Origin: Candidatus Levyibacteriota bacterium
GTDB lineage: Bacteria; Patescibacteriota; Microgenomatia; Levybacterales; UBA12049
DNA: 64,000 bases
NCBI GenBank assembly: GCA_016182425.1
Contig: JACPGP010000014.1
Coordinates: 26,846 to 90,845, forward strand
Reading direction: 5' to 3'
The position numbers and the translations under genes were made by a program. The notes below the pieces were generated by a model. It saw only the letters and a list, made by a program, of their open reading frames with translations. It was not told the DNA's origin and made no database searches. This document shows positions 1 to 64,000 of this stretch, piece after piece (positions within the stretch are counted from its first letter, which is position 1; each line of letters begins with the position of its first letter).

Positions 1-731
1 AAAAACGGGGATATTTGGTGATTGTTGTTGATGGAAAAAGTGGTAAGACATTTCAAAAAGAAATAAAAAATATAGAAAATATTATCTTTGTAAGTAGACA
101 AAATCCCAAACGTTCTCCGGCCAAGCGCCAAGCCATCAAAATTGCAGCAAAGCAAGATGGAGTAAAAGTTATTGTACTAACAGAACCAGAAAAGGTTTCT
201 TTAGTAACTGACTGCATTCCTGTTTTGGTGAAGCCAATTTTAGAAGAAAAGGCGGATATTGTTGTGCCAAAACGTAATAATGAGCTTTTTGCTTCAACGC
301 ATCCATCGTATATGTATGAGTCGGAAGTAGAAGGAAACAAGATTTACAATGAAATTTTAAGAATACACGGATTACGTTCTTCGCATGAAGATGATCTTGA
401 TATGTTTTTCGGCCCAAAGGTATTTAGAAATGATAAGAAGATTATCTCACTTTTTATAAAAAAGTATTCTCTTTCTTCACTTCAGTCATCATTCACTAAA
501 GAGTTTTTTGATGTTGAAGATTATTCAAATGTCCTTTATTTTTCTATTGTTTTGGGCCTAAAAAAGCATTTTCGAATTGAAAGTATCACTGTTCCATTTG
601 TATATCCAAAGATTCAGAAAGAAAATGAAGAAAAAGAAAAACTTGCACTCTTTCTCGAAAAAAGGAAAAGTCAGAGACTATCAATTCTAGTTGAGCTTTT
701 ACATTTTGTAAATTACCTACAAAAAGCGTAA
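1..731 (+). CDS. partial CDS (5' end outside window), possibly GT-A-like; function uncertain
   Basis: The frame is open from nt 3 to the stop at 731. The N-terminal VVDGKSGKT stretch loosely resembles a GT2 start. It lies at the head of the glycan locus. Confidence 0.35.
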   Translation, partial: KRGYLVIVVDGKSGKTFQKEIKNIENIIFVSRQNPKRSPAKRQAIKIAAKQDGVKVIVLTEPEKVSLVTDCIPVLVKPILEEKADIVVPKRNNELFASTHPSYMYESEVEGNKIYNEILRIHGLRSSHEDDLDMFFGPKVFRNDKKIISLFIKKYSLSSLQSSFTKEFFDVEDYSNVLYFSIVLGLKKHFRIESITVPFVYPKIQKENEEKEKLALFLEKRKSQRLSILVELLHFVNYLQKA

Positions 732-740
732 ATTCAGAAT

Positions 741-1274
741 ATGAGAATAGGAATAGATATATCGCAAATTGCATATGAGGGGACAGGAGTTGGAGAATAC
801 TTAAGACAGCTAGTTGAAGAACTTTTGAACCTTGATAGAGATAATGAATACGTTCTCTTTTTCTCGAGTCTTAGGAGAAAAATTCAAAATTCAAAATTCA
901 AAATTCAAAATGATAATCCAAAAGTAAAAATTACAACATTTTTGTTTCCACCTGTCTTGCTTGATCTTCTTTGGAATAGGCTGCATATTTTTCCAATTGA
1001 GTGGCTTATTGGCAATGTTGATGTGTTTATTTCCTCCGACTGGACTCAACCACCAACAAAGGCCAAAAGAGCAACTATTTTGTATGATTTGATTGTCTAT
1101 ATGTATCCAGAGGGGACTGATAAAAAAATAGTATCGGTTCAGAAAAGACGATTGAGTTGGGTAAAAAAAGAATGCGATATTGTCTTTTGTATATCTGAAA
1201 GCACAAAAAAAGACGCTAAAAAGATTTTAGGAATTGATCAAAAAAAACTACATGTAATTTATCCTGGAGTTTAA
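741..1274 (+). CDS. GT4 glycosyltransferase, N-terminal Rossmann domain only (truncated, possible pseudogene)
   Basis: MRIGIDIS...GVGEY start aligns with the full-length paralog at 10531. The ORF stops right after the YPGV interdomain motif. A complete GT4 starts 3 nt later. Confidence 0.55.
   Translation: MRIGIDISQIAYEGTGVGEYLRQLVEELLNLDRDNEYVLFFSSLRRKIQNSKFKIQNDNPKVKITTFLFPPVLLDLLWNRLHIFPIEWLIGNVDVFISSDWTQPPTKAKRATILYDLIVYMYPEGTDKKIVSVQKRRLSWVKKECDIVFCISESTKKDAKKILGIDQKKLHVIYPGV
879..911 (+). repeat. tandem heptamer AAAATTC x ~4.7, in-frame
   Basis: Direct reading gives aaaattc at 879, 886, 893 and 900, plus aaaat. It encodes KIQNSKFKIQN. Confidence 0.95.
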
Positions 1275-1276
1275 GT

Positions 1277-2389
1277 ATGCTTATTGGTATCGATGGAAAT
1301 GAGGCAAATGTGGAGAAAAGAGTGGGGATTTCGGAATACAACTTCGAACTTCTTAAGAAGTTCGAAGAATTTCATCTGCCAAATCGGCGGATCAAATTTC
1401 AAATTTACCTCAAAAATTCTCCACTGCCTCATATGCCGAAAGAGCGCGATGGGTGGAAATATCGAGTTGTTCGTCCAAAAAAACTTTGGTCGCAAATAGG
1501 ATTGCCGCTTGATTTATATCTTCATAAACCAAGACCAGATGTTTTTTTTAGTCCTACACACTATGCTCCGCGCTTTTCGCCAGTTCCAACGATAATGTCT
1601 ATTATGGACCTTTCATACTTACATTATCCTGAGATGTTCAAAAAGTCAGATCTTTTCCAGCTTCGAAATTGGACATCATACTCAATCAAAAAGGTTGCCA
1701 AGATTTTAACTATTAGCCGTGCTTCTAAAGATGATATAATCAAGGCGTATAAGGTTTTGGAAGATAAGATTGTCGTGACCTATCCGGGAATAAAGCTCAA
1801 AACAACAATGCAAAATTCAAAACTGCTTAAAGAAAAATACAAAATTGATGGAAATTATATTTTATTTGTAGGAACACTGCAGCCAAGAAAGAATATAGTT
1901 AGGTTAATTAAAGCTTTCTCTAAACTTAAAGACAGAAATGCTGTTAATTTAGTTATTGTAGGGAAAAAGGGCTGGATGTACGAAGATATTTTGCGTTCCC
2001 CGAGGCAGTTTAACGTTGAAGATCGTGTGAAATTTCTGGAGTTTGTTTCGGATGAAGATTTATCATTTTTTTATAAAAATGCTCTATTTTTTGTCCTTCC
2101 GAGTTTATACGAAGGGTTTGGACTACCAGTTTTAGAAGCAATGAATTATGGGTGTCCTGTGATAACAAGTAATATCTCAAGCCTGCCGGAAGCAGGCGGA
2201 GATGCGGCGCTTTATGTTGATCCAAAAAATGTCGATGATATAGCCGAAAAAATAGAGTTGTTACTTAACGATGAAAAACTGCGAAAGCAAATGATTGATA
2301 AAGGATATAAACAAGTAAAAAAATTCTCATGGGAGAAAACTGCCAAAGAAACTTTAAAAGTGCTTGAGGAGGTAACAAATGCTAAATAA
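1277..2389 (+). CDS. GT4 (GT-B) glycosyltransferase
   Basis: C-terminal EX7E region LPSLYEGFGLPVLEAMNYGCPVITS. Paralog of the gene at 10531. Confidence 0.8.
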   Translation: MLIGIDGNEANVEKRVGISEYNFELLKKFEEFHLPNRRIKFQIYLKNSPLPHMPKERDGWKYRVVRPKKLWSQIGLPLDLYLHKPRPDVFFSPTHYAPRFSPVPTIMSIMDLSYLHYPEMFKKSDLFQLRNWTSYSIKKVAKILTISRASKDDIIKAYKVLEDKIVVTYPGIKLKTTMQNSKLLKEKYKIDGNYILFVGTLQPRKNIVRLIKAFSKLKDRNAVNLVIVGKKGWMYEDILRSPRQFNVEDRVKFLEFVSDEDLSFFYKNALFFVLPSLYEGFGLPVLEAMNYGCPVITSNISSLPEAGGDAALYVDPKNVDDIAEKIELLLNDEKLRKQMIDKGYKQVKKFSWEKTAKETLKVLEEVTNAK

Positions 2390-2933
2390 AATTATAAGGA
2401 GAACTAATGCTGTTTTTTTAGAATTTGAGGTTTTAATTCTTCATTGTGTTGGATATATCCCATCTCATCACATTAGACGTTTTTTTTATCGTCTGGCAGG
2501 AGTAAAAATTGGTAAAGGTTCTACAGTTCACACTGGCGCACGATTCTATAACCCAAAGAACATAAGTATCGGAAACGATTCTATTATTGGAGAGGGGGCA
2601 GTTTTAGATGGGAGAGCAAGACTTGCTATTGGCGATCATGTGGATATTGCAACTGATGTAATGATCTATAACTGCGAGCATGATGTAAATAGTTCCGATT
2701 TTGCTCCAGTTTGTGGCCATGTTATTATTGAGGACTATGTATTTATTGGTCCGCGAGTAATTATTTTACCTGGGGTAGTAATTGGTAAAGGAGCTGTTGT
2801 TGCAGCAGGTGCAGTGGTCACAAAAAATGTTGACGCATTCACAATTGTTGGGGGTGTGCCTGCAAAAGTTATCGGAGAAAGAAAAGTAAAAGATTTACAT
2901 TACAAACTTGGACGAGCTGCCTGGTTTCGATAG
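2379..2933 (+). CDS. left-handed beta-helix (hexapeptide) O-acetyltransferase, WcaF-like
   Basis: Hexapeptide repeats: IGKGSTV, IGNDSIIGEGAVL, IGPRVIILPGVVIGKGAVVAAGAVV. Confidence 0.75.
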   Translation: MLNKIIRRTNAVFLEFEVLILHCVGYIPSHHIRRFFYRLAGVKIGKGSTVHTGARFYNPKNISIGNDSIIGEGAVLDGRARLAIGDHVDIATDVMIYNCEHDVNSSDFAPVCGHVIIEDYVFIGPRVIILPGVVIGKGAVVAAGAVVTKNVDAFTIVGGVPAKVIGERKVKDLHYKLGRAAWFR

Positions 2934-2940
2934 GTGAGAT

Positions 2941-3822
2941 ATGGTTGTATTATCAGTCATTATTCTAAATTATAATACTAAAGATTTAACAAAACAATGT
3001 CTAACATCGCTAGAAAATCATTATCGGGAAGAATTAAGAAAAGGAGTATTTGAAATTATTGTTGTTGATAATGCATCGACCGATACTTCGGCATCGGTAA
3101 TCTCAAATCTCAAATCTCAAATCTCAAATCTTACATTGATCAAAAATAAAGAAAATGTTGGATTTTCAAAAGGAAATAATATAGGAGCAAAAAATGCAAA
3201 AGGGAGATATTTATTGTTTTTAAATTCCGATACCGAAGTAGGAGATAATGGCTTACTTAGTGCGGTTTCATATGTAGAAGAACATAAAGATATTGGTGTT
3301 TTGGGCGCCAAATTACGTAACGCGGATGGTTTTGATCAGGCTTCTACCGGAAAATTTTATACCATAGGGAACGTTTTTTTAATGCTTTTTTTGGGTGAGC
3401 GATTCGGTTTATTACGCACCAGTCCAAAAACAATATCTGAAGTAGACTGGGTGAGTGGGGCGGCGCTATTGATAAGAAAAAAATTGTTTGATCAGCTTGG
3501 TGGGTTTGATGATCATTTTTTTATGTATATGGAAGATATGGAGCTTTGCTATCGCGTCAAAAAAATTAGCTATCAGGTTGTTTTTTATCCATACACAGTT
3601 ATTTATCATAAGGAGCTAGGCAGCTCGAATAGGGGTTTTGCAATTGCACATATTTATAAAGGACTTCTTTACTTTTACAAGAAACATATGAATTATATTC
3701 AGTATGTAATAGTTAAGATGTTGCTTATTACAAAAGCCTATGTCGCTATTGCTATTGGCATCTTTACTAATAATACATATTTAAGATCAACGTATAGACA
3801 AGCTCTGGCTTTTTCGCTATGA
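2941..3822 (+). CDS. GT2 glycosyltransferase
   Basis: SVIILNYNT...VVDNASTD...GFSKGNNIG...FLNSD...MEDMELCYR. Confidence 0.8.
   Translation: MVVLSVIILNYNTKDLTKQCLTSLENHYREELRKGVFEIIVVDNASTDTSASVISNLKSQISNLTLIKNKENVGFSKGNNIGAKNAKGRYLLFLNSDTEVGDNGLLSAVSYVEEHKDIGVLGAKLRNADGFDQASTGKFYTIGNVFLMLFLGERFGLLRTSPKTISEVDWVSGAALLIRKKLFDQLGGFDDHFFMYMEDMELCYRVKKISYQVVFYPYTVIYHKELGSSNRGFAIAHIYKGLLYFYKKHMNYIQYVIVKMLLITKAYVAIAIGIFTNNTYLRSTYRQALAFSL
3099..3131 (+). repeat. tandem heptamer AATCTCA x ~4.7, in-frame
   Basis: Direct reading gives aatctca at 3099, 3106, 3113 and 3120, plus aatct. It encodes ISNLKSQISNL. Confidence 0.95.
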
Positions 3823-6800
3823 AAATATTCCGTTTTGTTACCGATAATATCTTGTTTATTCTGACGCTTTTTCTGCTAACGTTTATTCCGTTATATCCTA
3901 AATTGCCCCTCTTAGATGTCAGAAACACATGGGTTTATATTCGAGCAGAAGATTTCGTCGTTGTTTTTGTTCTTTTAGTTTGGTTGCTGCTTCTTATTAG
4001 AAAAAAAATAACATTAAGAACCCCTTTGACATTTCCTATTATTCTTTTTTGGATTATCGGGGCAATTGCCACTATTCATGGTGTACTTTTAATATTTCCA
4101 GTCATAGCAGGGTCTGGTGTCCATACAAATGTAGCATTCTTAAGTTTTTTGCGCAGAATTGAGTATGTAAGTTTATTCTTTGTTGCTTATTCCGGGATAA
4201 AAGATAAACGATCGATTCCTTATGTTGTCGCGGTGATGACGGGGACTCTTATTTTGATTATCGCATATGGCTTTGGGCAAAAATTTTATGGATTCCCCGC
4301 CTATTTGACAATGAATGAAGAATTCGCGAAGGGAATACCCATACGGCTTTCTGAGTTGTCGCGGGTTCCCTCCACTTTTGCCGGCCATTACGATCTGGCC
4401 GCGTATTTGGTTTTGGTGATTCCTATCTTAACAAGCATGATATTCGGATTTAAAAACTGGTTTGTAAAGTTACCTCTTTTGGTAACAATTTCTTTTGGGT
4501 TTGTTCTTCTTTTTATGACGGTATCTCGAGTGTCGTTTTTTGTTCTTTTAATTTCTATGATTTTGGTATTTCTTTTTCAAAAAAAGAGATTGATTATTCT
4601 TTTTCTTTTTATGATAGCCTTCGTATTTTTAAGTTTTTCTTCAAGTCTTCTGCAGCGTTTTGGAGATACGGTTAAAGAGGTTGATGTATTGGTTGACGCA
4701 CAGACAGGAGAGGCAATTGGACATGTAAAAGATATTGAGGCTTCCTATTTTAAGGATAAAATCATTAAAAGAAAATTCGCTCAGACCAAAGACGAAATTA
4801 TCAGGCCGATAGAAGATGAAAAACAGGCTACTTCTTCTGCAAAGGTTCTTTTTACGCAGCTTCCACCGAAAGTGGCGCTTGTTGTCGAATCGAATGCTCC
4901 CACCGGAGAAAATCTGCCACAAGGTACCAGCTATATAAATCTGCCGCTTTCGCCTGTCACCAAAAAATTGGGACAGTTTTTTTACCAAAAATCAAAAGAT
5001 GACAAAACAGCGGAATCTTCTGAAATATTTAGTATTCACGGAGATTTTTTGGTAAAAAAGGCAGTAGCCTATGATCTTTCGTTTACCACCAGATTTCAGG
5101 GGGAATGGCCGCAGGCAATAGATGCGTTTAAGAGAAACATTTTATTTGGAAGCGGATACTCATCGGTTGGACTTGCTGTTGATAACAACTATCTGCGTAT
5201 TTTGGGAGAAGTAGGATTGTTGGGTTTTTCTTCTTTTTTGGCGATATTTTTATTTGCTGGAATTTACATAAAGAAAGTATTACCCGAGGTTGATTCTTTG
5301 GTGGTTAAAAGTTTTATTTTGGGCATGGCTGCAGGTGTCGTTGGTTTAGCCCTAAACGCAGTATTTATTGATGTTTTTGAGGCGTCGAAAATTGCTTTTT
5401 TCCTCTGGCTTTTGCTGGGAGTTACTATTGGAGTACTACATTTGTACCAAAAGAGCGATTTAGATTTTTATAGAGAGTGTAAAAAAGTGACAACCTCTTC
5501 CTCTGCAATTGCTATCTACTTATTTATTATTACAGTTGTAGTATTTTTACCTATTTCTAATTATTTTTTTGTTGGTGATGATTTTACTTGGTTTCGATGG
5601 ATTGCCGATTGCAATATCGGAAATTCCAATGTGCAAGAATGTCCATCAATAACGACCAGAATTATTAGCTATTTCACAGACGCGAATGGGTTTTTTTATC
5701 GGCCGGGAACAAAAGTGTATTTTTTACTGATGTACTCGGGTTTTTGGCTTAATCAAACGTTATATCATATGGTTTCTGTTTTTCTCCATTTTATTGTAGC
5801 AATGCTTCTTTTTTTGATTGCCAAGAAGGTTTTGAGAGATTCTTTTATATCTGCTCTTTCGGCTTTTTTATTTCTTATTTTAAGCGGATATTTCGAAGCG
5901 GTTTTTTGGATTTCTTCAACTGGTTTTCTCTTTAATGCGGTGTTTGCGCTTCTTAGTTTGCTTTTCTTTATTTTGTGGAAAGAAAAAAATAAAATTGTTT
6001 ATTTTATTTTTTGTTTATTCTCTATCATTTTCAGTCTTTTGTTTCATGAGCTGGGAGTAATCACTCCTCTTTTTATCATCCTTTATGAATATGTAACCGA
6101 AGAAAAGTTTATATTCAGGATAGCTTTTAGAGGTGTTTACTACCTAATATTATTTTTCCCTATCCTTCCATATCTGGCTTTACGCTTTTTTGCCCAGAGT
6201 CATTGGTTTAGCGGTGATTACAGTTATAATTTATTAAAGCTTCCTTACAATATTGTTGGTAATGCCATTGGGTATATTATGCTTGCTTTTTTTGGCCCCG
6301 CCTCTTTTCCCATTTATCAGTCGTTGCGGAGTTTTTCTAGAGAGCATATAGTATTTAGCGGAGTTGTTTCCTTGATAATGCTTTATCTAGCCGTTAAGGC
6401 ATATAGAATAATCATTTGGAAAATGACTAAAGATGAGCAAAAAATTGTTATTTTCGGTTCTTTGTTTTTCTTGATAGCGCTTCTGCCATTTTTAGGCTTG
6501 GGAAATATCACTTCTCGATATAGTTATTTATCGTCTATAGGATTTGTGATTCTTTTTTCATTTTTTCTTAAAAAATTATATTTTTATTTACGAAGCAACG
6601 GTCAATACATTGCGCTTTTGAGTGTTATAATGATAGGAAGCATATTTTTTCTTATCCATGTCATTCAGCTGCAAAAAATTCATGAAGATTGGCATGGAGC
6701 AGGTGAGAAAGCGAAGAGATTTTTTATATCAATGGACAGAGTATACATTAATGAGTGGACAAAGGAACATTTACAGTTTTATTTTGTTAATGTGCCAATT

Positions 6801-7001
6801 CGGTACGCAGATGCGTGGGTATTTCCGGTTGGTTTAAACGATGCCTTATGGTTTGTCTTTAGGAATCAATACATTCGTGTCTATCAAATCGATTCGGTTA
6901 ACCAGGCGATTACTGCCATAGAAGATCCCAAAACCCAAAAAGTGTTTGAATTTGACGATAGCGGAAAAGTTGTGGAAAGAAGGATTGCGACATTTCAATG
7001 A
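3819..7001 (+). CDS. polytopic membrane protein: O-antigen ligase/polymerase-like (Wzy_C) N-half fused to GT-C (PMT_2-like) C-half
   Basis: The N-half has TVSRVSFF and GSGYSSVGLAVDNNYLRILGEVGLLGF (Wzy_C-like). The C-half has FFYRPGTKVYF...LYHMVSVFLHFIVAML, typical of PMT_2/GT-C. There are many TM segments. Confidence 0.6.
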   Translation: MKIFRFVTDNILFILTLFLLTFIPLYPKLPLLDVRNTWVYIRAEDFVVVFVLLVWLLLLIRKKITLRTPLTFPIILFWIIGAIATIHGVLLIFPVIAGSGVHTNVAFLSFLRRIEYVSLFFVAYSGIKDKRSIPYVVAVMTGTLILIIAYGFGQKFYGFPAYLTMNEEFAKGIPIRLSELSRVPSTFAGHYDLAAYLVLVIPILTSMIFGFKNWFVKLPLLVTISFGFVLLFMTVSRVSFFVLLISMILVFLFQKKRLIILFLFMIAFVFLSFSSSLLQRFGDTVKEVDVLVDAQTGEAIGHVKDIEASYFKDKIIKRKFAQTKDEIIRPIEDEKQATSSAKVLFTQLPPKVALVVESNAPTGENLPQGTSYINLPLSPVTKKLGQFFYQKSKDDKTAESSEIFSIHGDFLVKKAVAYDLSFTTRFQGEWPQAIDAFKRNILFGSGYSSVGLAVDNNYLRILGEVGLLGFSSFLAIFLFAGIYIKKVLPEVDSLVVKSFILGMAAGVVGLALNAVFIDVFEASKIAFFLWLLLGVTIGVLHLYQKSDLDFYRECKKVTTSSSAIAIYLFIITVVVFLPISNYFFVGDDFTWFRWIADCNIGNSNVQECPSITTRIISYFTDANGFFYRPGTKVYFLLMYSGFWLNQTLYHMVSVFLHFIVAMLLFLIAKKVLRDSFISALSAFLFLILSGYFEAVFWISSTGFLFNAVFALLSLLFFILWKEKNKIVYFIFCLFSIIFSLLFHELGVITPLFIILYEYVTEEKFIFRIAFRGVYYLILFFPILPYLALRFFAQSHWFSGDYSYNLLKLPYNIVGNAIGYIMLAFFGPASFPIYQSLRSFSREHIVFSGVVSLIMLYLAVKAYRIIIWKMTKDEQKIVIFGSLFFLIALLPFLGLGNITSRYSYLSSIGFVILFSFFLKKLYFYLRSNGQYIALLSVIMIGSIFFLIHVIQLQKIHEDWHGAGEKAKRFFISMDRVYINEWTKEHLQFYFVNVPIRYADAWVFPVGLNDALWFVFRNQYIRVYQIDSVNQAITAIEDPKTQKVFEFDDSGKVVERRIATFQ

Positions 7002-8473
7002 AAAAGAGAGAGTTTTTTTTGTTAACGCTGGTTATTTTGGGCGCGTTTGCTGTTAGATTATATCGGTTTAACGGCCCGGTTGCAGATTGGCATTCATGGA
7101 GACAATCCGATACTGCTGCGGTTTCTCGGAATTTTTTAAAATTTGGTTTTGATGTGTTGCATCCCAGATTTGATGACTTATCAAATGGCGTTTCTCTTTT
7201 AGATAATCCACAAGGGTACAGATTTGTCGAGTTTCCATTCTATAATGTTTTGCAGGCGGGGTTATTTCGTCTTTTTGATCGTTTTACAATCGAGCAGTGG
7301 GGACGGCTGGTCACAAACATTTCGGCAGTTATTGGCATTATTTTTCTTTATTTGCTGGTTAGACTGCATGTTTCCTGGCAAGCAGCGATATTTGCGGCGC
7401 TTTTCTATGCAGTTGTTCCTTATAATGTTTACTATGGAAGAGTGATCTTACCGGATCAGTTGATGACAAGCATGATGCTTGGCTCCATATATTTTTTTGA
7501 CGTCTGGATAGAAAAAAAATATAAATTACTCCTTACACTTTCGGCTGTTTTTTTTGCCACAGCTCTTTTAATAAAACCATACGTTTTATTTTTTGGACTG
7601 TCTATTTTTTACCTGATATACAGGAAATATGGACTAGATTTTGTAAAGAAAAAAGAACTGTGGTTTTTTCTTATATTATCTTTTCTCCCCTTTTTTTTAT
7701 GGAGATGGTGGATGCAGCATTACCCGGAGGGCATACCCCGTAACGATTGGTTATATAACGGAAACGAGATTCGATTTAAGATTGCATTTTTCTGGTGGAT
7801 TTTTGCCGAAAGAATTGCCAAAATTATGCTTGGATACTGGGGTTTGCCAATTGTTATTTTGGGAATCTTGGGTAAAGTAAAAGAGAAAGAAGGATTCTTT
7901 TTTTTAACATTTATCATCTCGTCCCTGGCATATTTGACAGTGTTTGCTACTGGAAATGTGCAACATGAGTATTATCAAATACTTATTGTTCCCACGCTGG
8001 CAATATTTTTTGGAAAAGGTGTTGACGTTTTTTTATCTCTGTCTCAAAAAGAATTTAGCCGTACTATTGGAATAGCTGCGCTGGGCGGGTGTTTTGGTTT
8101 TATGCTTATTTTTAGTTGGCGGGAGATTAGAGCATATTATAATATCAATCACCCGGAAATTATTGAAGCTGGCCGTGCCATAGATAAGCTTACTCCAAAA
8201 GACGCAAAGATTATCGCTATTTATAATGGTGATACAACGTTTCTCTACCATACCAATCGTCAAGGTTGGCCAGTATGGGAAAGACCGCTCTATGAATTTA
8301 TAAAGGCCGGGGCAGGCTACATTACGTTTGTGAATCCTACAAAAGATGAATTAGGTTTTGGAAAACATTACACTACTCTTGCCAGAACTGAAAAGTATGT
8401 TATATTTGATTTAACAAGGCCTCTCTATTTTCCGCCACTGCACGAAGTTGAAGCGTCACAATCGGCAAAATAA
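6998..8473 (+). CDS. GT-C family membrane glycosyltransferase (ArnT/PMT-like)
   Basis: About 10+ TM helices, with the first-loop motif WHSWRQSDTAAVSRNF. Confidence 0.6.
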   Translation: MKKREFFLLTLVILGAFAVRLYRFNGPVADWHSWRQSDTAAVSRNFLKFGFDVLHPRFDDLSNGVSLLDNPQGYRFVEFPFYNVLQAGLFRLFDRFTIEQWGRLVTNISAVIGIIFLYLLVRLHVSWQAAIFAALFYAVVPYNVYYGRVILPDQLMTSMMLGSIYFFDVWIEKKYKLLLTLSAVFFATALLIKPYVLFFGLSIFYLIYRKYGLDFVKKKELWFFLILSFLPFFLWRWWMQHYPEGIPRNDWLYNGNEIRFKIAFFWWIFAERIAKIMLGYWGLPIVILGILGKVKEKEGFFFLTFIISSLAYLTVFATGNVQHEYYQILIVPTLAIFFGKGVDVFLSLSQKEFSRTIGIAALGGCFGFMLIFSWREIRAYYNINHPEIIEAGRAIDKLTPKDAKIIAIYNGDTTFLYHTNRQGWPVWERPLYEFIKAGAGYITFVNPTKDELGFGKHYTTLARTEKYVIFDLTRPLYFPPLHEVEASQSAK

Positions 8474-8476
8474 TGT

Positions 8477-9664
8477 ATGAAAATACTTATTGTTTCCTCT
8501 TTTCTTCCATATCCTCTTTTTTCTGGTGGACATGTCAGGCTTTTTAATCTTATTAAGGAGTTAGCGACAAAACATGAATTGACTATTGTTTGTGAAAAGA
8601 GATCACACCAAACAGATGCAGATATTATGGCAGTTAAGAGGTACTGCCAAACGCTCATTACCGTTGAGAGAAAGAAGCAGTGGTCGTTTCCCAATGTTTT
8701 TAGGACTGGTTTTTCTCCATTTCCATTTCTTCTGGTTGGACACACGAATGATGAAATGAGGCGAGCTATTATTAGACTTATTAATGAAAAATCATTTGAT
8801 CTTATTCATGTGGAAACGTTTTATGTCATGCAGAATATTCCAGACACCCCTCTCCCTGTTGTCTTAGTAGAACACAACATTGAGTATCTAGTATATAAAC
8901 GATATACAAAGATGGCTCCTTTTTTGTTTAGGCCCTTATTATATTTTGATGTTGCGAAACTTAAATATTGGGAAGAGATTTATTGGAGCAAGGCGACAAA
9001 ATTAGTAGCAGTATCGGAGGAAGAAAAAAAATTAATGAATAGAGAAGATGTGGAAGTCGTGTCAAATGGTGTAGATATACAAAAATTCAGAATTCAGAAT
9101 TCAGAATTCAGAATTAATAAAAAGGAGAAAAGAATATTATTCATTGGGGATTTTAAATGGTTACAGAATCGGGATGCTGTAGGGTGGATACTAAACGAAA
9201 TTTGGCCGGAAATAAAATCAAAAATAGAAGCGAAACTGTGGATTGTGGGGAAGGATATTCCTGATTCAATTAAAAAATTGTCGAGTGACCAAAATGTTAT
9301 TTTTGATGAAAATGCGCCAAAAGAGACTGCTGAAATTTTTGCCAAGGCAGATGTGCTTCTGGCCCCGATTAGAGTTGGGGGCGGAACGAGTTATAAAATA
9401 TTAGAAGCAATGGCAAGCGGTGTTCCTGTTATTACAACACCATTGGGTAGAGAGGGGATTGATGCAAAGGACAGGCAAGAAATTTTGCTGGCAGAGGATA
9501 CAGATGAATTTGTTAAAAATATTGTCGATATTTTTGATAATGAAAAACTCTATAAAAAAATCGCGCATAATTCCAGAAAACTAATTGAGGAAAAATATGA
9601 TTGGAAAATAATTGTAAAAAAACTTGAAGATGTTTATCGAGATGCAATTACTACGTATGATTAA
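8477..9664 (+). CDS. GT4 glycosyltransferase
   Basis: FLPYPLFSGGHVR N-terminus, NGVD linker, and GGGTSYKILEAMASGVPVITT in the C-domain. Confidence 0.8.
   Translation: MKILIVSSFLPYPLFSGGHVRLFNLIKELATKHELTIVCEKRSHQTDADIMAVKRYCQTLITVERKKQWSFPNVFRTGFSPFPFLLVGHTNDEMRRAIIRLINEKSFDLIHVETFYVMQNIPDTPLPVVLVEHNIEYLVYKRYTKMAPFLFRPLLYFDVAKLKYWEEIYWSKATKLVAVSEEEKKLMNREDVEVVSNGVDIQKFRIQNSEFRINKKEKRILFIGDFKWLQNRDAVGWILNEIWPEIKSKIEAKLWIVGKDIPDSIKKLSSDQNVIFDENAPKETAEIFAKADVLLAPIRVGGGTSYKILEAMASGVPVITTPLGREGIDAKDRQEILLAEDTDEFVKNIVDIFDNEKLYKKIAHNSRKLIEEKYDWKIIVKKLEDVYRDAITTYD
9084..9115 (+). repeat. tandem heptamer AATTCAG x ~4.6, in-frame
   Basis: Direct reading gives aattcag at 9084, 9091, 9098 and 9105, plus aatt. 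It encodes FRIQNSEFRI. Confidence 0.95.
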
Positions 9665-10547
9665 ATTATCTATTATTATTGTTTCATATAATACAAAAGA
9701 TATTTTACAAGCATGCCTCGAGTCTGTTTATAGAAATCTTCCTAAAGATGCAACTGAAGTTATTGTTGTTGATAATGCATCAACTGATGGCTCAGTAGAA
9801 ATGGTGGAAAAAGAATTCCCAAAAGTTATTGCAATAGAAAATAAGGAAAATGTTGGATTTTCAAAAGCAAATAATATTGGCCTTAAAAAGGCGGAAGGAA
9901 AATATATATTATTTCTTAATTCGGATACAGTCGTGTGTAAAAATACGCTTGATGAGATGATTGTATTTATGGATTCGTATCCACATGCGGGGGCTGCAAC
10001 GTGTCGAGTCGAACTAGCAAATGGCAGGCTAGACGATGCTTCACATAGAGGGTTTCCAACTCCTTGGAATGCATTTTGTCATTTCTCTGGGTTATCGAGA
10101 ATTTTTCCTAAGTCTCGGATTTTCGCTGGATATTCTATGGGATGGGAAGATTTATCAAAAATCCACGAAATTGATGCATGCGCAGGTGCGTTTATAATTG
10201 TAAGAAGAATAGCTGGAGAAGAAGTTAATTGGTGGGACGAGGATTTTTTTTGGTATGGAGACGATTTAGATTTTTGTTATAGATTGAAAGAGAAAGGGTG
10301 GAAGATATATTTCGTTCCGACTATTTCAATTATGCATTACAAAGGGGTTTCTTCGGGTATCAAAGAGATCTCTGAACATCTTACAACAGCAGATAAAGAT
10401 ACAAAGAGACGTGCGACAGAAGCTCGCTTTGAAGCAATGAAGATTTTTTACAAAAAACATTACCAAAAAAAATATCCCAAATTTTTTACGTGGTTAGTGT
10501 TGAAAGGGGTTGATTTGTTATACTACAAACATGCGAATCGGGATTGA
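9657..10547 (+). CDS. GT2 glycosyltransferase
   Basis: LSIIIVSYNT...VVDNASTDGS...GFSKANNIG...FLNSD...GDDLDFCYR. The ATG at 9657 (ATGATTAA overlap with the upstream stop) is preferred over the ORF-track start at 9624. Confidence 0.8.
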   Translation: MIKLSIIIVSYNTKDILQACLESVYRNLPKDATEVIVVDNASTDGSVEMVEKEFPKVIAIENKENVGFSKANNIGLKKAEGKYILFLNSDTVVCKNTLDEMIVFMDSYPHAGAATCRVELANGRLDDASHRGFPTPWNAFCHFSGLSRIFPKSRIFAGYSMGWEDLSKIHEIDACAGAFIIVRRIAGEEVNWWDEDFFWYGDDLDFCYRLKEKGWKIYFVPTISIMHYKGVSSGIKEISEHLTTADKDTKRRATEARFEAMKIFYKKHYQKKYPKFFTWLVLKGVDLLYYKHANRD

Positions 10548-11622
10548 TGCCAGGTTGTGGAATGAGAGTGGAGTTGGGCGATACATCAGAAACCTCGTTG
10601 CCCAGTTACAAATTTTGGATAAGAAGAATGAGTATATTCTGTTTGTTTTAGGAAAAGACTATGTCGGCATTAAAGGAAACAATTGGAGATTAGTAAAAGC
10701 TAATATTCGTTGGCATACAATTGAAGAGCAGTTAAAGTTTCCATCAATTCTCTACAAGGAAAAACTAGATTTGGTGCACTTTCCTTATTTTTCAGTTCCT
10801 ATTTTTTACAACAAGCCTTTTGTCGTAACAATTCACGATCTGATATTGCATCATTTTCCAACAGGGCAGGCTTCGACACTCCCCATGCCTTTTTATTGGG
10901 CAAAACATTTAGGATATAAATTTGTTATATCACAAGCTGCTAAGCGCGCAAAAAAGATTATCGCAGTATCGAATGCAGCAAAAGATGAAATCGTTGATCA
11001 TTTACATGTTGATCTTAATAAGGTAGTTGTGACATATGAGGGAGTAGATCTTCCAAGCTCAAAGTTACAACTTAAAACTCGAAGCTATTTTCTTTATGTG
11101 GGGAATGCATATCCGCATAAGAATCTGGAGAGATTGATTGAAGCGTTTGCAGGAATCAGGAATCAGGAATCAGGAATCAAGCTAATACTCGTTGGGAAAG
11201 AGGATTATTTTTATAAGAGACTAAAAGAAAAAGTACAAAAGATGGGACTTGAGAAAAAAATAATTTTTCGTGGAGAGGCGACAGACGAAGAACTCGCAGG
11301 TTTATACAAAAATGCATTAGCACTTGTTATTCCGTCTCTTATGGAAGGATTTGGATTGCCTATTTTGGAGGCGATGGCAAATAAATGTTTGGTTTTAGCA
11401 TCTGATACTCCAGCTCATCACGAAATTGCAGACGACGCAGCAATCTATTTTAATCCGAATAATACAGAAGATATAGCAGAGAAAATGAAAGCTAGTTACA
11501 ATGATACGCATCATTATAGTGAAAATATTGAGAAGGGTTTTGAGAGAAGTAAAATATTTTCGTGGGAAAAAATGGCAAAAGAGACATTAAAGATTTATGA
11601 AAGTAGCATTGGTCTACGATAG
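10531..11622 (+). CDS. GT4 glycosyltransferase
   Basis: MRIGIDARLW...GVGRY N-terminus and IPSLMEGFGLPILEAMANKCLVLAS. The start at ATG 10531 is preferred. Confidence 0.8.
   Translation: MRIGIDARLWNESGVGRYIRNLVAQLQILDKKNEYILFVLGKDYVGIKGNNWRLVKANIRWHTIEEQLKFPSILYKEKLDLVHFPYFSVPIFYNKPFVVTIHDLILHHFPTGQASTLPMPFYWAKHLGYKFVISQAAKRAKKIIAVSNAAKDEIVDHLHVDLNKVVVTYEGVDLPSSKLQLKTRSYFLYVGNAYPHKNLERLIEAFAGIRNQESGIKLILVGKEDYFYKRLKEKVQKMGLEKKIIFRGEATDEELAGLYKNALALVIPSLMEGFGLPILEAMANKCLVLASDTPAHHEIADDAAIYFNPNNTEDIAEKMKASYNDTHHYSENIEKGFERSKIFSWEKMAKETLKIYESSIGLR
11151..11179 (+). repeat. tandem heptamer AGGAATC x 4, in-frame
   Basis: Direct reading gives aggaatc at 11151, 11158, 11165 and 11172. It encodes GIRNQESGI. 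Confidence 0.95.
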
Positions 11623-12688
11623 AGTGAATAAATGGGGAGGGGCAGAGAGAGTATTACTTTCGCTGCATGAGATTTTTCCGCAAGCTCCGCTGTATACTTC
11701 AGTATACAACCCGATGAAGACACCATGGGCAAATGTATTTGTTTTAAAGACATCATTTCTTCAAAAATTTCCTTACGCGTCGTCTGTTCATGAATTATTG
11801 CCAGTGTTTATGCCGCTGGCCTTTGAGAGCTTTTCGTTTGATCAGTATGATCTTGTTATTTCGGTAACATCAGAAGCAGCAAAAGGGATTATTACAAAAC
11901 CAGGCACGCTTCATATTTGCTATTGTCTTACTCCTACTCGTTACTTATGGAGCGGGTATGAAGAATATTTTAAAAATCCAGTTAATCGATTTTTTACACA
12001 GCCAGCAGTGTCGTATCTTCGTAAATGGGATTATATTGCAGCACAACGTCCAGATGCGTATATTGCTATTTCGAAAGAGGTACAAAAAAGAATTAAAAAA
12101 TATTATGGAAGAGAATCAGAAGTAGTGTATCCTCCAGTTGATCTGCCCAGTGTCAAGTATCAAGTGTCAAGTATCAAGGGAAAGGAGGCTGGTTTTTTTC
12201 TTGTTGTTTCTCGGCTTGTGCCTTATAAGCGAATTGATATCGCCATTAAGGCATGTAATAGATTGCAGTTGCCGCTTAAAATTATAGGTACTGGATCGGA
12301 AGAAGGGAGACTCAAAAGCATTGCTGGTCAAACAATCGAGTTCTTGGGTAACTTGACTGATAGTGAGCTGGTAGGGTATTATAAAGCTTGTCGTGCGCTC
12401 ATTTTTCCCGGCCTGGAGGATTTTGGGGTTGTCGTCGCAGAAGCCCAGAAGTTTGGTAGACCAGTAATTGCGTTTTATGGGGGAGGAGCGCGTGAAATTG
12501 TTAAGGAGCAAAAGACAGGATTATTCTTTTATCCTCAGACAACAGAAGCACTCGTAAGTACACTTATTATGTTTGAGAAAAAAAGGTTTTCTTCTGCGAT
12601 TTGTGCCGATAATGCGGAAAGATTTTCGTTAGCGTTATTTAAGAAGACGTTTATGTCATTGATAGAAAAATTAAAGGATCACGTTTAA
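11597..12688 (+). CDS. GT4 glycosyltransferase
   Basis: KWGGAERVLLSL N-terminus, YPPVD linker, and FPGLEDFGVVVAEAQKFGRPVIA. Confidence 0.75.
   Translation: MKVALVYDRVNKWGGAERVLLSLHEIFPQAPLYTSVYNPMKTPWANVFVLKTSFLQKFPYASSVHELLPVFMPLAFESFSFDQYDLVISVTSEAAKGIITKPGTLHICYCLTPTRYLWSGYEEYFKNPVNRFFTQPAVSYLRKWDYIAAQRPDAYIAISKEVQKRIKKYYGRESEVVYPPVDLPSVKYQVSSIKGKEAGFFLVVSRLVPYKRIDIAIKACNRLQLPLKIIGTGSEEGRLKSIAGQTIEFLGNLTDSELVGYYKACRALIFPGLEDFGVVVAEAQKFGRPVIAFYGGGAREIVKEQKTGLFFYPQTTEALVSTLIMFEKKRFSSAICADNAERFSLALFKKTFMSLIEKLKDHV
12149..12179 (+). repeat. tandem heptamers AGTGTCA/AGTATCA alternating (14 bp x ~2.2), in-frame
   Basis: Direct reading gives agtgtca agtatca agtgtca agtatca agg. It encodes SVKYQVSSIK. 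Confidence 0.95.
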
Positions 12689-12700
12689 TAAACTATTTTT

Positions 12701-13792
12701 ATGAAAATTGTTATTTTTGCAGGAGGTGTAGGAACACGACTTTGGCCGCTATCAAGGAAAAACACTCCGAAGCAATTTGAGAAAATTATTGATAATAAGT
12801 CGACATTACAGAAAACAGTTGAGAGACTGTTGCCCGATTTTAAGCTTTCTGATATTTACATTGCTACAGGCAGGCGGTATGAGGCAACAGTCAAGGAGCA
12901 ATTCCCCAATCTTGCGGAGGAAAATTTTATTTTCGAACCCCATATGCGTGACGTTGGTCCTGCAATAGCGCTGGTGACATCGCTTTTGGAAAAACGTTTT
13001 CCGAATGAACCAATGGCGATTCTTTGGAGCGATCACCTGGTAAAAAATATTGCCAGATTTAAAAATGTTTTGCATTTAGCGGAGGCGATGGTTAAAAAAA
13101 ATGAGGCAAAATTTGTTTTTATTGGACAAAAGCCTCGCTTTGCAAATCAAAATATTGGGTGGATAGAGGTTTTAAAAAATGCTTATCAACCAACAGCAGG
13201 TAACGACATTTACGTGACAAAATTTAGAAAATTAGTATATAGACCGAGCCTTTCTGATGCGCAAGATTTTCTTAAAAAAAATAATTTTGTTTGGAATTTA
13301 GGCTACTTTGTTACCACGCCAAATTTTTTGTCCTCTCTTTTTAGCAAATTTACCCCCGCAATGTATAAAAAACTTACTCCTATTGCTGCCTTGTGGGGAA
13401 CGAATAAATTTGAAGATGCTCTCGAAAAGACGTATTCAACAATTGAAAAAATAAGTTTTGATGACGCGGTTTTAGTAAAGTTGCAGGAAAAGGGAATTTT
13501 TGTTGTATCGTCGGACTTAGGTTGGAGCGATGTTGGAGCGTGGGAATCACTTAAAGAAGCCTTAGTGGAAAGAGCAAATGAAAATGTAGTAAAAGGAAAG
13601 GTGCTGCTTGAGGATAGTAAGGATAGTTTGGTGTTTAACGATACCAATCAACTTGTTGTTGGTATAGATTTAGATGAAATGCTAGTTATTAATACGAGCG
13701 ATGTTATTTTGGTTTGTCCAAAAACCTCGGTACCTAAAATAAAAAAGCTGGTAGAAAGCTTGTCTGGCACCCCTCACGAGCATTTGGCATAA
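12701..13792 (+). CDS. manC: mannose-1-phosphate guanylyltransferase-like NDP-sugar pyrophosphorylase
   Basis: FAGGVGTRLWPLSRKNTPKQF glycine-rich loop, and GWSDVGAWESL. Confidence 0.75.
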   Translation: MKIVIFAGGVGTRLWPLSRKNTPKQFEKIIDNKSTLQKTVERLLPDFKLSDIYIATGRRYEATVKEQFPNLAEENFIFEPHMRDVGPAIALVTSLLEKRFPNEPMAILWSDHLVKNIARFKNVLHLAEAMVKKNEAKFVFIGQKPRFANQNIGWIEVLKNAYQPTAGNDIYVTKFRKLVYRPSLSDAQDFLKKNNFVWNLGYFVTTPNFLSSLFSKFTPAMYKKLTPIAALWGTNKFEDALEKTYSTIEKISFDDAVLVKLQEKGIFVVSSDLGWSDVGAWESLKEALVERANENVVKGKVLLEDSKDSLVFNDTNQLVVGIDLDEMLVINTSDVILVCPKTSVPKIKKLVESLSGTPHEHLA

Positions 13793-13804
13793 GTTTAACT
13801 TTTT

Positions 13805-14461
13805 ATGAGAATAAAGAAAAGTAAATCCTATGAAATCGTTAAGAGAATTTTTGATTTGTTGTTTTCTTTAATTCTTCTTGTTTTCTTTCTGCCGATAATT
13901 GTTGTTGTGGCTATTTTTATAAAGCTGGATTCTTCAGGTCCAATTTTGGCGGATACTCCGGAACGTGTGGGGAGGAATGGAAAACTTTTTAAGATGTATA
14001 AATTTCGGTCTATGATTCAAAATGCACATGAGATATTGCGCCAGAATCCAAAGTTTCTAAAGCTCTTCGATGAATACAAGAAGGGAAGTTATAAATTGCG
14101 GGATGATCCACGCATAACTAGGGTGGGAAAATTTATTCGCAAGCACTCTTTGGATGAGGTACCACAGCTGATTAATGTATTAAGGGGCGAGATGAGCCTG
14201 GTTGGCCCGCGAGCGTATTATCCAGATGAATTGCGTGAGCAGCAAAAGAAATATCCCGAAACTAGAAAGGCAGTAAAAATTGTGTTGTCTGTAATGCCAG
14301 GAATAACCGGGCATTGGCAGGTATCAGGAAGAAGCGAAATAAACTTTGACAAACGTATCGAAATGGACGCGGATTATGTAAAGAAGAGGTCTGTTTTTTA
14401 CGATTTGATGATTATTCTCAAAACCCCGTGGGCGATGATCTATGGCAAAGGCGCCCTATAA
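13805..14461 (+). CDS. polyprenyl-phosphate phosphoglycosyl transferase (bacterial sugar transferase family, initiating enzyme)
   Basis: Single N-terminal [27 protein letters not shown]. Confidence 0.8.
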
Positions 14462-14464
14462 TTG

Positions 14465-14494
14465 TTGACATTGTTTATTTTATTGAAGTATGAT
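14465..14494 (+). promoter_or_regulatory. sigma70-like promoter
   Basis: TTGACA (14465-70), an 18-nt spacer, then TATGAT (14489-94). It lies ahead of the ATG at 14503. Confidence 0.45.
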
Positions 14495-14502
14495 ATAAAA
14501 AT

Positions 14503-16446
14503 ATGGATGATTTGCCTAAAATTACCTTGCGCCCGCAAGAAAATGTTAAGCCAGTAGTTTCAGCAACCAAAATTAGAAAAAAGATTTTTTTTATTTTTCT
14601 TGCTATTTTTATTCTTTTTGGGACACCAATGCTTATTATTGCTGTTCCGGCACAAAAAATCTACATTTCTTCACAAAAGACGTATCGGCAGGCACAAAAA
14701 ACCGTGGATGCAATAAAAAAGCAGAACATCGCACTGGCAGATGAAGAACTTGAAAAAACAAAAGAAACGCTAGCGGAAACTCAAAATAACCTTCAGACGA
14801 TTTCTTTTCTCCGTTTTGTTCCTTTTATTAGTTGGTATTATAACGACATTGATCATTTGCTAAAAGCTGGATTTCATAGTCTAAGTGCCTCCTCAGTTGT
14901 TATTGAGGCAATTAAACCCTATGCGGATGTATTGGGTTTAAAAGGTCAAGGCAGTTTTGTGATGGGTTCTTCCGAGCAACGATTGCAGACAACTATTCTT
15001 ACCATGGGAAAGATTACGCCTAGGATTGATGACGTTGCCAACGATCTTGATCTTGCTAGAAAAGAAATTGACGCCGTTAATCCAAATCATTACCCTCCTA
15101 TTTTTGGATTAGCAAAAGTAAGAGCACAACTGATAAAAGTAAGAGAAATAGCAGATAGCGGCATTGCATTTGTCGACGAAGCCAAACCTCTAATTAAAGT
15201 GCTCCCTTCGCTTTTGGGAGAGTCGCAAGAGAAAAAATACTTGGTTTTATTCCAAAATGCTAATGAATTGCGGCCCACCGGAGGATTTATTACTGCCTAT
15301 GCTATTTTTAAGATAGACAAGGGGAAAATAGAGGTTGAACGATCAGACGATATTTACAATTTAGACAATACAATTAGAAGCAAACCAAAAGCCCCAGAGC
15401 CAATTCTTAAATACCTGGCCAATGTTTCAACGCTTCATTTGCGAGATACCAATCTTTCTCCAGATTTTATCGAGTCAATGAAGACGTTTAATAGTTTATA
15501 CAGAGAAGCGGGGAGCAAGGTGGATGTTGATGGAATTATTGCGATTGATTCCAATGTTTTAGTTTCGACAATTAAGACTCTCGATGATGAGGTTTTTGCT
15601 GGAGGAATTAAATTTACCTCAAAGATAGATAAGCGATGTGATTGTCCCCAAGTTATTTATGAACTGGAAAGACTAATTAGCACGCCAAAGAGTTTGGATT
15701 TACGGATAACTTCGTTGGCTTCTGTCCAAGCCCAGAGAAAAGACATCCTTGGTACGCTTATGTACGCAATTATGCAGAAAGCTCTTAAATCATCACCGAA
15801 GCTCTATTGGGGGCCGTTGGTGCAAGATATGATAACACAGGCAAATGAAAAGCATATTTTGTTTTACCTCTATGATAAAAACGCCCAAAGAGGCATAGAA
15901 GCGCTCAACGTTGCCGGAAGAATAAAGGAATTTGATGGTGATTACTTCCATCTTAATCAAGCAAATTTAGGAGGCGCAAAATCTAACTTGTTTGTGAGAG
16001 AGTCTGTTACGCAAGACGTAAAGGTAGAAAGTGATGGGAAAATTATAAAAACAGTTACAATTATCTACAAAAATCCCTATCCTCCGTCGGATTGTAATTT
16101 GGAACGGGGAAATTTGTGTCTCAACGGCATTCTTCGTAATTGGTTCCGGGTGTATGTTCCCAAAGGAAGCAAGTTGGTAAACATGCAAGGTTCGGAGGTA
16201 AAAGTTTCTACCTATGAGGAATTAGGTAAAACAGTTTTTGAAGGATTCTTAACTGTTCGTCCGCAGGGATCGGTTACGTTAACTTTTTCGTATACATTGC
16301 CGTTTAAGCTTGAATCGGGTTCGCCTCTGCCTCTTCTTATTCAAAAACAGCCGGGAACCACAACAAATGAGTACATAATTAAACTTAACGGTAAAGAAGT
16401 GGAAAAATTTCCTCTGCTGACAGATAAAGAGGTAACGCTTAGGTAG
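14503..16446 (+). CDS. membrane-anchored extracytoplasmic protein, DUF4012-like
   Basis: N-terminal TM. FQNANELRPTGGFITAYA matches my recollection of the DUF4012 core motif. The family is common next to glycan loci. Confidence 0.5.
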   Translation: MDDLPKITLRPQENVKPVVSATKIRKKIFFIFLAIFILFGTPMLIIAVPAQKIYISSQKTYRQAQKTVDAIKKQNIALADEELEKTKETLAETQNNLQTISFLRFVPFISWYYNDIDHLLKAGFHSLSASSVVIEAIKPYADVLGLKGQGSFVMGSSEQRLQTTILTMGKITPRIDDVANDLDLARKEIDAVNPNHYPPIFGLAKVRAQLIKVREIADSGIAFVDEAKPLIKVLPSLLGESQEKKYLVLFQNANELRPTGGFITAYAIFKIDKGKIEVERSDDIYNLDNTIRSKPKAPEPILKYLANVSTLHLRDTNLSPDFIESMKTFNSLYREAGSKVDVDGIIAIDSNVLVSTIKTLDDEVFAGGIKFTSKIDKRCDCPQVIYELERLISTPKSLDLRITSLASVQAQRKDILGTLMYAIMQKALKSSPKLYWGPLVQDMITQANEKHILFYLYDKNAQRGIEALNVAGRIKEFDGDYFHLNQANLGGAKSNLFVRESVTQDVKVESDGKIIKTVTIIYKNPYPPSDCNLERGNLCLNGILRNWFRVYVPKGSKLVNMQGSEVKVSTYEELGKTVFEGFLTVRPQGSVTLTFSYTLPFKLESGSPLPLLIQKQPGTTTNEYIIKLNGKEVEKFPLLTDKEVTLR

Positions 16447-16452
16447 TAAACA

Positions 16453-16995
16453 ATGAGGAATTTTAAGGTAGAAGGGATTATAATTAAGCGCCGTAATATC
16501 AATGAGGCAGATAGGTTATTGACTGTTTTTTCGAAAGGATATGGAAAGATACAAGCAAAAGCAGTCGGTGTTAGACGAGTGACTAGCCGCAGGTCTTCTC
16601 ATGTAGAGCTTCTTAATTACGCAAAGATGACCCTTTACAAAGGGAAAAGCCTGCCGCTTGTAGTTGAGGCAGAGGCAATATGCGATTATGCTTTCTTAAA
16701 AAAGAATCTTAGGATGGTTGGTATTGCCTACCATATTTGTGAGCTTATTGATAGCTTATGTGCGGAAAATCAGGAGAACACCAGTGTATTTTTATTGCTT
16801 TTACAAACTCTTGATGATCTTTCAAAAGGTAAAGATGCAAAGCAAACTGTTCATGTGTTTGAAAAAATGTTACTTTCACATCTTGGATTTTTTTCAAACT
16901 TTCCTCTTGTTAAAGCTATCGATACTCACGTAGTAATCGAGGAGATCCTTGAGCGCAAACTTAAAACAACATCACTTTTGCCACATTTCCTCTAG
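16453..16995 (+). CDS. recO: DNA repair protein RecO (short form)
   Basis: OB-fold N-terminus: EGIIIKRRNINEADRLLTVFSKGYGKIQAKAVGVRR..SRR. Confidence 0.65.
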   Translation: MRNFKVEGIIIKRRNINEADRLLTVFSKGYGKIQAKAVGVRRVTSRRSSHVELLNYAKMTLYKGKSLPLVVEAEAICDYAFLKKNLRMVGIAYHICELIDSLCAENQENTSVFLLLLQTLDDLSKGKDAKQTVHVFEKMLLSHLGFFSNFPLVKAIDTHVVIEEILERKLKTTSLLPHFL

Positions 16996-17022
16996 ACAAT
17001 TTTTTTGCTATCATGTGTTCAT

Positions 17023-18327
17023 ATGGATAATTTAATGGATAAGTTAGTAGCCCTTTGTAAGAGGCGCGGTTTTATTTTTCCAGGGAGCGAGCTTTATGGC
17101 GGATTGAATGGGACATGGGATTTGGGACCATTAGGTGTTTTGCTGGCTCAAAATATAAAACATGAATGGTGGAAAAGTGTAGTTTTGAAACGAGAAGATG
17201 TTGTCGGGCTTGACTCATCAATTCTACACCATCCAAAAGTCTGGGAAGCCTCGGGCCACGTTGCCTCTTTTACAGATCCTCTGATTGAGTGCAAAGTGTG
17301 TCACGAGCGGTTTCGGGCAGATCACAAAGATCAAATTGCAAAGCACGAAAAAGCCCATCCCAATCCTGCCTGGACAGATATAAAGTCATTTAACCTAATG
17401 TTTAAGACTTTCCTTGGGCCAATTGATGATGAAAAAAATAAAACCTATCTTAGGCCGGAAACAGCTCAAGGTATTTTTATAAACTTTAAAAACGTTGTTG
17501 AGACATCAAGAGTAAAAATCCCTTTTGGTATAGCACAAATTGGCAAAGGGTTTCGAAACGAGATCACAACAGGCAATTTTTTGTTTAGGGTTAGGGAATT
17601 TGAAATGATGGAGCTTGAGTTTTTCGTAAAGCCGGGAACAGATAAAAAATGGCATGATCTATGGAAGCAAGAACGTTACAATTGGTGGTTGCGTTTGGGG
17701 ATAAGAAAAGAAAATATTAAACTTGTCGATCTTCCCAGAGAGGATATTGCACACTATTCAAAAGGCACCACAGAAGTGTGGTATAACTGGCCATTTATGA
17801 GTTTTGGTGAACTTGAGGGAATTGCAAATAGAGGAGATTATGATTTATCGCAACAGGCAAAATACTCTGGTCGTGATCTTTCCTATTTTGATCAGAAAGA
17901 CAATGAAAGATACATTCCATACGTGATTGAGCCATCTGTTGGAATAGGACGGGCTATGTTGGCATTTTTAATTGACGCTTACTATGAAGAAGAAAAAAGA
18001 GTTGTTTTAAGACTTCATCCAAAACTGTCTCCTATAAAAATTGCAGTATTTCCGCTTCTTGGTAATAAAAACGAATTAATCACAAAAGCGAAAGATTTAT
18101 ACAAAACACTAAAAACTTCCTTTGAGGGGGAAGTTGCGTTTGATGATAGAGGAAATATTGGTAAAAGATATCTATATCAGGATGAAATTGGCACTCCTTG
18201 GTGTGTAACAGTGGATTTTGATACACTCAAAGACAACACAGTAACGGTTAGAGATCGAAATAGTACCAAGCAGGAAAGAGTTGCAATAGGAGACATGTTG
18301 ACATTCTTCACGCGATTGCTACAATAA
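17023..18327 (+). CDS. glyQS: glycine--tRNA ligase (dimeric GlyQS type)
   Basis: [62 protein letters not shown] 17023 is preferred to TTG 17005. Confidence 0.9.
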
Positions 18328-18342
18328 AAAAGATAACATTTT

Positions 18343-18822
18343 ATGCAGCAGAAAAAAATAATTATTGCCGCAGCACTAGTTTTACTTCTCATTCTTTTTG
18401 GTTTAGGATATTTTCTCTATTCTCCTAGGACTTCACAGTCTCCGCAAGAAACGCCACAAGATGAAGAACAACAGCAAGAAGAGGTGGTTATTCCAACAAT
18501 AAGCCCTGATAATCTTGGATTAACATTTGTCGCAAGAAACGACAAAAAGGCAGTAAAATTTGCCATAACAGAAATAAAAGATATTCAAGCAGTTGATTAC
18601 GAAGTGTCTTATTTGGCAGAAGGAAATATTCCTCGGGGCGCGATAGGACATATTGAAGTAAAACCAACGGACCAGAAAATCGGGACAAATTACATCGATC
18701 TTGGTACGTGTTCGTCTGGAAAATGCAAGTATGACCAAGGCGTTACCTTAGTAAAACTCATTTTGAAAATAACAAAAATAAATGGAAAGATCTATTCCGC
18801 AGAAAAAACCCTAGAACTTTAA
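18343..18822 (+). CDS. hypothetical membrane-anchored protein
   Basis: N-terminal TM, a Q/E/P-rich linker, then a beta-rich domain. No motif recognised. Confidence 0.5.
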   Translation: MQQKKIIIAAALVLLLILFGLGYFLYSPRTSQSPQETPQDEEQQQEEVVIPTISPDNLGLTFVARNDKKAVKFAITEIKDIQAVDYEVSYLAEGNIPRGAIGHIEVKPTDQKIGTNYIDLGTCSSGKCKYDQGVTLVKLILKITKINGKIYSAEKTLEL

Positions 18823-18843
18823 CCCATTTTAAATCTACCCATT

Positions 18844-18872
18844 GTGTTTTTGTGGCCACAAAACACTATTTT
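18844..18872 (+). terminator. inverted repeat followed by a T-rich tract (possible terminator)
   Basis: gtgtttttgtgg/ccacaaaacac, then tatttt. Confidence 0.35.
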
Positions 18873-18924
18873 GGGTATTTTACCTCTTGACAAACAAATA
18901 GAAATTATTCCAAAATGGTATAAA

Positions 18925-18949
18925 GTGGGAAAAAGTGGGATAAAGGCAG
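18925..18949 (+). promoter_or_regulatory. putative MraZ operator (GTGGG direct repeats, 10-bp period)
   Basis: GTGGG at 18925 and 18935, plus degenerate GGCAG at 18945. The site is immediately upstream of mraZ. Confidence 0.5.
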
Positions 18950-18953
18950 GAAT

Positions 18954-19391
18954 ATGTTACTTGGACAGTTTGAGGGAAAAATTGATGAAAAAGGACGAAC
19001 TGCTTTCCCTAAAAAATTACGGGAGGTCCTGGGCGACAAACTCATTATTACATTTGGATATGAAAATTCGCTTACTGTCGTATCCGAAGTTGGGTGGAGA
19101 GGGTTGCTTGAGGGAACAGAAGGGAAACCGTTTATCCAAAAAGAAGCAAGGGAAACGCAAAGATTTTTACTTGGAGGAGCAAGTTTTGTGGAGCTCGATA
19201 GCAAAGGCAGGTTTATATTACCTTTCTACTTACGACAATTTGCAAAAATTGCGCAGGAGATTATATTCATAGGATTGTCGCGATACATTGAGATTTGGGA
19301 TAAGGAGCACTGGGTAAAATACAGAGAGAACCTTGAAAAAAACATAGATACAATTGCGAAACGATTGATTGAGGGCGAACAAAAAACGTAA
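18954..19391 (+). CDS. mraZ: transcriptional regulator MraZ
   Basis: Duplicated SpoVT/AbrB-like halves: GKIDEKGRTAFPKKLRE and VELDSKGRFILPFYLRQFA. Confidence 0.9.
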   Translation: MLLGQFEGKIDEKGRTAFPKKLREVLGDKLIITFGYENSLTVVSEVGWRGLLEGTEGKPFIQKEARETQRFLLGGASFVELDSKGRFILPFYLRQFAKIAQEIIFIGLSRYIEIWDKEHWVKYRENLEKNIDTIAKRLIEGEQKT

Positions 19392-19397
19392 ATCCTA

Positions 19398-20270
19398 ATG
19401 GATACGTATCACAAATCGGTTCTTTTACAAGAAGTTTTATCGTTTCTTAAAGTTGAGGGTGGAAAAAAATACATTGACGCAACATTGGGTGGAGGAGGAC
19501 ATACAAAAAAGATTTTAGAGCTGGGTGGAGAGGTGTTGAGTATAGATGTTGATCAAGATGCTATAGATTACGTTAGATCAAAGATCAAAGATTTAGGACG
19601 ATTAACACTGGTACGGGGGAATTTTAAGGATATTGGGGAGATTGCACGTTTACATGGGTTTGAGAAAGTAGCGGGAATTCTATTTGATTTAGGAGTATCA
19701 AGTCATCAATTAGATACAGCTTCCCGCGGTTTTAGCTTTCAGAAAGAAGGCCCACTCGATATGCGAATGGACAAAAACCTTTCTCTGAAAGCGGCTGATC
19801 TTATTAATGTTTTAACGAAAGGAGAGCTCTATGAGCTTTATCGTAGATTGGGTGAGGAGCGTCATGCTCGCGCCATTGCTTCGGCTGTTGTTAGCGCCCG
19901 TCAAATAAAGCCGATTGCAACAACAACAGAACTGGCAAAAATAGTGCAGCTTGGCGCGCCTAAAAAATTTTCGAATATAAACCAGGCAACAAAAGTTTTT
20001 CAAGCATTGCGTATAGCAGTGAATGATGAATTAAACAGTCTTGAGGTTACTTTGCCAAAATCTCTGGATTTGCTTGAAAAAGAGGGAAGATTGGTAGTTA
20101 TTTCTTTTCATTCCCTGGAAGATCGAATTGTAAAAAATGCATTTCGTTTCTTTTCGAATGCGAAAAAAGGAAAAATAATTACCAAAAAACCGATAACACC
20201 AAACTGGGAAGAGATTAAAAAAAACAAAAGGAGCAGGAGCGCCAGGATGCGCGTATTTGAAAAATTATAA
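19398..20270 (+). CDS. rsmH: 16S rRNA (cytosine1402-N4)-methyltransferase RsmH
   Basis: HKSVLLQEVL, DATLGGGGHT, DLGVSSHQLD, ISFHSLEDRIVK. Confidence 0.9.
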   Translation: MDTYHKSVLLQEVLSFLKVEGGKKYIDATLGGGGHTKKILELGGEVLSIDVDQDAIDYVRSKIKDLGRLTLVRGNFKDIGEIARLHGFEKVAGILFDLGVSSHQLDTASRGFSFQKEGPLDMRMDKNLSLKAADLINVLTKGELYELYRRLGEERHARAIASAVVSARQIKPIATTTELAKIVQLGAPKKFSNINQATKVFQALRIAVNDELNSLEVTLPKSLDLLEKEGRLVVISFHSLEDRIVKNAFRFFSNAKKGKIITKKPITPNWEEIKKNKRSRSARMRVFEKL

Positions 20271-20281
20271 TTAAGGAAGAT

Positions 20282-20566
20282 ATGAAAAAACAACATATTA
20301 TAGTAACAATTGTTTTTTTACTGATTATTTCTCTTTCTATTTTGCAAGTGGTTGTTTCCAACAGTCTTTCTATCACCGGTATCACACTTTCTCGTTTAGA
20401 AACGGAGTTAACAAACTACCAGAGAGAAAACGCGCTTCTTAGAGAAAAGATGCTACTGAATACTTCTCTTACGCAGATAGCCTCAAAAGCCGCCACGCTT
20501 GGATTCGAAGAGGGAAAGTCACAAATTGTGGTTGGTTCGCTATTGCCTATTGCGCTTCGGCCATGA
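20282..20566 (+). CDS. ftsL: FtsL-like cell division protein
   Basis: 94 aa with a single TM then a coiled coil. The position between rsmH and ftsI supports the call. Confidence 0.5.
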   Translation: MKKQHIIVTIVFLLIISLSILQVVVSNSLSITGITLSRLETELTNYQRENALLREKMLLNTSLTQIASKAATLGFEEGKSQIVVGSLLPIALRP

Positions 20567-22242
20567 CAGCCAGACTGCGTTTTACTTTCTTTTTTATAGT
20601 TTTTAGCTTCCTAGTTATTATCGGAAGGCTTTTTTACTGGCAGATTGTGAAGGCGGAGGAACTATCGCTTCTTGGACAATCGCAGTATGACGCCTTTGTA
20701 AAGATAACACCCAAAAGAGGAGAAATAAAAACCTCGGATGGATTTCCTATTGTGGCAAACAAGGTCTCGTTTTTGGTTTTTGCGACTCCCAAAGAGGTAA
20801 AAGAAAAGAATAAAACAATTGATTTTATTTCCTCACTTTTAACCATTGATAGTGCAACAATCAGCGCTCAACTTTCCCTTCCTCGATTTTGGGTTCCGCT
20901 AAAAACAGGTGTTGATAATGCCACGAAAGAAATGATAGAGAAAACAAGAATTGCGGGTATTGGTTTTGAACCACAGTTTACACGTCTTTATCCCGAAAGC
21001 TCAATGGCAGCCCATCTTATCGGATTTGTTGGAAAAGATGAGAATGGGGAAGATAAAGGATATTTTGGTTTAGAGGGATTCTATAATAGACAATTAAGAG
21101 GAAAATCGGGTATGGCGGTGCAGGCACGAGATGCGCTGGGTCGGCCAATTTTGTCTAGAATGAGTGGCAAGACAGGAGCGATTGATGGAAGGTCTTTTAT
21201 AGTAAATATTGATAGGGCAATACAGTTTATTGCAGAAAAGAGGTTAAAAAAAGGAATAGAAAGATATCAGGCAAGTGGGGGTATGGTTGGTATTCTTGAT
21301 CCGAAAACCGGTAATGTGCTAGCTATGGCTTCTTACCCTTCATTTGATCCAAAGACATACTGGGAATTTTCAGAAGATGTATACAAAAATCCTTTTATTT
21401 CAAATCTCTACGAACCAGGATCAACATTTAAAGCGTTGGTAATGGCCTCTGCTTTGGATGGTAAAGTTGTGAAACCAGAAACAAAATGCCCAGTCTGCGG
21501 CGGGCCGGTAAATTTAGGAGGATATGAAATAAGAACCTGGAACAATAAATATTATCAGAATTCAACCATGACTGATGTGATCATGCACTCAGATAACATA
21601 GGCATGGTCTACGCTGGGAGTATGCTTGGTATTGATCGTTTGCTTTCATATCTTAACAAGTTTGGTATAGGGCAGCTAACAGGAATTGATTTGCAGGGCG
21701 AGGTGGCACCCAACTTGCGTTCGGCTGATAAGTGGTATCCACTAGATATTGCAACACTCTCTTTTGGTCAAGGAATATCGGTAACGCCTATTGAGTTACT
21801 TTCTGGTTTTTCGGCAATTGCCAATGAGGGCAGGCGCATGGAGCCACATGTTGTTGCAAAAATTCAAACACCAGAGGGAGAGACGATAGTAATACCGCCA
21901 AAAGTTTTGGAGCAGCCGATTTCTCCTACAACGGCCAAAGTGATGACTGAAATGTTGATTAATGCTGTGTCAAATGGAGAGGCAAAATGGGCAAGGCCAA
22001 AGGGATATCGCATTGCAGGTAAAACTGGCACGTCACAAATACCTATTGCAGGACATTACGATCCAGATAAAACCATTGCATCCTTTATCGGGTTTGCACC
22101 AGCAGATGACCCCAAATTCTCGATGTTGGTGATTGTAGATCGTCCCACAACCTCAATCTACGGTTCCGAAACCGCCGCACCCATCTTTTTTGACATCGCC
22201 CGTGACCTTTTAACCTACTACAACATCCCCCCAACAGAATAA
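20563..22242 (+). CDS. ftsI: penicillin-binding protein (FtsI/PBP2-type transpeptidase)
   Basis: SxxK (GSTFKAL), SxN (HSDNIG), KTG (AGKTGTSQ). Confidence 0.9.
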   Translation: MTARLRFTFFFIVFSFLVIIGRLFYWQIVKAEELSLLGQSQYDAFVKITPKRGEIKTSDGFPIVANKVSFLVFATPKEVKEKNKTIDFISSLLTIDSATISAQLSLPRFWVPLKTGVDNATKEMIEKTRIAGIGFEPQFTRLYPESSMAAHLIGFVGKDENGEDKGYFGLEGFYNRQLRGKSGMAVQARDALGRPILSRMSGKTGAIDGRSFIVNIDRAIQFIAEKRLKKGIERYQASGGMVGILDPKTGNVLAMASYPSFDPKTYWEFSEDVYKNPFISNLYEPGSTFKALVMASALDGKVVKPETKCPVCGGPVNLGGYEIRTWNNKYYQNSTMTDVIMHSDNIGMVYAGSMLGIDRLLSYLNKFGIGQLTGIDLQGEVAPNLRSADKWYPLDIATLSFGQGISVTPIELLSGFSAIANEGRRMEPHVVAKIQTPEGETIVIPPKVLEQPISPTTAKVMTEMLINAVSNGEAKWARPKGYRIAGKTGTSQIPIAGHYDPDKTIASFIGFAPADDPKFSMLVIVDRPTTSIYGSETAAPIFFDIARDLLTYYNIPPTE

Positions 22243-22272
22243 TTTCTTCTCAAAAACGGTATAATAGAGCCT

Positions 22273-23412
22273 ATGTGGCAAGATGTTAAGAATGTACATC
22301 ACTTTTTTAGTTCTGTTTTGGCAAATGTTTGGTATGGGTTTCCCTCAAAAAAACTGACTGTTATTGGTGTTACGGGGACAGATGGAAAGACGACAACAGT
22401 TAATCTTATCTATCACATCTTAAAAAATGTAGGATACGAGGTTTCAATGATTTCATCGGTGGGCGCAGTTATCAATGGTAAAAAATATGATATAGGGTTT
22501 CATGTGACCACGCCATCAGCTTGGCAGATACAAAAATTTTTAACAAAAGCAAAAGGGTGTTTAATACTTGAAGTTACTTCACACGCGCTTGATCAATACC
22601 GGGTGTGGGGTATAGATTTTGCAGTTGGGGTTTTGACTAATATAACTAATGAGCACTTGGATTATCACAAAAGCTACGATAACTACGTGAGGACAAAAGT
22701 TCGGCTGCTTAAGAAAGCAAAAATTGCCGTAGTAAATAGGGATGACGACTCCTATGGAGTGATTTCCAATAAATTTATAACGTACGGAATCAAAAATAAG
22801 GCTGATGTAACGCCTAAAGTTTTTCCATTCAAAACTAAGTTGATTGGAGATTTTAATAAATATAATATTTTGGCTGCGGTTACAGCTTGTCGCCAACTTG
22901 GGGTTTCCGATGATAAAATACGCTATGCTATCGAAACATTTACGTTACCTGTTGGTAGAGCAGAGGTGATGCATGAGGATAATTTTACGGTAATGATTGA
23001 TTTTGCTCATACACCAAATGCCCTGGAGCAGATACTGCGATCCTTAAGACCTGAAATTAAGGGGAGAATTATTCATGTCTTTGGAAGTGCTGGAGAAAGA
23101 GACAGACAAAAACGACCCAAAATGGGTGAAGTGTCGGCAAAGTACGCCGATGTTATTGTTTTGACAGCTGAAGATCCAAGATCAGAATCAATGGAAAAAA
23201 TTATGGAGGATATAGAGCTGGGAATTCAGAATAAAACCGTGATAAAGATTACAGACAGACAGGAGGCGATAACGGCTGCAATTAAGATGGCAAAGAAGGG
23301 AGATTTTGTTTTATTAACAGGAAAAAGCCATGAGCAGTCAATGAATTATGGAAAAGGCGAGGAGCCATGGAATGAATTTGATGCAGTAAAACAAGCATTA
23401 AAAGAATTATGA
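22273..23412 (+). CDS. murE: Mur ligase, MurE-like, with a very short N-terminal domain
   Basis: GVTGTDGKTTT, TSHALDQYRV, TNITNEHLDYHKSYDNY, DFAHTPNALEQIL. Only about 30 aa precede the P-loop. Confidence 0.7.
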   Translation: MWQDVKNVHHFFSSVLANVWYGFPSKKLTVIGVTGTDGKTTTVNLIYHILKNVGYEVSMISSVGAVINGKKYDIGFHVTTPSAWQIQKFLTKAKGCLILEVTSHALDQYRVWGIDFAVGVLTNITNEHLDYHKSYDNYVRTKVRLLKKAKIAVVNRDDDSYGVISNKFITYGIKNKADVTPKVFPFKTKLIGDFNKYNILAAVTACRQLGVSDDKIRYAIETFTLPVGRAEVMHEDNFTVMIDFAHTPNALEQILRSLRPEIKGRIIHVFGSAGERDRQKRPKMGEVSAKYADVIVLTAEDPRSESMEKIMEDIELGIQNKTVIKITDRQEAITAAIKMAKKGDFVLLTGKSHEQSMNYGKGEEPWNEFDAVKQALKEL

Positions 23413-24830
23413 GTAAGATTAAATCAATTCATTTTGTAGGCATAAAAGGGGTTGGGATGGCGCCTTTGGCGATTATTGCTAAAGAAGCAGGATTTCGTGT
23501 TTCCGGTTGTGACATCAAGGAGGAGTTTATTACAGATGAGCCACTACAAAAAGCCGGTATTATTCCAATTGTGGGTTTTAGTAAGAATCATATTAGGTCT
23601 TGTGATTTAATTATTACTACAGGAGCACATGGCGGGTTTGATAACCTTGAGGTTGTAAGCGCAAGAGAGCAGGGTATCCCTATATGGACCCAGGGAGAGG
23701 CTGTTGGGAAATTTATGGAGGGGGAGATTTTTAATAGGAAGCAGTTTGGTATTTCGATTACCGGATCACATGGTAAAACTACCACAACCGCCATGCTGGC
23801 GACTGTTTTGAAGCAGGCGGGAATGGATCCTTCGTATATTGTTGGAACCGGCATTGTTCCATCTTTGGGAAGCAACGGACATTATGGTCGTGGAAAATAT
23901 TTTGTTGCCGAGGCAGATGAGTATGCGACTGAACCCAGTTATGATAAAACCGTTAAATTTCTGTGGCAGCGTCCGGAAATTGCGATTTTTACCAATATTG
24001 AGCTTGATCATACCGATTTGTATCCATCGGTTGATGTTATCCGAGAGGCATTTTTGCAATTTGCCAATCAGCTTCCTTTAAAGGGTGTGCTTATAGCGTA
24101 TGGTTCTGATCCACAGGTGCATAAACTATTGAGAGAGTTCAGAGGTCATTCGATTACCTATGGGTTTACACAAGACAATGATTTTGCCATTACAAGGGTT
24201 AGTAATTCCGATGCGCAAACATTCTTTTGGTTGTCAAACAAAGGTAATTCGCTTGGAGAATTTACGCTTTCCATCCCTGGAGAACATAATACTCTTAATG
24301 CAACTGCGGCAATTATAGCCAGTCTTGAGTGCGGAATTTCGATTGATTTAATAAAGCGAGGACTTATCAAGTTTGTGGGAAGCAAGAGGAGATTTGAATA
24401 CGTTGGCACGCTGCCTTCAGGAGCATTACTATATGATGATTATGCACATCACCCTACAGAGATAAAAAAGACTTTGTCGGCATTTCGAAAGCGATTCCCA
24501 AAATATAAATTAGTTTGTTTTTTTCAACCGCATACTTATTCTCGAACAAAGTCATTGTTCGATCAATTTGTTAGTTCATTTAATGCTGCGGATACTGTTA
24601 TTATAAGCAATATTTATTCATCTCTTCGTGAAAGACCAGATCCAACCATATCATCGAAGCTTCTGGTTGATGGAATACGTAAGTTTCATAAAGAGGCGCT
24701 CTTTTTGCCAGAGCTTTATGATGTGGTAGAATATATCAAACGACAACAGTATGGAAAGGATACTGTTGTTATTACTATGGGAGCCGGCGATATCTACAAA
24801 ATAGGTCAAAAGTTAAAAGTCAAAAGTTAA
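23409..24830 (+). CDS. murC: UDP-N-acetylmuramate--L-alanine ligase
   Basis: IHFVGIKGVGMAPLA, ITGSHGKTTTTAM, DDYAHHPTEI. Confidence 0.9.
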   Translation: MSKIKSIHFVGIKGVGMAPLAIIAKEAGFRVSGCDIKEEFITDEPLQKAGIIPIVGFSKNHIRSCDLIITTGAHGGFDNLEVVSAREQGIPIWTQGEAVGKFMEGEIFNRKQFGISITGSHGKTTTTAMLATVLKQAGMDPSYIVGTGIVPSLGSNGHYGRGKYFVAEADEYATEPSYDKTVKFLWQRPEIAIFTNIELDHTDLYPSVDVIREAFLQFANQLPLKGVLIAYGSDPQVHKLLREFRGHSITYGFTQDNDFAITRVSNSDAQTFFWLSNKGNSLGEFTLSIPGEHNTLNATAAIIASLECGISIDLIKRGLIKFVGSKRRFEYVGTLPSGALLYDDYAHHPTEIKKTLSAFRKRFPKYKLVCFFQPHTYSRTKSLFDQFVSSFNAADTVIISNIYSSLRERPDPTISSKLLVDGIRKFHKEALFLPELYDVVEYIKRQQYGKDTVVITMGAGDIYKIGQKLKVKS

Positions 24831-24836
24831 AAGTTA
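24806..24836 (+). repeat. tandem heptamers TCAAAAG/TTAAAAG alternating (14 bp x ~2.2), spanning the murC stop and abutting the murB start
   Basis: Direct reading gives tcaaaag ttaaaag tcaaaag ttaaaag tta. The murC TAA is at 24828-30 and the murB ATG at 24836. Confidence 0.95.
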
Positions 24837-25813
24837 TGGACACGAAAAGAAAAGAACTAGAGAAACTATTTGGATCAAGATTACGGCAAAATGAGCCGAT
24901 GAGTGCTCATACCACTTTTAAGATTGGTGGGCCTGCGCAGTATTATCTTGATGTCGATAAAACAGAGGATATTGTAAAGGCAGTAAAAGCGGCAAAGAGG
25001 CTTGGAATACCCCTTTTTATCTTTGGTGGAGGATCGAATATTATTATTTCGGATAATGGCATGAAAGGGCTTGTTATTAAAAATAATTGTCGAAAATTCG
25101 ATGTCTTCCAAATGAGCGGCAGAATAAAAAACCAAAAAATTGACCTCGCAAAAGCGCTGGTATTTGCCGAGGGAGGAGTGATTATGAATCAACTTGTTCG
25201 TTTTACCATAGAACAGAGTTTAGGTGGCCTGGAGTATCAATTAGGATTGCCAGGGACAGTGGGAGGAGGAGTATGCATGAACTCCAATTTTCCTAGAATT
25301 GGAGTCTATGTCGGAGATTGTTTGTACAGCGCAAAACTTGTGACGAAAGATGGCGAAGTGAAAGAGGTTGATAATAGTTACTTTCATTTTGCCTATGATA
25401 AGAGCATTTTGCAAGAGAGCAAAGAGATTGTTTTGTCAGTTGTTTTTCGGCTTTCACCAGAAGACAAAAAAATATTATGGGAGCGGGGAATGGAGGCTCT
25501 TGATTATCGTAATAGTACACAACCAAAAGGAGCTTCAGCTGGATGTACCTTTAGAAATATTTCAATTGTTGATGCGATGCGAGTTCCTACTCCTGATCGA
25601 ATTACCTCTGCGGGTTATCTTATTGATAAAACAGGCTTAAAAGGAAAAAGAATAGGAGATGCAATGATTTCTGATATGCATGCGAATTTTATTCTTAATA
25701 TGGGGCATGCTAAGGCAGAAGACGTGTTAGCTCTTGTGAATCTCATAAAAGATGAGGTGAAAAGAAAATTTGACGTACCGCTGCATTTGGAAGTAAAAAC
25801 CATTGGGTTTTGA
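24836..25813 (+). CDS. murB: UDP-N-acetylenolpyruvoylglucosamine reductase
   Basis: HTTFKIGGPAQYY, FIFGGGSNII, GLEYQLGLPGTVGGG. Confidence 0.9.
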   Translation: MDTKRKELEKLFGSRLRQNEPMSAHTTFKIGGPAQYYLDVDKTEDIVKAVKAAKRLGIPLFIFGGGSNIIISDNGMKGLVIKNNCRKFDVFQMSGRIKNQKIDLAKALVFAEGGVIMNQLVRFTIEQSLGGLEYQLGLPGTVGGGVCMNSNFPRIGVYVGDCLYSAKLVTKDGEVKEVDNSYFHFAYDKSILQESKEIVLSVVFRLSPEDKKILWERGMEALDYRNSTQPKGASAGCTFRNISIVDAMRVPTPDRITSAGYLIDKTGLKGKRIGDAMISDMHANFILNMGHAKAEDVLALVNLIKDEVKRKFDVPLHLEVKTIGF

Positions 25814-25818
25814 GGTTT

Positions 25819-27144
25819 ATGGAAAAATTTATTGTGAATGGCGGAAAAAAACTAACTGGACAGATAAAAGTTTCAGGTGCAAAAAATGTTGTGCTAAAGG
25901 CTCTTGTAGCAGCATGTTTAACAGACGAGGAGGTTATTATTGAAAATGTTCCGCTTATTTCTGATTTATTCACAATGATTGGAATCATCAAAGAGCTTGG
26001 CGGAACAGCAAAAGTTCATGATCATACGGTTATGGTAAAAATGGAAACAATTACCAACAAAAAGATTGCTTTAGATAAAGCAGCAGAGGTTCGAACTTCC
26101 TCGCTCTTTTTAGCGCCACTTTTAGCCCGTACTGGTGAGGCGTTGGTGCCAAATCCTGGAGGCTGTCGCATTGGAGCGCGTCCAATTGATAGAACCATTG
26201 AGGGACTTAGAAAAATGAATGTGTCAATTACATATAACAGCAAAGATGGGTATTTTCATGCCAAGACCAAAGACTTGCTGGGAGTGGAGTATTTATTTGA
26301 AAAGAGTACCCATACCGGAACAGAAACAATGATTCTAGTCTCTGTTTTAGCAAAAGGGCAGACAATATTGCGTAACGCTGCACAAGAGCCCGAAATAGAC
26401 GAACTTATAGAATTTCTAAATCTGATGGGTGCTCAAATTCGAAAAACACAAGATCGAACAATTATTATTGATGGCGTTTCTAAATTGCATGGAGGAAAAT
26501 TGATAGTAGGGCCGGATAGAAACGAAGTTGTTACTTATGCTATTGCAGCAATCATTACTGAGGGAGATATTACAGTGCAAGGAACGAATGTAAAAGGGCT
26601 TGTTGATTTTTTGGATGCCTTAGAAGCATGCGGGGCAGGATATGAGAAAAAAGAAAACGGCATACGCTTTTTTTACAAGAGAGAGTTGCGAGCAACAAAC
26701 ATAACAACTTCGTATTATCCTGGATTTATGACTGATTGGCAAAGTCCCTGGGCGGTTTTAATGACAAAAGCACATGGAACATCAGTTATTCACGAAACTG
26801 TTTTTGAGAGCAGATTTGGATACGTAGAAGAGCTTAGAAAAATGGGCGCACACATTACTTTCTTTAATCCCAAGGTAAAAGATTCAGAAAAAGTATATAA
26901 CTTTAATCTCGATAAAGAAGCAGCAAGTAGTTTTCATGCTATTAAAGTTTATGGACCAACGCAGTTGCATAATGCAGTAGTACATATATCGGATTTACGA
27001 GCAGGAGCAACGCTTGTTTTGGCAGCTTTGGCGGCATTTGGAACAAGCGCTATTTTTGGGGTGGAGAAGCTCGATCGAGGATATGAGGCATTTGATAGAT
27101 GTCTTTCACATTTGGGGGCAGATATCAAGCGGATAAAAGAATAA
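25819..27144 (+). CDS. murA: UDP-N-acetylglucosamine 1-carboxyvinyltransferase
   Basis: FIVNGGKKLTGQIKVSGAKN, GGCRIGARPID, SDLRAGATLVLAALAA. The ATG at 25819 is preferred. Confidence 0.9.
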   Translation: MEKFIVNGGKKLTGQIKVSGAKNVVLKALVAACLTDEEVIIENVPLISDLFTMIGIIKELGGTAKVHDHTVMVKMETITNKKIALDKAAEVRTSSLFLAPLLARTGEALVPNPGGCRIGARPIDRTIEGLRKMNVSITYNSKDGYFHAKTKDLLGVEYLFEKSTHTGTETMILVSVLAKGQTILRNAAQEPEIDELIEFLNLMGAQIRKTQDRTIIIDGVSKLHGGKLIVGPDRNEVVTYAIAAIITEGDITVQGTNVKGLVDFLDALEACGAGYEKKENGIRFFYKRELRATNITTSYYPGFMTDWQSPWAVLMTKAHGTSVIHETVFESRFGYVEELRKMGAHITFFNPKVKDSEKVYNFNLDKEAASSFHAIKVYGPTQLHNAVVHISDLRAGATLVLAALAAFGTSAIFGVEKLDRGYEAFDRCLSHLGADIKRIKE

Positions 27145-27147
27145 TAT

Positions 27148-28413
27148 ATGCAGGCAGTTATTTTAGCAGCTGGTCAGTCAAGCAGGCTGTACCCATTTTC
27201 CGAAAATAAGCATAAATCGTTTGTATCTCTTTTTGGAAAACCACTTCTTGTGCATACAGTTGAGGCCATAAAGAAGGCAGGGATTTTTGATATTGTGATT
27301 ATTGTTAACGAAAGATCAAATGCACAAAGTATTTTAGGGTTTGGTGAAAAGTTTGGGGTTAGTATTTCATATGTCGTACAGAGGCAGGCAAATGGTATGG
27401 GTGATGCCCTGCTTATGGCAAAAAGCATATTGCAAGATGAATTTACTGTGATACATGGGTACCATGTTGATGCCGAACCGCTCATACAGAAAATTCTTGA
27501 AAAAAAACATACAGGGGTAAAGTCGGTATTGGTGGTAAAAAAAAGCGCTGATTACCGCAAGCATGGTGTTGTTTCGGTTTCAGGGAATCGAGTTACTTCA
27601 GTTGCAGAAAAACCAGAGACGGGTAAAAAAGAAGAGCTATGTATTATTGGGGTGTACTTACTGTCGAAAGATTTTATTTTTGTACTAGAAAAGACACCAA
27701 AGGAGCATTACCAGTTTGAAACTGCTCTATCTAGATTTGCCAAAAATGGCAAACTTTCGTATGTTGCAGTATCTACTCCAACCATAACACTGAAATACCC
27801 ATGGGAACTGCTGGAGGTAAAAGATTACTTGCTGCAAAAGATACAGAAAATAAAGAAAAAAATAGGAAATAACGTCGTAATCGCAAAAAGCGCAGAGCTT
27901 ATTGGTGATGTTTGGATTGGTAATAATGTTGTAATTTTGGAAGGGGCTAGAGTAAAAGGTCCCTGTTACATTGGAGATAATGTAACTATTGGTACAAATG
28001 CGATTCTTCGAAACGGCTGCGTTATTGAAAGTGATTGTGTAATAGGAGCTCACATGGAGGTGAAGAATAGTATTCTTATGAAGAATACAACGACACATTC
28101 TGGGTTTATTGGCGACTCTGTGATTGGAGAAAACTGTAAGATTGCCGCAAAAATTACCACCGCAAATGTAAGACTGGATCGTCAGCCCATCAAAGTAACG
28201 GTAAAAGGCGAAAAGGTGGACACAAATAAAAGGTCCCTTGGAGTACTTATGGGAAGCAATGTTACCGTTGGGATAAATTGTTCGATTATGCCAGGGATTA
28301 TTATTGGTAATAATGTTGTTATTGGACCATCAACAACTGTTAAAAGTAACATTCAAAGCAATGTTACTTATTATACAAAGTTTCATGAGGTTATTGAGGA
28401 AAAAAGCGTATGA
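27148..28413 (+). CDS. sugar-1-phosphate nucleotidyltransferase + LbH acyltransferase (GlmU-like bifunctional)
   Basis: AVILAAGQSSRLYPFS N-terminus. Hexapeptide repeats occupy the C-half. The context is between murA and glmS. Confidence 0.6.
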   Translation: MQAVILAAGQSSRLYPFSENKHKSFVSLFGKPLLVHTVEAIKKAGIFDIVIIVNERSNAQSILGFGEKFGVSISYVVQRQANGMGDALLMAKSILQDEFTVIHGYHVDAEPLIQKILEKKHTGVKSVLVVKKSADYRKHGVVSVSGNRVTSVAEKPETGKKEELCIIGVYLLSKDFIFVLEKTPKEHYQFETALSRFAKNGKLSYVAVSTPTITLKYPWELLEVKDYLLQKIQKIKKKIGNNVVIAKSAELIGDVWIGNNVVILEGARVKGPCYIGDNVTIGTNAILRNGCVIESDCVIGAHMEVKNSILMKNTTTHSGFIGDSVIGENCKIAAKITTANVRLDRQPIKVTVKGEKVDTNKRSLGVLMGSNVTVGINCSIMPGIIIGNNVVIGPSTTVKSNIQSNVTYYTKFHEVIEEKSV

Positions 28414-28883
28414 AACAAAAAGTTATTCTTTTTGACATTGATTACACACTTTTCGATACGGAAAAGTTTAAGGGCACGAATTTGCAGACGTTTTCACTGT
28501 ATGAAGAAGCAGTTGATGTCTTGGCAAAGCTAAAAGAAAATGCGTATCTTGGGATTTTTTCTGAAGGAAATCATAATCTGCAAAAAACAAAATTACTTAA
28601 AACAAAGATTCATAATAGTTTTGCGAAAAGATACATACATATTGTAGCAAATAAAGAAGAGAAAGTAGAAGAGATCTTGAAAAAATATAAAAAATATTTG
28701 GTATTTCTTGTTGACGACAAACTTACTGTTTTATACCAGGCAAAGCAGTTGTTTCCTTCTCTTGTTACAATTTGGGTAAAACGAGGGAGATATGCGTTGA
28801 AGCAGTCTCCTATTGAAGGCTTTACACCAGATGCTATAATAGGAAGCCTTCGGGAACTCCCCCCGATTGTTTTGAGTAAATAA
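28410..28883 (+). CDS. HAD-superfamily hydrolase
   Basis: The ILFDIDYTLFD motif I is the main signal; 157 aa is short for a HAD fold. Confidence 0.55.
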   Translation: MKQKVILFDIDYTLFDTEKFKGTNLQTFSLYEEAVDVLAKLKENAYLGIFSEGNHNLQKTKLLKTKIHNSFAKRYIHIVANKEEKVEEILKKYKKYLVFLVDDKLTVLYQAKQLFPSLVTIWVKRGRYALKQSPIEGFTPDAIIGSLRELPPIVLSK

Positions 28884-28884
28884 T

Positions 28885-30648
28885 ATGTGCGGAATATTTG
28901 GATACGTTGGAAACAGTAATAATGCAGCAGGCATTGTTTTGGCAGGATTGCGGCTTCTAGAATATCGTGGGTACGATTCCTGGGGCATTTCGGTAAAGCG
29001 TGGAAAAAAGCTAGATGTTGATAAACACACTGGGAAGATTGAACAAGCGATTACACAACTTCCCAAAAGTACATTGGGAATTGGTCATACCCGTTGGGCA
29101 ACGCATGGAGGAGTTACTACTGTCAATGCGCATCCACACCTTGATTGCACAAAGGAAGTTGCAGTGGTTCATAACGGAATTGTGGAAAACTTTTTGGAAT
29201 TAAAAGAGGAGCTTCAAAGGATTGGTCACCATTTTGTTTCAGAAACCGATACAGAAGTTATTGCTCATCTGATTGAGGAATACTTAAAAAAAGAGGGGTT
29301 TGCTTCTTCAGTTCGTGATGCATTCAACAGGCTAAAAGGACTTAGCGCTATCGTTGTGGCCTATGCTCCATCCGCTGAAATTATTGCTGCAAAGAGTGGT
29401 TCGCCCTTGGTTGTGGGAGTGGGAGACAATGAGTTTTTTGTAGCATCAGATGCGGTGGGTATTGTAAAGCATACCAGGCGCGTTATTTTTATGGAAGATA
29501 ACGATATGGTAATCTTAGGGAAAAAACTAAAGCTTATTCGTTTGCCAGAGGGAAAAGTGGTAAAACCGCTGTTTCATACGATTGATTGGGAGTTTAAGAA
29601 TGTACAAAAAGGGAAATATAAACATTTCTTACTTAAGGAGATTTACGAACAGCCCCAAGTGGTTGAGAATATTGCCATAAATTATGGAGCAGATACGAAG
29701 CGGCTTTCCAAACTTATAGAGGAGGCGTTTGGTACGTTTATGCTGGGGTGCGGTACCGCGTCGTATGCGGCCATAGCAGGAACGTATCTTTTTTCCCGCG
29801 TTGCAAAAAAACATGTTAATTTTTCTATTGGCTCGGAATTTGCTTATCTTGAGGATTATTTAACCCCAAAGAGTTTGCTGATTGCAATTTCTCAAAGTGG
29901 GGAGACTATTGATGTTGTTGCTCCGGTTGAGAAAGCACGAAAAAGAGGATCACAAATAGCAGCTATAGTCAATGTTATTGGCTCCACACTTTATAGACAA
30001 GCACAGCATAAAATTTTACTTGGGGCTGGGGTAGAAAAAGCAGTAGTATCAACAAAAAGTTTTATTGCAATGGTGGCTATTTTAATTTTAACAGCCTACA
30101 CGAGCGCAAAAAGGCAAGAAGAGGCAAAGGAGCTTTTGATGCAGGCTGCAGGTAACATACGAGTGATATTACAAAACGCATATGTAAAAAGAATAAAAGA
30201 GCTGGCAAAAAAGCTTGTTAAGAGTTCACACATATTTGTTATTGGGAGAGGACTTGCTTATGCAACAGCGCTGGAAACAGCACTAAAATTAAAGGAAACA
30301 AGCTACGTTCATGCCGAGGGATTTGCGGGGGGAGAGCTTAAACACGGGGTAATTGCACTAATTGACAATGAGACTCCTTGTATTGTGATTGCTCCAAATG
30401 ATGAAACATATGATGATATTATTTCAAACGCTCAAGAAATTAAGGCAAGAGGCGGTTTTATTATTGGGGTGGGGCCTAAGAATAACAATGTTTTTGATAT
30501 TTTTTTGGAAACATCTGATGCAGGAGATGCGACAATGTTATCCCAAATAGTATTAGCCCAGCTTCTTGCTTATTACCTGGCGCTGTATAGAGGTATTAAA
30601 GACCCAGATAAGCCAAGGAATTTGGCCAAGAGCGTGACGGTAAAATGA
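28885..30648 (+). CDS. glmS: glutamine--fructose-6-phosphate aminotransferase
   Basis: MCGIFGY Ntn start, two SIS domains, C-terminal PRNLAKSVTVK. Confidence 0.95.
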   Translation: MCGIFGYVGNSNNAAGIVLAGLRLLEYRGYDSWGISVKRGKKLDVDKHTGKIEQAITQLPKSTLGIGHTRWATHGGVTTVNAHPHLDCTKEVAVVHNGIVENFLELKEELQRIGHHFVSETDTEVIAHLIEEYLKKEGFASSVRDAFNRLKGLSAIVVAYAPSAEIIAAKSGSPLVVGVGDNEFFVASDAVGIVKHTRRVIFMEDNDMVILGKKLKLIRLPEGKVVKPLFHTIDWEFKNVQKGKYKHFLLKEIYEQPQVVENIAINYGADTKRLSKLIEEAFGTFMLGCGTASYAAIAGTYLFSRVAKKHVNFSIGSEFAYLEDYLTPKSLLIAISQSGETIDVVAPVEKARKRGSQIAAIVNVIGSTLYRQAQHKILLGAGVEKAVVSTKSFIAMVAILILTAYTSAKRQEEAKELLMQAAGNIRVILQNAYVKRIKELAKKLVKSSHIFVIGRGLAYATALETALKLKETSYVHAEGFAGGELKHGVIALIDNETPCIVIAPNDETYDDIISNAQEIKARGGFIIGVGPKNNNVFDIFLETSDAGDATMLSQIVLAQLLAYYLALYRGIKDPDKPRNLAKSVTVK

Positions 30649-31349
30649 AAAAAAACCCAGTTATTATTCTTCATGGTTGGGGTCTTCATGGCGGCGCTTA
30701 TCATCAACTTATAAAATTACTTACTGGTAAGGGTCATAGAGTATATGCTCCAGATTTGCCAGGTTTTGGATCAGAACCCCTGGTTAATAAAATCATGACG
30801 CTTGATGACTATGTAAATTTTCTCCATTTCTTCATAAAGAAACATAAAATTACATCTCCTGTGATAATTGGTCATTCATTTGGGGGAAGAGTAGCAATAA
30901 AATATTGCTGGCAGATCCCGCAGGAAGTATCAAAACTTATTATTACTGGTGTTCCAGTAATACGTCGCGATACTATTAAAATGAAATTAGCGTATATTAT
31001 GGCAGTAGTTGGTGGGTTGGTATTAAAAACTTTTCCTTTAAAAGTGCAGCAGGCGATGCGCAAACTTTTATATAGATTAATAGGCGAATGGGATTATTAC
31101 AGAGCAGGTCCCCTAAAGCAGGTGTTTAAAAATATTATTAGCGAGCAGTTGATCGAGTATGTAAAAAATCTTCAGGTACCAGTTATTCTGGTTTGGGGGA
31201 GAGAGGATCGTATTACCCCTTGTTCTGATGTCGAGAAAATCAAAAGACTTATTCCCGGTGCGCGATCTGTCATTATTCCAAATACAGGCCATAAACTTCC
31301 TTATTTGAATCCAGGTAAGTTTTTTGAAGCAATACAAATTGAGTTATGA
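30645..31349 (+). CDS. alpha/beta hydrolase
   Basis: Nucleophile elbow GHSFGG; PNTGHKLP histidine region. Confidence 0.7.
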   Translation: MKKNPVIILHGWGLHGGAYHQLIKLLTGKGHRVYAPDLPGFGSEPLVNKIMTLDDYVNFLHFFIKKHKITSPVIIGHSFGGRVAIKYCWQIPQEVSKLIITGVPVIRRDTIKMKLAYIMAVVGGLVLKTFPLKVQQAMRKLLYRLIGEWDYYRAGPLKQVFKNIISEQLIEYVKNLQVPVILVWGREDRITPCSDVEKIKRLIPGARSVIIPNTGHKLPYLNPGKFFEAIQIEL

Positions 31350-32935
31350 ATATAATTCTTTTTTTTGCCGACATATTTTTTCTCTTATGGCTTTTTCGTA
31401 ACGCGCTGTTTTGGATCGCTCTTTGGCAAACAAAAGAATATCGTCTTGACAGAATATCTGCTCACATAAAAGAAACAGAACAGGGTAGGAGCCTTTTTTT
31501 ATCCCCTTTGCTTTTTATTAAACTTCTGGGAATCCTTGCCTTTGGAATTGTGATTTATAATAATGTCCTTTTGCTGCCGTATCAGATTTTTGTCGGAGGC
31601 ATATTTTTTCTTCAAACGATATTCCTGGTACAGGAAATACAGAAACGAATTGTTAAAAGGCCATCATTTACAATAAAATCATCAGTTATTTTTGTTCTGA
31701 CGATTGTTGTTATTTATTTTTTCTTTTATTTTCCGTTAGTTGAAAAATCTGTTTGGTTGCTTCTTGTTGATAGACTGATTCCATTTTTTATTGCTTTTTT
31801 TGTTTTCCTTTTTTCTTTTCCCACCGAAATGTATAGAGATTTTCAAATAGGAAGAGCCCTGCAGAAAATTAGACTTAATAGGAAAATGTTGGTTATTGGG
31901 ATTACTGGGAGTTATGGGAAAAGTTCCACAAAGGAGTTTGTCTCGCAAATCTTAAAAAAGAAATTTAGGCTTCTTAAAACAAAAGGAACAAATAACACAC
32001 CAATTGGTATAGCCCGTACTATTAATTTAGGCTTACAGCAAAATACAGAAATTTTTGTAGTGGAAATGGGGGCATATAAGGAAGGGGAAATTGCAGATAT
32101 TTGTCGGATTGTTAGACCGCAAATTGGCGTACTAACAGCTGTAAATAAACAGCATGTTTCACTATTTGGTAGTTTGGAAAAAACGCTTGCGGCAAAGTAC
32201 GAACTTATCGAAAGCTTGCCAAAAAACGGTCTTGCTATTTTTAATGGTAATAATCAGAACGCTTACTCTTTGTATCAAAAAACAAATAAAAAAAAGATTC
32301 TTTACCTGTGCGGCACTCAAAAGCAAAAAGCCGATATTATTGCTTCCCATATTTGCATGGAAAAAACGCATGTAACATTTGAAGTGTATCTTCAAAGAAA
32401 AAAGATTCGGTTCAAAGCTCCCGTTATTGGTGGGTATAATGTGGAAAATATTCTTCCTGGGATATATCTTGCTTTTCATTTAGGGATGAAGGTTGACCAG
32501 ATAAAAGAGGCGGTTTCTTCCCTTGCGTTACCTCCTCATACCATGACACGATACGAAGTTGGCGGCATAAGCTTTATTGATGATACATTTAATGCAAATC
32601 CTCAAGCCGTACTTTCGGCATTAGAGTATATGAAAATTTATCCTCGTAAAAAAATACTGGTGTTGCAACCTCTTATAGAATTAGGGGAATATGGAGATAA
32701 TGAACATCGTCTTATTGGAAAAGCAATAGGAGATGTATGTGATTATTTACTTTTGACAAATAAAAATTATCATAATGCCATACTTAATGGGATAAAAAGA
32801 GGAAGAAAAAAGTGTGTTGTGTATATAGGCAGTGTTCAGGAAATTGTTTGGTTTTTAAACAAAAATACCAAGAGGGGAGATGTGGTTGTTTTTGAAGGAA
32901 AAGAGGCAGGAGGGGCATTAGGGAAAATACTCTAG
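31346..32935 (+). CDS. murF: MurF-like UDP-MurNAc-peptide ligase with an N-terminal polytopic membrane domain
   Basis: About 170 aa of TM helices, then GITGSYGKSSTKEF, VVEMGAYKEGEI, DDTFNANP. Confidence 0.75.
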   Translation: MNIILFFADIFFLLWLFRNALFWIALWQTKEYRLDRISAHIKETEQGRSLFLSPLLFIKLLGILAFGIVIYNNVLLLPYQIFVGGIFFLQTIFLVQEIQKRIVKRPSFTIKSSVIFVLTIVVIYFFFYFPLVEKSVWLLLVDRLIPFFIAFFVFLFSFPTEMYRDFQIGRALQKIRLNRKMLVIGITGSYGKSSTKEFVSQILKKKFRLLKTKGTNNTPIGIARTINLGLQQNTEIFVVEMGAYKEGEIADICRIVRPQIGVLTAVNKQHVSLFGSLEKTLAAKYELIESLPKNGLAIFNGNNQNAYSLYQKTNKKKILYLCGTQKQKADIIASHICMEKTHVTFEVYLQRKKIRFKAPVIGGYNVENILPGIYLAFHLGMKVDQIKEAVSSLALPPHTMTRYEVGGISFIDDTFNANPQAVLSALEYMKIYPRKKILVLQPLIELGEYGDNEHRLIGKAIGDVCDYLLLTNKNYHNAILNGIKRGRKKCVVYIGSVQEIVWFLNKNTKRGDVVVFEGKEAGGALGKIL

Positions 32936-32936
32936 T

Positions 32937-34160
32937 ATGAAGAGACCAATTGCGATCTCGTTAGCACCAAATCTTGAAGGAATCGATGTGCTTCTGGCAC
33001 TGAAACTGCTTTTTTCTCCCTTTTCGTGGTTTAACGGAGGCCATGTAAAAGCGTTTGAGCAGTGGTTTCGTGAGTATTTTGAGGTTTTTTATGCGGTTTC
33101 ATTTGCAAGCGCAAGAGGTGCATTAATTGGTGTTCTAAAAAGTGCTGGAATACAACAAGGAGATGAAGTTATCTTACAAGCATTCACCTGTGTTGCCGTA
33201 CCAAACGCAGCTATTGCAGTAGGAGGAAAACCAGTGTACGTTGATATTGATAGCGCGTTTACACTAGATGTAGAAGATTTTGAGAGAAAGATAACAAAAA
33301 AAACAAAAGCAATCATTGTCCAGCACACTTTTGGTATTGCGGCCGATATGAAAAAAATTCGTTTCATTGCCAAAAAACATAATTTGTTTGTTATTGAGGA
33401 TTGCGCGCATGTTATAGGTGGTATGTACGAGGGTAAAAAACTTGGGACACTTGGAGACGCTGCAATTTTTAGCTTTGGAAGGGACAAGGCATTTTCTTCT
33501 GTTTTTGGCGGCATGGCAATTACAAACAAGGAAGAACTTGGAAAAAAAATTCGCCAGTTTCAAAAAACCCAAGATTACCCAAGTATTTTCTGGATTTTTC
33601 AGCAACTCTTTCATCCTGTAGCTTTTTTTCTTATTCTTCCGTTGTACAATTTTTTTTCAATAGGCAAAATATTGCTTCTTGTCTTGCAAAAAGTTAGATT
33701 ATTATCTTTTCCTGTGCTTCCTTTAGAAAAGCAGGGGAAAACAGATGAGCAGTGTCTAAAAAAAATGCCTAATCCTCTTGCCAAGCTCGCTTTTTTTCAA
33801 TTAAAAAAAATTGAAGTATTTAACAAAAAACGAAAAGAACTTGCAAAAATATATGCAGAAATTTTGGGAGGGAGGTATATAGATGGCACTGTATATCTTA
33901 GATACCCATTTCTTGTGGAAAAAAGAGATTCTCTTTTTGAAGCCTTAAAAAAGAAAGGGGTATATATTGGCAAATGGTACTCAGAGGTTGTCGATCCAAA
34001 AGGTACTAATTTTGCGAATATTTTTTATCAAAAGGGCAGTTGTTTAAACGCGGAAAGATTAGCAAAAAAAGTTATTAATTTACCGACATATCCAACAATG
34101 ACACGTGATGATGCTAAAAAAACAGCATTATTAATTAAACAATATGTTGCAAATACGTGA
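32937..34160 (+). CDS. DegT/DnrJ/EryC1-family PLP aminotransferase
   Basis: GDEVILQAFTCVAVPNA, VIEDCAHVIGG, and FSFGRDKAFSS (PLP lysine region). There is an internal hydrophobic insert. Confidence 0.65.
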   Translation: MKRPIAISLAPNLEGIDVLLALKLLFSPFSWFNGGHVKAFEQWFREYFEVFYAVSFASARGALIGVLKSAGIQQGDEVILQAFTCVAVPNAAIAVGGKPVYVDIDSAFTLDVEDFERKITKKTKAIIVQHTFGIAADMKKIRFIAKKHNLFVIEDCAHVIGGMYEGKKLGTLGDAAIFSFGRDKAFSSVFGGMAITNKEELGKKIRQFQKTQDYPSIFWIFQQLFHPVAFFLILPLYNFFSIGKILLLVLQKVRLLSFPVLPLEKQGKTDEQCLKKMPNPLAKLAFFQLKKIEVFNKKRKELAKIYAEILGGRYIDGTVYLRYPFLVEKRDSLFEALKKKGVYIGKWYSEVVDPKGTNFANIFYQKGSCLNAERLAKKVINLPTYPTMTRDDAKKTALLIKQYVANT

Positions 34161-35163
34161 AGTTAAAGATAAGAAACATTGGGATACATTTTTAGAAAAA
34201 AAAGATATTGTTTTTTACCCTTTTTTCCAATCCTGGAAATGGGGGGAAGTACAAAAACGATTAGGGCGTACTGTTTGGCGTCTAGGGGTTTATAATGGAA
34301 AGCAGATTGTTGCAATTTGCCAAATCGTAGATATTAAAGCTAGAAGAGGGCATTATCTTCATCTTCGTCATGGGCCTGTGCTTTTGCCTTTCGACAAGAA
34401 TGTTTTTGAAGAAATTATTTCGTGCGCGTCGGATTTGGCAAAAAAAGAGGGTGTTTTTTTCATTCGAATGAGCCCTGTTGTGCCAAAAGAGCATATAGAC
34501 TACGCAATGTTAAGAGAAAGAGGTTTTAGAGATGCTCCCATACACAACATGGATGCCGAAGTTTGTTGGGTGCTTGATATAACAAAATCAGAAGACGAAC
34601 TACTAAAACAAATGCGAAAAACTCATAGATACCTTATACGAAAAGCGCAATCTATGGAGATAAAAGTTGTTCGAACAAATAAATCTTCCTATATTAATGA
34701 TTTTCTCAGCCTTTACAGTGCATTATCACATAGAAAACATTTTGTTCCTCATAGGGGAGTTAAGGAAGAATTTGAGGAGTTTTCCAAAGACGATGAGGAA
34801 CTTCTTTTCTTAGCATATTATAATGGTAAAGTTATAAGTGGCGCGCTTATTGCTTATGTAGGACAGATGGCAATTTATCGGCATGGAGCTTCGGATGCGA
34901 GGTATCGGGATATTCCCGCTTCCTATCTATTGCAATGGGAGGCAATCAGAGAAGCAAAAAAGCGAGAAAAAACCCTCTATAATTTTTGGGGTATTGCTCC
35001 AATTGATAATCCAAATCACCCCTGGCAAGGGTTAACGCTTTTTAAGACTGGTTTTGGAGGTAAAAAGTTAGAGCTTCTTCACGCCCAAGACTTGCCGCTT
35101 TCTCCTCTGTACTGGAAAACCTACGCAATCGAACGCCTCACCACCTGGCTCAAGGGCTACTAA
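34144..35163 (+). CDS. FemAB-family peptidoglycan branch peptidyltransferase (FemX/MurM-like)
   Basis: FFQSWKWGEVQ, RHGASDARYRDIPASYLLQWEAI, FKTGFGG. Confidence 0.7.
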   Translation: MLQIREVKDKKHWDTFLEKKDIVFYPFFQSWKWGEVQKRLGRTVWRLGVYNGKQIVAICQIVDIKARRGHYLHLRHGPVLLPFDKNVFEEIISCASDLAKKEGVFFIRMSPVVPKEHIDYAMLRERGFRDAPIHNMDAEVCWVLDITKSEDELLKQMRKTHRYLIRKAQSMEIKVVRTNKSSYINDFLSLYSALSHRKHFVPHRGVKEEFEEFSKDDEELLFLAYYNGKVISGALIAYVGQMAIYRHGASDARYRDIPASYLLQWEAIREAKKREKTLYNFWGIAPIDNPNHPWQGLTLFKTGFGGKKLELLHAQDLPLSPLYWKTYAIERLTTWLKGY

Positions 35164-35182
35164 ATTATAAATTATGTTTGGT

Positions 35183-35212
35183 TTGCTTAAGTAGGGGTTT
35201 TAGCAGTATAAT
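35183..35212 (+). promoter_or_regulatory. sigma70-like promoter giving a near-leaderless mraY mRNA
   Basis: TTGCTT (35183-88), an 18-nt spacer, then TATAAT (35207-12). The ATG is at 35221, only 8 nt after the -10 element. Confidence 0.5.
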
Positions 35213-35220
35213 ACAATTCT

Positions 35221-36237
35221 ATGGCGCAGGTGTTGGGACTGATGATCCTTTCTTTTTTTATAACAGGGATTCTTTTAGTCCCCTTTATTGATTTTCTGTA
35301 CAAGGTAAAGGTGCAGCGACAGAAACAAAAGACTAAAGACATTTTTGAGAAGCGAACACCACTTTTTGATAAGCACCATGCATGGAAAGTGGGAACGCCG
35401 TTTGGCGGAGGGGTGCTTGTTATTGTCATTGTGTCGGTCTTAACGCTTTGGGCGTATGGCATATTTGGTATTCCTGTAAAGCCTTGGGAGCTTTTTGTTC
35501 TTCTTTTTTCATTTGTTGGTTTTGGCCTGCTTGGTTTGTATGACGATCTAAAAAAGCTTGTGAACGGGAAAAAGACTACGTTTTTTGGACTGCGGTTTAG
35601 GCATAAGTTTCTTATTCAGTGGATTCTTGCTTTTATTATTGCAGCAATTATGTACTATAAGTTGGGATACACATTTATTTTTATTCATGGGTTTGGCTTG
35701 GCAACATTAGGAATTTTATATATCTTTTTTGCGGCATTTGTAATTGTTTCTTTTACAAATGCATTTAATATTGCTGATGGTCTGGATGGTTTGGCAAGCG
35801 GTCTGCTTTTGATTTGTCTAGGGGCGTTTTTAGCAATTGCATCTTCCCAGCTTGATGATGCATTGGGTGTTTTTATTGCCATACTTATGGGAAGCGTTAT
35901 GGCATTTTTGTACTTTAATATTTACAGAGCGAGGCTTTGGCTTGGAGATGTAGGGTCTATGTCACTTGGCGCTGCGCTTGCTGTAATTGGACTTCTGACA
36001 GGAAAAACACTAGCTCTTGCTGTGATTGGAGGGGTATTTGTTTTGGAGGTAGGATCATCATTGCTACAAATTTTGAGTAAAAAATTTTTTCGAAAAAAGA
36101 TTTTTCTCGCAACACCGCTTCATCTTTATTTGCAGGAGCGAGGGTGGGAAGAGCCAAAGATTGTGATGCGAGCGTGGCTTTTGGGGTTTCTTTTTGCAAT
36201 TATTGGTTTATACCTTGCATTCATCAAAGTCGGCTGA
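35221..36237 (+). CDS. mraY: phospho-N-acetylmuramoyl-pentapeptide transferase
   Basis: NAFNIADGLDGLA, GDVGSMSLG, and about 10 TM. Confidence 0.9.
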   Translation: MAQVLGLMILSFFITGILLVPFIDFLYKVKVQRQKQKTKDIFEKRTPLFDKHHAWKVGTPFGGGVLVIVIVSVLTLWAYGIFGIPVKPWELFVLLFSFVGFGLLGLYDDLKKLVNGKKTTFFGLRFRHKFLIQWILAFIIAAIMYYKLGYTFIFIHGFGLATLGILYIFFAAFVIVSFTNAFNIADGLDGLASGLLLICLGAFLAIASSQLDDALGVFIAILMGSVMAFLYFNIYRARLWLGDVGSMSLGAALAVIGLLTGKTLALAVIGGVFVLEVGSSLLQILSKKFFRKKIFLATPLHLYLQERGWEEPKIVMRAWLLGFLFAIIGLYLAFIKVG

Positions 36238-36241
36238 TTTC

Positions 36242-37309
36242 ATGAGAAAGATTGATACTGTTCTGCTCGCGACTGTAGTTCTTCTTACTTTTTTTGGCCT
36301 ACTTATGATTTACGATGCCTCGTCTTTTATCGCATTTAGAGATTTTTCGGATAAATATCATTACATTAAAGATCAATTTCGTTGGGCCACTTTAGGGTTT
36401 TTAGGATTATTATTTTTTTCTTTTTTCGATTATCATAAATTATACAATTTATCTTTGCCGATTCTTGTTGCGGCTCTTGTTTTGCTTATTTTGGTGTTTG
36501 TGCCCGGAATTGGAGTTTTCGTTTTGGGAGCAAGGCGGTGGATTAATACCGGATTTTTTGTGGTGCAGCCAGCCGAGTTTGTGAAGCTGGCGCTTGCCAT
36601 ATATCTTTCGGCTTGGTTTTCGAAAAAAGAGAAAGGAAGACTACTGGCTTTTCTACTGCTGTTGGGAGTAGTTGTTGCTCTTATTATGCTAGAGCCGGAC
36701 ATGGGCACAGCTGCCATTGTGCTTTTTGAGGCGTTGGTGGCGTACTTTTTATCGGGAGGGAATATTTTGTCTTTTATATTTTTACTGCCGGTTGTTGGAG
36801 CTCTGGGATTTCTTTTGATTAAAGTTGAGCCGTACCGGCTGGAGCGTTTGATGGCATTCTTGCGGCCAATTGATGCATTTTCATCTTCTTATCATGTAAA
36901 GCAGATTTTAATAGCATTTGGTATGGGAGGAATAACAGGAGTGGGACTTGGCAATTCTTTGCAAAAATTTGCATATCTTCCCGAGAATACGACTGATTCA
37001 ATTTTCGCGATTATTGCTGAGGAATTGGGATTTATCGGAGCTTCGGTTTTGATTATCGCATATATTACGCTTTGCTGGCGTGGATTTCTCATCGCGGCAA
37101 AAGCAAGAGATATGTTTGGAAAATTGCTAGCCGGGACAATTACTTCGTTTCTTGCGATTCAAATGATTATTAATCTAAGCTCTCAGACAGTGCTGATTCC
37201 TTTAACTGGGGTGCCCCTGCCGTTTATCTCGTACGGAGGATCGTCGCTGGTGGTTGATTTGTGTGCAGTAGGGATAGTTTTGAATATTGCCAAGCAAGGC
37301 AATGCTTAA
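36242..37309 (+). CDS. ftsW: SEDS-family lipid II flippase/polymerase FtsW
   Basis: QPAEFVKLALAIYLS, PDMGTA, GVPLPFISYGGSS. The ATG at 36242 is preferred. Confidence 0.85.
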   Translation: MRKIDTVLLATVVLLTFFGLLMIYDASSFIAFRDFSDKYHYIKDQFRWATLGFLGLLFFSFFDYHKLYNLSLPILVAALVLLILVFVPGIGVFVLGARRWINTGFFVVQPAEFVKLALAIYLSAWFSKKEKGRLLAFLLLLGVVVALIMLEPDMGTAAIVLFEALVAYFLSGGNILSFIFLLPVVGALGFLLIKVEPYRLERLMAFLRPIDAFSSSYHVKQILIAFGMGGITGVGLGNSLQKFAYLPENTTDSIFAIIAEELGFIGASVLIIAYITLCWRGFLIAAKARDMFGKLLAGTITSFLAIQMIINLSSQTVLIPLTGVPLPFISYGGSSLVVDLCAVGIVLNIAKQGNA

Positions 37310-37314
37310 CAAAT

Positions 37315-38445
37315 ATGAATATGCGACTTATTATTGCTGTCGGCGGGGGCGGGCATTTTGCTCCTGCTCTTGCGATACTTCCATTTCTGCCAAAAGGGGC
37401 GGAGGTTCTTATTATCGGGAGAAAGTATTCTTTTGAGGGAGATAAAGCGTTGTCTCTGGAGTACCAAACAGCCAAGCGCCTAGGTATTTTGTTTGCTCCG
37501 CTTACTACAGGAAGACTGCAGAGAGTGTTTACACGCCATACCATTCCTTCGCTTTTGCGGTTTCCTCATGGCGTTTTGCAGGCATATAAAATCTTGCGTG
37601 TGTTTAAACCTAAGGTGGTTTTATCTTTTGGCGGATATATCTCGTTGCCGGTTGTTCTGGCAGCGTATTTTCTGCGGATTCCGGTTGTTCTTCACGAACA
37701 GACACTAGAGGCTGGCATGGCCAATAGAATTGGCTCGTTTTTTGCCAAGAAAGTGTGTGTTTCGTGGGAAACATCAATTAGATTTTTTCCTCATTCAAAA
37801 ACAGTATTGACGGGAAACCCGGTAAGAAAATTTTCTCCGGCTCAGCCGGACAATTCTCAATTCCCAATTTCCAATGAAAAATTACCACTTGTCTATATTA
37901 CAGGGGGGAGTGCGGGATCACACGCGATTAACGTATTGGTTGAGGGATGTATAAATAAGCTTCTTGAAAAGTTTATTGTATTGCATCAAACAGGCGACTT
38001 TAGGCAATACGAAGACTACGAGAGGCTTTGGCGTATTCGAAATAATCTGCCAAAGCCAATAAAAGACCGATACTTGCCGGTAAAATTTGTAGAGCCATTA
38101 CAGGTGGGGGCGGTGCTGGGTAAAGCAGATTTAGTAGTTGCCCGTTCAGGGATAAACACGGTTACAGAGCTTATTTTTTTTGGAAAACCGACTATTTTTA
38201 TTCCTCTCCCCTTTTCCCAAAATGATGAGCAGAAGAAAAACGCCAACTTTATGCGCGACCTCGGCCTGGCAGAAGTTTTGCCGCAGCATACTTTGACGCC
38301 AGATAAATTGCGCGCGCTTATCTTTTCGTTGTATGCAAATTTAGATGAGTATGTAAAACATGCCAAAAAAGCCCGAAGTATGGTAAAAGAAAACGCGCCG
38401 GAGAAGATTGTGGAAGTACTTATAAGTGTTTCGGCCGCAAAATAG
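37315..38445 (+). CDS. murG: UDP-GlcNAc:lipid I GlcNAc transferase
   Basis: AVGGGGHFAPALA, ITGGSAGSH, ARSGINTVTELIFFGKPTIFIP. The ATG at 37315 is preferred. Confidence 0.9.
   Translation: MNMRLIIAVGGGGHFAPALAILPFLPKGAEVLIIGRKYSFEGDKALSLEYQTAKRLGILFAPLTTGRLQRVFTRHTIPSLLRFPHGVLQAYKILRVFKPKVVLSFGGYISLPVVLAAYFLRIPVVLHEQTLEAGMANRIGSFFAKKVCVSWETSIRFFPHSKTVLTGNPVRKFSPAQPDNSQFPISNEKLPLVYITGGSAGSHAINVLVEGCINKLLEKFIVLHQTGDFRQYEDYERLWRIRNNLPKPIKDRYLPVKFVEPLQVGAVLGKADLVVARSGINTVTELIFFGKPTIFIPLPFSQNDEQKKNANFMRDLGLAEVLPQHTLTPDKLRALIFSLYANLDEYVKHAKKARSMVKENAPEKIVEVLISVSAAK
37836..37876 (+). repeat. 15-bp palindrome plus degenerate heptamers CAATTCT/CAATTCC/CAATTTC/CAATG in the murG interdomain linker
   Basis: tccggc-tca-gccgga (37836-50), then the heptamer tract at 37851-76. 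Together they encode SPAQPDNSQFPISNE. Confidence 0.8.
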
Positions 38446-38448
38446 AGT

Positions 38449-38880
38449 ATGGGTAAGCATGATAAAAAAAGAAGGAAGAAATCTTTCCGAAAGGCTTTTT
38501 TGTTTTCGGCAGGAACCGCTATTTTTGTTTTTGTTATTCTCAGCTTATCTTATACTGTTTGGATTTTTCCTAAAAGACCACTTTTTATTAGTCCTCTCTC
38601 TTTAGATATTAGTAAAGACCAAGAATCGGCAACTTCCGTAAATATGCTGGAAGATCTGTTGCGAGAAAAGAATATTCGGTTTTCTCTGGTAACGCCGTTT
38701 GATGATACGTCATATCTAGTAATATTTGGCCAAGGAGAAGAAGTGTTGTTTTCTTCGCAGAAATCTTTGTCTTCGCAAGTTTCCTCTTTACAACTTATCA
38801 TGTCGCGTCTTACAATAGAGGGGAAACGTTTCACGAGGATTGATTTTCGTTTTGATACGCCAGTTATAATAACTAAATAG
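38449..38880 (+). CDS. ftsQ: short FtsQ/DivIB-like division protein
   Basis: Basic N-terminus, one TM and a small C-domain ending RIDFRFDTPVII. The position before ftsA supports the call. Confidence 0.5.
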   Translation: MGKHDKKRRKKSFRKAFLFSAGTAIFVFVILSLSYTVWIFPKRPLFISPLSLDISKDQESATSVNMLEDLLREKNIRFSLVTPFDDTSYLVIFGQGEEVLFSSQKSLSSQVSSLQLIMSRLTIEGKRFTRIDFRFDTPVIITK

Positions 38881-38894
38881 CAAGAAAGATTGTT

Positions 38895-40229
38895 ATGGCA
38901 GAAGGAAAAATTGTTGTCGGTGTAGATATAGGGAGTTCTAAAATTGTCACCCTTATTGCGAAAGTAGTTGATGAAACTATTAATATTCTTGGGGTTTCCG
39001 AGGTTACAGCGGCAGGCATACGAAAAGGTCAAATAGTTGATATCGAAGACGCGGTTTCGGCTGTCAATAGTTCGTTGGAGGGGGCCGAGCGCATGGCTGG
39101 TTACTCCGTGTCCCGCGTAGTGGCCGCAATTGGAGGAAATCATATTGAGAGTCAAAATTCCAAAGGGGTGGTGGCTGTGGCTACTCCTGAGGGGGAAATC
39201 ATGCCCTCTGATTTGAAGCGGGTGATTGATGCTGCCGCTGCTGTGTCTCTTTCTTCAAGTAGAGAAATTATCCATGTGCTTCCTAGAAATTACACAGTGG
39301 ACGGGCAAGAGGGAATTAAAGATCCAATCGGCATGACAGGTATTCGTTTGGAGGTAGATACACACATTATTACGGCCAGCGCCACATCTATTCGCAATTT
39401 GGAAAAAGCGTTGGATGAAGTGGGCGTTGATGTAGAAGGGATAGTAGCAAGCGGCTATGCCAGCAGTCTTTCGGTATTATCGGATACGGAGAAAGAGTTG
39501 GGTGTAGTGTTGGTTGATATTGGAGCAGGCACAACAGACATTTCTATTTATGTTGAAGGATCGGTGGCTTATTCATCTGTTTTGCCAATAGGAGCAAGAC
39601 ACATCACAAACGATTTAGCAATTGGTCTTCGTATTTCGCTGGAGTCGGCTGAGAAAATAAAGCTTTTCTTATCTTCGGTTCAGAAGGAAAAGAAACGAGT
39701 TGAGTATGACGAAGAGGAAGGTCCAAAAGAAAAAGAAGAAAAAACCATCGAGGGGAGGAAAGCAGATTTTGTGGCTAAAGGGGATGAAATAGATTTATCA
39801 GGACTGGCGCTGCCTGAAGAAATTCGAAAGGTTTCCAAAAAGACCCTCATAGAGGGTATTATTCGTCCACGCTTAAACGAAATTTTTACGTTTGTGGGGA
39901 TCGAGATTAAAAAAAGCGGTTTTGCCGGGCAGACACCGGCCGGGCTAGTGGTAACAGGAGGAGGAGCAAAAACCATTGGCGTAATAGACGCAGCCAAACG
40001 AATGTTGGCAATGCCTGTTCGCGTTGGCTTACCAAAAGAACTTAAGGGAATAACAGACGAAATAGAAGATCCGGAGTTTGCCACAGTTATAGGCCTGCTT
40101 CTTTTTGGCGCAAAGCTTGAAGTTTCTCCGTCTCTCCCATTTGGGATTTCTTTTCCTCAGCTATCGGGATTTAAATTGGGGAAGATAGCTAAAAAAGCGA
40201 TTGGGTTTATAAAATCGTTCATGCCATGA
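38895..40229 (+). CDS. ftsA: cell division protein FtsA
   Basis: VGVDIGSSKIV, VLVDIGAGTTD, VVTGGGAK. Confidence 0.9.
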   Translation: MAEGKIVVGVDIGSSKIVTLIAKVVDETINILGVSEVTAAGIRKGQIVDIEDAVSAVNSSLEGAERMAGYSVSRVVAAIGGNHIESQNSKGVVAVATPEGEIMPSDLKRVIDAAAAVSLSSSREIIHVLPRNYTVDGQEGIKDPIGMTGIRLEVDTHIITASATSIRNLEKALDEVGVDVEGIVASGYASSLSVLSDTEKELGVVLVDIGAGTTDISIYVEGSVAYSSVLPIGARHITNDLAIGLRISLESAEKIKLFLSSVQKEKKRVEYDEEEGPKEKEEKTIEGRKADFVAKGDEIDLSGLALPEEIRKVSKKTLIEGIIRPRLNEIFTFVGIEIKKSGFAGQTPAGLVVTGGGAKTIGVIDAAKRMLAMPVRVGLPKELKGITDEIEDPEFATVIGLLLFGAKLEVSPSLPFGISFPQLSGFKLGKIAKKAIGFIKSFMP

Positions 40230-40281
40230 TGCCTCTTGCAAAAAAGATTTGCTTTTGTTAGGATGATGAAGAATTTTACAT

Positions 40282-41373
40282 ATGTTAATTAAGCCACAAA
40301 CAGCAAATTTTGCCAAAATAAGGGTGATGGGTATAGGCGGCGGAGGCAATAACGCACTTAACTCCATGATTTCCCAAAGTCAAATTCAAGGCGTTGATTT
40401 TATTGCCGTAAATACCGATGCTCAGGCCCTTCTGATGTGCCAATCGGCCACAAAATTGCAAATCGGCGAGAATTTTACCAAAGGGCTGGGGTCCGGTGGT
40501 GATCCGGAAGTTGGCAGGCAAGCGGCCGAGGAGTCGACGCAGAAAATTAAAGATATTCTTGAGGGAACAGACATGGTTTTTTTAGCAGCCGGTATGGGCG
40601 GAGGTACTGGGACTGGTGCAACGCCAATTATTGCCAAAGTTGCTAAAGAAGTAGGAGCATTGACAATCGCCGTTGTGACAAAGCCATTTTCTTTTGAAGG
40701 AACAAGACGGATGGTAACTGCCGAGGATGGGGTAGAGAATTTACGTGATAAAGTAGACACGCTTATTGTTATTCCAAACCAGCGGATTTTGGATGTGGTG
40801 GATCGAAAACTATCGCTTCTTGAGGCGTTCAAAGTGGCAGATTCAGTGCTTACCCAAGGTGTGCACGGAATTTCGGATCTTATTACCATGCCCGGTCTTA
40901 TTAATGTTGATTTTGCCGATGTTAGAACCATTATGACTAACGCAGGATCAGCTCTTATGGGTATAGGTACGGGTGTGGGAGAAAACAGGGCCCAAACTGC
41001 AGCCAGAACAGCCATTGCCTCGCCGCTTTTGGAAATTTCTATGGATGGTGCACGGGGAGTATTATTTAATATCATTGGCGGGCCTGATTTAACTATGAGC
41101 GAGGTTGATGAAGCGGCAAAAATTATTGCCGCAGCTGCCGATCCAGACGCCAATATTATCTTTGGCGCCACTATTGATGAGGCCATGCGCGACCAGTTAA
41201 AAATTACTGTTGTGGCAACAGGCTTTGACCAAACAAAGCAGCGGCTTAAAGAATTTGTTGTTCCAGAAAAAAAAGCAGAAGAGCAAAAATCTCAAGTTTT
41301 ATCTTCTGAGAAGCCAGAAGAAGAGGAAGAAGACGTCTTTGAAATCCCCGCATTCTTGAGGCAAAGAAATTAG
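40282..41373 (+). CDS. ftsZ: cell division protein FtsZ
   Basis: [19 protein letters not shown], and a C-terminal [10 protein letters not shown] tail. Confidence 0.95.
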
Positions 41374-43131
41374 TTACTTTATATCTGGATATTTAATAAT
41401 AAATGTTTCGCAGAAGTTTTTTGGTGATAGTTTTTCCACGGCAAGGTCATTAAACGTAAGATTTGCTACATAAGGCTTTAAATTAAATTTTGAACAGATA
41501 CTATCTTGATAAATGTTATACACTGCACCCGAGTCTGAGAGCTGAACAATAGAAAGCGTGTTTTTGACATTTATAAATTGAGTGCATTTTTTCCCGGCAT
41601 CAAAAATATAAATGCTGTTTTTTTCAATTGTTTCTAACTCATCACACGTAATAAATGTTACATTTTTTAATCGATAATTGCGGCGTAAAAATGCATTCTT
41701 AACTTCCTCCGATGTTTGTCTGCTGTATATATTAGAGTAAATAATGTAATTCTTAAATTGATTCTTCGGGTTTCCTAATAATACGGAAGTCTTTTTATTT
41801 TCTGAATTGGCAAGTTGTATATATCGAGACATAAGGCGTGAACTGAATGCTTGTGCTTCTGACGCGAAAACTGGCTGAATGAAAAAATAGGTATAGAGGA
41901 AATTTCCGATTAATAAAACGTAGATTCCACCGATCAAAAGAGAACTTATCATTAAGTATGCTTTACTTTTCTTTATAGTCAGGATTGACCAAATTCCTAC
42001 TCCGATATAGATGTAGAGAAATGGAATATACAAAGACGATCTCATTACATAGGTGATTCCTTCATTGCTTACGATAGTTGGAAGCGGGGATATTAGTATA
42101 ATAGATGTTAAGAGAATCCAAAGTTTTCTATTTCTTGCTAATAAGTAACAAAATCCAAGAATCAAAAATATGAAATCTATATAATAGAAATGTCCGTGAT
42201 TATAGATGTGAAACCGAAGTAATCTTTCTGAATCGACAAAAAGGTTATTTGCTGAGAACGCGCCGATATATTTTCCAATAATGTATTTTGTCGCCACAAA
42301 GGCTTTATTTGAAAAAATTACATAAAAGGGATTTTTTATGGCCATACGTCGTTCAAAGTTGACCTGATTGCTTACATCTGATGCGGAGTAAAAGGTAGCT
42401 TCGTTAAGTCTATTTATGGTGTTACGCTGATACGCATTGAAGAGAAAAAGCGATGTTATACCCAAACACAACAAAAAGAGGGTTAAATATTGTTTTAGGT
42501 ATTTTCTATGATCTACCTGAATCCAGGCGAAGAGAGAAATAATTGCAACGTACGGAATGAGCGTTACTTTATATGCCATGTATGTGTAAAAACCAAGCGC
42601 AAGCGGAATAAATGTCAGTAATTTCTTCCAGCCAGATGTGTTAACGAGCACATAAAACGCTAAGAGGTAAAAAAATACGGCAAGAGACGTTTCGAAAGCC
42701 GACCTTCCGAAGAATATAGCCCATGGATTAAAACAAGCGATAAGCCCTACGATAAGCGCAATTTTTTCATGCAATAGTTTTTTTACAAGTAAATACAATA
42801 CCACGACAAACAATGAATTTGCGATCGCGTAAAAAATATGAGCAGCAAAAAGAGATGACGGCAAAGGTCCGATAATGGGTGACAGATAGATATAAGGGAG
42901 TTCTGCCTGGGCAGGTTCGTCAGGAAGGGGAGTCAGTGAGAATGGGTTCCATTGTCCGGTTACATCATGTCCTGTATAAAAAAATGCTTTTGCATTTAAA
43001 ACGAAGACCATATTATCATTCACTATGCCTATCGGGATTTTATCAAGCGCAATTGTTCGGAGGGTAAAAGCAATAAGAAATAACAAAAGTGGAATTGCGT
43101 AAGGTTTTGTAAATATTGATCGTACAATCAC
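41374..43131 (-). CDS. GT-C family membrane glycosyltransferase (ArnT/PMT-like)
   Basis: Polytopic membrane protein with a GT-C-like first loop (VNDN...). It is divergent from a polyprenyl-P GT2. Confidence 0.55.
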   Translation of the reverse strand: MIVRSIFTKPYAIPLLLFLIAFTLRTIALDKIPIGIVNDNMVFVLNAKAFFYTGHDVTGQWNPFSLTPLPDEPAQAELPYIYLSPIIGPLPSSLFAAHIFYAIANSLFVVVLYLLVKKLLHEKIALIVGLIACFNPWAIFFGRSAFETSLAVFFYLLAFYVLVNTSGWKKLLTFIPLALGFYTYMAYKVTLIPYVAIISLFAWIQVDHRKYLKQYLTLFLLCLGITSLFLFNAYQRNTINRLNEATFYSASDVSNQVNFERRMAIKNPFYVIFSNKAFVATKYIIGKYIGAFSANNLFVDSERLLRFHIYNHGHFYYIDFIFLILGFCYLLARNRKLWILLTSIILISPLPTIVSNEGITYVMRSSLYIPFLYIYIGVGIWSILTIKKSKAYLMISSLLIGGIYVLLIGNFLYTYFFIQPVFASEAQAFSSRLMSRYIQLANSENKKTSVLLGNPKNQFKNYIIYSNIYSRQTSEEVKNAFLRRNYRLKNVTFITCDELETIEKNSIYIFDAGKKCTQFINVKNTLSIVQLSDSGAVYNIYQDSICSKFNLKPYVANLTFNDLAVEKLSPKNFCETFIIKYPDIK

Positions 43132-43186
43132 CGGACTATTGTCTCAAATCAAAAATTAGCTGTCAACGTAAGTTTGCTGTTATAAT

Positions 43187-43945
43187 ATGCTTGTGAAAAA
43201 GAGAATAATTGCAGTAATGCCTGCATATAACGCGGCTAAGACTCTTGAGAAAACCTGCAAAGATATTCCAAAAGGATTGGTTGATGAGGTAATTCTTGTG
43301 GATGATAAAAGCTCAGATAATACAGTTGAGATAGCTAACAAACTAGGATTAACTGTTATTGCGCATGGGAAAAATAGAGGGTATGGAGGTAATCAGAAAA
43401 CTTGTTATGAAGAGGCGCTAAGAAAAGGCGCTAATATTGTTATCATGGTTCATCCGGACTATCAGTATGATAGCTCGCTTTGTGGAGAATTGATCCGACC
43501 GATAGAACAGGGAAGATTTGATGTGATGTTTGGAGGCAGGATAAGGACAAGAAAAGAAGCATTAGCAGGCGGTATGCCATACCAAAAATATATTCTCAAC
43601 AGGATTTTTGCTTTAATAGAAAACTTTGTTTTGGGCGTTAACTTTACTGAGCATTTTAGCGGATTTAGAGCGTACTCCCGAAAGGTATTAGAAACGCTTC
43701 CACTGCAAAGTTTTAGTGACGATTTTGTTTTTGATCAGCAATTAATGATTACTGCTATTGCATACGGCTTTAGAATTAGCGAGTATCCTGTCCCAGTTAG
43801 ATATTTCTCCGAAGGCTCATCAATTAAAACTATCGCTGGAGCGAAATTTTTGCTCAGTACGCTTTGGGTTTTATTCTTGTATATCTTGTTTAAACTAAAA
43901 TTGTATGAGAGCAGTATATTTTATTTCAAGAAGTTAGTCTTGTAA
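43187..43945 (+). CDS. GT2 polyprenyl-phosphate glycosyltransferase (DPM1/GtrB-like) with a C-terminal TM
   Basis: AVMPAYNAAKTL, VDDKSSDNT, GKNRGYGGNQK, HPDYQYD. The true start may be the GTG at 43193, because TATAAT at 43181-86 abuts the ATG. Confidence 0.75.
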   Translation: MLVKKRIIAVMPAYNAAKTLEKTCKDIPKGLVDEVILVDDKSSDNTVEIANKLGLTVIAHGKNRGYGGNQKTCYEEALRKGANIVIMVHPDYQYDSSLCGELIRPIEQGRFDVMFGGRIRTRKEALAGGMPYQKYILNRIFALIENFVLGVNFTEHFSGFRAYSRKVLETLPLQSFSDDFVFDQQLMITAIAYGFRISEYPVPVRYFSEGSSIKTIAGAKFLLSTLWVLFLYILFKLKLYESSIFYFKKLVL

Positions 43946-43957
43946 GCTCTTCGATGC

Positions 43958-43986
43958 TTGAAGTAAACTGCTTTTTTCGCTACAAT
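43958..43986 (+). promoter_or_regulatory. sigma70-like promoter giving a leaderless ileS mRNA
   Basis: TTGAAG, a 17-nt spacer, then TACAAT. The ATG at 43994 is 7 nt after the -10 element. Confidence 0.5.
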
Positions 43987-43993
43987 CAAGTTT

Positions 43994-46819
43994 ATGTTTA
44001 AGCCAGTATCTCCCAAAGTTGATTTCCCAAAGCTTGAGGAAGAAATTACAAAGTATTGGAAAGAGAAAAAAATTTTTGAAAAGTCTATTTCTTCCCGTCC
44101 AAAAGATAAAACATGGACCTTTTTGGATGGGCCTCCCTTTGTGACGGGTGTCCCTCATTACGGATCTTTGCTCTCAAGTATCCCCAAAGATGTCTTTGGC
44201 AGGTATTGGACCATGAAGGGATATCGAGTGCGTCGAGTCTGGGGATGGGATGGTCATGGTTTGCCGATTGAAAATAAAGTAGAAACAGCACTAAACATAA
44301 AATCCAAAAAAGAGATTGAGGAAAAGGTGGGAGTAAAAAGATTCATTGAGGAGTGTAAAAAATACGTCAATACTGTTTCTTTGGAATGGGAGTGGTATGT
44401 AGATCGAATTGGCCGATGGGTTGATTTTAAAAACGCTTACAAAACGTGGGATAGAGATTACATGGAGTCTGTGATGTGGGTGTTTAAGCAAATGTACGAA
44501 AAGGGCTATATCTACAAAGGCCTTCGAGTATCGCTTTATTGTCCTCACTGCGCAACGCCAATTTCTAACTTTGAAGTAGCCATGGATGCTGAAAACTATA
44601 AAGAAGTGACAGATGCTGCTACTACCTATAAGTATCCTCTTAGGGATGAAAAAAATACCTTTATCCTTGCTTGGTCCACAACGCCGTGGAATAAAATCGT
44701 TACCCCCGCACTTGCGATTAATCCTAAATTAACTTATGTAAAAGTCAAACAAGGAAATGAGAAATATATTTTGGCTAAATCAACTTTAAAAATTCTAACA
44801 GGGAAATATGACGTGTTTGAGGAATTTAAGGGAGAAGCACTTGTTGGAAAAAAGTTTGTTCCTCATTACGACTACTACAAAATCGAAAAGGGAGAAAAGG
44901 CCTTCAAAATTATTGGTTCGGATTTTGTAACAGCCGAAGAAGGCACAGGCGTAGTAACGATTGCCGCATATGGGGAAGAAGATTTAAAAGTAATGCAGGA
45001 GCAAAATATTCATATTGAAATGCATCTTGATGAGGAAGGAACCATAAAATCAAATGTGCCTGTCTTTGGTGGTATGTATTATCTAAAGGCAAATAAAGCT
45101 GTTAACAAAGATCTGGCACTGCGCGGCTTAATTTATAAAGATGAAGAACTTCCCCATAATGTACCACTTTGTTGGCGATGCCACACCAGGCTCTATTATG
45201 CACCAATCAATGCATGGTATGTAAATGTCCAAACACTAAAAGCTTTAATGAAAAAAACCAATGAAAACGTGCAATGGTTTCCCTCCCACTTTAAGTATGG
45301 AAGATTCTTAAAGAGCATGGAGAATGCGCCTGATTGGAATATTTCACGAAATCGCTATTGGGGTTCTCCTGTGCCTGTGTGGGAATGCGAAAGCTGTGGG
45401 GAGCGATTTGTACCTGGATCGATTGAGGAGCTTGAGAAGACAAGTGGGAAAAAAATTGCAGATCTTCATAAACCAGAGATTGACGAGGTGATTGTTAAGT
45501 GTAAAAGGTGTGGCAAGGATGCCAGGCGTACTACCGAAGTTTTAGATAGCTGGATCGAGGCAGGATCGGCATCTTTTGCCGAGCGCCATTTTCCGTTTAA
45601 TAAGCAAGAAAAGCTTGGGGAGTTCTTTCCTCCTGATTTTATTGCCGAATATACCGGGCAGATTCGGGCCTGGTTTTATGTATTGCATGTCATTGGAGCG
45701 GCGTTATATAAAAGTGAGGCATTCAAGAATGTAGTTGTTGAGGGGGTAATCTTGGGAACTGATGGACGGAAAATGAGCAAGAACTATGGCAATTATCCGG
45801 ACCCAAAAGAAATGCTGCGAAAATACGGCGGCGATGCTCTAAGACTTTACTTAATGGGAAGCCCAGTGATGCATGGAGAAGATATTTTAATTTCTGAAGA
45901 GAAATATAAAGAACAAGTGAGAGGAATACTTCTTATTTTGTGGAATGTTTATAATTTTTTTGTAGGTAATGCAAATGTAGATCAGTATCAACCCCGATTA
46001 AATAGGGGTCAAGTATCAGAAAATGTTTTAGATCGGTGGGTTATAGCACTTTTACAAAAATTGATAAAAGAGATAACAGAGGCTTTAGAGAAGTACGATA
46101 CTGTTTTAGCTATAGAAAAAGCAGAAAAATTTGTCGGTGATCTTTCAACGTGGTACATCCGGCGAAGCAGAGAAAGAGTTGGTCCGACAGCTGATGAGGG
46201 GAAAGACAAACAGGCATTTTACCACACATGTCATAGTGTCTTAACAACACTTTGTAAGCTACTTGCGCCAATAACACCGTTTGTGACAGAAGAGATTTAT
46301 AGGAATCTCGCAGGAGAGGAGTCAGTGCATTTGGCGCAGTGGCCACAGTTTACAGATCCCTCCAGTTCGGCGGGCAGGCACAGTTCACAGATACTAAATG
46401 AAATGGATAATGGTATTACGCTTGCTTCAAAGATACATGCTTTGCGAAAAGAAACAAATGTCAAAGTACGAATTCCTTTACGAAAACTTAACTACAGAGG
46501 CCCACAAGAACCGAGAAAAGACATCCTAAAGATTGTTCTTAGTGAAGTGAATGTTTATGAACTTATCTATGTGGGTAAAGCCGATGAATATGAGGTCGAG
46601 GGTGATACAACTTTGAAAAATCAAGATATCGAAGCAGGAAGAGCGCGGGATATTATTCGAGCCATTCAGGAAGAGCGTAAAATTCTTGGTACAAATTTAG
46701 ATGAAAGAGTAAATGTTGTTTTGCCCTCTTGGCCAAGCTCGTTTGAGGCAGAGATAAAAAAGAAGGCGCTAGTAGGATTTATTTCTAAAGGAGAAACGTT
46801 TAAGGTTTTGCGGTCATGA
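43994..46819 (+). CDS. ileS: isoleucine--tRNA ligase
   Basis: GPPFVTGVPHYGS (HIGH region), KMSKN, CP1 editing insert, and Cys clusters CWRCHT / CESCG / CKRCG. Confidence 0.9.
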   Translation: MFKPVSPKVDFPKLEEEITKYWKEKKIFEKSISSRPKDKTWTFLDGPPFVTGVPHYGSLLSSIPKDVFGRYWTMKGYRVRRVWGWDGHGLPIENKVETALNIKSKKEIEEKVGVKRFIEECKKYVNTVSLEWEWYVDRIGRWVDFKNAYKTWDRDYMESVMWVFKQMYEKGYIYKGLRVSLYCPHCATPISNFEVAMDAENYKEVTDAATTYKYPLRDEKNTFILAWSTTPWNKIVTPALAINPKLTYVKVKQGNEKYILAKSTLKILTGKYDVFEEFKGEALVGKKFVPHYDYYKIEKGEKAFKIIGSDFVTAEEGTGVVTIAAYGEEDLKVMQEQNIHIEMHLDEEGTIKSNVPVFGGMYYLKANKAVNKDLALRGLIYKDEELPHNVPLCWRCHTRLYYAPINAWYVNVQTLKALMKKTNENVQWFPSHFKYGRFLKSMENAPDWNISRNRYWGSPVPVWECESCGERFVPGSIEELEKTSGKKIADLHKPEIDEVIVKCKRCGKDARRTTEVLDSWIEAGSASFAERHFPFNKQEKLGEFFPPDFIAEYTGQIRAWFYVLHVIGAALYKSEAFKNVVVEGVILGTDGRKMSKNYGNYPDPKEMLRKYGGDALRLYLMGSPVMHGEDILISEEKYKEQVRGILLILWNVYNFFVGNANVDQYQPRLNRGQVSENVLDRWVIALLQKLIKEITEALEKYDTVLAIEKAEKFVGDLSTWYIRRSRERVGPTADEGKDKQAFYHTCHSVLTTLCKLLAPITPFVTEEIYRNLAGEESVHLAQWPQFTDPSSSAGRHSSQILNEMDNGITLASKIHALRKETNVKVRIPLRKLNYRGPQEPRKDILKIVLSEVNVYELIYVGKADEYEVEGDTTLKNQDIEAGRARDIIRAIQEERKILGTNLDERVNVVLPSWPSSFEAEIKKKALVGFISKGETFKVLRS
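46344..46392 (+). repeat. heptamer tract CACAGTT TACAGAT | CACAGTT CACAGAT split in its centre by a 21-bp GC-rich insert (46358-46378)
   Basis: Direct reading. The insert ccctccagttcggcgggcagg encodes PSSSAGR in-frame. Confidence 0.9.
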
Positions 46820-47898
46820 GCAAAGGGTGGTTTTTTACGGTTGACTGGATGCTTCTTATTCCGGCGCTTATTCTGGTAATATTTGGTCTTGCCACGCTGC
46901 TGTCCATTAGCGCTTCGTACTTTTTTGGCCAGCTTTTATATATTGTGTTTTCTCTCTTTGTGTTTTTTGTTTTTTCCCATGCGCATTACCTGGTTATTAA
47001 GCTTTATGCTGTCCCAATTTATTTGGTAGCATTAATCGCACTTGTGTTGGTTTTAGTGTTGGGTTTTGAAAGCAGGGGAGCCGTCCGTTGGTTCGACATT
47101 GCGGGGTTTCGCATACAATTCTCCGAAGTTTTTAAGCCGTTTTTGATTATCTCTCTTTCATCTTTTTTGGCAAGCGGAAAAAATACTTCGTTTAGTCTTT
47201 TTTCTTTTACTCTTTTTCTTTTGTTTCCAATTGTGTTGCTTGTATTTTTACAGCCCGATTTAGGAAGTTCTCTTATCTATTTTTTTGTGGTGGTTGCGAC
47301 CATGTTGGTTTTTGGGTTTCCTCTGCGATGGTTTGTTGGTTTTTTCTTTTTTCTTTCCCCCTTTTTACCAATTGCCTGGCAATTTTTGCACGACTATCAG
47401 AGACAGCGAATTTTTGCGTTTTTAAGTCCTGGCAGTGATCCCCTTGGGTTGTCATATAATGCAATTCAGGCACTTATCGCAGTTGGTTCTGGATTACTAT
47501 TTGGCAAGGGATTGGGGCAGGGTACGCAGTCGGTACTTCGTTTTTTGCCAGAACGCCATACGGATTTTATTTTTGCGACAATCAACGAGAGCTTTGGTTT
47601 TGTGGGGGGTATGATAGTACTTGCATCGTTTACATTTTTGCTTTACAGAATTTTTATCCTTTCTCGGCTTATGGACGATACATTTCGAAAATTGTTTTGC
47701 GTTGGCTCGTTTTTTTTATTCCTGATCCAGTTTTTTGTTAATGTCGGTATGAATATTGGATTGACACCTGTAGTTGGTGTGACCCTGCCTTTTGTTTCGT
47801 ACGGGGGTAGTTCGATTCTGTCAAGTTTTATTCTTCTTGGACTTTTATCAAGCTTTAGTTTTCACATCAAACAGCAAGAAGTTCTGGAAATTCGCTAG
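46816..47898 (+). CDS. rodA: SEDS-family protein RodA
   Basis: LQPDLGSS, RHTDFIFA, GVTLPFVSYGGSS. Confidence 0.85.
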   Translation: MSKGWFFTVDWMLLIPALILVIFGLATLLSISASYFFGQLLYIVFSLFVFFVFSHAHYLVIKLYAVPIYLVALIALVLVLVLGFESRGAVRWFDIAGFRIQFSEVFKPFLIISLSSFLASGKNTSFSLFSFTLFLLFPIVLLVFLQPDLGSSLIYFFVVVATMLVFGFPLRWFVGFFFFLSPFLPIAWQFLHDYQRQRIFAFLSPGSDPLGLSYNAIQALIAVGSGLLFGKGLGQGTQSVLRFLPERHTDFIFATINESFGFVGGMIVLASFTFLLYRIFILSRLMDDTFRKLFCVGSFFLFLIQFFVNVGMNIGLTPVVGVTLPFVSYGGSSILSSFILLGLLSSFSFHIKQQEVLEIR

Positions 47899-47904
47899 TA
47901 GGTT

Positions 47905-47913
47905 TGTTATAAT
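47905..47913 (+). promoter_or_regulatory. extended -10 element (TGtTATAAT) ahead of rplU
   Basis: tgttataat lies 12 nt before the ATG at 47926. No SD is visible. Confidence 0.4.
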
Positions 47914-47925
47914 ATCTTTTTATCT

Positions 47926-48258
47926 ATGAAATACGCGGTTATTGAATCCGGGGGAAAGCAGTATAAGGTAAACGAGGGAGACATTTTGGAGGTCGATAGA
48001 CTTACAGATGGCGAAAAAAGCGATGTCATTTTTGATCGGGTGCTTCTGACAAGATTAGATGACCAAGTTAATGTTGGTACTCCATTACTTAAAAATGTAA
48101 AAGTAAAAGGTAAGGTTTTGGCTCTTGCAAAAAGAGAAAAGATAAACGTTTCTAAATTTAAGGCAAAAGCCCGCTACCGCCGTACAACGGGATTTAGAGC
48201 TTCAATCACAAAGGTTCAGATAACAGAAATTGTCGAATCCGGTGTCTCAAAAAATTGA
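47926..48258 (+). CDS. rplU: 50S ribosomal protein L21
   Basis: MKYAVIESGGKQYKVNEGD. Confidence 0.9.
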   Translation: MKYAVIESGGKQYKVNEGDILEVDRLTDGEKSDVIFDRVLLTRLDDQVNVGTPLLKNVKVKGKVLALAKREKINVSKFKAKARYRRTTGFRASITKVQITEIVESGVSKN

Positions 48259-48273
48259 TCCATTTTGATCCTC

Positions 48274-48302
48274 TTGACTTGCGTGAAAATTATCAGTAAA
48301 AT
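48274..48302 (+). promoter_or_regulatory. sigma70-like promoter ahead of rpmA
   Basis: TTGACT, a 17-nt spacer, then TAAAAT. Confidence 0.5.
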
Positions 48303-48323
48303 ACACTAAACTTTTCACGAGAT

Positions 48324-48575
48324 ATGGCGCATACCAAAGCACAAGGTTCAGTAAAAGGAAACAGGGATTCAATAGCCAAGCGGTTGGGCGTTAAGCTTTT
48401 TGGTGGACAAAAAGCAAAGAGTGGCAATATTCTTATTCGTCAGAAGGGATCAAAGTTTTTTGCAGGCAATGGTGTTTCTATGGGAAAGGACTTTACACTT
48501 TTTGCCACAATACCAGGAATTGTCCATTTTAAGACAATGCAAGGGAAAAAATTTGTCGAGATACAAAGCACGTAA
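48324..48575 (+). CDS. rpmA: 50S ribosomal protein L27
   Basis: [24 protein letters not shown]. Confidence 0.9.
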
Positions 48576-48584
48576 TTTTAACAT

Positions 48585-49406
48585 ATGGAAAATAACGAGA
48601 GAATATTTGAGCTGGAAATAATGGTTCTTCAGCCCAATCCCCTGCAGCCTCGAGGCTTAATCTCTCCGGAGTCGCTGACAGAACTGGTAGATTCGATTAG
48701 AGAACAAGGTATTTTGGAACCATTGGTAGTGGCAAAAACCCCGGCTGGATACCAAATTATCGCGGGTGAACGACGGCTTCGCGCGGCCAAAATTGCGGGG
48801 CTTACAAAAGTGCCGGTTGTGGTGGTAGAGACAACGCCCCAGGGAATGCTGGAGATGTCTATTGTAGAGAATGTACAGCGGGAAGACCTAAATCCGATAG
48901 AACGCGCGCTGGCGTACAGGAGGCTAATTGATGAGTTTGGTCTTGGGACAAACGAGGTTGCAAAACGAGTTGGCAAGAGCGCGCCCACGGTTTCTAATAC
49001 CATTCGCCTTTTGTCCTTGCCTGATGCAATAAAAGACGCGTTGATCGCAGGGGTAATTACCGAAGGTCATGTGAGACCGCTTATTTCCCTTGGTGATTCA
49101 ATGCTGATGCTTGATTTGTTCAAAAGGATCCTAAAAGAAAATAGTACTGTTAGGCAGACAGAGGAAATTGCCAGACAGATAAAAGGCGAGGTGCAAAAGA
49201 AAGAAGCTAGAACCGAAAAAGATAAACTATGGGTGCCGGAGCTGGACGAAATGGCAAATGAAATTAAAGAGAAACTTGACTTTGACTCGGTAACCGTTTT
49301 TCAGTCGCGAAGTCAGGCTAGAGTTGTGATGGTTGTTCGAGGAGACATTGATATGACAACACCAAAATTAAAAAAACTTAAAGATCTGTTATTGCTATCT
49401 TCTTAA
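48585..49406 (+). CDS. parB: ParB/Spo0J chromosome partitioning protein
   Basis: IIAGERRLRAAKIAGL arginine patch; HTH TNEVAKRVGKSAPTVSNTIRLL. Confidence 0.85.
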   Translation: MENNERIFELEIMVLQPNPLQPRGLISPESLTELVDSIREQGILEPLVVAKTPAGYQIIAGERRLRAAKIAGLTKVPVVVVETTPQGMLEMSIVENVQREDLNPIERALAYRRLIDEFGLGTNEVAKRVGKSAPTVSNTIRLLSLPDAIKDALIAGVITEGHVRPLISLGDSMLMLDLFKRILKENSTVRQTEEIARQIKGEVQKKEARTEKDKLWVPELDEMANEIKEKLDFDSVTVFQSRSQARVVMVVRGDIDMTTPKLKKLKDLLLLSS

Positions 49407-49984
49407 TCAAAAGGATTTTTAATCAATCTCATATTTTCAAGCGGCAAGTAGACGAAAAAAGATTTACCGATAATTTCACTGTCTTTTACAAATCCCCATT
49501 CTCTTGAATCAGAACTGGCTGTTCTGTTGTCTCCCATCACCAGGTAGGATCCTGGTGGAACAGTTACCGGTTCTCCTTCTTTGAGAAATCCGCCGCCGTA
49601 TGTTTTGACCTCTGTTTTTAGGTACTTGCTCTCATCAATTTTTTTCCCTTCTACAAAGACAGTTTCCTCTTTAATAAATACGGTATCGCCGGGCAGCCCG
49701 ATTATTCTTTTGATAAAATCTTTTTTAAATTCACTGTTTTCTTGATTGGGTGCTTGAAAGACGACAACATCCCCTTTTTTGAGCTTCTCAAAACGGAGGG
49801 AAATAACACTGGTTAAAACATATTCTTTGTCTTCGAAGTTTGGGAGCATTGATCCTCCCGAAACCTGGTAAGGCCTAACAAGGAAGATATAGGTGATTAG
49901 AAAAAGTGATGCCGCCAAAATGAGTGTTTGCGCGGCATCAACGATGTAGGAGAAGATTTTTTGAAGAATAACCATATAATACAA
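49403..49984 (-). CDS. lepB: signal peptidase I
   Basis: SGGSMLPNF (catalytic Ser box), KRIIGLPGD, GDNRTASSDSR. Confidence 0.9.
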   Translation of the reverse strand: MYYMVILQKIFSYIVDAAQTLILAASLFLITYIFLVRPYQVSGGSMLPNFEDKEYVLTSVISLRFEKLKKGDVVVFQAPNQENSEFKKDFIKRIIGLPGDTVFIKEETVFVEGKKIDESKYLKTEVKTYGGGFLKEGEPVTVPPGSYLVMGDNRTASSDSREWGFVKDSEIIGKSFFVYLPLENMRLIKNPFD

Positions 49985-50010
49985 TCTATTTTTGCAGATA
50001 TGAGTTTACT

Positions 50011-50039
50011 TTGTCAATCAGAAAAAAATATGCTAAGAT
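50011..50039 (+). promoter_or_regulatory. sigma70-like promoter of the tRNA locus
   Basis: TTGTCA (50011-16), a 17-nt spacer, then TAAGAT (50034-39). It lies 14 nt before the outer tRNA 5' end. Confidence 0.55.
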
Positions 50040-50076
50040 GCAGAAAAGAGTTTGGGCGCATAGCTCAGTTGGTAGA

Positions 50077-50179
50077 CCCGCCTGCACTGGCCGATTGGCT
50101 CAGTTGGTTAGAGCGCTTCATTCACATTGAAGAGGTCGGAGGTTCGAATCCTCCATCGGCCACAGTTACGGCGGGCAGG
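50077..50179 (+). other. 103-nt insertion in the outer tRNA: GC clamp CCCGCC...GGCGGG flanking the inner tRNA
   Basis: CCCGCC (50077-82) is complementary to GGCGGG (50170-75), and ACT (50086-88) to AGT (50164-66). The 3' flank is shared with ileS 46341-46378. Confidence 0.8.
50089..50162 (+). tRNA. tRNA-Val(CAC), intact, nested in the insertion
   Basis: GGCCGAT/ATCGGCC acceptor, GCTC-AGTTGGTTA-GAGC D-arm, CTTCA-TTCACAT-TGAAG anticodon arm, AGGTC variable loop, GGAGG-TTCGAAT-CCTCC T-arm, A73. No CCA is encoded. Confidence 0.9.
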
Positions 50180-50235
50180 GCGTTGCATTCACATTGCAAA
50201 GGTCCCAAGTTCAAATCTTGGTGCGCCCACAAATT

Positions 50236-50868
50236 TTATTGCTTGTGAACCACTAAAAGCATACCTTTTTTTAGAAAAATTTCTGCCTTGTTTTCTATGA
50301 GCATATTGCTGATGCCGCGGGTGGTACCAAAGGAAAGCGTTGCGTTTGATAATTTATACGCAAGATTTTTGGTTGTGAGGCCATGAGAGTTAATAATTGG
50401 AATAATTGATACTGTGTCACCTTTTTTGCCAGTTAGTTCAATTTTCTTATGTACAATATACATATTTTGATTGCCTTCGATAATTCGTATATTGGTTTTG
50501 GAAAATTGCTTTTGAGAGAGCATAAGGATTGTTGCGAGCATGTGGTCAATGCGCGTTCCAAGCATACCAGTAATAACAATATCGCTGCAGCCATGTTTTA
50601 CTGCGTATAAAAGTGCTAGTTCTGCATCGGTATTATCTTTTTTTGTTGGAAAGGAGATAAACTTTACATGTTTTTTCTCAAGTGTTTTTTTTAGTTGGGC
50701 AGAAATGGAATCCATATCACCAAGAATAACGTGCGGAGTAATGCCCAAATTAATTGCGTGTTTTACACCGCCATCACAGCCGATGACAAGGGTTTGATCA
50801 TCAATAACATTTTTGATACGTGATACGTCTGTTCGATCGCCATTAAGAAAAATAATTGCTTTTTTCAT
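50236..50868 (-). CDS. thiN: thiamine pyrophosphokinase
   Basis: IIFLNGD, VIGCDGG, ILGDMDSI. The ATG at 50868 (ATGA overlap with the upstream stop) is preferred. Confidence 0.75.
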   Translation of the reverse strand: MKKAIIFLNGDRTDVSRIKNVIDDQTLVIGCDGGVKHAINLGITPHVILGDMDSISAQLKKTLEKKHVKFISFPTKKDNTDAELALLYAVKHGCSDIVITGMLGTRIDHMLATILMLSQKQFSKTNIRIIEGNQNMYIVHKKIELTGKKGDTVSIIPIINSHGLTTKNLAYKLSNATLSFGTTRGISNMLIENKAEIFLKKGMLLVVHKQ

Positions 50869-51566
50869 GATTCGATCCATGTTTTGACTAGTGCTGCAAT
50901 GTTTTTCCATCGTTTACCAAGTAAAGCGCCGACATGGCTTACCCCGCTAAACTGAAAATAATCAGCGTTATAATGCAATGCAATTTTTCTGCTTACCTCG
51001 GGTTTAATATCAACGTCATTTGCTCCAGCAATTACCAAAACTTTTGTTTGAATTTTTTTCCTGTCTATTGGCAAGCCGCTTCGCAGCTCTTTTATAACTT
51101 TTCCCGATTCATCTCGCCACTTCTTATGCGCAAGGAGTATTGTTTTTTTATCTGCCTCTGGCATACAGGCGATCGTATCTTGGAGGGTGGACTCGGTGCT
51201 CCATCTTATGACATCTGGCACATACTTGTATTTTTTAGTGGGCCAAGGGGGAACGCTGTTTACCAGTACAATTCCAGCTACAGGCGCAATTTCCCCAATT
51301 TTTTGCGCCAGAAATCCACCCATGCTTGCCCCAATAATATATGGTTTTTGAGATAGTTTGTCGACTAAATTTTGTAATTGTTCGACGTAATCAAAAATAC
51401 CAACATCGGCTAATTGTTTGTTGTTAACTGTCAATGTTGGATTGTAAACAGAGTATCCAAAAAAAACAAAATATTTTTTCCAGTATGCCCATTCCCATCC
51501 GCCGCCACCGGCTCCGTGTATAAAAATAATTGGCGGTTTTTTAAGAGTATTTATTTTCTGTGCCAT
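50865..51566 (-). CDS. alpha/beta hydrolase in the thiamine operon
   Basis: IFIHGAGGGGWEW and the nucleophile elbow GASMGG. Confidence 0.65.
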   Translation of the reverse strand: MAQKINTLKKPPIIFIHGAGGGGWEWAYWKKYFVFFGYSVYNPTLTVNNKQLADVGIFDYVEQLQNLVDKLSQKPYIIGASMGGFLAQKIGEIAPVAGIVLVNSVPPWPTKKYKYVPDVIRWSTESTLQDTIACMPEADKKTILLAHKKWRDESGKVIKELRSGLPIDRKKIQTKVLVIAGANDVDIKPEVSRKIALHYNADYFQFSGVSHVGALLGKRWKNIAALVKTWIES

Positions 51567-52306
51567 GGTAAAAGCAGTTTTTCGACAATACTGACAATGG
51601 CAAAAAGCAGAAGGCTTAAAAAAGTTGTCACAAAAATGGTGGCAAAAACCAGAGAAATGGCATAGGCATTGGCAGCAGTCTGAATAAAAACACCCAAACC
51701 CTTTTCAGCGCCAACATATTCTCCAACCATTGCTCCGGTAATACTGTACGTTACGGCAATTTTAAGACCTGAAAAAAATGCAGGAAGTGCGGAGGGAAAT
51801 TTAAGCAATCGCATGGTATCTATGTAAGACGCTCTCATACTCCTAAAAAGCTTCAGAAGCTCTGGATCAATGCGGGAAAATCCATCAGACATGGCAATGG
51901 CGATTGGGAAATAGCAAAAAAGCGTTACTACAACCACTTTTGACCAAATGTCAAATCCAAGCCAGATAAGAAGCAGTGGCGCTAGGGCGATAATGGGGAT
52001 GGTTTGTGAGGTTACCAAAAGTGGGTACAGTGTACGTCGGATAAAAATGGATGTATCGAGTAACACTGCGGTGCCAATGCCAATAACAATTGCCACAACA
52101 ATGCCAATAATAGTTTCTAGTATTGTTTGCTGTATGTGAGGAAGAAAAATTTGCCAGTTTCGTAAAAACGCCTGCAGGATATTAGAAGGGGAAGGAAGAA
52201 TTTGATTACTGACATGTGTCGCAGAAACAAATAATTCCCATAGTAAAAGTAGGGCGATAAAAAGGACAAAGGCAGGACCAATGGTACTAATAGTTTTTAG
52301 ATTCAT
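51551..52306 (-). CDS. ABC transporter permease (NitT/TauT family, ThiX-like)
   Basis: Six TM, and an EAA-like loop (MRASYIDTMRLLKFPSALP). Confidence 0.75.
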   Translation of the reverse strand: MNLKTISTIGPAFVLFIALLLLWELFVSATHVSNQILPSPSNILQAFLRNWQIFLPHIQQTILETIIGIVVAIVIGIGTAVLLDTSIFIRRTLYPLLVTSQTIPIIALAPLLLIWLGFDIWSKVVVVTLFCYFPIAIAMSDGFSRIDPELLKLFRSMRASYIDTMRLLKFPSALPAFFSGLKIAVTYSITGAMVGEYVGAEKGLGVFIQTAANAYAISLVFATIFVTTFLSLLLFAIVSIVEKLLLPWHRK

Positions 52307-52307
52307 A

Positions 52308-53036
52308 TCATTGTATGCTCAGTAGTAAGCGTTCTAAAGATTCTTCAATGGCAATTACTTTTTTATCTTTTAGAAACTCGCGTTTTCGCGGTCTGGATAG
52401 ATCAATATTTACTTCTTTTATAATAGTCGCAGGGCTACTACTTAACACATAGATTCTGTCAGAAAGAAGAATTGCTTCCCAAATATCATGCGTGACAAAT
52501 AACACACTCGATTTATATGTTTGCCATAAGTTAAGAAGCCACATTTGCATGGAAAGGCGAGTTAGCGCATCAAGCGCCCCAAATGGTTCATCCATAAGGA
52601 GAAATTGATTATTAAACAGGACAGTTCGTAAAAGTGCCACCCGTTGCGCCATGCCACCCGATAGTGTATGGGGGTAATAGTTGGCATACTCAGACAGCTT
52701 GAATTTTTTAAGCATATCATATGCAAGTTGGCGTGCCTTTTTTTCTGAAACTTGTCGCAAAGTGAGCCCTAGCATGACGTTTTCCAGCGTTGTTTTCCAG
52801 GGCAAGAGTAAGGGTTTTTGCAGCATGTAGCCTGGGATTTTATCAATGTGTACTGTTCCTGCAGTTTCTTTTTCTAAACCCGCAATAATATTAAGTATTG
52901 TTGTTTTTCCGCAACCACTTGGTCCGATAATGCTGACAAATTCTCCTTGATTAATATATAGGGACAGAGAAGAAAAAACTGCCTTTTTGTCAAACGTTTT
53001 TGACAGGTTTTGGATAACAAGTTTTGGGTGGCCCAT
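52308..53036 (-). CDS. ABC transporter ATP-binding protein (ThiZ-like)
   Basis: Walker A GPSGCGKTT, signature LSGGMAQR, Walker B LLMDEP. Confidence 0.9.
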   Translation of the reverse strand: MGHPKLVIQNLSKTFDKKAVFSSLSLYINQGEFVSIIGPSGCGKTTILNIIAGLEKETAGTVHIDKIPGYMLQKPLLLPWKTTLENVMLGLTLRQVSEKKARQLAYDMLKKFKLSEYANYYPHTLSGGMAQRVALLRTVLFNNQFLLMDEPFGALDALTRLSMQMWLLNLWQTYKSSVLFVTHDIWEAILLSDRIYVLSSSPATIIKEVNIDLSRPRKREFLKDKKVIAIEESLERLLLSIQ

Positions 53037-53047
53037 GAGGTATTACA

Positions 53048-54085
53048 TTATTGAATAAATTGGTTTGTATACAAACTTTTGTAATCAAGCGTTGTCACTG
53101 CCGAACCTGATGCATCTTTAATTTGACCGGTAGACAGAATGAATTTTGGAAAATCGGTCCATGCTTTTTCGTCTTGCACACCCCAGGGTTTGCCAGGGTC
53201 GCTGTAACGAGGACTTAAGTATTTTTGACTGTCAATGACAAACGCGGGGTCGTCAAATGTGCCCTTTTGCACGCTGTCAATAAGAATTTTGGCCGATTCT
53301 TCGGGGTTTTTTATAGCAAAGTTATATCCTTTGGCAGTCGCTTTGATGAACCTTCTTAAAACTTCAGACTTTTCTTTTATCTGTGTAGGCCCAGAGATAA
53401 AGACCGGTGTGTAGTAGTCGGGAATGCCGTATTGCACAAGAGAGAGTGAGACAAGTTTTACTCCCTGCCGCTTTGCTTGCACACCGGTCCAGCCGTCAAA
53501 AATCCAGGCGAAATCAATTTTTTTGGTTTCCAGCGCTTTAATACCGTCTATATCCAAAAGTACTGTTTTAAAATCCCCTTTTCCGCCGTTTTTCTTAATC
53601 ATCTCCGAAATGACCGCGTTTTCAAACGGAGCGCCAAATCCGCCATATATTTTTCCATCTAAATCTTTGGGAGTTTTTATACCATAATTTTCAAGTGCCA
53701 CAAGAGAAGATGTATTGTGAGCAATAATTGCCGCAATCGAAACAACTTTATTTCCTGCTGCAACTGAAGATACAACGCCTTCTGTGTAGGAAATACCAAT
53801 ATCTGCTTTTTTTGTGGACACCAGTACTTCTGGAGAGACATTTCCGGAATATGGCAAAATTTTTACTTCAATTCCTTCGTTTTTGTAGTACCCTTTTTTT
53901 TGCGCCACATAGATACCTGTATGATTGGTGTTTGGCGTATAGTCTGGGGCAAGTGTTACCGTTGTTAGCTTTGGTGCTTCTGCTTCTGGTTTTGCAGGTT
54001 TTTTATTTTGTAACAAAAATAATCCTACCAAGCCAAGAAGAACAATAAGTGTTGCAAAAATGTATTTTATAGGTAGTTTTTTCAT
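53048..54085 (-). CDS. ABC substrate-binding protein, NMT1/THI5-like (ThiY-like pyrimidine/thiamine binder)
   Basis: N-terminal anchor, SsuA/NMT1-like fold pattern, directly downstream of the TPP riboswitch. Confidence 0.65.
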   Translation of the reverse strand: MKKLPIKYIFATLIVLLGLVGLFLLQNKKPAKPEAEAPKLTTVTLAPDYTPNTNHTGIYVAQKKGYYKNEGIEVKILPYSGNVSPEVLVSTKKADIGISYTEGVVSSVAAGNKVVSIAAIIAHNTSSLVALENYGIKTPKDLDGKIYGGFGAPFENAVISEMIKKNGGKGDFKTVLLDIDGIKALETKKIDFAWIFDGWTGVQAKRQGVKLVSLSLVQYGIPDYYTPVFISGPTQIKEKSEVLRRFIKATAKGYNFAIKNPEESAKILIDSVQKGTFDDPAFVIDSQKYLSPRYSDPGKPWGVQDEKAWTDFPKFILSTGQIKDASGSAVTTLDYKSLYTNQFIQ

Positions 54086-54184
54086 TTCCTACGCCGGTAT
54101 TACCCGAACAGGTTCAATGGGTCGTCGCCTTTTAGCGAACCTCTCAGCCTTCCCGATTAAGTCGGGATTCAAGCTCCCCACAAG
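54086..54184 (-). promoter_or_regulatory. TPP (THI-box) riboswitch
   Basis: The minus-strand RNA reads ...GGGGAGC...CUGAGAGG...ACCCAUUGAACCUGUUCGGGUAAUACCGGCGUAGGAA, then AUG. The CUGAGA, ACCC..GAACCUG and UAAUACC.GCGUAGGAA blocks are all present. Confidence 0.9.
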
Positions 54185-54224
54185 GAGTTTATCATAAACT
54201 GATAGAAACGCAAGGACCTATAGT

Positions 54225-54253
54225 TTGATTTTCTTTTCAAAAAATGATATACT
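54225..54253 (+). promoter_or_regulatory. sigma70-like promoter of the orphan three-gene cassette
   Basis: TTGATT, a 17-nt spacer, then TATACT. The ATG at 54264 is 10 nt after the -10 element. Confidence 0.45.
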
Positions 54254-54263
54254 TTTTCCTATT

Positions 54264-54698
54264 ATGCAAAATCCCGAACGAGAACGTTATTATGCAGAAA
54301 TAGATCAGAGAATGGGTAATATGGTGAGAAATGTTGCTTCTCGATATAAGCTTCCTGATGCTGTTTTAGTTTTAACTCGATTTCAAGAAGAGGTATGGAT
54401 TCAGGGTATGCGCGTTGCGTATCTGGATGAGAGGACAATAATGACACAGTCACTTGGATTTCGTCTTAATGCAGGAGAGCATTTGGAAATGTTGTCATTT
54501 GTAGACATGTTTTCTAATTTTTCGTTAGTCTGTGATCAGGAGTTTGTCCATGCACTAAGAGGGGATGTCATTACCTTTTTGGATGATTTGGGAAGTGGGC
54601 ATTATAGATTAAAGAGATTACAAAAAGAGGCGTTGGATGTATATGTTCCAAGTGCGCGTTCAGCTTCTTGGTCTGATGTAGAGTTACCGGGGCCTTAA
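54264..54698 (+). CDS. hypothetical soluble protein (orphan 1)
   Basis: Long ORF with no motif recognised. The ATG at 54264 is preferred to the TTG at 54225, which overlaps the -35 element. Confidence 0.55.
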   Translation: MQNPERERYYAEIDQRMGNMVRNVASRYKLPDAVLVLTRFQEEVWIQGMRVAYLDERTIMTQSLGFRLNAGEHLEMLSFVDMFSNFSLVCDQEFVHALRGDVITFLDDLGSGHYRLKRLQKEALDVYVPSARSASWSDVELPGP

Positions 54699-54702
54699 TT
54701 TT

Positions 54703-55437
54703 ATGGGAGAACATGAAGATCACTTAAGACAACCTGGAATACTTACCTTTCGAGATGTATTTCTAGATAGGGCAGGTGCGCAACCTATACCTAGAGGTTA
54801 TACTACACAAATTCAATTAGCTGGTTTACTGATTGGGTTTCACATACCCGAAAATCTGTGGGAGGGCATCGCTTCATACGAGGATCAACTAACATGGGAT
54901 GCTCGGGGGATAATTTACCTGTTACAACCTACTGCATCGCCTGTTCAAAGAACGTTTGGAGAGCTGTTTCTTCGTAAAGGTAAAGAGGTATATAATAAAT
55001 TGGCAGATCAAGCCGAAAAAGCAAGGTACGAACGTGTTACGAGCCGAATTCGTTTTGTTATTAATGGAGATTGGGAATGTTATGATGTGCAAGCTTGGTG
55101 GATGTTTGCACCATATCTTTTTGAGGCATTACGAACACATACGAAATTACAGGGAAAAGCCATTTTTGATGAGGATGATGCGATTGCTAGAATAATTTTA
55201 TGGGCAGAGGATGGTGAGTATAGAAGAGAAGAGAGGGGTGCTAGACGAGTCCATCTGAAAGGAGTAGAGTTTTTTAATGCATTTATGGATAATCCCTCCA
55301 ATCCTATGGATATGTACAGATTAAGCACAAACCCAATAGGTAACACACACGTTTTTACCCGTCAACAGGCAACACATGTTGCCCAAGAGTATTTACTAAA
55401 AGATAAGCGGTTTGATCCAGAAAGGGCGTTTACATAA
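54703..55437 (+). CDS. hypothetical soluble protein, Trp/Arg-rich (orphan 2)
   Basis: Long ORF starting 4 nt after orphan 1. No motif recognised. Confidence 0.55.
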   Translation: MGEHEDHLRQPGILTFRDVFLDRAGAQPIPRGYTTQIQLAGLLIGFHIPENLWEGIASYEDQLTWDARGIIYLLQPTASPVQRTFGELFLRKGKEVYNKLADQAEKARYERVTSRIRFVINGDWECYDVQAWWMFAPYLFEALRTHTKLQGKAIFDEDDAIARIILWAEDGEYRREERGARRVHLKGVEFFNAFMDNPSNPMDMYRLSTNPIGNTHVFTRQQATHVAQEYLLKDKRFDPERAFT

Positions 55438-55449
55438 TCCAAAGTTTTT

Positions 55450-56091
55450 ATGGCAAATTACGAAGTTGAGGGTGTGGCTCGAAAACTTCGATACGAGGCC
55501 ACCATGCATTTGCGGGGAAATGAAAATATTCGAAGGGCGCTTCGTTTTTTTTCGGTGCGAGAAGAAGGATTTGCCATGCGGGTTGGTGAATTTGAGAATG
55601 TCTGCCAGCGTCTTGGTTCTTTGATTGAGGGGGAGGATATCATCGATCCGATGATTTATAAAAATGTGTCAAAATTAAAAAGTATGGTTGGCAGCAGAGA
55701 AGCACCTAAGACGCTTATTGAAAGTATTGAAAAATGTGAAGGTTTACGCGAAGCAGGTGAATACGGAGAAACAGATAGAATAGCAAATGCACTTTCGCTA
55801 ACAAATCAAAAAATATCTTCCGGAGAGTGGCCTTTTGTCCAACAAATCACAGATGATCCTAACAAGCTTGCTTCAGCAGTGCTTATTGAGGGTTTTGGAA
55901 TATACACAGAAAAACTGATGAATGAACCAGAACAGAGCGGTATGGAAAGGACAGTAGTTTTGGCCTTGGAGGAAGTTTTGCTTGAAAACTACCCCAACTC
56001 TGCTCTTTTGCAAGATGTTGTAGGATTTATGAAAGAAGAAAAGGCCGATTTTGGCGAAGGCACTCAAGCTAGACTCGAAAGTTGGTCTTAA
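55450..56091 (+). CDS. hypothetical acidic soluble protein (orphan 3)
   Basis: Long ORF starting 12 nt after orphan 2. No motif recognised. Confidence 0.55.
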   Translation: MANYEVEGVARKLRYEATMHLRGNENIRRALRFFSVREEGFAMRVGEFENVCQRLGSLIEGEDIIDPMIYKNVSKLKSMVGSREAPKTLIESIEKCEGLREAGEYGETDRIANALSLTNQKISSGEWPFVQQITDDPNKLASAVLIEGFGIYTEKLMNEPEQSGMERTVVLALEEVLLENYPNSALLQDVVGFMKEEKADFGEGTQARLESWS

Positions 56092-56100
56092 TATATCTAA

Positions 56101-56116
56101 CACTGCAAAAGCAGTG
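56101..56116. terminator. short hairpin between convergent genes
   Basis: cactgc-aaaa-gcagtg. No U-tract follows. Confidence 0.3.
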
Positions 56117-56150
56117 ATAGCACCAACGAAGATGGTTAATAACAAATCTT

Positions 56151-59100
56151 TCATTGTAAACCTTTTTTTTCTATTTGTATTTCTGCTGTGTTAATTTCTT
56201 GAGTTTTGATAATTGGTTCTTTTTGGTAAGTCGGTTCAACAGTTTTACTTCCCAGAACATCTTTTATAAATCCTGTTGCCTGCCCTTCTTCGGAAAAACC
56301 AATTGGAGTGGCTGCGATTTCGTTTGAGTAATCTCCTGGCGTGCAGCCGTTGCCGGCGCGAACCTTAAAATAGTACGTTTGCCCGCCAGACAAATTCTCC
56401 ACCACAAAGCTTGTCGTGCCTTTGCCACCAATATTGGGATTTCCATACTGTAATTTTCCTGCTTTCGTGCTGTAAGCAATAAGGTAGTATGAAACCGGAT
56501 TTTCTGCTTCTTTCCAACTTAACGCTACAGTATTGATTCCGGCAAAAGCAAAAAGCAGAATTGGCGCGCTTTTTGGTTTTTCATCATTGCAGCTTGTTGA
56601 TTCAGAGGAGGAAGAACTGCTGCTGGACGAACTGCTCGATGATGAGGATGAAGAGCTCGAACTTGAAGGCGTTAGTGTCGGTGTTGGCGTTGGGGTGGGG
56701 TCGGCTGGCAAGGTAATGCTTTGTTCGTCTGTTACCTGTTCGGGTGAGCCTCGGGAAATAAGGCGGTAGTAATATGTTTTTCCAGGCAGTAAATCGGTGA
56801 TTGTTACAGAATGATTTTTTGTTTTCGTTGGTTTTTCGTCTGTTGTATCATTATAACCATATTTACTTCCAGAGCCTTTGACTTTTTTTGACTGCGTGCC
56901 AAAGACAACGCGGCTATACGATGGCCGGTTGGTTGTCCAGGTTACTGTAAAGGAAGTGGTATAACTTTGCGCAACAGTAATTGATGTATCGTCAATTTTT
57001 GGCGCAATTTCATAATCTTCTGTTATTACCTCGCTTTTATTTCCGGCCTCATCTTGGGCGATTGCTTTAAGTGTTACACTGCTGCCGTCAATTGTGATTG
57101 GCTTGGTGTAGGTAAGTTTAGCACTCGATGTTGCAGGGTTCGACCCATCAAGGGTGTAAAAAATTGTCGGTGTACCTGGCTCATCAAGGCTCACGAGTGT
57201 TACTTTTTGTGGAGTTAGATATTTATCGCCTGGAATATCGGCAATTGGTTTGGTGGGAGGAGCTCCGTCTGTTGGCATTGCTATTTGTTGGTGATTATAG
57301 GTATCGGATGTAATATCTTTTATACTGTTATTTTTGAGCGTCACAGGTGGTGTTGTTCCTGTATCGTTGGTGCTTTTTTCAGCAAGAGTTATTTGTACAA
57401 TTCCTGGGTCTTTCTCTTTGGCTTTTGTTATTATATATCCCTCAACAGTAAAATCCGTGCCGGTTGAGTTCACTGTCGAACCGTTTACATCTCTGGCAAA
57501 TGTTACTTCGATCGTATCAATTTTGCCGTTATTATTTGTATCAAGTGTCTTAGTGCTTTTAATTTGGGGAGGAGTGGTATCGATGGGAGCAGGAGGTGTG
57601 GATAAGGGATTTTGTTTATACTCAAAAGAAAAGGTAGCTGACTCGTCGCTTCGTGTATAGCCGGAAAGCGGTGCAATAGCAACAGCTCCATCTTGTTTGT
57701 ACCGATAAAGTTTTAAGGAGAAGTCTTTTGCTGTTGCGCTTGTTGTGGCAACAGAGAGTTTATAAGTATCATCTGCCGGTTTTGGAATCATTAAGATTTT
57801 TGTATCACCTGATGTTTTGCCGCTGACCGGATCTTTGATGCCTTGTTCGATGTAGTAGCTTGTGTCCGGGATGTTTTGCCCGGAGTTGTTGGTAATAGAT
57901 ACGTCTACATCTGGGTCGGCAGTAATTAGAAGATAGGAAAGATTAGTGTTTGATGGAATGAGTCTTCTAAGAGAAAGAAATTTATTGTCATAGGAGTCAA
58001 GCGCTACTCTGTCGTCGTAATACGGATCGTTAATATAGAATGTTGTATTTGCTATTCCTCTTGCGACAATAAAATGACCAGGCACCTCTAAAATATCTGG
58101 TTGTGAAGCATCAAGATCGGTTGTTAATTGTGCGCTGTCACTTCCTGCTCTTTTGTACTCTAGGGCATCGAATGTGGTAATGTTATTTATTGTTTTGGCT
58201 AGTTTTGAAAGTCTGCTTATTGCCAGCCAGTTTACCAAACCTTTTCCGATGTAGCCGTCATCTTGATTGTTGAGCCAAATATTGAGTGTTCCAGGATCAA
58301 GCGTTGTGTCATCGGGAAGTTTTTTGATGCCGTGGTATTGCAAAACCATGGCTGCCGATGTGATAGCACATCCCCATCTATTAATGGTCGCTGGCTCCGG
58401 CGCAGACCAAGTGCTGGCAGTATCATATTCCTGCGATTGCCAAGGTTCATCTGTTTGCATAATCAACGGCACATCAAGCGAAGAATCAATATTGGTAACA
58501 ACAATATTGTCAAACCAGACTTCAGAATCTGGGTCAGCTCCAACGCTAGCCTGAAGCCCAATTGAGCCCCCATTAAAGTATGGGGCGAAATCCTGCAGCT
58601 CCCAAATTAGAACATCGTTAATAAATAATTTAATTATGTTGTTATAAAAATCAATTTTAAAATGATAATTTTGATTATCTTGGAAAGGATAAGATTTATT
58701 TTCTACTCTGTAGTAACTTCCTACAACTTTCTGAAAATATATAGTTGATCCGTAAGTCATAAAGTCATACCAATTTGAGGAATCTAAATACTTAAATAAG
58801 ATATTTCTATTGGCTAAAGCGGTATTCTTATATTCCATGTCAAAACTATAAGAATATCCAGTAAACCCAGAAAGATTAAAATTATTTGGTATTATCTCAG
58901 TTGTACAGCTAGGGCCATTTATTTTAATTCCTGCTTTTCCATTTTCTACATTCCAGGACGTAGGAATATTTCCGTATAAACAAGGTTGAGAGGTATTTGT
59001 ATATTGCGAATTTCTTTTCACGGTCCAATTATTTAAATTTCCTGCCTCGAAGTTTTCCTGATATGTCTTATGAGAAGCGGATATTTTAGTAGGTAGAATT

Positions 59101-59165
59101 AGGCTAATTAAACCTAGTAAAAGAATATATAGAAAAAGAAACCTGATGGCAATCAGTTTCTTCAC
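56151..59165 (-). CDS. secreted multidomain surface protein: LamG/ConA-like + C39-like cysteine peptidase + Ig/FN3 repeats + PT/poly-Ser linker + C-terminal FN3
   Basis: Signal peptide. SIGLQASVG..VWFDNIVV (LamG/DUF1080-like). INRWGCAITSAAMVLQYHG...PGHFIV (C39_2-like Cys/His). FYTLDGSNP (chitobiase-C-like). GKTYYYRL and GQTYYFKVRA (FN3). A run of 23 Ser. Confidence 0.7.
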   Translation of the reverse strand: MKKLIAIRFLFLYILLLGLISLILPTKISASHKTYQENFEAGNLNNWTVKRNSQYTNTSQPCLYGNIPTSWNVENGKAGIKINGPSCTTEIIPNNFNLSGFTGYSYSFDMEYKNTALANRNILFKYLDSSNWYDFMTYGSTIYFQKVVGSYYRVENKSYPFQDNQNYHFKIDFYNNIIKLFINDVLIWELQDFAPYFNGGSIGLQASVGADPDSEVWFDNIVVTNIDSSLDVPLIMQTDEPWQSQEYDTASTWSAPEPATINRWGCAITSAAMVLQYHGIKKLPDDTTLDPGTLNIWLNNQDDGYIGKGLVNWLAISRLSKLAKTINNITTFDALEYKRAGSDSAQLTTDLDASQPDILEVPGHFIVARGIANTTFYINDPYYDDRVALDSYDNKFLSLRRLIPSNTNLSYLLITADPDVDVSITNNSGQNIPDTSYYIEQGIKDPVSGKTSGDTKILMIPKPADDTYKLSVATTSATAKDFSLKLYRYKQDGAVAIAPLSGYTRSDESATFSFEYKQNPLSTPPAPIDTTPPQIKSTKTLDTNNNGKIDTIEVTFARDVNGSTVNSTGTDFTVEGYIITKAKEKDPGIVQITLAEKSTNDTGTTPPVTLKNNSIKDITSDTYNHQQIAMPTDGAPPTKPIADIPGDKYLTPQKVTLVSLDEPGTPTIFYTLDGSNPATSSAKLTYTKPITIDGSSVTLKAIAQDEAGNKSEVITEDYEIAPKIDDTSITVAQSYTTSFTVTWTTNRPSYSRVVFGTQSKKVKGSGSKYGYNDTTDEKPTKTKNHSVTITDLLPGKTYYYRLISRGSPEQVTDEQSITLPADPTPTPTPTLTPSSSSSSSSSSSSSSSSSSSSSESTSCNDEKPKSAPILLFAFAGINTVALSWKEAENPVSYYLIAYSTKAGKLQYGNPNIGGKGTTSFVVENLSGGQTYYFKVRAGNGCTPGDYSNEIAATPIGFSEEGQATGFIKDVLGSKTVEPTYQKEPIIKTQEINTAEIQIEKKGLQ

Positions 59166-59228
59166 TTAAATAGCATGATTGATAATTATTAGTTTGTCAA
59201 TATCATTTGATAATGCTAGAATGAGTTT

Positions 59229-59969
59229 GTGAGTGCACAAAATAGAAGGAAAACCCACGAGGTATTTCATAAAAGGGCTCTTTTACAAAAAAGAATAATA
59301 AAGGAAACTAATTTCACTTATAGAATTATTCTTTCTGTATTAAACAAATATTTTATAGAAAAAAAGAAAATTTTAGATATTGGTTGTGGCGTTGGAACAA
59401 TATGTCTATATTTAGCAAATAGAAATAATAATGTTTTTGGAATAGATATTTCTCAAAATGCTATTACCTCCTGTAAGCAAAGTGCTAAATCTTTACATAT
59501 TAAAAATGCTTCTTTTGAAAGAATGGATTTTCCGAATAGTATACCCGATGAAAAATTTGATTATATTTTGTGTAGCGAAGTAATTGAGCATCTCGAAAAT
59601 GATGAATTAGCTTTAAGAAAAATATACTCACTTTTAAAACCAAAAGGAGTTGCTATTATTTCAACTCCTTCAAAAAATGCCCCACTTTATAGACTAGGTT
59701 TAGCAAGAAATTTTGATCAAAGAGTTGGCCATTTAAGACGTTATGATCTGGAAGATTTGGTAGGAATGTGTAGGAAAACAGGATTCCATATATTAGAAAC
59801 AAGAAAAACAGAAGGAGTATTAAGGAATTTCTTATTTCTAAATCCGATTGCTGGGAAGTTTGTCCGATTTATTAAATTCTTTATTTCTGATATAGTGACT
59901 TTTCTTGATGAAATTTCACTGAGGTTATTTGGTGAGTCACAGGTATTTGTTGTAGTTGGAAAACCATGA
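59229..59969 (+). CDS. class I SAM-dependent methyltransferase
   Basis: Motif I ILDIGCGVGT; post-I FGIDIS; LKPKGVAIIS. Confidence 0.75.
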   Translation: MSAQNRRKTHEVFHKRALLQKRIIKETNFTYRIILSVLNKYFIEKKKILDIGCGVGTICLYLANRNNNVFGIDISQNAITSCKQSAKSLHIKNASFERMDFPNSIPDEKFDYILCSEVIEHLENDELALRKIYSLLKPKGVAIISTPSKNAPLYRLGLARNFDQRVGHLRRYDLEDLVGMCRKTGFHILETRKTEGVLRNFLFLNPIAGKFVRFIKFFISDIVTFLDEISLRLFGESQVFVVVGKP

Positions 59970-60964
59970 CTATTCTTTTCTTCTCCCGGCTTTTTTGGCC
60001 GCATGGGGGTGGGGTGGAGAGGCATGTTTTGGAGGTGGGGAAGAGGTTAGCTAAAAAAGGGCACAAGGTAACGGTTGTAACAGAGAGCGCTGGAAATTCG
60101 GGAAATATTTTTGGCATACACATTGTGCGACATGATTTTGGAGGGGGGGACTGGTTTAAAAAATTTCGGATTTGGAAGTGGTTGTGGCAGCATAGAGAGC
60201 TTATAAAAAATGCTGATATTGTGCATGCCCATGACGTGTTTTTCTGGTATCTACCGTTTCGGTTTTTGTATCTTAGCAAACCTGTCTATACCACATTTCA
60301 CGGCTACGAAACTAGGTTTCCCCCTGCAAAAAAAGCCATTTTCTGGCGTAAATTAAGTGAGAAGTTATCGTGGGGCAATATTTGTGTAGGAGACTATATA
60401 CAAAAATGGTATGGTACGATGCCGACCTACGTAACGTATGGAGGCGTAGACGTTCACCTCGGAGGAGTCCATCCGGCCACCTCCGAGGTGCTAAAGATCA
60501 TGTTAATTGGGAGGTTTGAGAAAGATATTGGAGTTTTTCAATATTTAGAAACATTGGATTTTCTAAAAAAACAAAAAATTGATTTCAGATTTGAAGCGTA
60601 TGGGGAAGGCTTGCTGCAAAGACAAATAGAAAAGTATGGAAAAGTATATAGGTATCCGAAAAATATTGAAGAAAAAATTGCAGGTGCGGATGTGGTGTTT
60701 GCGTCGTCGTATCTTTCTATACTGTCAGCTATGGCTGCTAGAAAGCCAGTTATAGCTGTATACACCAACCCGCTTAAAAAGGATTATCTTACTATGATTC
60801 CATTTAGTAAATTTATTTCTATTGTTGACTCGGCAGATAAAATTGCAGATGAAGTCGAAAATTTAGGAAAAACACAGACGAGGGTCGAGCAGGCGTACGC
60901 GTGGGCAAAAGAGCAGACCTGGGAAAAGGTGATGGAAATGTATCTAAAACTTTGGAGGATATGA
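59966..60964 (+). CDS. GT-B fold glycosyltransferase (GT4-like)
   Basis: WPHGGGVERHV N-terminus and GGVD linker. The C-domain is weakly conserved. Confidence 0.55.
   Translation: MTILFFSRLFWPHGGGVERHVLEVGKRLAKKGHKVTVVTESAGNSGNIFGIHIVRHDFGGGDWFKKFRIWKWLWQHRELIKNADIVHAHDVFFWYLPFRFLYLSKPVYTTFHGYETRFPPAKKAIFWRKLSEKLSWGNICVGDYIQKWYGTMPTYVTYGGVDVHLGGVHPATSEVLKIMLIGRFEKDIGVFQYLETLDFLKKQKIDFRFEAYGEGLLQRQIEKYGKVYRYPKNIEEKIAGADVVFASSYLSILSAMAARKPVIAVYTNPLKKDYLTMIPFSKFISIVDSADKIADEVENLGKTQTRVEQAYAWAKEQTWEKVMEMYLKLWRI
60448..60490 (+). repeat. GC-rich palindromic element, copy A (in-frame in GT4-like gene)
   Basis: The 11-bp stem cacctcggagg (60455-65) pairs with cctccgaggtg (60480-90). Its first 22 nt are identical to copy B. 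Confidence 0.9.
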
Positions 60965-61896
60965 AGATTTCGTTTATTACAACTGTTTTTAATGAGGAAG
61001 CGACAGTTGAGGCGCTGTTGGAATCTATCATACGGCAGTCGAGGATGCCGGATGAGGTAATTATTGTAGATGGAGGAAGTACAGACGCTACGGCATCTAT
61101 AATTTCAAATTTCACAAAGACGTTCACCTCGGAGGAGTCGAAGTCGCTGCTTCGCCACCATCCGAGGTGGAAAACTATTACGAAAAAAGGAAACAGGGCG
61201 GTGGGGAGGAATGAGGCGATAAGGCAGGCGAGTGGGGATGTTATTGTATCTTCGGATGCGGGGTGTGTGTTGGATAAGGATTGGGTGAAAAATATTACCG
61301 AGCCGTTTAAAAATAAAGATGTCGATGTTGTTGCAGGATACTACAAAGGCATGCCAAGAACAATATTTCAAAAGTGTCTTGTACCGTATGTTTTGGTTAT
61401 GCCGGATAAAGTTGATCCACAAAATTTTCTTCCGGCAAGCCGTTCTATGGCATTTACAAAAAAGATATGGGAAAAAGCAGGAGGTTTTCCAGAAAAATAT
61501 TCCTCAAATGAAGACTTTGTATTTGCAAAGAGACTTAAAGAAATTAGCGCAAAAATTGTCTTTGCCAAAGATGCAATTCTCTATTGGATGCCTCGAAAAA
61601 ACCTCAAAGAGGCATTCGCTATGTTTTTTCGTTTTGCCTATGGTGATGCGCAAGCAGGAATCTTGCGGCCAAAAGTTTTTTTAATCTTTCTTCGTTATTT
61701 TCTTGGTGTTCTATTATTGTTAAGTTATATTAATGCTTTCTACGTAGTAGTTATTTTGTATACGGTCTGGTCAATATGGAAAAATTATCGCTATGCCAAA
61801 AAGTGGCAAGCAATTTTTATTTTGCCTATACTACAGATAGTGTCTGATATGGCGGTTTTATTAGGGACAATATGGGGTATACAAAACAAGCGATAA
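60961..61896 (+). CDS. GT2 glycosyltransferase with C-terminal TM segments
   Basis: ISFITTVFNEE, VDGGSTD, GNRAVGRNEAI, SSDAG. The ATG at 60961 (ATGA overlap) is preferred. Confidence 0.75.
   Translation: MKISFITTVFNEEATVEALLESIIRQSRMPDEVIIVDGGSTDATASIISNFTKTFTSEESKSLLRHHPRWKTITKKGNRAVGRNEAIRQASGDVIVSSDAGCVLDKDWVKNITEPFKNKDVDVVAGYYKGMPRTIFQKCLVPYVLVMPDKVDPQNFLPASRSMAFTKKIWEKAGGFPEKYSSNEDFVFAKRLKEISAKIVFAKDAILYWMPRKNLKEAFAMFFRFAYGDAQAGILRPKVFLIFLRYFLGVLLLLSYINAFYVVVILYTVWSIWKNYRYAKKWQAIFILPILQIVSDMAVLLGTIWGIQNKR
61101..61114 (+). repeat. tandem heptamer AATTTCA x2, immediately 5' of palindromic copy B
   Basis: aatttca aatttca. The site is homologous to the x4.7 AATCTCA tract in the paralogous GT2 at 3099. 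Confidence 0.8.
61118..61169 (+). repeat. GC-rich palindromic element, copy B (in-frame in GT2 gene)
   Basis: cacctcgga (61125-33) pairs with tccgaggtg (61161-69). An inner hairpin is cgaag-tcgctg-cttcg. The first 22 nt are identical to copy A. Confidence 0.9.
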
Positions 61897-63092
61897 AAGG
61901 AATTTCGTGGATTGGACTTCTTCGTGCCGCAACACGAATTGTGTCATTTGGAAAAATAGCGGTGCTTGCCCGTATTTTAACTCCTGCCCAATTTGGTGCT
62001 TATGGCATAGCTGCTTTAGTATTATCGTTTCTTGAAATTCTTACAGAAACAGGTGTTAATGTTGTTTTAATTCAGGAAAAAGAAACAATAGATAGGTATA
62101 TTCCAGCAGCCTTTGCGGCATCGATTATTAGAGGAATTCTAATTTCTGCTTTTATTCTTTTGGTTTCACCATTTGTAGCAGCGTTTTTTCAAACACCAGA
62201 ATCTTTGCCTCTTTTGCAGCTTATTAGTGTTGTGCCGCTCTTGCGGGGGTTTATTAACCCATCTGTAGTGAAGTTTCAGAAAGAATTGCAATTTCAAAAA
62301 GAATTTTGGTATAAATTTTCTGTTTTTACCCTTGATGCAGTGATGGCAATGATTTTTGCATATCTTACCAAAAACCCAGCGAGTATTGTTTTTGGTCTTA
62401 TTGCCGGTGTTATGTTTGAAGTAGTCTTGTCGTTTGTAATTGTTAAGCCGCTCCCCCACTTTCGTTTTGAAACAGCGTATCTTACAAAAATATTGCACAG
62501 AGGGAAATGGGTGACGTTGTCTGGCATATTTCATTATCTTTTTCAAAACGGAGATAATATTGTGGTGGGAAAACTGCTTGGGTCAAGCTCGCTTGGGTTG
62601 TATCAACTTGGGTATTCGCTGGCGATATTGCCAGTAAGCGAAGTTGCCGATGTTGTCTCGCGTGTAACATTTCCAGTGTATGTAAAAATAGCAGAAGAAA
62701 AAGAAAGGCTAAGAATGGCATTTATAAAAACAATTCTTGTTATTACTTTTTGCACGCTTCCTTTGGGAATTATTCTTTTTATTTTTCCGGAAGATGTAGT
62801 GCGATTTGTTTTTGGAGAACAATGGTTAGGGGTAGCACCAGCGCTTCGAGTTTTGGCGATTTTTGGGGTTGTTAGGGCAATTTCTGGTTTTTCGGCAACG
62901 CTTTTTTTAAGTATAGGAAAACAGGAATATGTTACTATTGCAACCTTTGTCAGCATTTTAGTATTGGCAATAACAATTATTCCGCTTGTTATGCAATTTG
63001 GTCTTTTAGGAGCGGCATTTTCGGCGCTTTTTGGAAGCATTGCAGCCTCTTTTTTATATTGCTATTTTGTGCAAAAAGTATTTAGACAATGA
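61872..63092 (+). CDS. MOP-superfamily polysaccharide flippase (Wzx-like)
   Basis: About 12 or more TM segments. The N-terminus AIKGISWIGLLRAATRIVSFG is typical of polysaccharide biosynthesis proteins. Confidence 0.7.
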   Translation: MGYTKQAIKGISWIGLLRAATRIVSFGKIAVLARILTPAQFGAYGIAALVLSFLEILTETGVNVVLIQEKETIDRYIPAAFAASIIRGILISAFILLVSPFVAAFFQTPESLPLLQLISVVPLLRGFINPSVVKFQKELQFQKEFWYKFSVFTLDAVMAMIFAYLTKNPASIVFGLIAGVMFEVVLSFVIVKPLPHFRFETAYLTKILHRGKWVTLSGIFHYLFQNGDNIVVGKLLGSSSLGLYQLGYSLAILPVSEVADVVSRVTFPVYVKIAEEKERLRMAFIKTILVITFCTLPLGIILFIFPEDVVRFVFGEQWLGVAPALRVLAIFGVVRAISGFSATLFLSIGKQEYVTIATFVSILVLAITIIPLVMQFGLLGAAFSALFGSIAASFLYCYFVQKVFRQ

Positions 63093-64000
63093 AGATTGCA
63101 TTTTTCCACGAATTGCCATTTGGCGGCGCACGAAGGGTGGTTAATGAATTTGGAAAACGATTAGCAAAACATTACACCGTTGATCTTTTTTATGTTGACA
63201 AGGAAGAGGATGTTGATGTTTCGTTTTTCCAGCAGATATTTTTCTTTCCATTTACTTCTTCCGAATGGTCTGGTAAAGCATGGAGGAAACGACTATACAA
63301 GGATACTGTCGAACTTTTTAGACTTGCGAAGCTTCATAAAAAGATTGCAGTACAAATTGATAAGGGTGGATATGATTTTGTTTTTGTGCACCCATCACAG
63401 TTTACCCAAGCACCATTTCTTTTGCGCTTTGTTAAAACGCCAAAGATATACTTTTGCCAAGAACCTCTTCGGATTGTCTATGATAATTTTTTGCGAACTC
63501 TTCCCAAAACCTCTCTGCCCAAAAGAATCTACGAGCGGGGCATTCGAAAATTAAGGCAAGAGATAGATAAGAAGAATATAATATATGCCAATATGATATT
63601 GGCAAATTCACGGTTTGCAAATGAATGGATAAAAAGGGCATATGGAAGAAGCTCAAAAGTTTGTTATTTAGGTGTTGATGTTGATTTGTTTAAACCGCTT
63701 GAGGAAGAAAAAGTTTATGACATACTTTTTTTGGGACAAAAGCTGCCAATTGAAGGATACGATCTTTTAGAACAAGCGCTTTCTTTTTTTAGAAGGAAAC
63801 CGAAGGTAAAAATAATAGAGCGTGGTGCAAATGGGATAGGAATAGATGATCAGCAACTTGTAGAAGAATATAATAAAACAAAACTTGTCGTATGTTTAAG
63901 CAGAAACGAACCATTTGGATTAACGGCAATTGAAGCTATGAGTTGCGGGGTTCCTGTTGTTGCAATAAGAGAAGGTGGTTTTAAGGAATCGGTTGTTGAT
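63089..64000 (+). CDS. GT4 glycosyltransferase, 3' end outside the window
   Basis: My own translation from the ATG at 63089 (ATGA overlap) is open to nt 64000: MKIAFFHELPFGGARRVV...LGVDVDLF...SRNEPFGLTAIEAMSCGVPVVA. It is not in the ORF track because no stop is reached. Confidence 0.75.
   Translation, partial: MKIAFFHELPFGGARRVVNEFGKRLAKHYTVDLFYVDKEEDVDVSFFQQIFFFPFTSSEWSGKAWRKRLYKDTVELFRLAKLHKKIAVQIDKGGYDFVFVHPSQFTQAPFLLRFVKTPKIYFCQEPLRIVYDNFLRTLPKTSLPKRIYERGIRKLRQEIDKKNIIYANMILANSRFANEWIKRAYGRSSKVCYLGVDVDLFKPLEEEKVYDILFLGQKLPIEGYDLLEQALSFFRRKPKVKIIERGANGIGIDDQQLVEEYNKTKLVVCLSRNEPFGLTAIEAMSCGVPVVAIREGGFKESVVD

Follow-up and report, generated by a model that had tools for sequence, protein, structure and literature searches.

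Results

Two Hairpins in Neighboring Glycosyltransferase Genes

The window, by which we mean the whole 64-kb stretch of DNA analyzed, contains two glycosyltransferase genes that overlap by ATGA, and each of them carries one GC-rich hairpin (Table 1). The NCBI name of the host proteins is Candidatus Levybacteria (CPR). The 22-mer AGACGTTCACCTCGGAGGAGTC occurs exactly twice in the window, both times on the plus strand (60448-60469 and 61118-61139), against an expected count of zero in 100 shuffles with up to three mismatches allowed. An inverted arm closes each copy, CCACCTCCGAGGTG to 60490 in copy A and CCACCATCCGAGGTG to 61169 in copy B.

Table 1. Coordinates of the genes and sequence elements at the glycosyltransferase locus.
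Feature	Position	Strand	Description
GT4-family glycosyltransferase, host gene 1	59966-60964	+	332 aa; element in interdomain linker, residues ~162-175
Copy A hairpin	60448-60490	+	43 nt: 7-nt left flank AGACGTT and 36-nt core (60455-60490)
GT2-family glycosyltransferase, host gene 2	60961-61896	+	311 aa; element after GGSTD, residues ~53-70
Two AATTTCA heptamers	61101-61114	+	Directly upstream of copy B
Copy B hairpin	61118-61169	+	52 nt: 7-nt left flank AGACGTT and 45-nt core (61125-61169)

The core of copy A reads CACCTCGGAGG-AGTC-CATCCGG-CCACC-TCCGAGGTG and forms a perfect stem of 11 bp; it is of the short-loop type, and its 34-38-nt class holds 74 of the 155 family copies described below. 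Copy B has an additional inner hairpin, CGAAG-TCGCTG-CTTCG (inner stem GAAG/CTTC), and a bulged A in its right arm. RNA folding prediction gave -25.0 kcal/mol (z = -2.35) for copy A and -28.6 kcal/mol (z = -4.79) for copy B. The similarity between the copies ends at the right border of the element, and on the left seven extra bases are common to both. An earlier note on this DNA had described the shared 22-mer, the two hairpins with these lengths and stems, their reading in different frames of adjacent GT4 and GT2 genes, and the two heptamers before copy B; the window sequence and the translations confirmed each of these observations. The heptamers probably lie outside the element, and seem to belong to a separate heptamer-repeat phenomenon of these genomes, with (AATTTTC)n, encoding the peptide NFQFSIFN, sitting at the same loops in GT4 and GT2 orthologues.

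No third or degenerate copy was found elsewhere in the 64-kb window, nor any further copy in the 4 kb past its end, as read on the 100% identical contig L257, and the local density is thus low, with two copies per 64 kb in a single gene pair. Rfam 15 covariance models returned nothing relevant over 60300-61300 at E up to 10, and only tRNA over the whole window at gathering score.

Position of the Element in the Host Proteins

Copy A is translated in the GT4 protein as YGGV-DVHLGGVHPATSEV-LKIM, and copy B, read one phase off copy A, appears in the GT2 protein as NFTKTFTSEESKSLLRHHPRWKTI, the element contributing KTFTSEESKSLLRHHPRW. In the AlphaFold model of the GT4 protein (m854849482444), residues 161-170 form the block of lowest pLDDT (61), and the copy A region is modeled as coil between strands 155-157 and 176-181. 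Residues 51-70 of the GT2 model (mdcf1d67d933d) fall into blocks with pLDDT of 79 and 75, flanked by values of 90-94 on either side, and the insert is predicted to connect helix 44-55 to strand 69-74. Outside the insert blocks, both models lie at a pLDDT of ~90 or above. The models thus place both inserts in lower-confidence loops that would leave the fold undisturbed, in agreement with the earlier suggestion that they map to loops, namely the GT4 interdomain linker and the GT2 helix-strand connection.

Compared with orthologues, the loops at the window copies showed no gain in length, and the copies occupy hypervariable linkers instead of lengthening them. The source genome has a GC content of 38%, and the codons used by the arms (ACC, TCG, GAG, CCG, and AGG) are GC-rich. 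When a 30-aa peptide across copy B was compared with 1.84 billion representative proteins, only three unrelated repetitive proteins were retrieved, the query being too short to be informative.

A Dispersed Family of Hairpin Repeats

A two-arm pattern search of groundwater metagenome contigs matched at least 120 contigs, and 155 copies among the matches listed were analyzed, a sample chosen for intact arms in which decayed copies would be missed. The same element was found in Levyibacteriota (Levybacteria) and Parcubacteria MAGs, in the L001 and L002 orthologues of the host genes, and in three other low-GC MAGs; the Gammaproteobacteria label of three MAGs is provisional. Several copies can lie on one contig (e.g., L001, L114, L185, and L259). 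A scan of genome contigs (596 Gb) with the 15-mer CACCTCSGAGGAGTC gave at least 120 matches, most of them chance matches in high-GC genomes since the query is too short; genuine elements among the matches listed were those on L023, L058, L073, L105, and L114. The two-arm pattern had no matches on viral contigs, so no phage vehicle is indicated.

The family consensus is T-Y-CACCTC[S]GAGG-AGTC-[variable inner hairpin]-CCACC(N)TC[S]GAGGTG, with a core of 34-66 nt. The outer stem of 11 bp (CACCTC[S]GAGG / CCTC[S]GAGGTG) is formed by arms of 11 nt that constitute terminal inverted repeats, and an asymmetric junction is kept within it, AGTC on one side and CCACC with an optional bulged base on the other. 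The inner hairpin is hypervariable. Of 142 copies examined for the 5' flank, 116 had T at -2 and 133 had Y at -1, and there was no GTAG. A RACGTY flank was seen in only 15 of the 142; the AGACGTT of the window copies is therefore not family-wide, and only T-Y is conserved. The element has a GC content of 66% in host genomes of 33-44%. On L136, L192, L205, L218, and L222, neighboring copies form inverted pairs.

This distribution bears on the view that the window pair reflects a local event only, by conversion or duplication between the neighboring genes, or through a protein motif common to both. The presence of just two copies in 64 kb, in adjacent glycosyltransferase genes, and the seven shared bases on the left would fit such an event. 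On the other hand, GT4 and GT2 are unrelated folds that read the common DNA in different frames, the similarity ends at the element on the right, and other genomes carry more than 150 copies in unrelated genes. Paralogue gene conversion and a shared protein motif were refuted by the family spread, the unrelated hosts, and the differing frames, and we consider a purely local origin extremely improbable. The earlier note had held that a pair of copies produced by conversion, with no others elsewhere, would speak against a mobile element; the copies found elsewhere, in at least 120 metagenome contigs and several CPR MAGs, in both orientations and all phases, point the other way. The hairpins are members of a large, dispersed, and apparently undescribed family of short GC-rich imperfect-palindrome repeats in CPR/Patescibacteria. 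In the open-access literature, we found no published description of this family, or of palindromic elements, MITEs, or REPINs in CPR/Patescibacteria.

Reading of the Element within Genes

Many unrelated genes harbored the element internally, and it was also located at gene ends and in intergenic DNA. Of the 155 copies, 131 were covered by an open frame of 70 codons or more, 65 in the same orientation as the host ORF and 66 in the opposite one, with all three phases used. Eighty copies were strictly in frame (one frame with 40 or more open codons to either side), and 14 showed apparent frameshifts, mostly at gene boundaries or adjacent elements. Scanning of 59 host ORFs yielded 71 Pfam families, including LepA, PurL, TsaE, peptidase M24, ArgRS, LeuRS, TrmD, PMT, GT2, and GT4, and the count of intragenic copies proposed in the earlier note thus extends to housekeeping genes. 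The phases of the in-frame copies were distributed 33/12/35, the Pro/Arg-rich phase being the scarce one. Stop-bearing frames numbered 83 of 600, compared with 181 +/- 10 in shuffles, and the depletion extended across all six frames.

The translated element is, as deduced from the ORFs, a loop of 12-22 residues rich in Ser, Gly, Arg, and Glu, and the peptides encoded include FTSEESKSLLRHHPRW, HLGGVHPATSEV, and HLGWWRGNDLDSSEV. The difference of 9 bp between the window copies, which had been thought to keep both hosts in frame, is real and equals the inner hairpin; as a rule for the family it fails, since the core lengths modulo three of the in-frame copies were 38/31/11 and multiples of three are not required.

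These comparisons have shown the repeat to be an entity of the nucleotide level, and intragenic copies would be read through by the ribosome as a loop peptide. We infer that selection keeps only frame-preserving, stop-free copies in tolerant linkers. A very improbable alternative is that the element remains untranslated, being removed from the mRNA or bypassed in the manner of mitochondrial 'byp' inserts or T4 gene 60. The stable hairpin within coding sequence and the many cores that are not a multiple of three are compatible with bypassing, but the clearly intragenic copies all keep one open frame across the element (the 80 in-frame copies), and the stop depletion in six frames together with one avoided phase would serve no purpose in a skipped element.

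Pairing Constraint and Strand Asymmetry

At the central pair of the arms, 94 copies had G..C, 44 had C..G, and 4 had bases that are not complementary, while the search pattern permitted all four combinations. In the 45-nt class, the inner stem was paired to 98.7%, four pairs changed on both sides, and the covariation score was matched in 0 of 500 shuffles. Pairing just outside the stem was avoided, with 13 cases observed and 37 expected. The complement of the AGTC strand folded more stably in 84 of 100 copies, by 1.8 kcal/mol, but this bias does not mark a transcribed functional strand, because the orientation of the element in its hosts is 50/50.

Conservation and Occupancy at Orthologous Sites

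Conservation of the arms across diverged GT2 orthologues was an unexpected result. In a set of six GT2 orthologues picked by protein homology and not by DNA pattern, both 15-nt arm stretches were 100% identical, whereas third-codon identity elsewhere was 41-70%. Copy B matched the copy of the L001 orthologue at 45 of 45 positions, and the element was the identity peak when a 3.8-kb region was aligned with L001. At the orthologous sites in PurL, PMT, and TsaE, the elements were 93-100% identical against 66-74% for the host genes, and the changes in the inner stem were compensatory. The same peptide is accordingly conserved among orthologues, an observation that the earlier note had named as evidence against an inserted nucleotide-level element. 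The idea nevertheless stands, because it is the DNA that is conserved, even at third positions, and other frames are used elsewhere.

The orthologue alignment of the host glycosyltransferases also revealed presence or absence of the element and differing variants at one site. The site of copy A is filled in the L002, L258, and L259 orthologues and empty on L001, and occupancy is patchy on both the GT2 and the GT4 trees. One site can hold different variants, and one orthologue has an extra adjacent copy where another has none. In the glycosyltransferase alignments, each site appeared to hold either an intact copy or none, and no copy looked decayed.

Discussion

In this study, we consider it probable that the two hairpins belong to a hairpin repeat of the DNA level, which propagates by copying or conversion and is confined by selection to permissive loops. 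The proposal of a nucleotide-level palindrome, similar to Rickettsia palindromic elements (RPEs) or to REP/MITE hairpins and residing in permissive loops, is in this respect supported by the copies, the hosts, the orthologues, and the AlphaFold loops. Mobility or conversion is suggested by the patchy occupancy on the trees, the exchange of variants at one site, and the extra adjacent copy in one orthologue. In a plausible model, a putative enzyme acting in trans would recognize the single-stranded hairpin and its asymmetric junction, and would copy the element to new sites or convert one copy by another, a process that would leave no target-site duplication. The conserved asymmetry and the 5' T-Y argue for an enzyme with strand-specific recognition, not for one that recognizes a generic hairpin. 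Repeated conversion or selection may then preserve the arms at sites occupied since the host genes diverged by ~30%. The low density of copies in the window, the failure to tie a transposase to the element, and the lack of a target-site duplication weigh against this reading.

The arms that are 100% identical at old orthologous sites speak against simple selfish junk, and are explained at least equally well by an element that is maintained or has a function. We therefore hold it as a tentative possibility that the hairpin is an actively maintained element inside coding sequence, either a long-lived replicator kept by conversion or a DNA/RNA hairpin with a host function. A conserved hairpin-recognizing protein in CPR may be postulated, because the 11-bp stem and the junction are base-perfect in at least two CPR lineages, and because this conservation holds also at orthologous sites where synonymous positions are near saturation.

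Another reading is that the hairpin is functional and under purifying selection, not selfish DNA, and that its spread into genes is secondary. As DNA or RNA, it might for example bind a conserved CPR protein, serve as a signal in recombination or replication, or, within the mRNA, slow down ribosomes where protein domains meet. Several findings are in its favor: the arms are identical in the six orthologues even at third positions, despite GC-rich codons in a genome of 38% GC; the PurL, PMT, and TsaE elements are far better conserved than their hosts and show compensatory changes; sites are intact or empty in the alignments; the same 11-bp stem is present in Levybacteria and Parcubacteria; and copy A is predicted to lie exactly at the interdomain linker. 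The 65/66 balance of orientations is no argument against it, because a hairpin works either way round. However, the element is scattered over unrelated hosts and is present in some close orthologues but missing from others, which indicates that no host gene needs it. The conserved asymmetry and T-Y flank suggest a strand-specific enzyme, no Rfam match was obtained, ribosome-binding sites for downstream genes were not enriched, and concerted evolution among copies could yield equal conservation. Such a functional hairpin seems rather unlikely to us, and the copied or converted repeat is preferred.

Among known systems, this repeat can be compared with RPEs of ~150 bp, which comprise ten families with 44 insertions in R. 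conorii, nearly half of them, from three families, inside ORFs (PMC10969869). Both are palindromic, lie in frame in many unrelated genes including housekeeping ones, are translated, are tolerated at the surface, and have no known transposase. The contrast, which we draw from the published description of RPEs, is that the hairpin core measures 34-66 nt instead of ~100-150 bp, has 66% GC in genomes of 33-44%, resides in CPR bacteria and not in Rickettsiales, and is read in every phase and both orientations, while RPEs give one conserved peptide per family. A further difference is the identity of the hairpin arms across orthologues with near-saturated synonymous sites. Orthologous RPEs decay along with their host genes.

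REP sequences and REPINs resemble the element as short imperfect palindromes repeated within genomes, with no target duplication; a conserved 5' flank and occasional inverted doublets may be further likenesses. The 5' motif of the E. coli REP is GTAG. Long-term persistence with conserved structure would be another likeness, as REPINs persist over long times according to published work (bioRxiv 10.1101/2021.07.10.451892; PMC8049555). The search for a RAYT/IS200 transposase proposed in the earlier note gave none in the window and none that could be tied to the element. In a true REP/REPIN-RAYT system, the element would be a REP moved by a domesticated Y1 (HUH) tyrosine transposase, one per genome. 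To the features of the palindrome that would fit (flank, bulge or mismatch, absent duplication, and adjacent inverted pairs) may be added that the RAYT family is present in Levybacteria, and that element-bearing contigs encode RAYT-like proteins, with distances to a copy of 0.3, 1.0, and 3.2 kb. These proteins have a match to Pfam Y1_Tnp (E = 1.5e-12), and reach 74.3 bits with NCBIfam REP_Tyr_transpos, below its cut-off of 80. These genes are, however, bordered on both sides by another palindrome, TATAAGGAC-N-GTCCTTATA or TAAAGGAC-A-GTCCTTAA (AAGGAC-N-GTCCTT on L129, L245, and L251; CGAGGTC-N-GACCTCG on L211), and in no case by the hairpin element. That palindrome has dispersed copies too and looks like their own REP. 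The canonical element is absent from ~47 kb around three independent RAYT loci, with none within 10 kb. RAYT-like Y1 transposases were present on only 4 of ~125 element-bearing contigs, in conserved synteny, and their co-occurrence is marginal (three independent loci against ~0.8 expected by our own rough estimate). Furthermore, an extragenic location is part of the definition of a REP, whereas half or more of the hairpin copies are intragenic and in frame, and most copies, both of the window included, are single. RAYT was consequently rejected as the mobilizer on account of the differing palindromes and of the missing canonical element within 10 kb at the three loci, and a REPIN-RAYT system as a whole is improbable.

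Bacterial MITEs (e.g., Correia, ERIC, and Chunjie) share with the element their non-autonomous nature and inverted termini that fold into hairpins. A typical MITE is longer and AT-rich, lies as a rule between genes, and has target-site duplications on its flanks (PMC10969869). The hairpin element differs in having no target duplication and apparently no related IS element: flank matches of 1-7 nt were no commoner than in shuffled pairings, and ORF clustering of 860 kb of element-bearing loci, a general survey, revealed no IS with the termini of the element. In the AT-rich compact mitochondrial genomes of fungi, GC clusters and double-hairpin elements form short, GC-rich palindromes that are mobile and can be in frame inside protein genes, e.g., in yeast var1; their mobility is tied to specific target motifs and duplications. 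The likeness is that of a GC-rich palindrome in frame, and the difference is that the fungal clusters are organellar and have no known sequence relationship to the element.

CPR/Patescibacteria genomes are tiny and gene-dense, and are thought to be poor in repetitive DNA. An intragenic hairpin repeat that enters even essential genes (LepA, PurL, aminoacyl-tRNA synthetases, and TsaE) would be the counterpart of RPEs in a second reduced-genome lineage, and a new source of protein-loop variation. With base-perfect arms at old orthologous sites, the distinction between selfish, conversion-maintained, and functional elements becomes testable, and the conservation of the arms hints at a putative hairpin-binding enzyme in CPR bacteria. 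In practical terms, the repeats produce spurious common peptide motifs in unrelated proteins (HLGGV..TSEV, FTSEES..HHPRW, and DSSEV), can mislead homology searches and domain-boundary calls, and can serve as recombination or assembly break points in MAGs.

A Shine-Dalgarno sequence (GGAGG[T/A]G) and an anti-Shine-Dalgarno sequence (CACCTCC) are found within the arms. Use of the element ends as ribosome-binding sites by downstream genes was considered and rejected, with 4 cases against 3.5 expected.

Structure and Distribution of the Element

The 22-mer AGACGTTCACCTCGGAGGAGTC occurred exactly twice in a scan of the window, and both copies terminated in the inverted arm CCACC(A)TCCGAGGTG and were predicted to fold into strong hairpins (-25.0 kcal/mol for copy A and -28.6 kcal/mol for copy B). 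The element segments have about 66% GC, which makes the copies conspicuous in a window of about 38% GC. The two host genes, whose protein entries at NCBI are both from Candidatus Levybacteria and lie on a contig of 106,592 bp, overlap by ATGA; the GT4 frame reads copy A as DVHLGGVHPATSEV, and the GT2 frame, one phase off, reads copy B as KTFTSEESKSLLRHHPRW. This confirmed the observation of the earlier note that one palindromic DNA sequence is translated in different frames of adjacent glycosyltransferase genes. No further match to AGACGTTCACCTCGGAGGAGTC was present in the window with up to three mismatches allowed, and shuffled sequence also gave none; no additional copy, intact or degenerate, was found in the window, nor any in the 4 kb beyond its end on a 100% identical contig.

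Positions of the elements, host genes, RAYT-like genes and other repeats
Sequence	Feature	Position	Remark
Window	22-mer of copies A and B	60448-60469, 61118-61139	
Window	Copy A hairpin	60448-60490	
Window	Copy B hairpin	61118-61169	
Window	GT4 glycosyltransferase gene	59966-60964	332 aa, hosts copy A
Window	GT2 glycosyltransferase gene	60961-61896	311 aa, hosts copy B
Window	Example of arms	60455-60465, 60477-60490	
Window	Heptamer arrays	879-911, 3099-3131, 9084-9115, 11150-11179, 12149-12178, 24808-24836, 37851-37875	also 61101-61114
Window	tRNA-Val	50089-50163	
Window	tRNA-like sequence	50171-50229	
L114	TPR-like protein gene	618-2021	- strand
L259	GT4/GT2 pair	3001-6440	
L249	Related palindrome	1718-1760	
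L129	RAYT-like gene and own palindromes	167-211, 843-865	
L245	RAYT-like gene and own palindromes	3345-3385, 4022	
L251	RAYT-like gene and own palindromes	10621, 14103, 16038	
L002	RAYT-like gene and own palindromes	19241	
L211	RAYT-like gene and own palindromes	2191-2936	

The first clue to a family came from odd peptides (for example, DVHLGGV.., FTSEES..HHPRW, ..PATIRG and RSPFGHLGG) common to the nearest homologues of GT4 and GT2 (identity 55-77%), in the same loops and in others. The shared unit was a nucleotide sequence, since the DNA of two orthologous clusters carries it, with three copies across the GT4 and GT2 genes of contig L001 and one copy in L002, a closed 762-kb Levyibacteriota genome. 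The element is under constraint to form a hairpin, whose asymmetric junction is conserved. Its consensus is T-Y / CACCTC[S]GAGG / AGTC / variable inner hairpin (2-45 nt) / CCACC plus an optional bulged base / TC[S]GAGGTG, and the core is 34-66 nt long (modes 34-37, 44-46 and 52-56 nt). The central S pair, for which the search pattern permitted all four combinations, covaried (G..C in 94 copies, C..G in 44, non-complementary in 4). In the 45-nt class the hairpin was 98.7% paired, four inner-stem pairs varied on both sides and the covariation score was reached by none of 500 shuffles, while an outward pair extending the stem was avoided (13 observed vs. 37 expected). Flank conservation was limited to positions -2 (T, 116/142) and -1 (C or T, 133/142), with none in the right flank, and no target-site duplication was found at the flanks. 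The left flank was RACGTY in 15 of 142 copies, to which the AGACGTT of the window belongs, and in several of these 15 it separated two neighboring elements in inverted orientation. Rfam held no family matching the element.

The pattern of a first collection scan was too short and gave mostly chance matches, with true copies still among them, in a Parcubacteria MAG (inside LepA), a Levyibacteriota MAG and three low-GC MAGs deposited under a Gammaproteobacteria label. A specific two-arm pattern matched at least 120 metagenome contigs, largely from groundwater projects, and zero viral contigs. The 155 strict copies (128 loci, 860 kb) show that the repeat exists at the level of DNA and depends on neither the frame nor the strand of its host: judged against the longest open frame that covers the copy, 65 had the orientation of the host gene and 66 the opposite one, and all three phases were present. 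A single frame was open for at least 40 codons on each side of 80 copies; 14 others had long open frames in different phases and lay mostly at gene boundaries or beside another element, in C-terminal tails or between genes, and the rest were intergenic or close to the end of a gene or contig. The 59 host ORFs scanned gave 71 Pfam families, including PMT-type mannosyltransferases (six), FGAM synthase (four), peptidase M24 (four) and TsaE (three), with LepA, GT2, GT4, ArgRS, LeuRS, TrmD, fructose-bisphosphate aldolase and TatD as further hosts. These family data refuted both local gene conversion between the GT4 and GT2 genes and a shared protein motif.

Glycosylation genes (PMT, GT2, GT4 and DUF2298) made up about one fifth of the host-family matches. 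Copies clustered locally, as some genes hold several: a TPR-like protein on locus L114 has apparently four or five element-derived segments, and a GT4/GT2 pair on locus L259 carries four copies. This clustering may reflect short-range copying or unusually tolerant hosts. A palindrome related to the element yet different from it, CACCTTCCAGGTG-...-CACCTGGAAGGTG, lies within a very large ORF of locus L249 and suggests sister families with altered stems; similarly compensated stem variants (CACCTTCGAGG/CCTCGAAGGTG and CACCTCCCAGG/CCTGGGAGGTG) were seen among the metagenome copies.

Translation and Conservation at Orthologous Sites

Within host genes the element is read through in frame. Stops were contained in 83 of 600 element frames, compared with 181 ± 10 in composition-matched shuffles, and the in-frame copies were distributed over the three phases as 33/12/35, the Pro/Arg-rich reading being under-represented (chi-square about 12, p about 0.002). 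Ser, Gly, Arg, Glu and Leu were abundant in the encoded peptides. AlphaFold modeled both window proteins with good overall confidence (pLDDT 89.9 and 90.4). In the GT4 model, confidence was lowest (block pLDDT 61) over residues 161-170, a coil joining the two Rossmann domains; in the GT2 model it was 75-79 for the blocks covering residues 51-70, in the connection from helix 44-55 to strand 69-74. The proposal that the element had entered permissive loops was supported: both copies occupy hypervariable linkers of lower pLDDT. These loops are not longer than those of homologues. Stop depletion, phase bias and loop placement all point to translation of the copies and to selection among them. Excision from the mRNA or bypass in translation is unlikely, as the frame is maintained across the element, stop codons are depleted and the phases are biased.

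At orthologous sites, the elements were conserved far better than their host genes. Among pairs partly chosen through the DNA pattern, the window GT2 gene and its L001 orthologue were 74.5% identical overall and 45/45 in the element, which was the identity peak of the aligned 3.8-kb region; corresponding values were 45/45 and 43/45 vs. 68-70% of the gene for PMT, 36/36 vs. 68% for TsaE and 42/45 vs. 69% for PurL, and inner-stem differences were compensatory (GAAG/CTTC to GAGG/CCTC). In the control set, GT2 orthologue DNA picked by protein homology alone, the arm stretches TTCACCTCGGAGGAG and CACCATCCGAGGTGG were identical at every base in six genomes, third-codon-position identity elsewhere in these six genes being 0.41-0.70, and the inner loop varied, with a short form in one lineage. 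The GT4 linker site followed this pattern in four orthologues. Occupancy was patchy on the GT2 and GT4 gene trees, with sister sequences differing, and one site can carry different variants or compound elements. With arms intact, occupancy patchy and variants at one site, sites thus appear either intact or empty. Orthologue alignment agreed with the reading of the earlier note, the element being present, absent or variant at given sites.

Base-perfect arms at old orthologous sites are explained by no simple selfish-DNA model. A maintained or functional hairpin is the serious rival and has the arm conservation in its favor. A replicating or converting element is favored by the scatter of the hosts, by patchy occupancy and by an asymmetry that is strand-specific.

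The arms also consist of GGAGG(T/A)G, the Shine-Dalgarno core, and the complementary CACCTCC, which equals the anti-Shine-Dalgarno tail of 16S rRNA, so that inside each element a sequence like a ribosome-binding site is masked by the complement that the element itself provides. The idea that elements furnish downstream genes with Shine-Dalgarno sequences was tested and rejected (4 cases vs. 3.5 expected).

Search for a Mobilizing Enzyme and Comparison with Known Systems

For the replicating or converting element, we propose that a trans-acting enzyme would recognize the single-stranded hairpin and propagate or homogenize it without target duplication, in a manner similar to the HUH/Y1 enzymes acting on REP and IS200/IS605 ends. 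Clustering of 750 ORFs from element-bearing loci yielded a Y1_Tnp family on four element-bearing contigs, whose only NCBIfam match was the REP-associated tyrosine transposase (74.3 bits vs. a cut-off of 80). Its RAYT-like homologues occur in Levybacteria and other Patescibacteria with conserved synteny (sortase, RAYT, NDK, peptidase M16 and ArgRS). A different palindrome lies on both sides of these genes, TATAAGGAC-N-GTCCTTATA or TAAAGGAC-A-GTCCTTAA, also written (T)ATAAGGAC-N-GTCCTTAT(A), with CGAGGTC-N-GACCTCG instead on contig L211, and it also has dispersed extra copies. The canonical element was absent from three independent RAYT neighborhoods, and the window has no RAYT gene. The earlier note suggested looking for a RAYT/IS200-type transposase; the RAYT-like genes that do occur are linked to another palindrome and are unlikely to encode the mobilizer, and none is therefore assigned to the element. 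Together with their own palindrome, these genes resemble a REP-RAYT system of Patescibacteria that is separate from the element.

The element resembles the Rickettsia palindromic elements, which are in-frame palindromic repeats in unrelated genes (PMC10969869), but differs from them in size, composition and host and stands outside that family. Like REP/REPIN sequences it is a short imperfect palindrome that lacks target duplications, and its 5' T-Y may be comparable to the 5' motif of REPs; it is not confined to extragenic sites, however, and no cognate RAYT was linked to it. Unlike MITEs, it lacks target duplications. The reading of the earlier note, a nucleotide-level element of RPE- or REP-like kind, is supported. 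Full-text searches of open-access papers and preprints found no published account of such elements in CPR bacteria. This analysis adds how large and broad the family is and how its members are built in detail, the lack of both target duplication and a linked transposase, and the base-perfect arms at old orthologous sites.

Other Repeats and Features of the Window

The window also contains perfect heptanucleotide tandem repeats of about 4.1-4.7 copies, with a different unit each time, mostly inside listed ORFs by their coordinates. Period 7 is specific: perfect arrays of at least four copies in 929 kb of CPR-like sequence numbered 29 for this period, compared with a single array for each of the periods 4, 6 and 8, and unrelated control loci (879 kb) had only 4. 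The repeat (AATTTTC)n, encoding the peptide NFQFSIFN, is found in orthologues at those loops that the palindromic element occupies in the window. As one unit gained or lost would shift the frame, the arrays may be phase-variable contingency loci, or they may be a second kind of loop-filling repeat.

Directly after tRNA-Val lies a second short tRNA-like sequence (Rfam 29.5 bits vs. a gathering threshold of 29), at which ARAGORN called no tRNA. It matches tRNA-Val in the 3' half at 73% identity and may be a tRNA fragment or decayed duplicate. GC skew was positive throughout the 2-kb bins of the window (0.02-0.25), and nearly all long ORFs were on the + strand. Strand compositional asymmetry has reportedly been described for one closed Microgenomates genome (PMC7143001), which the asymmetry of the window may resemble.
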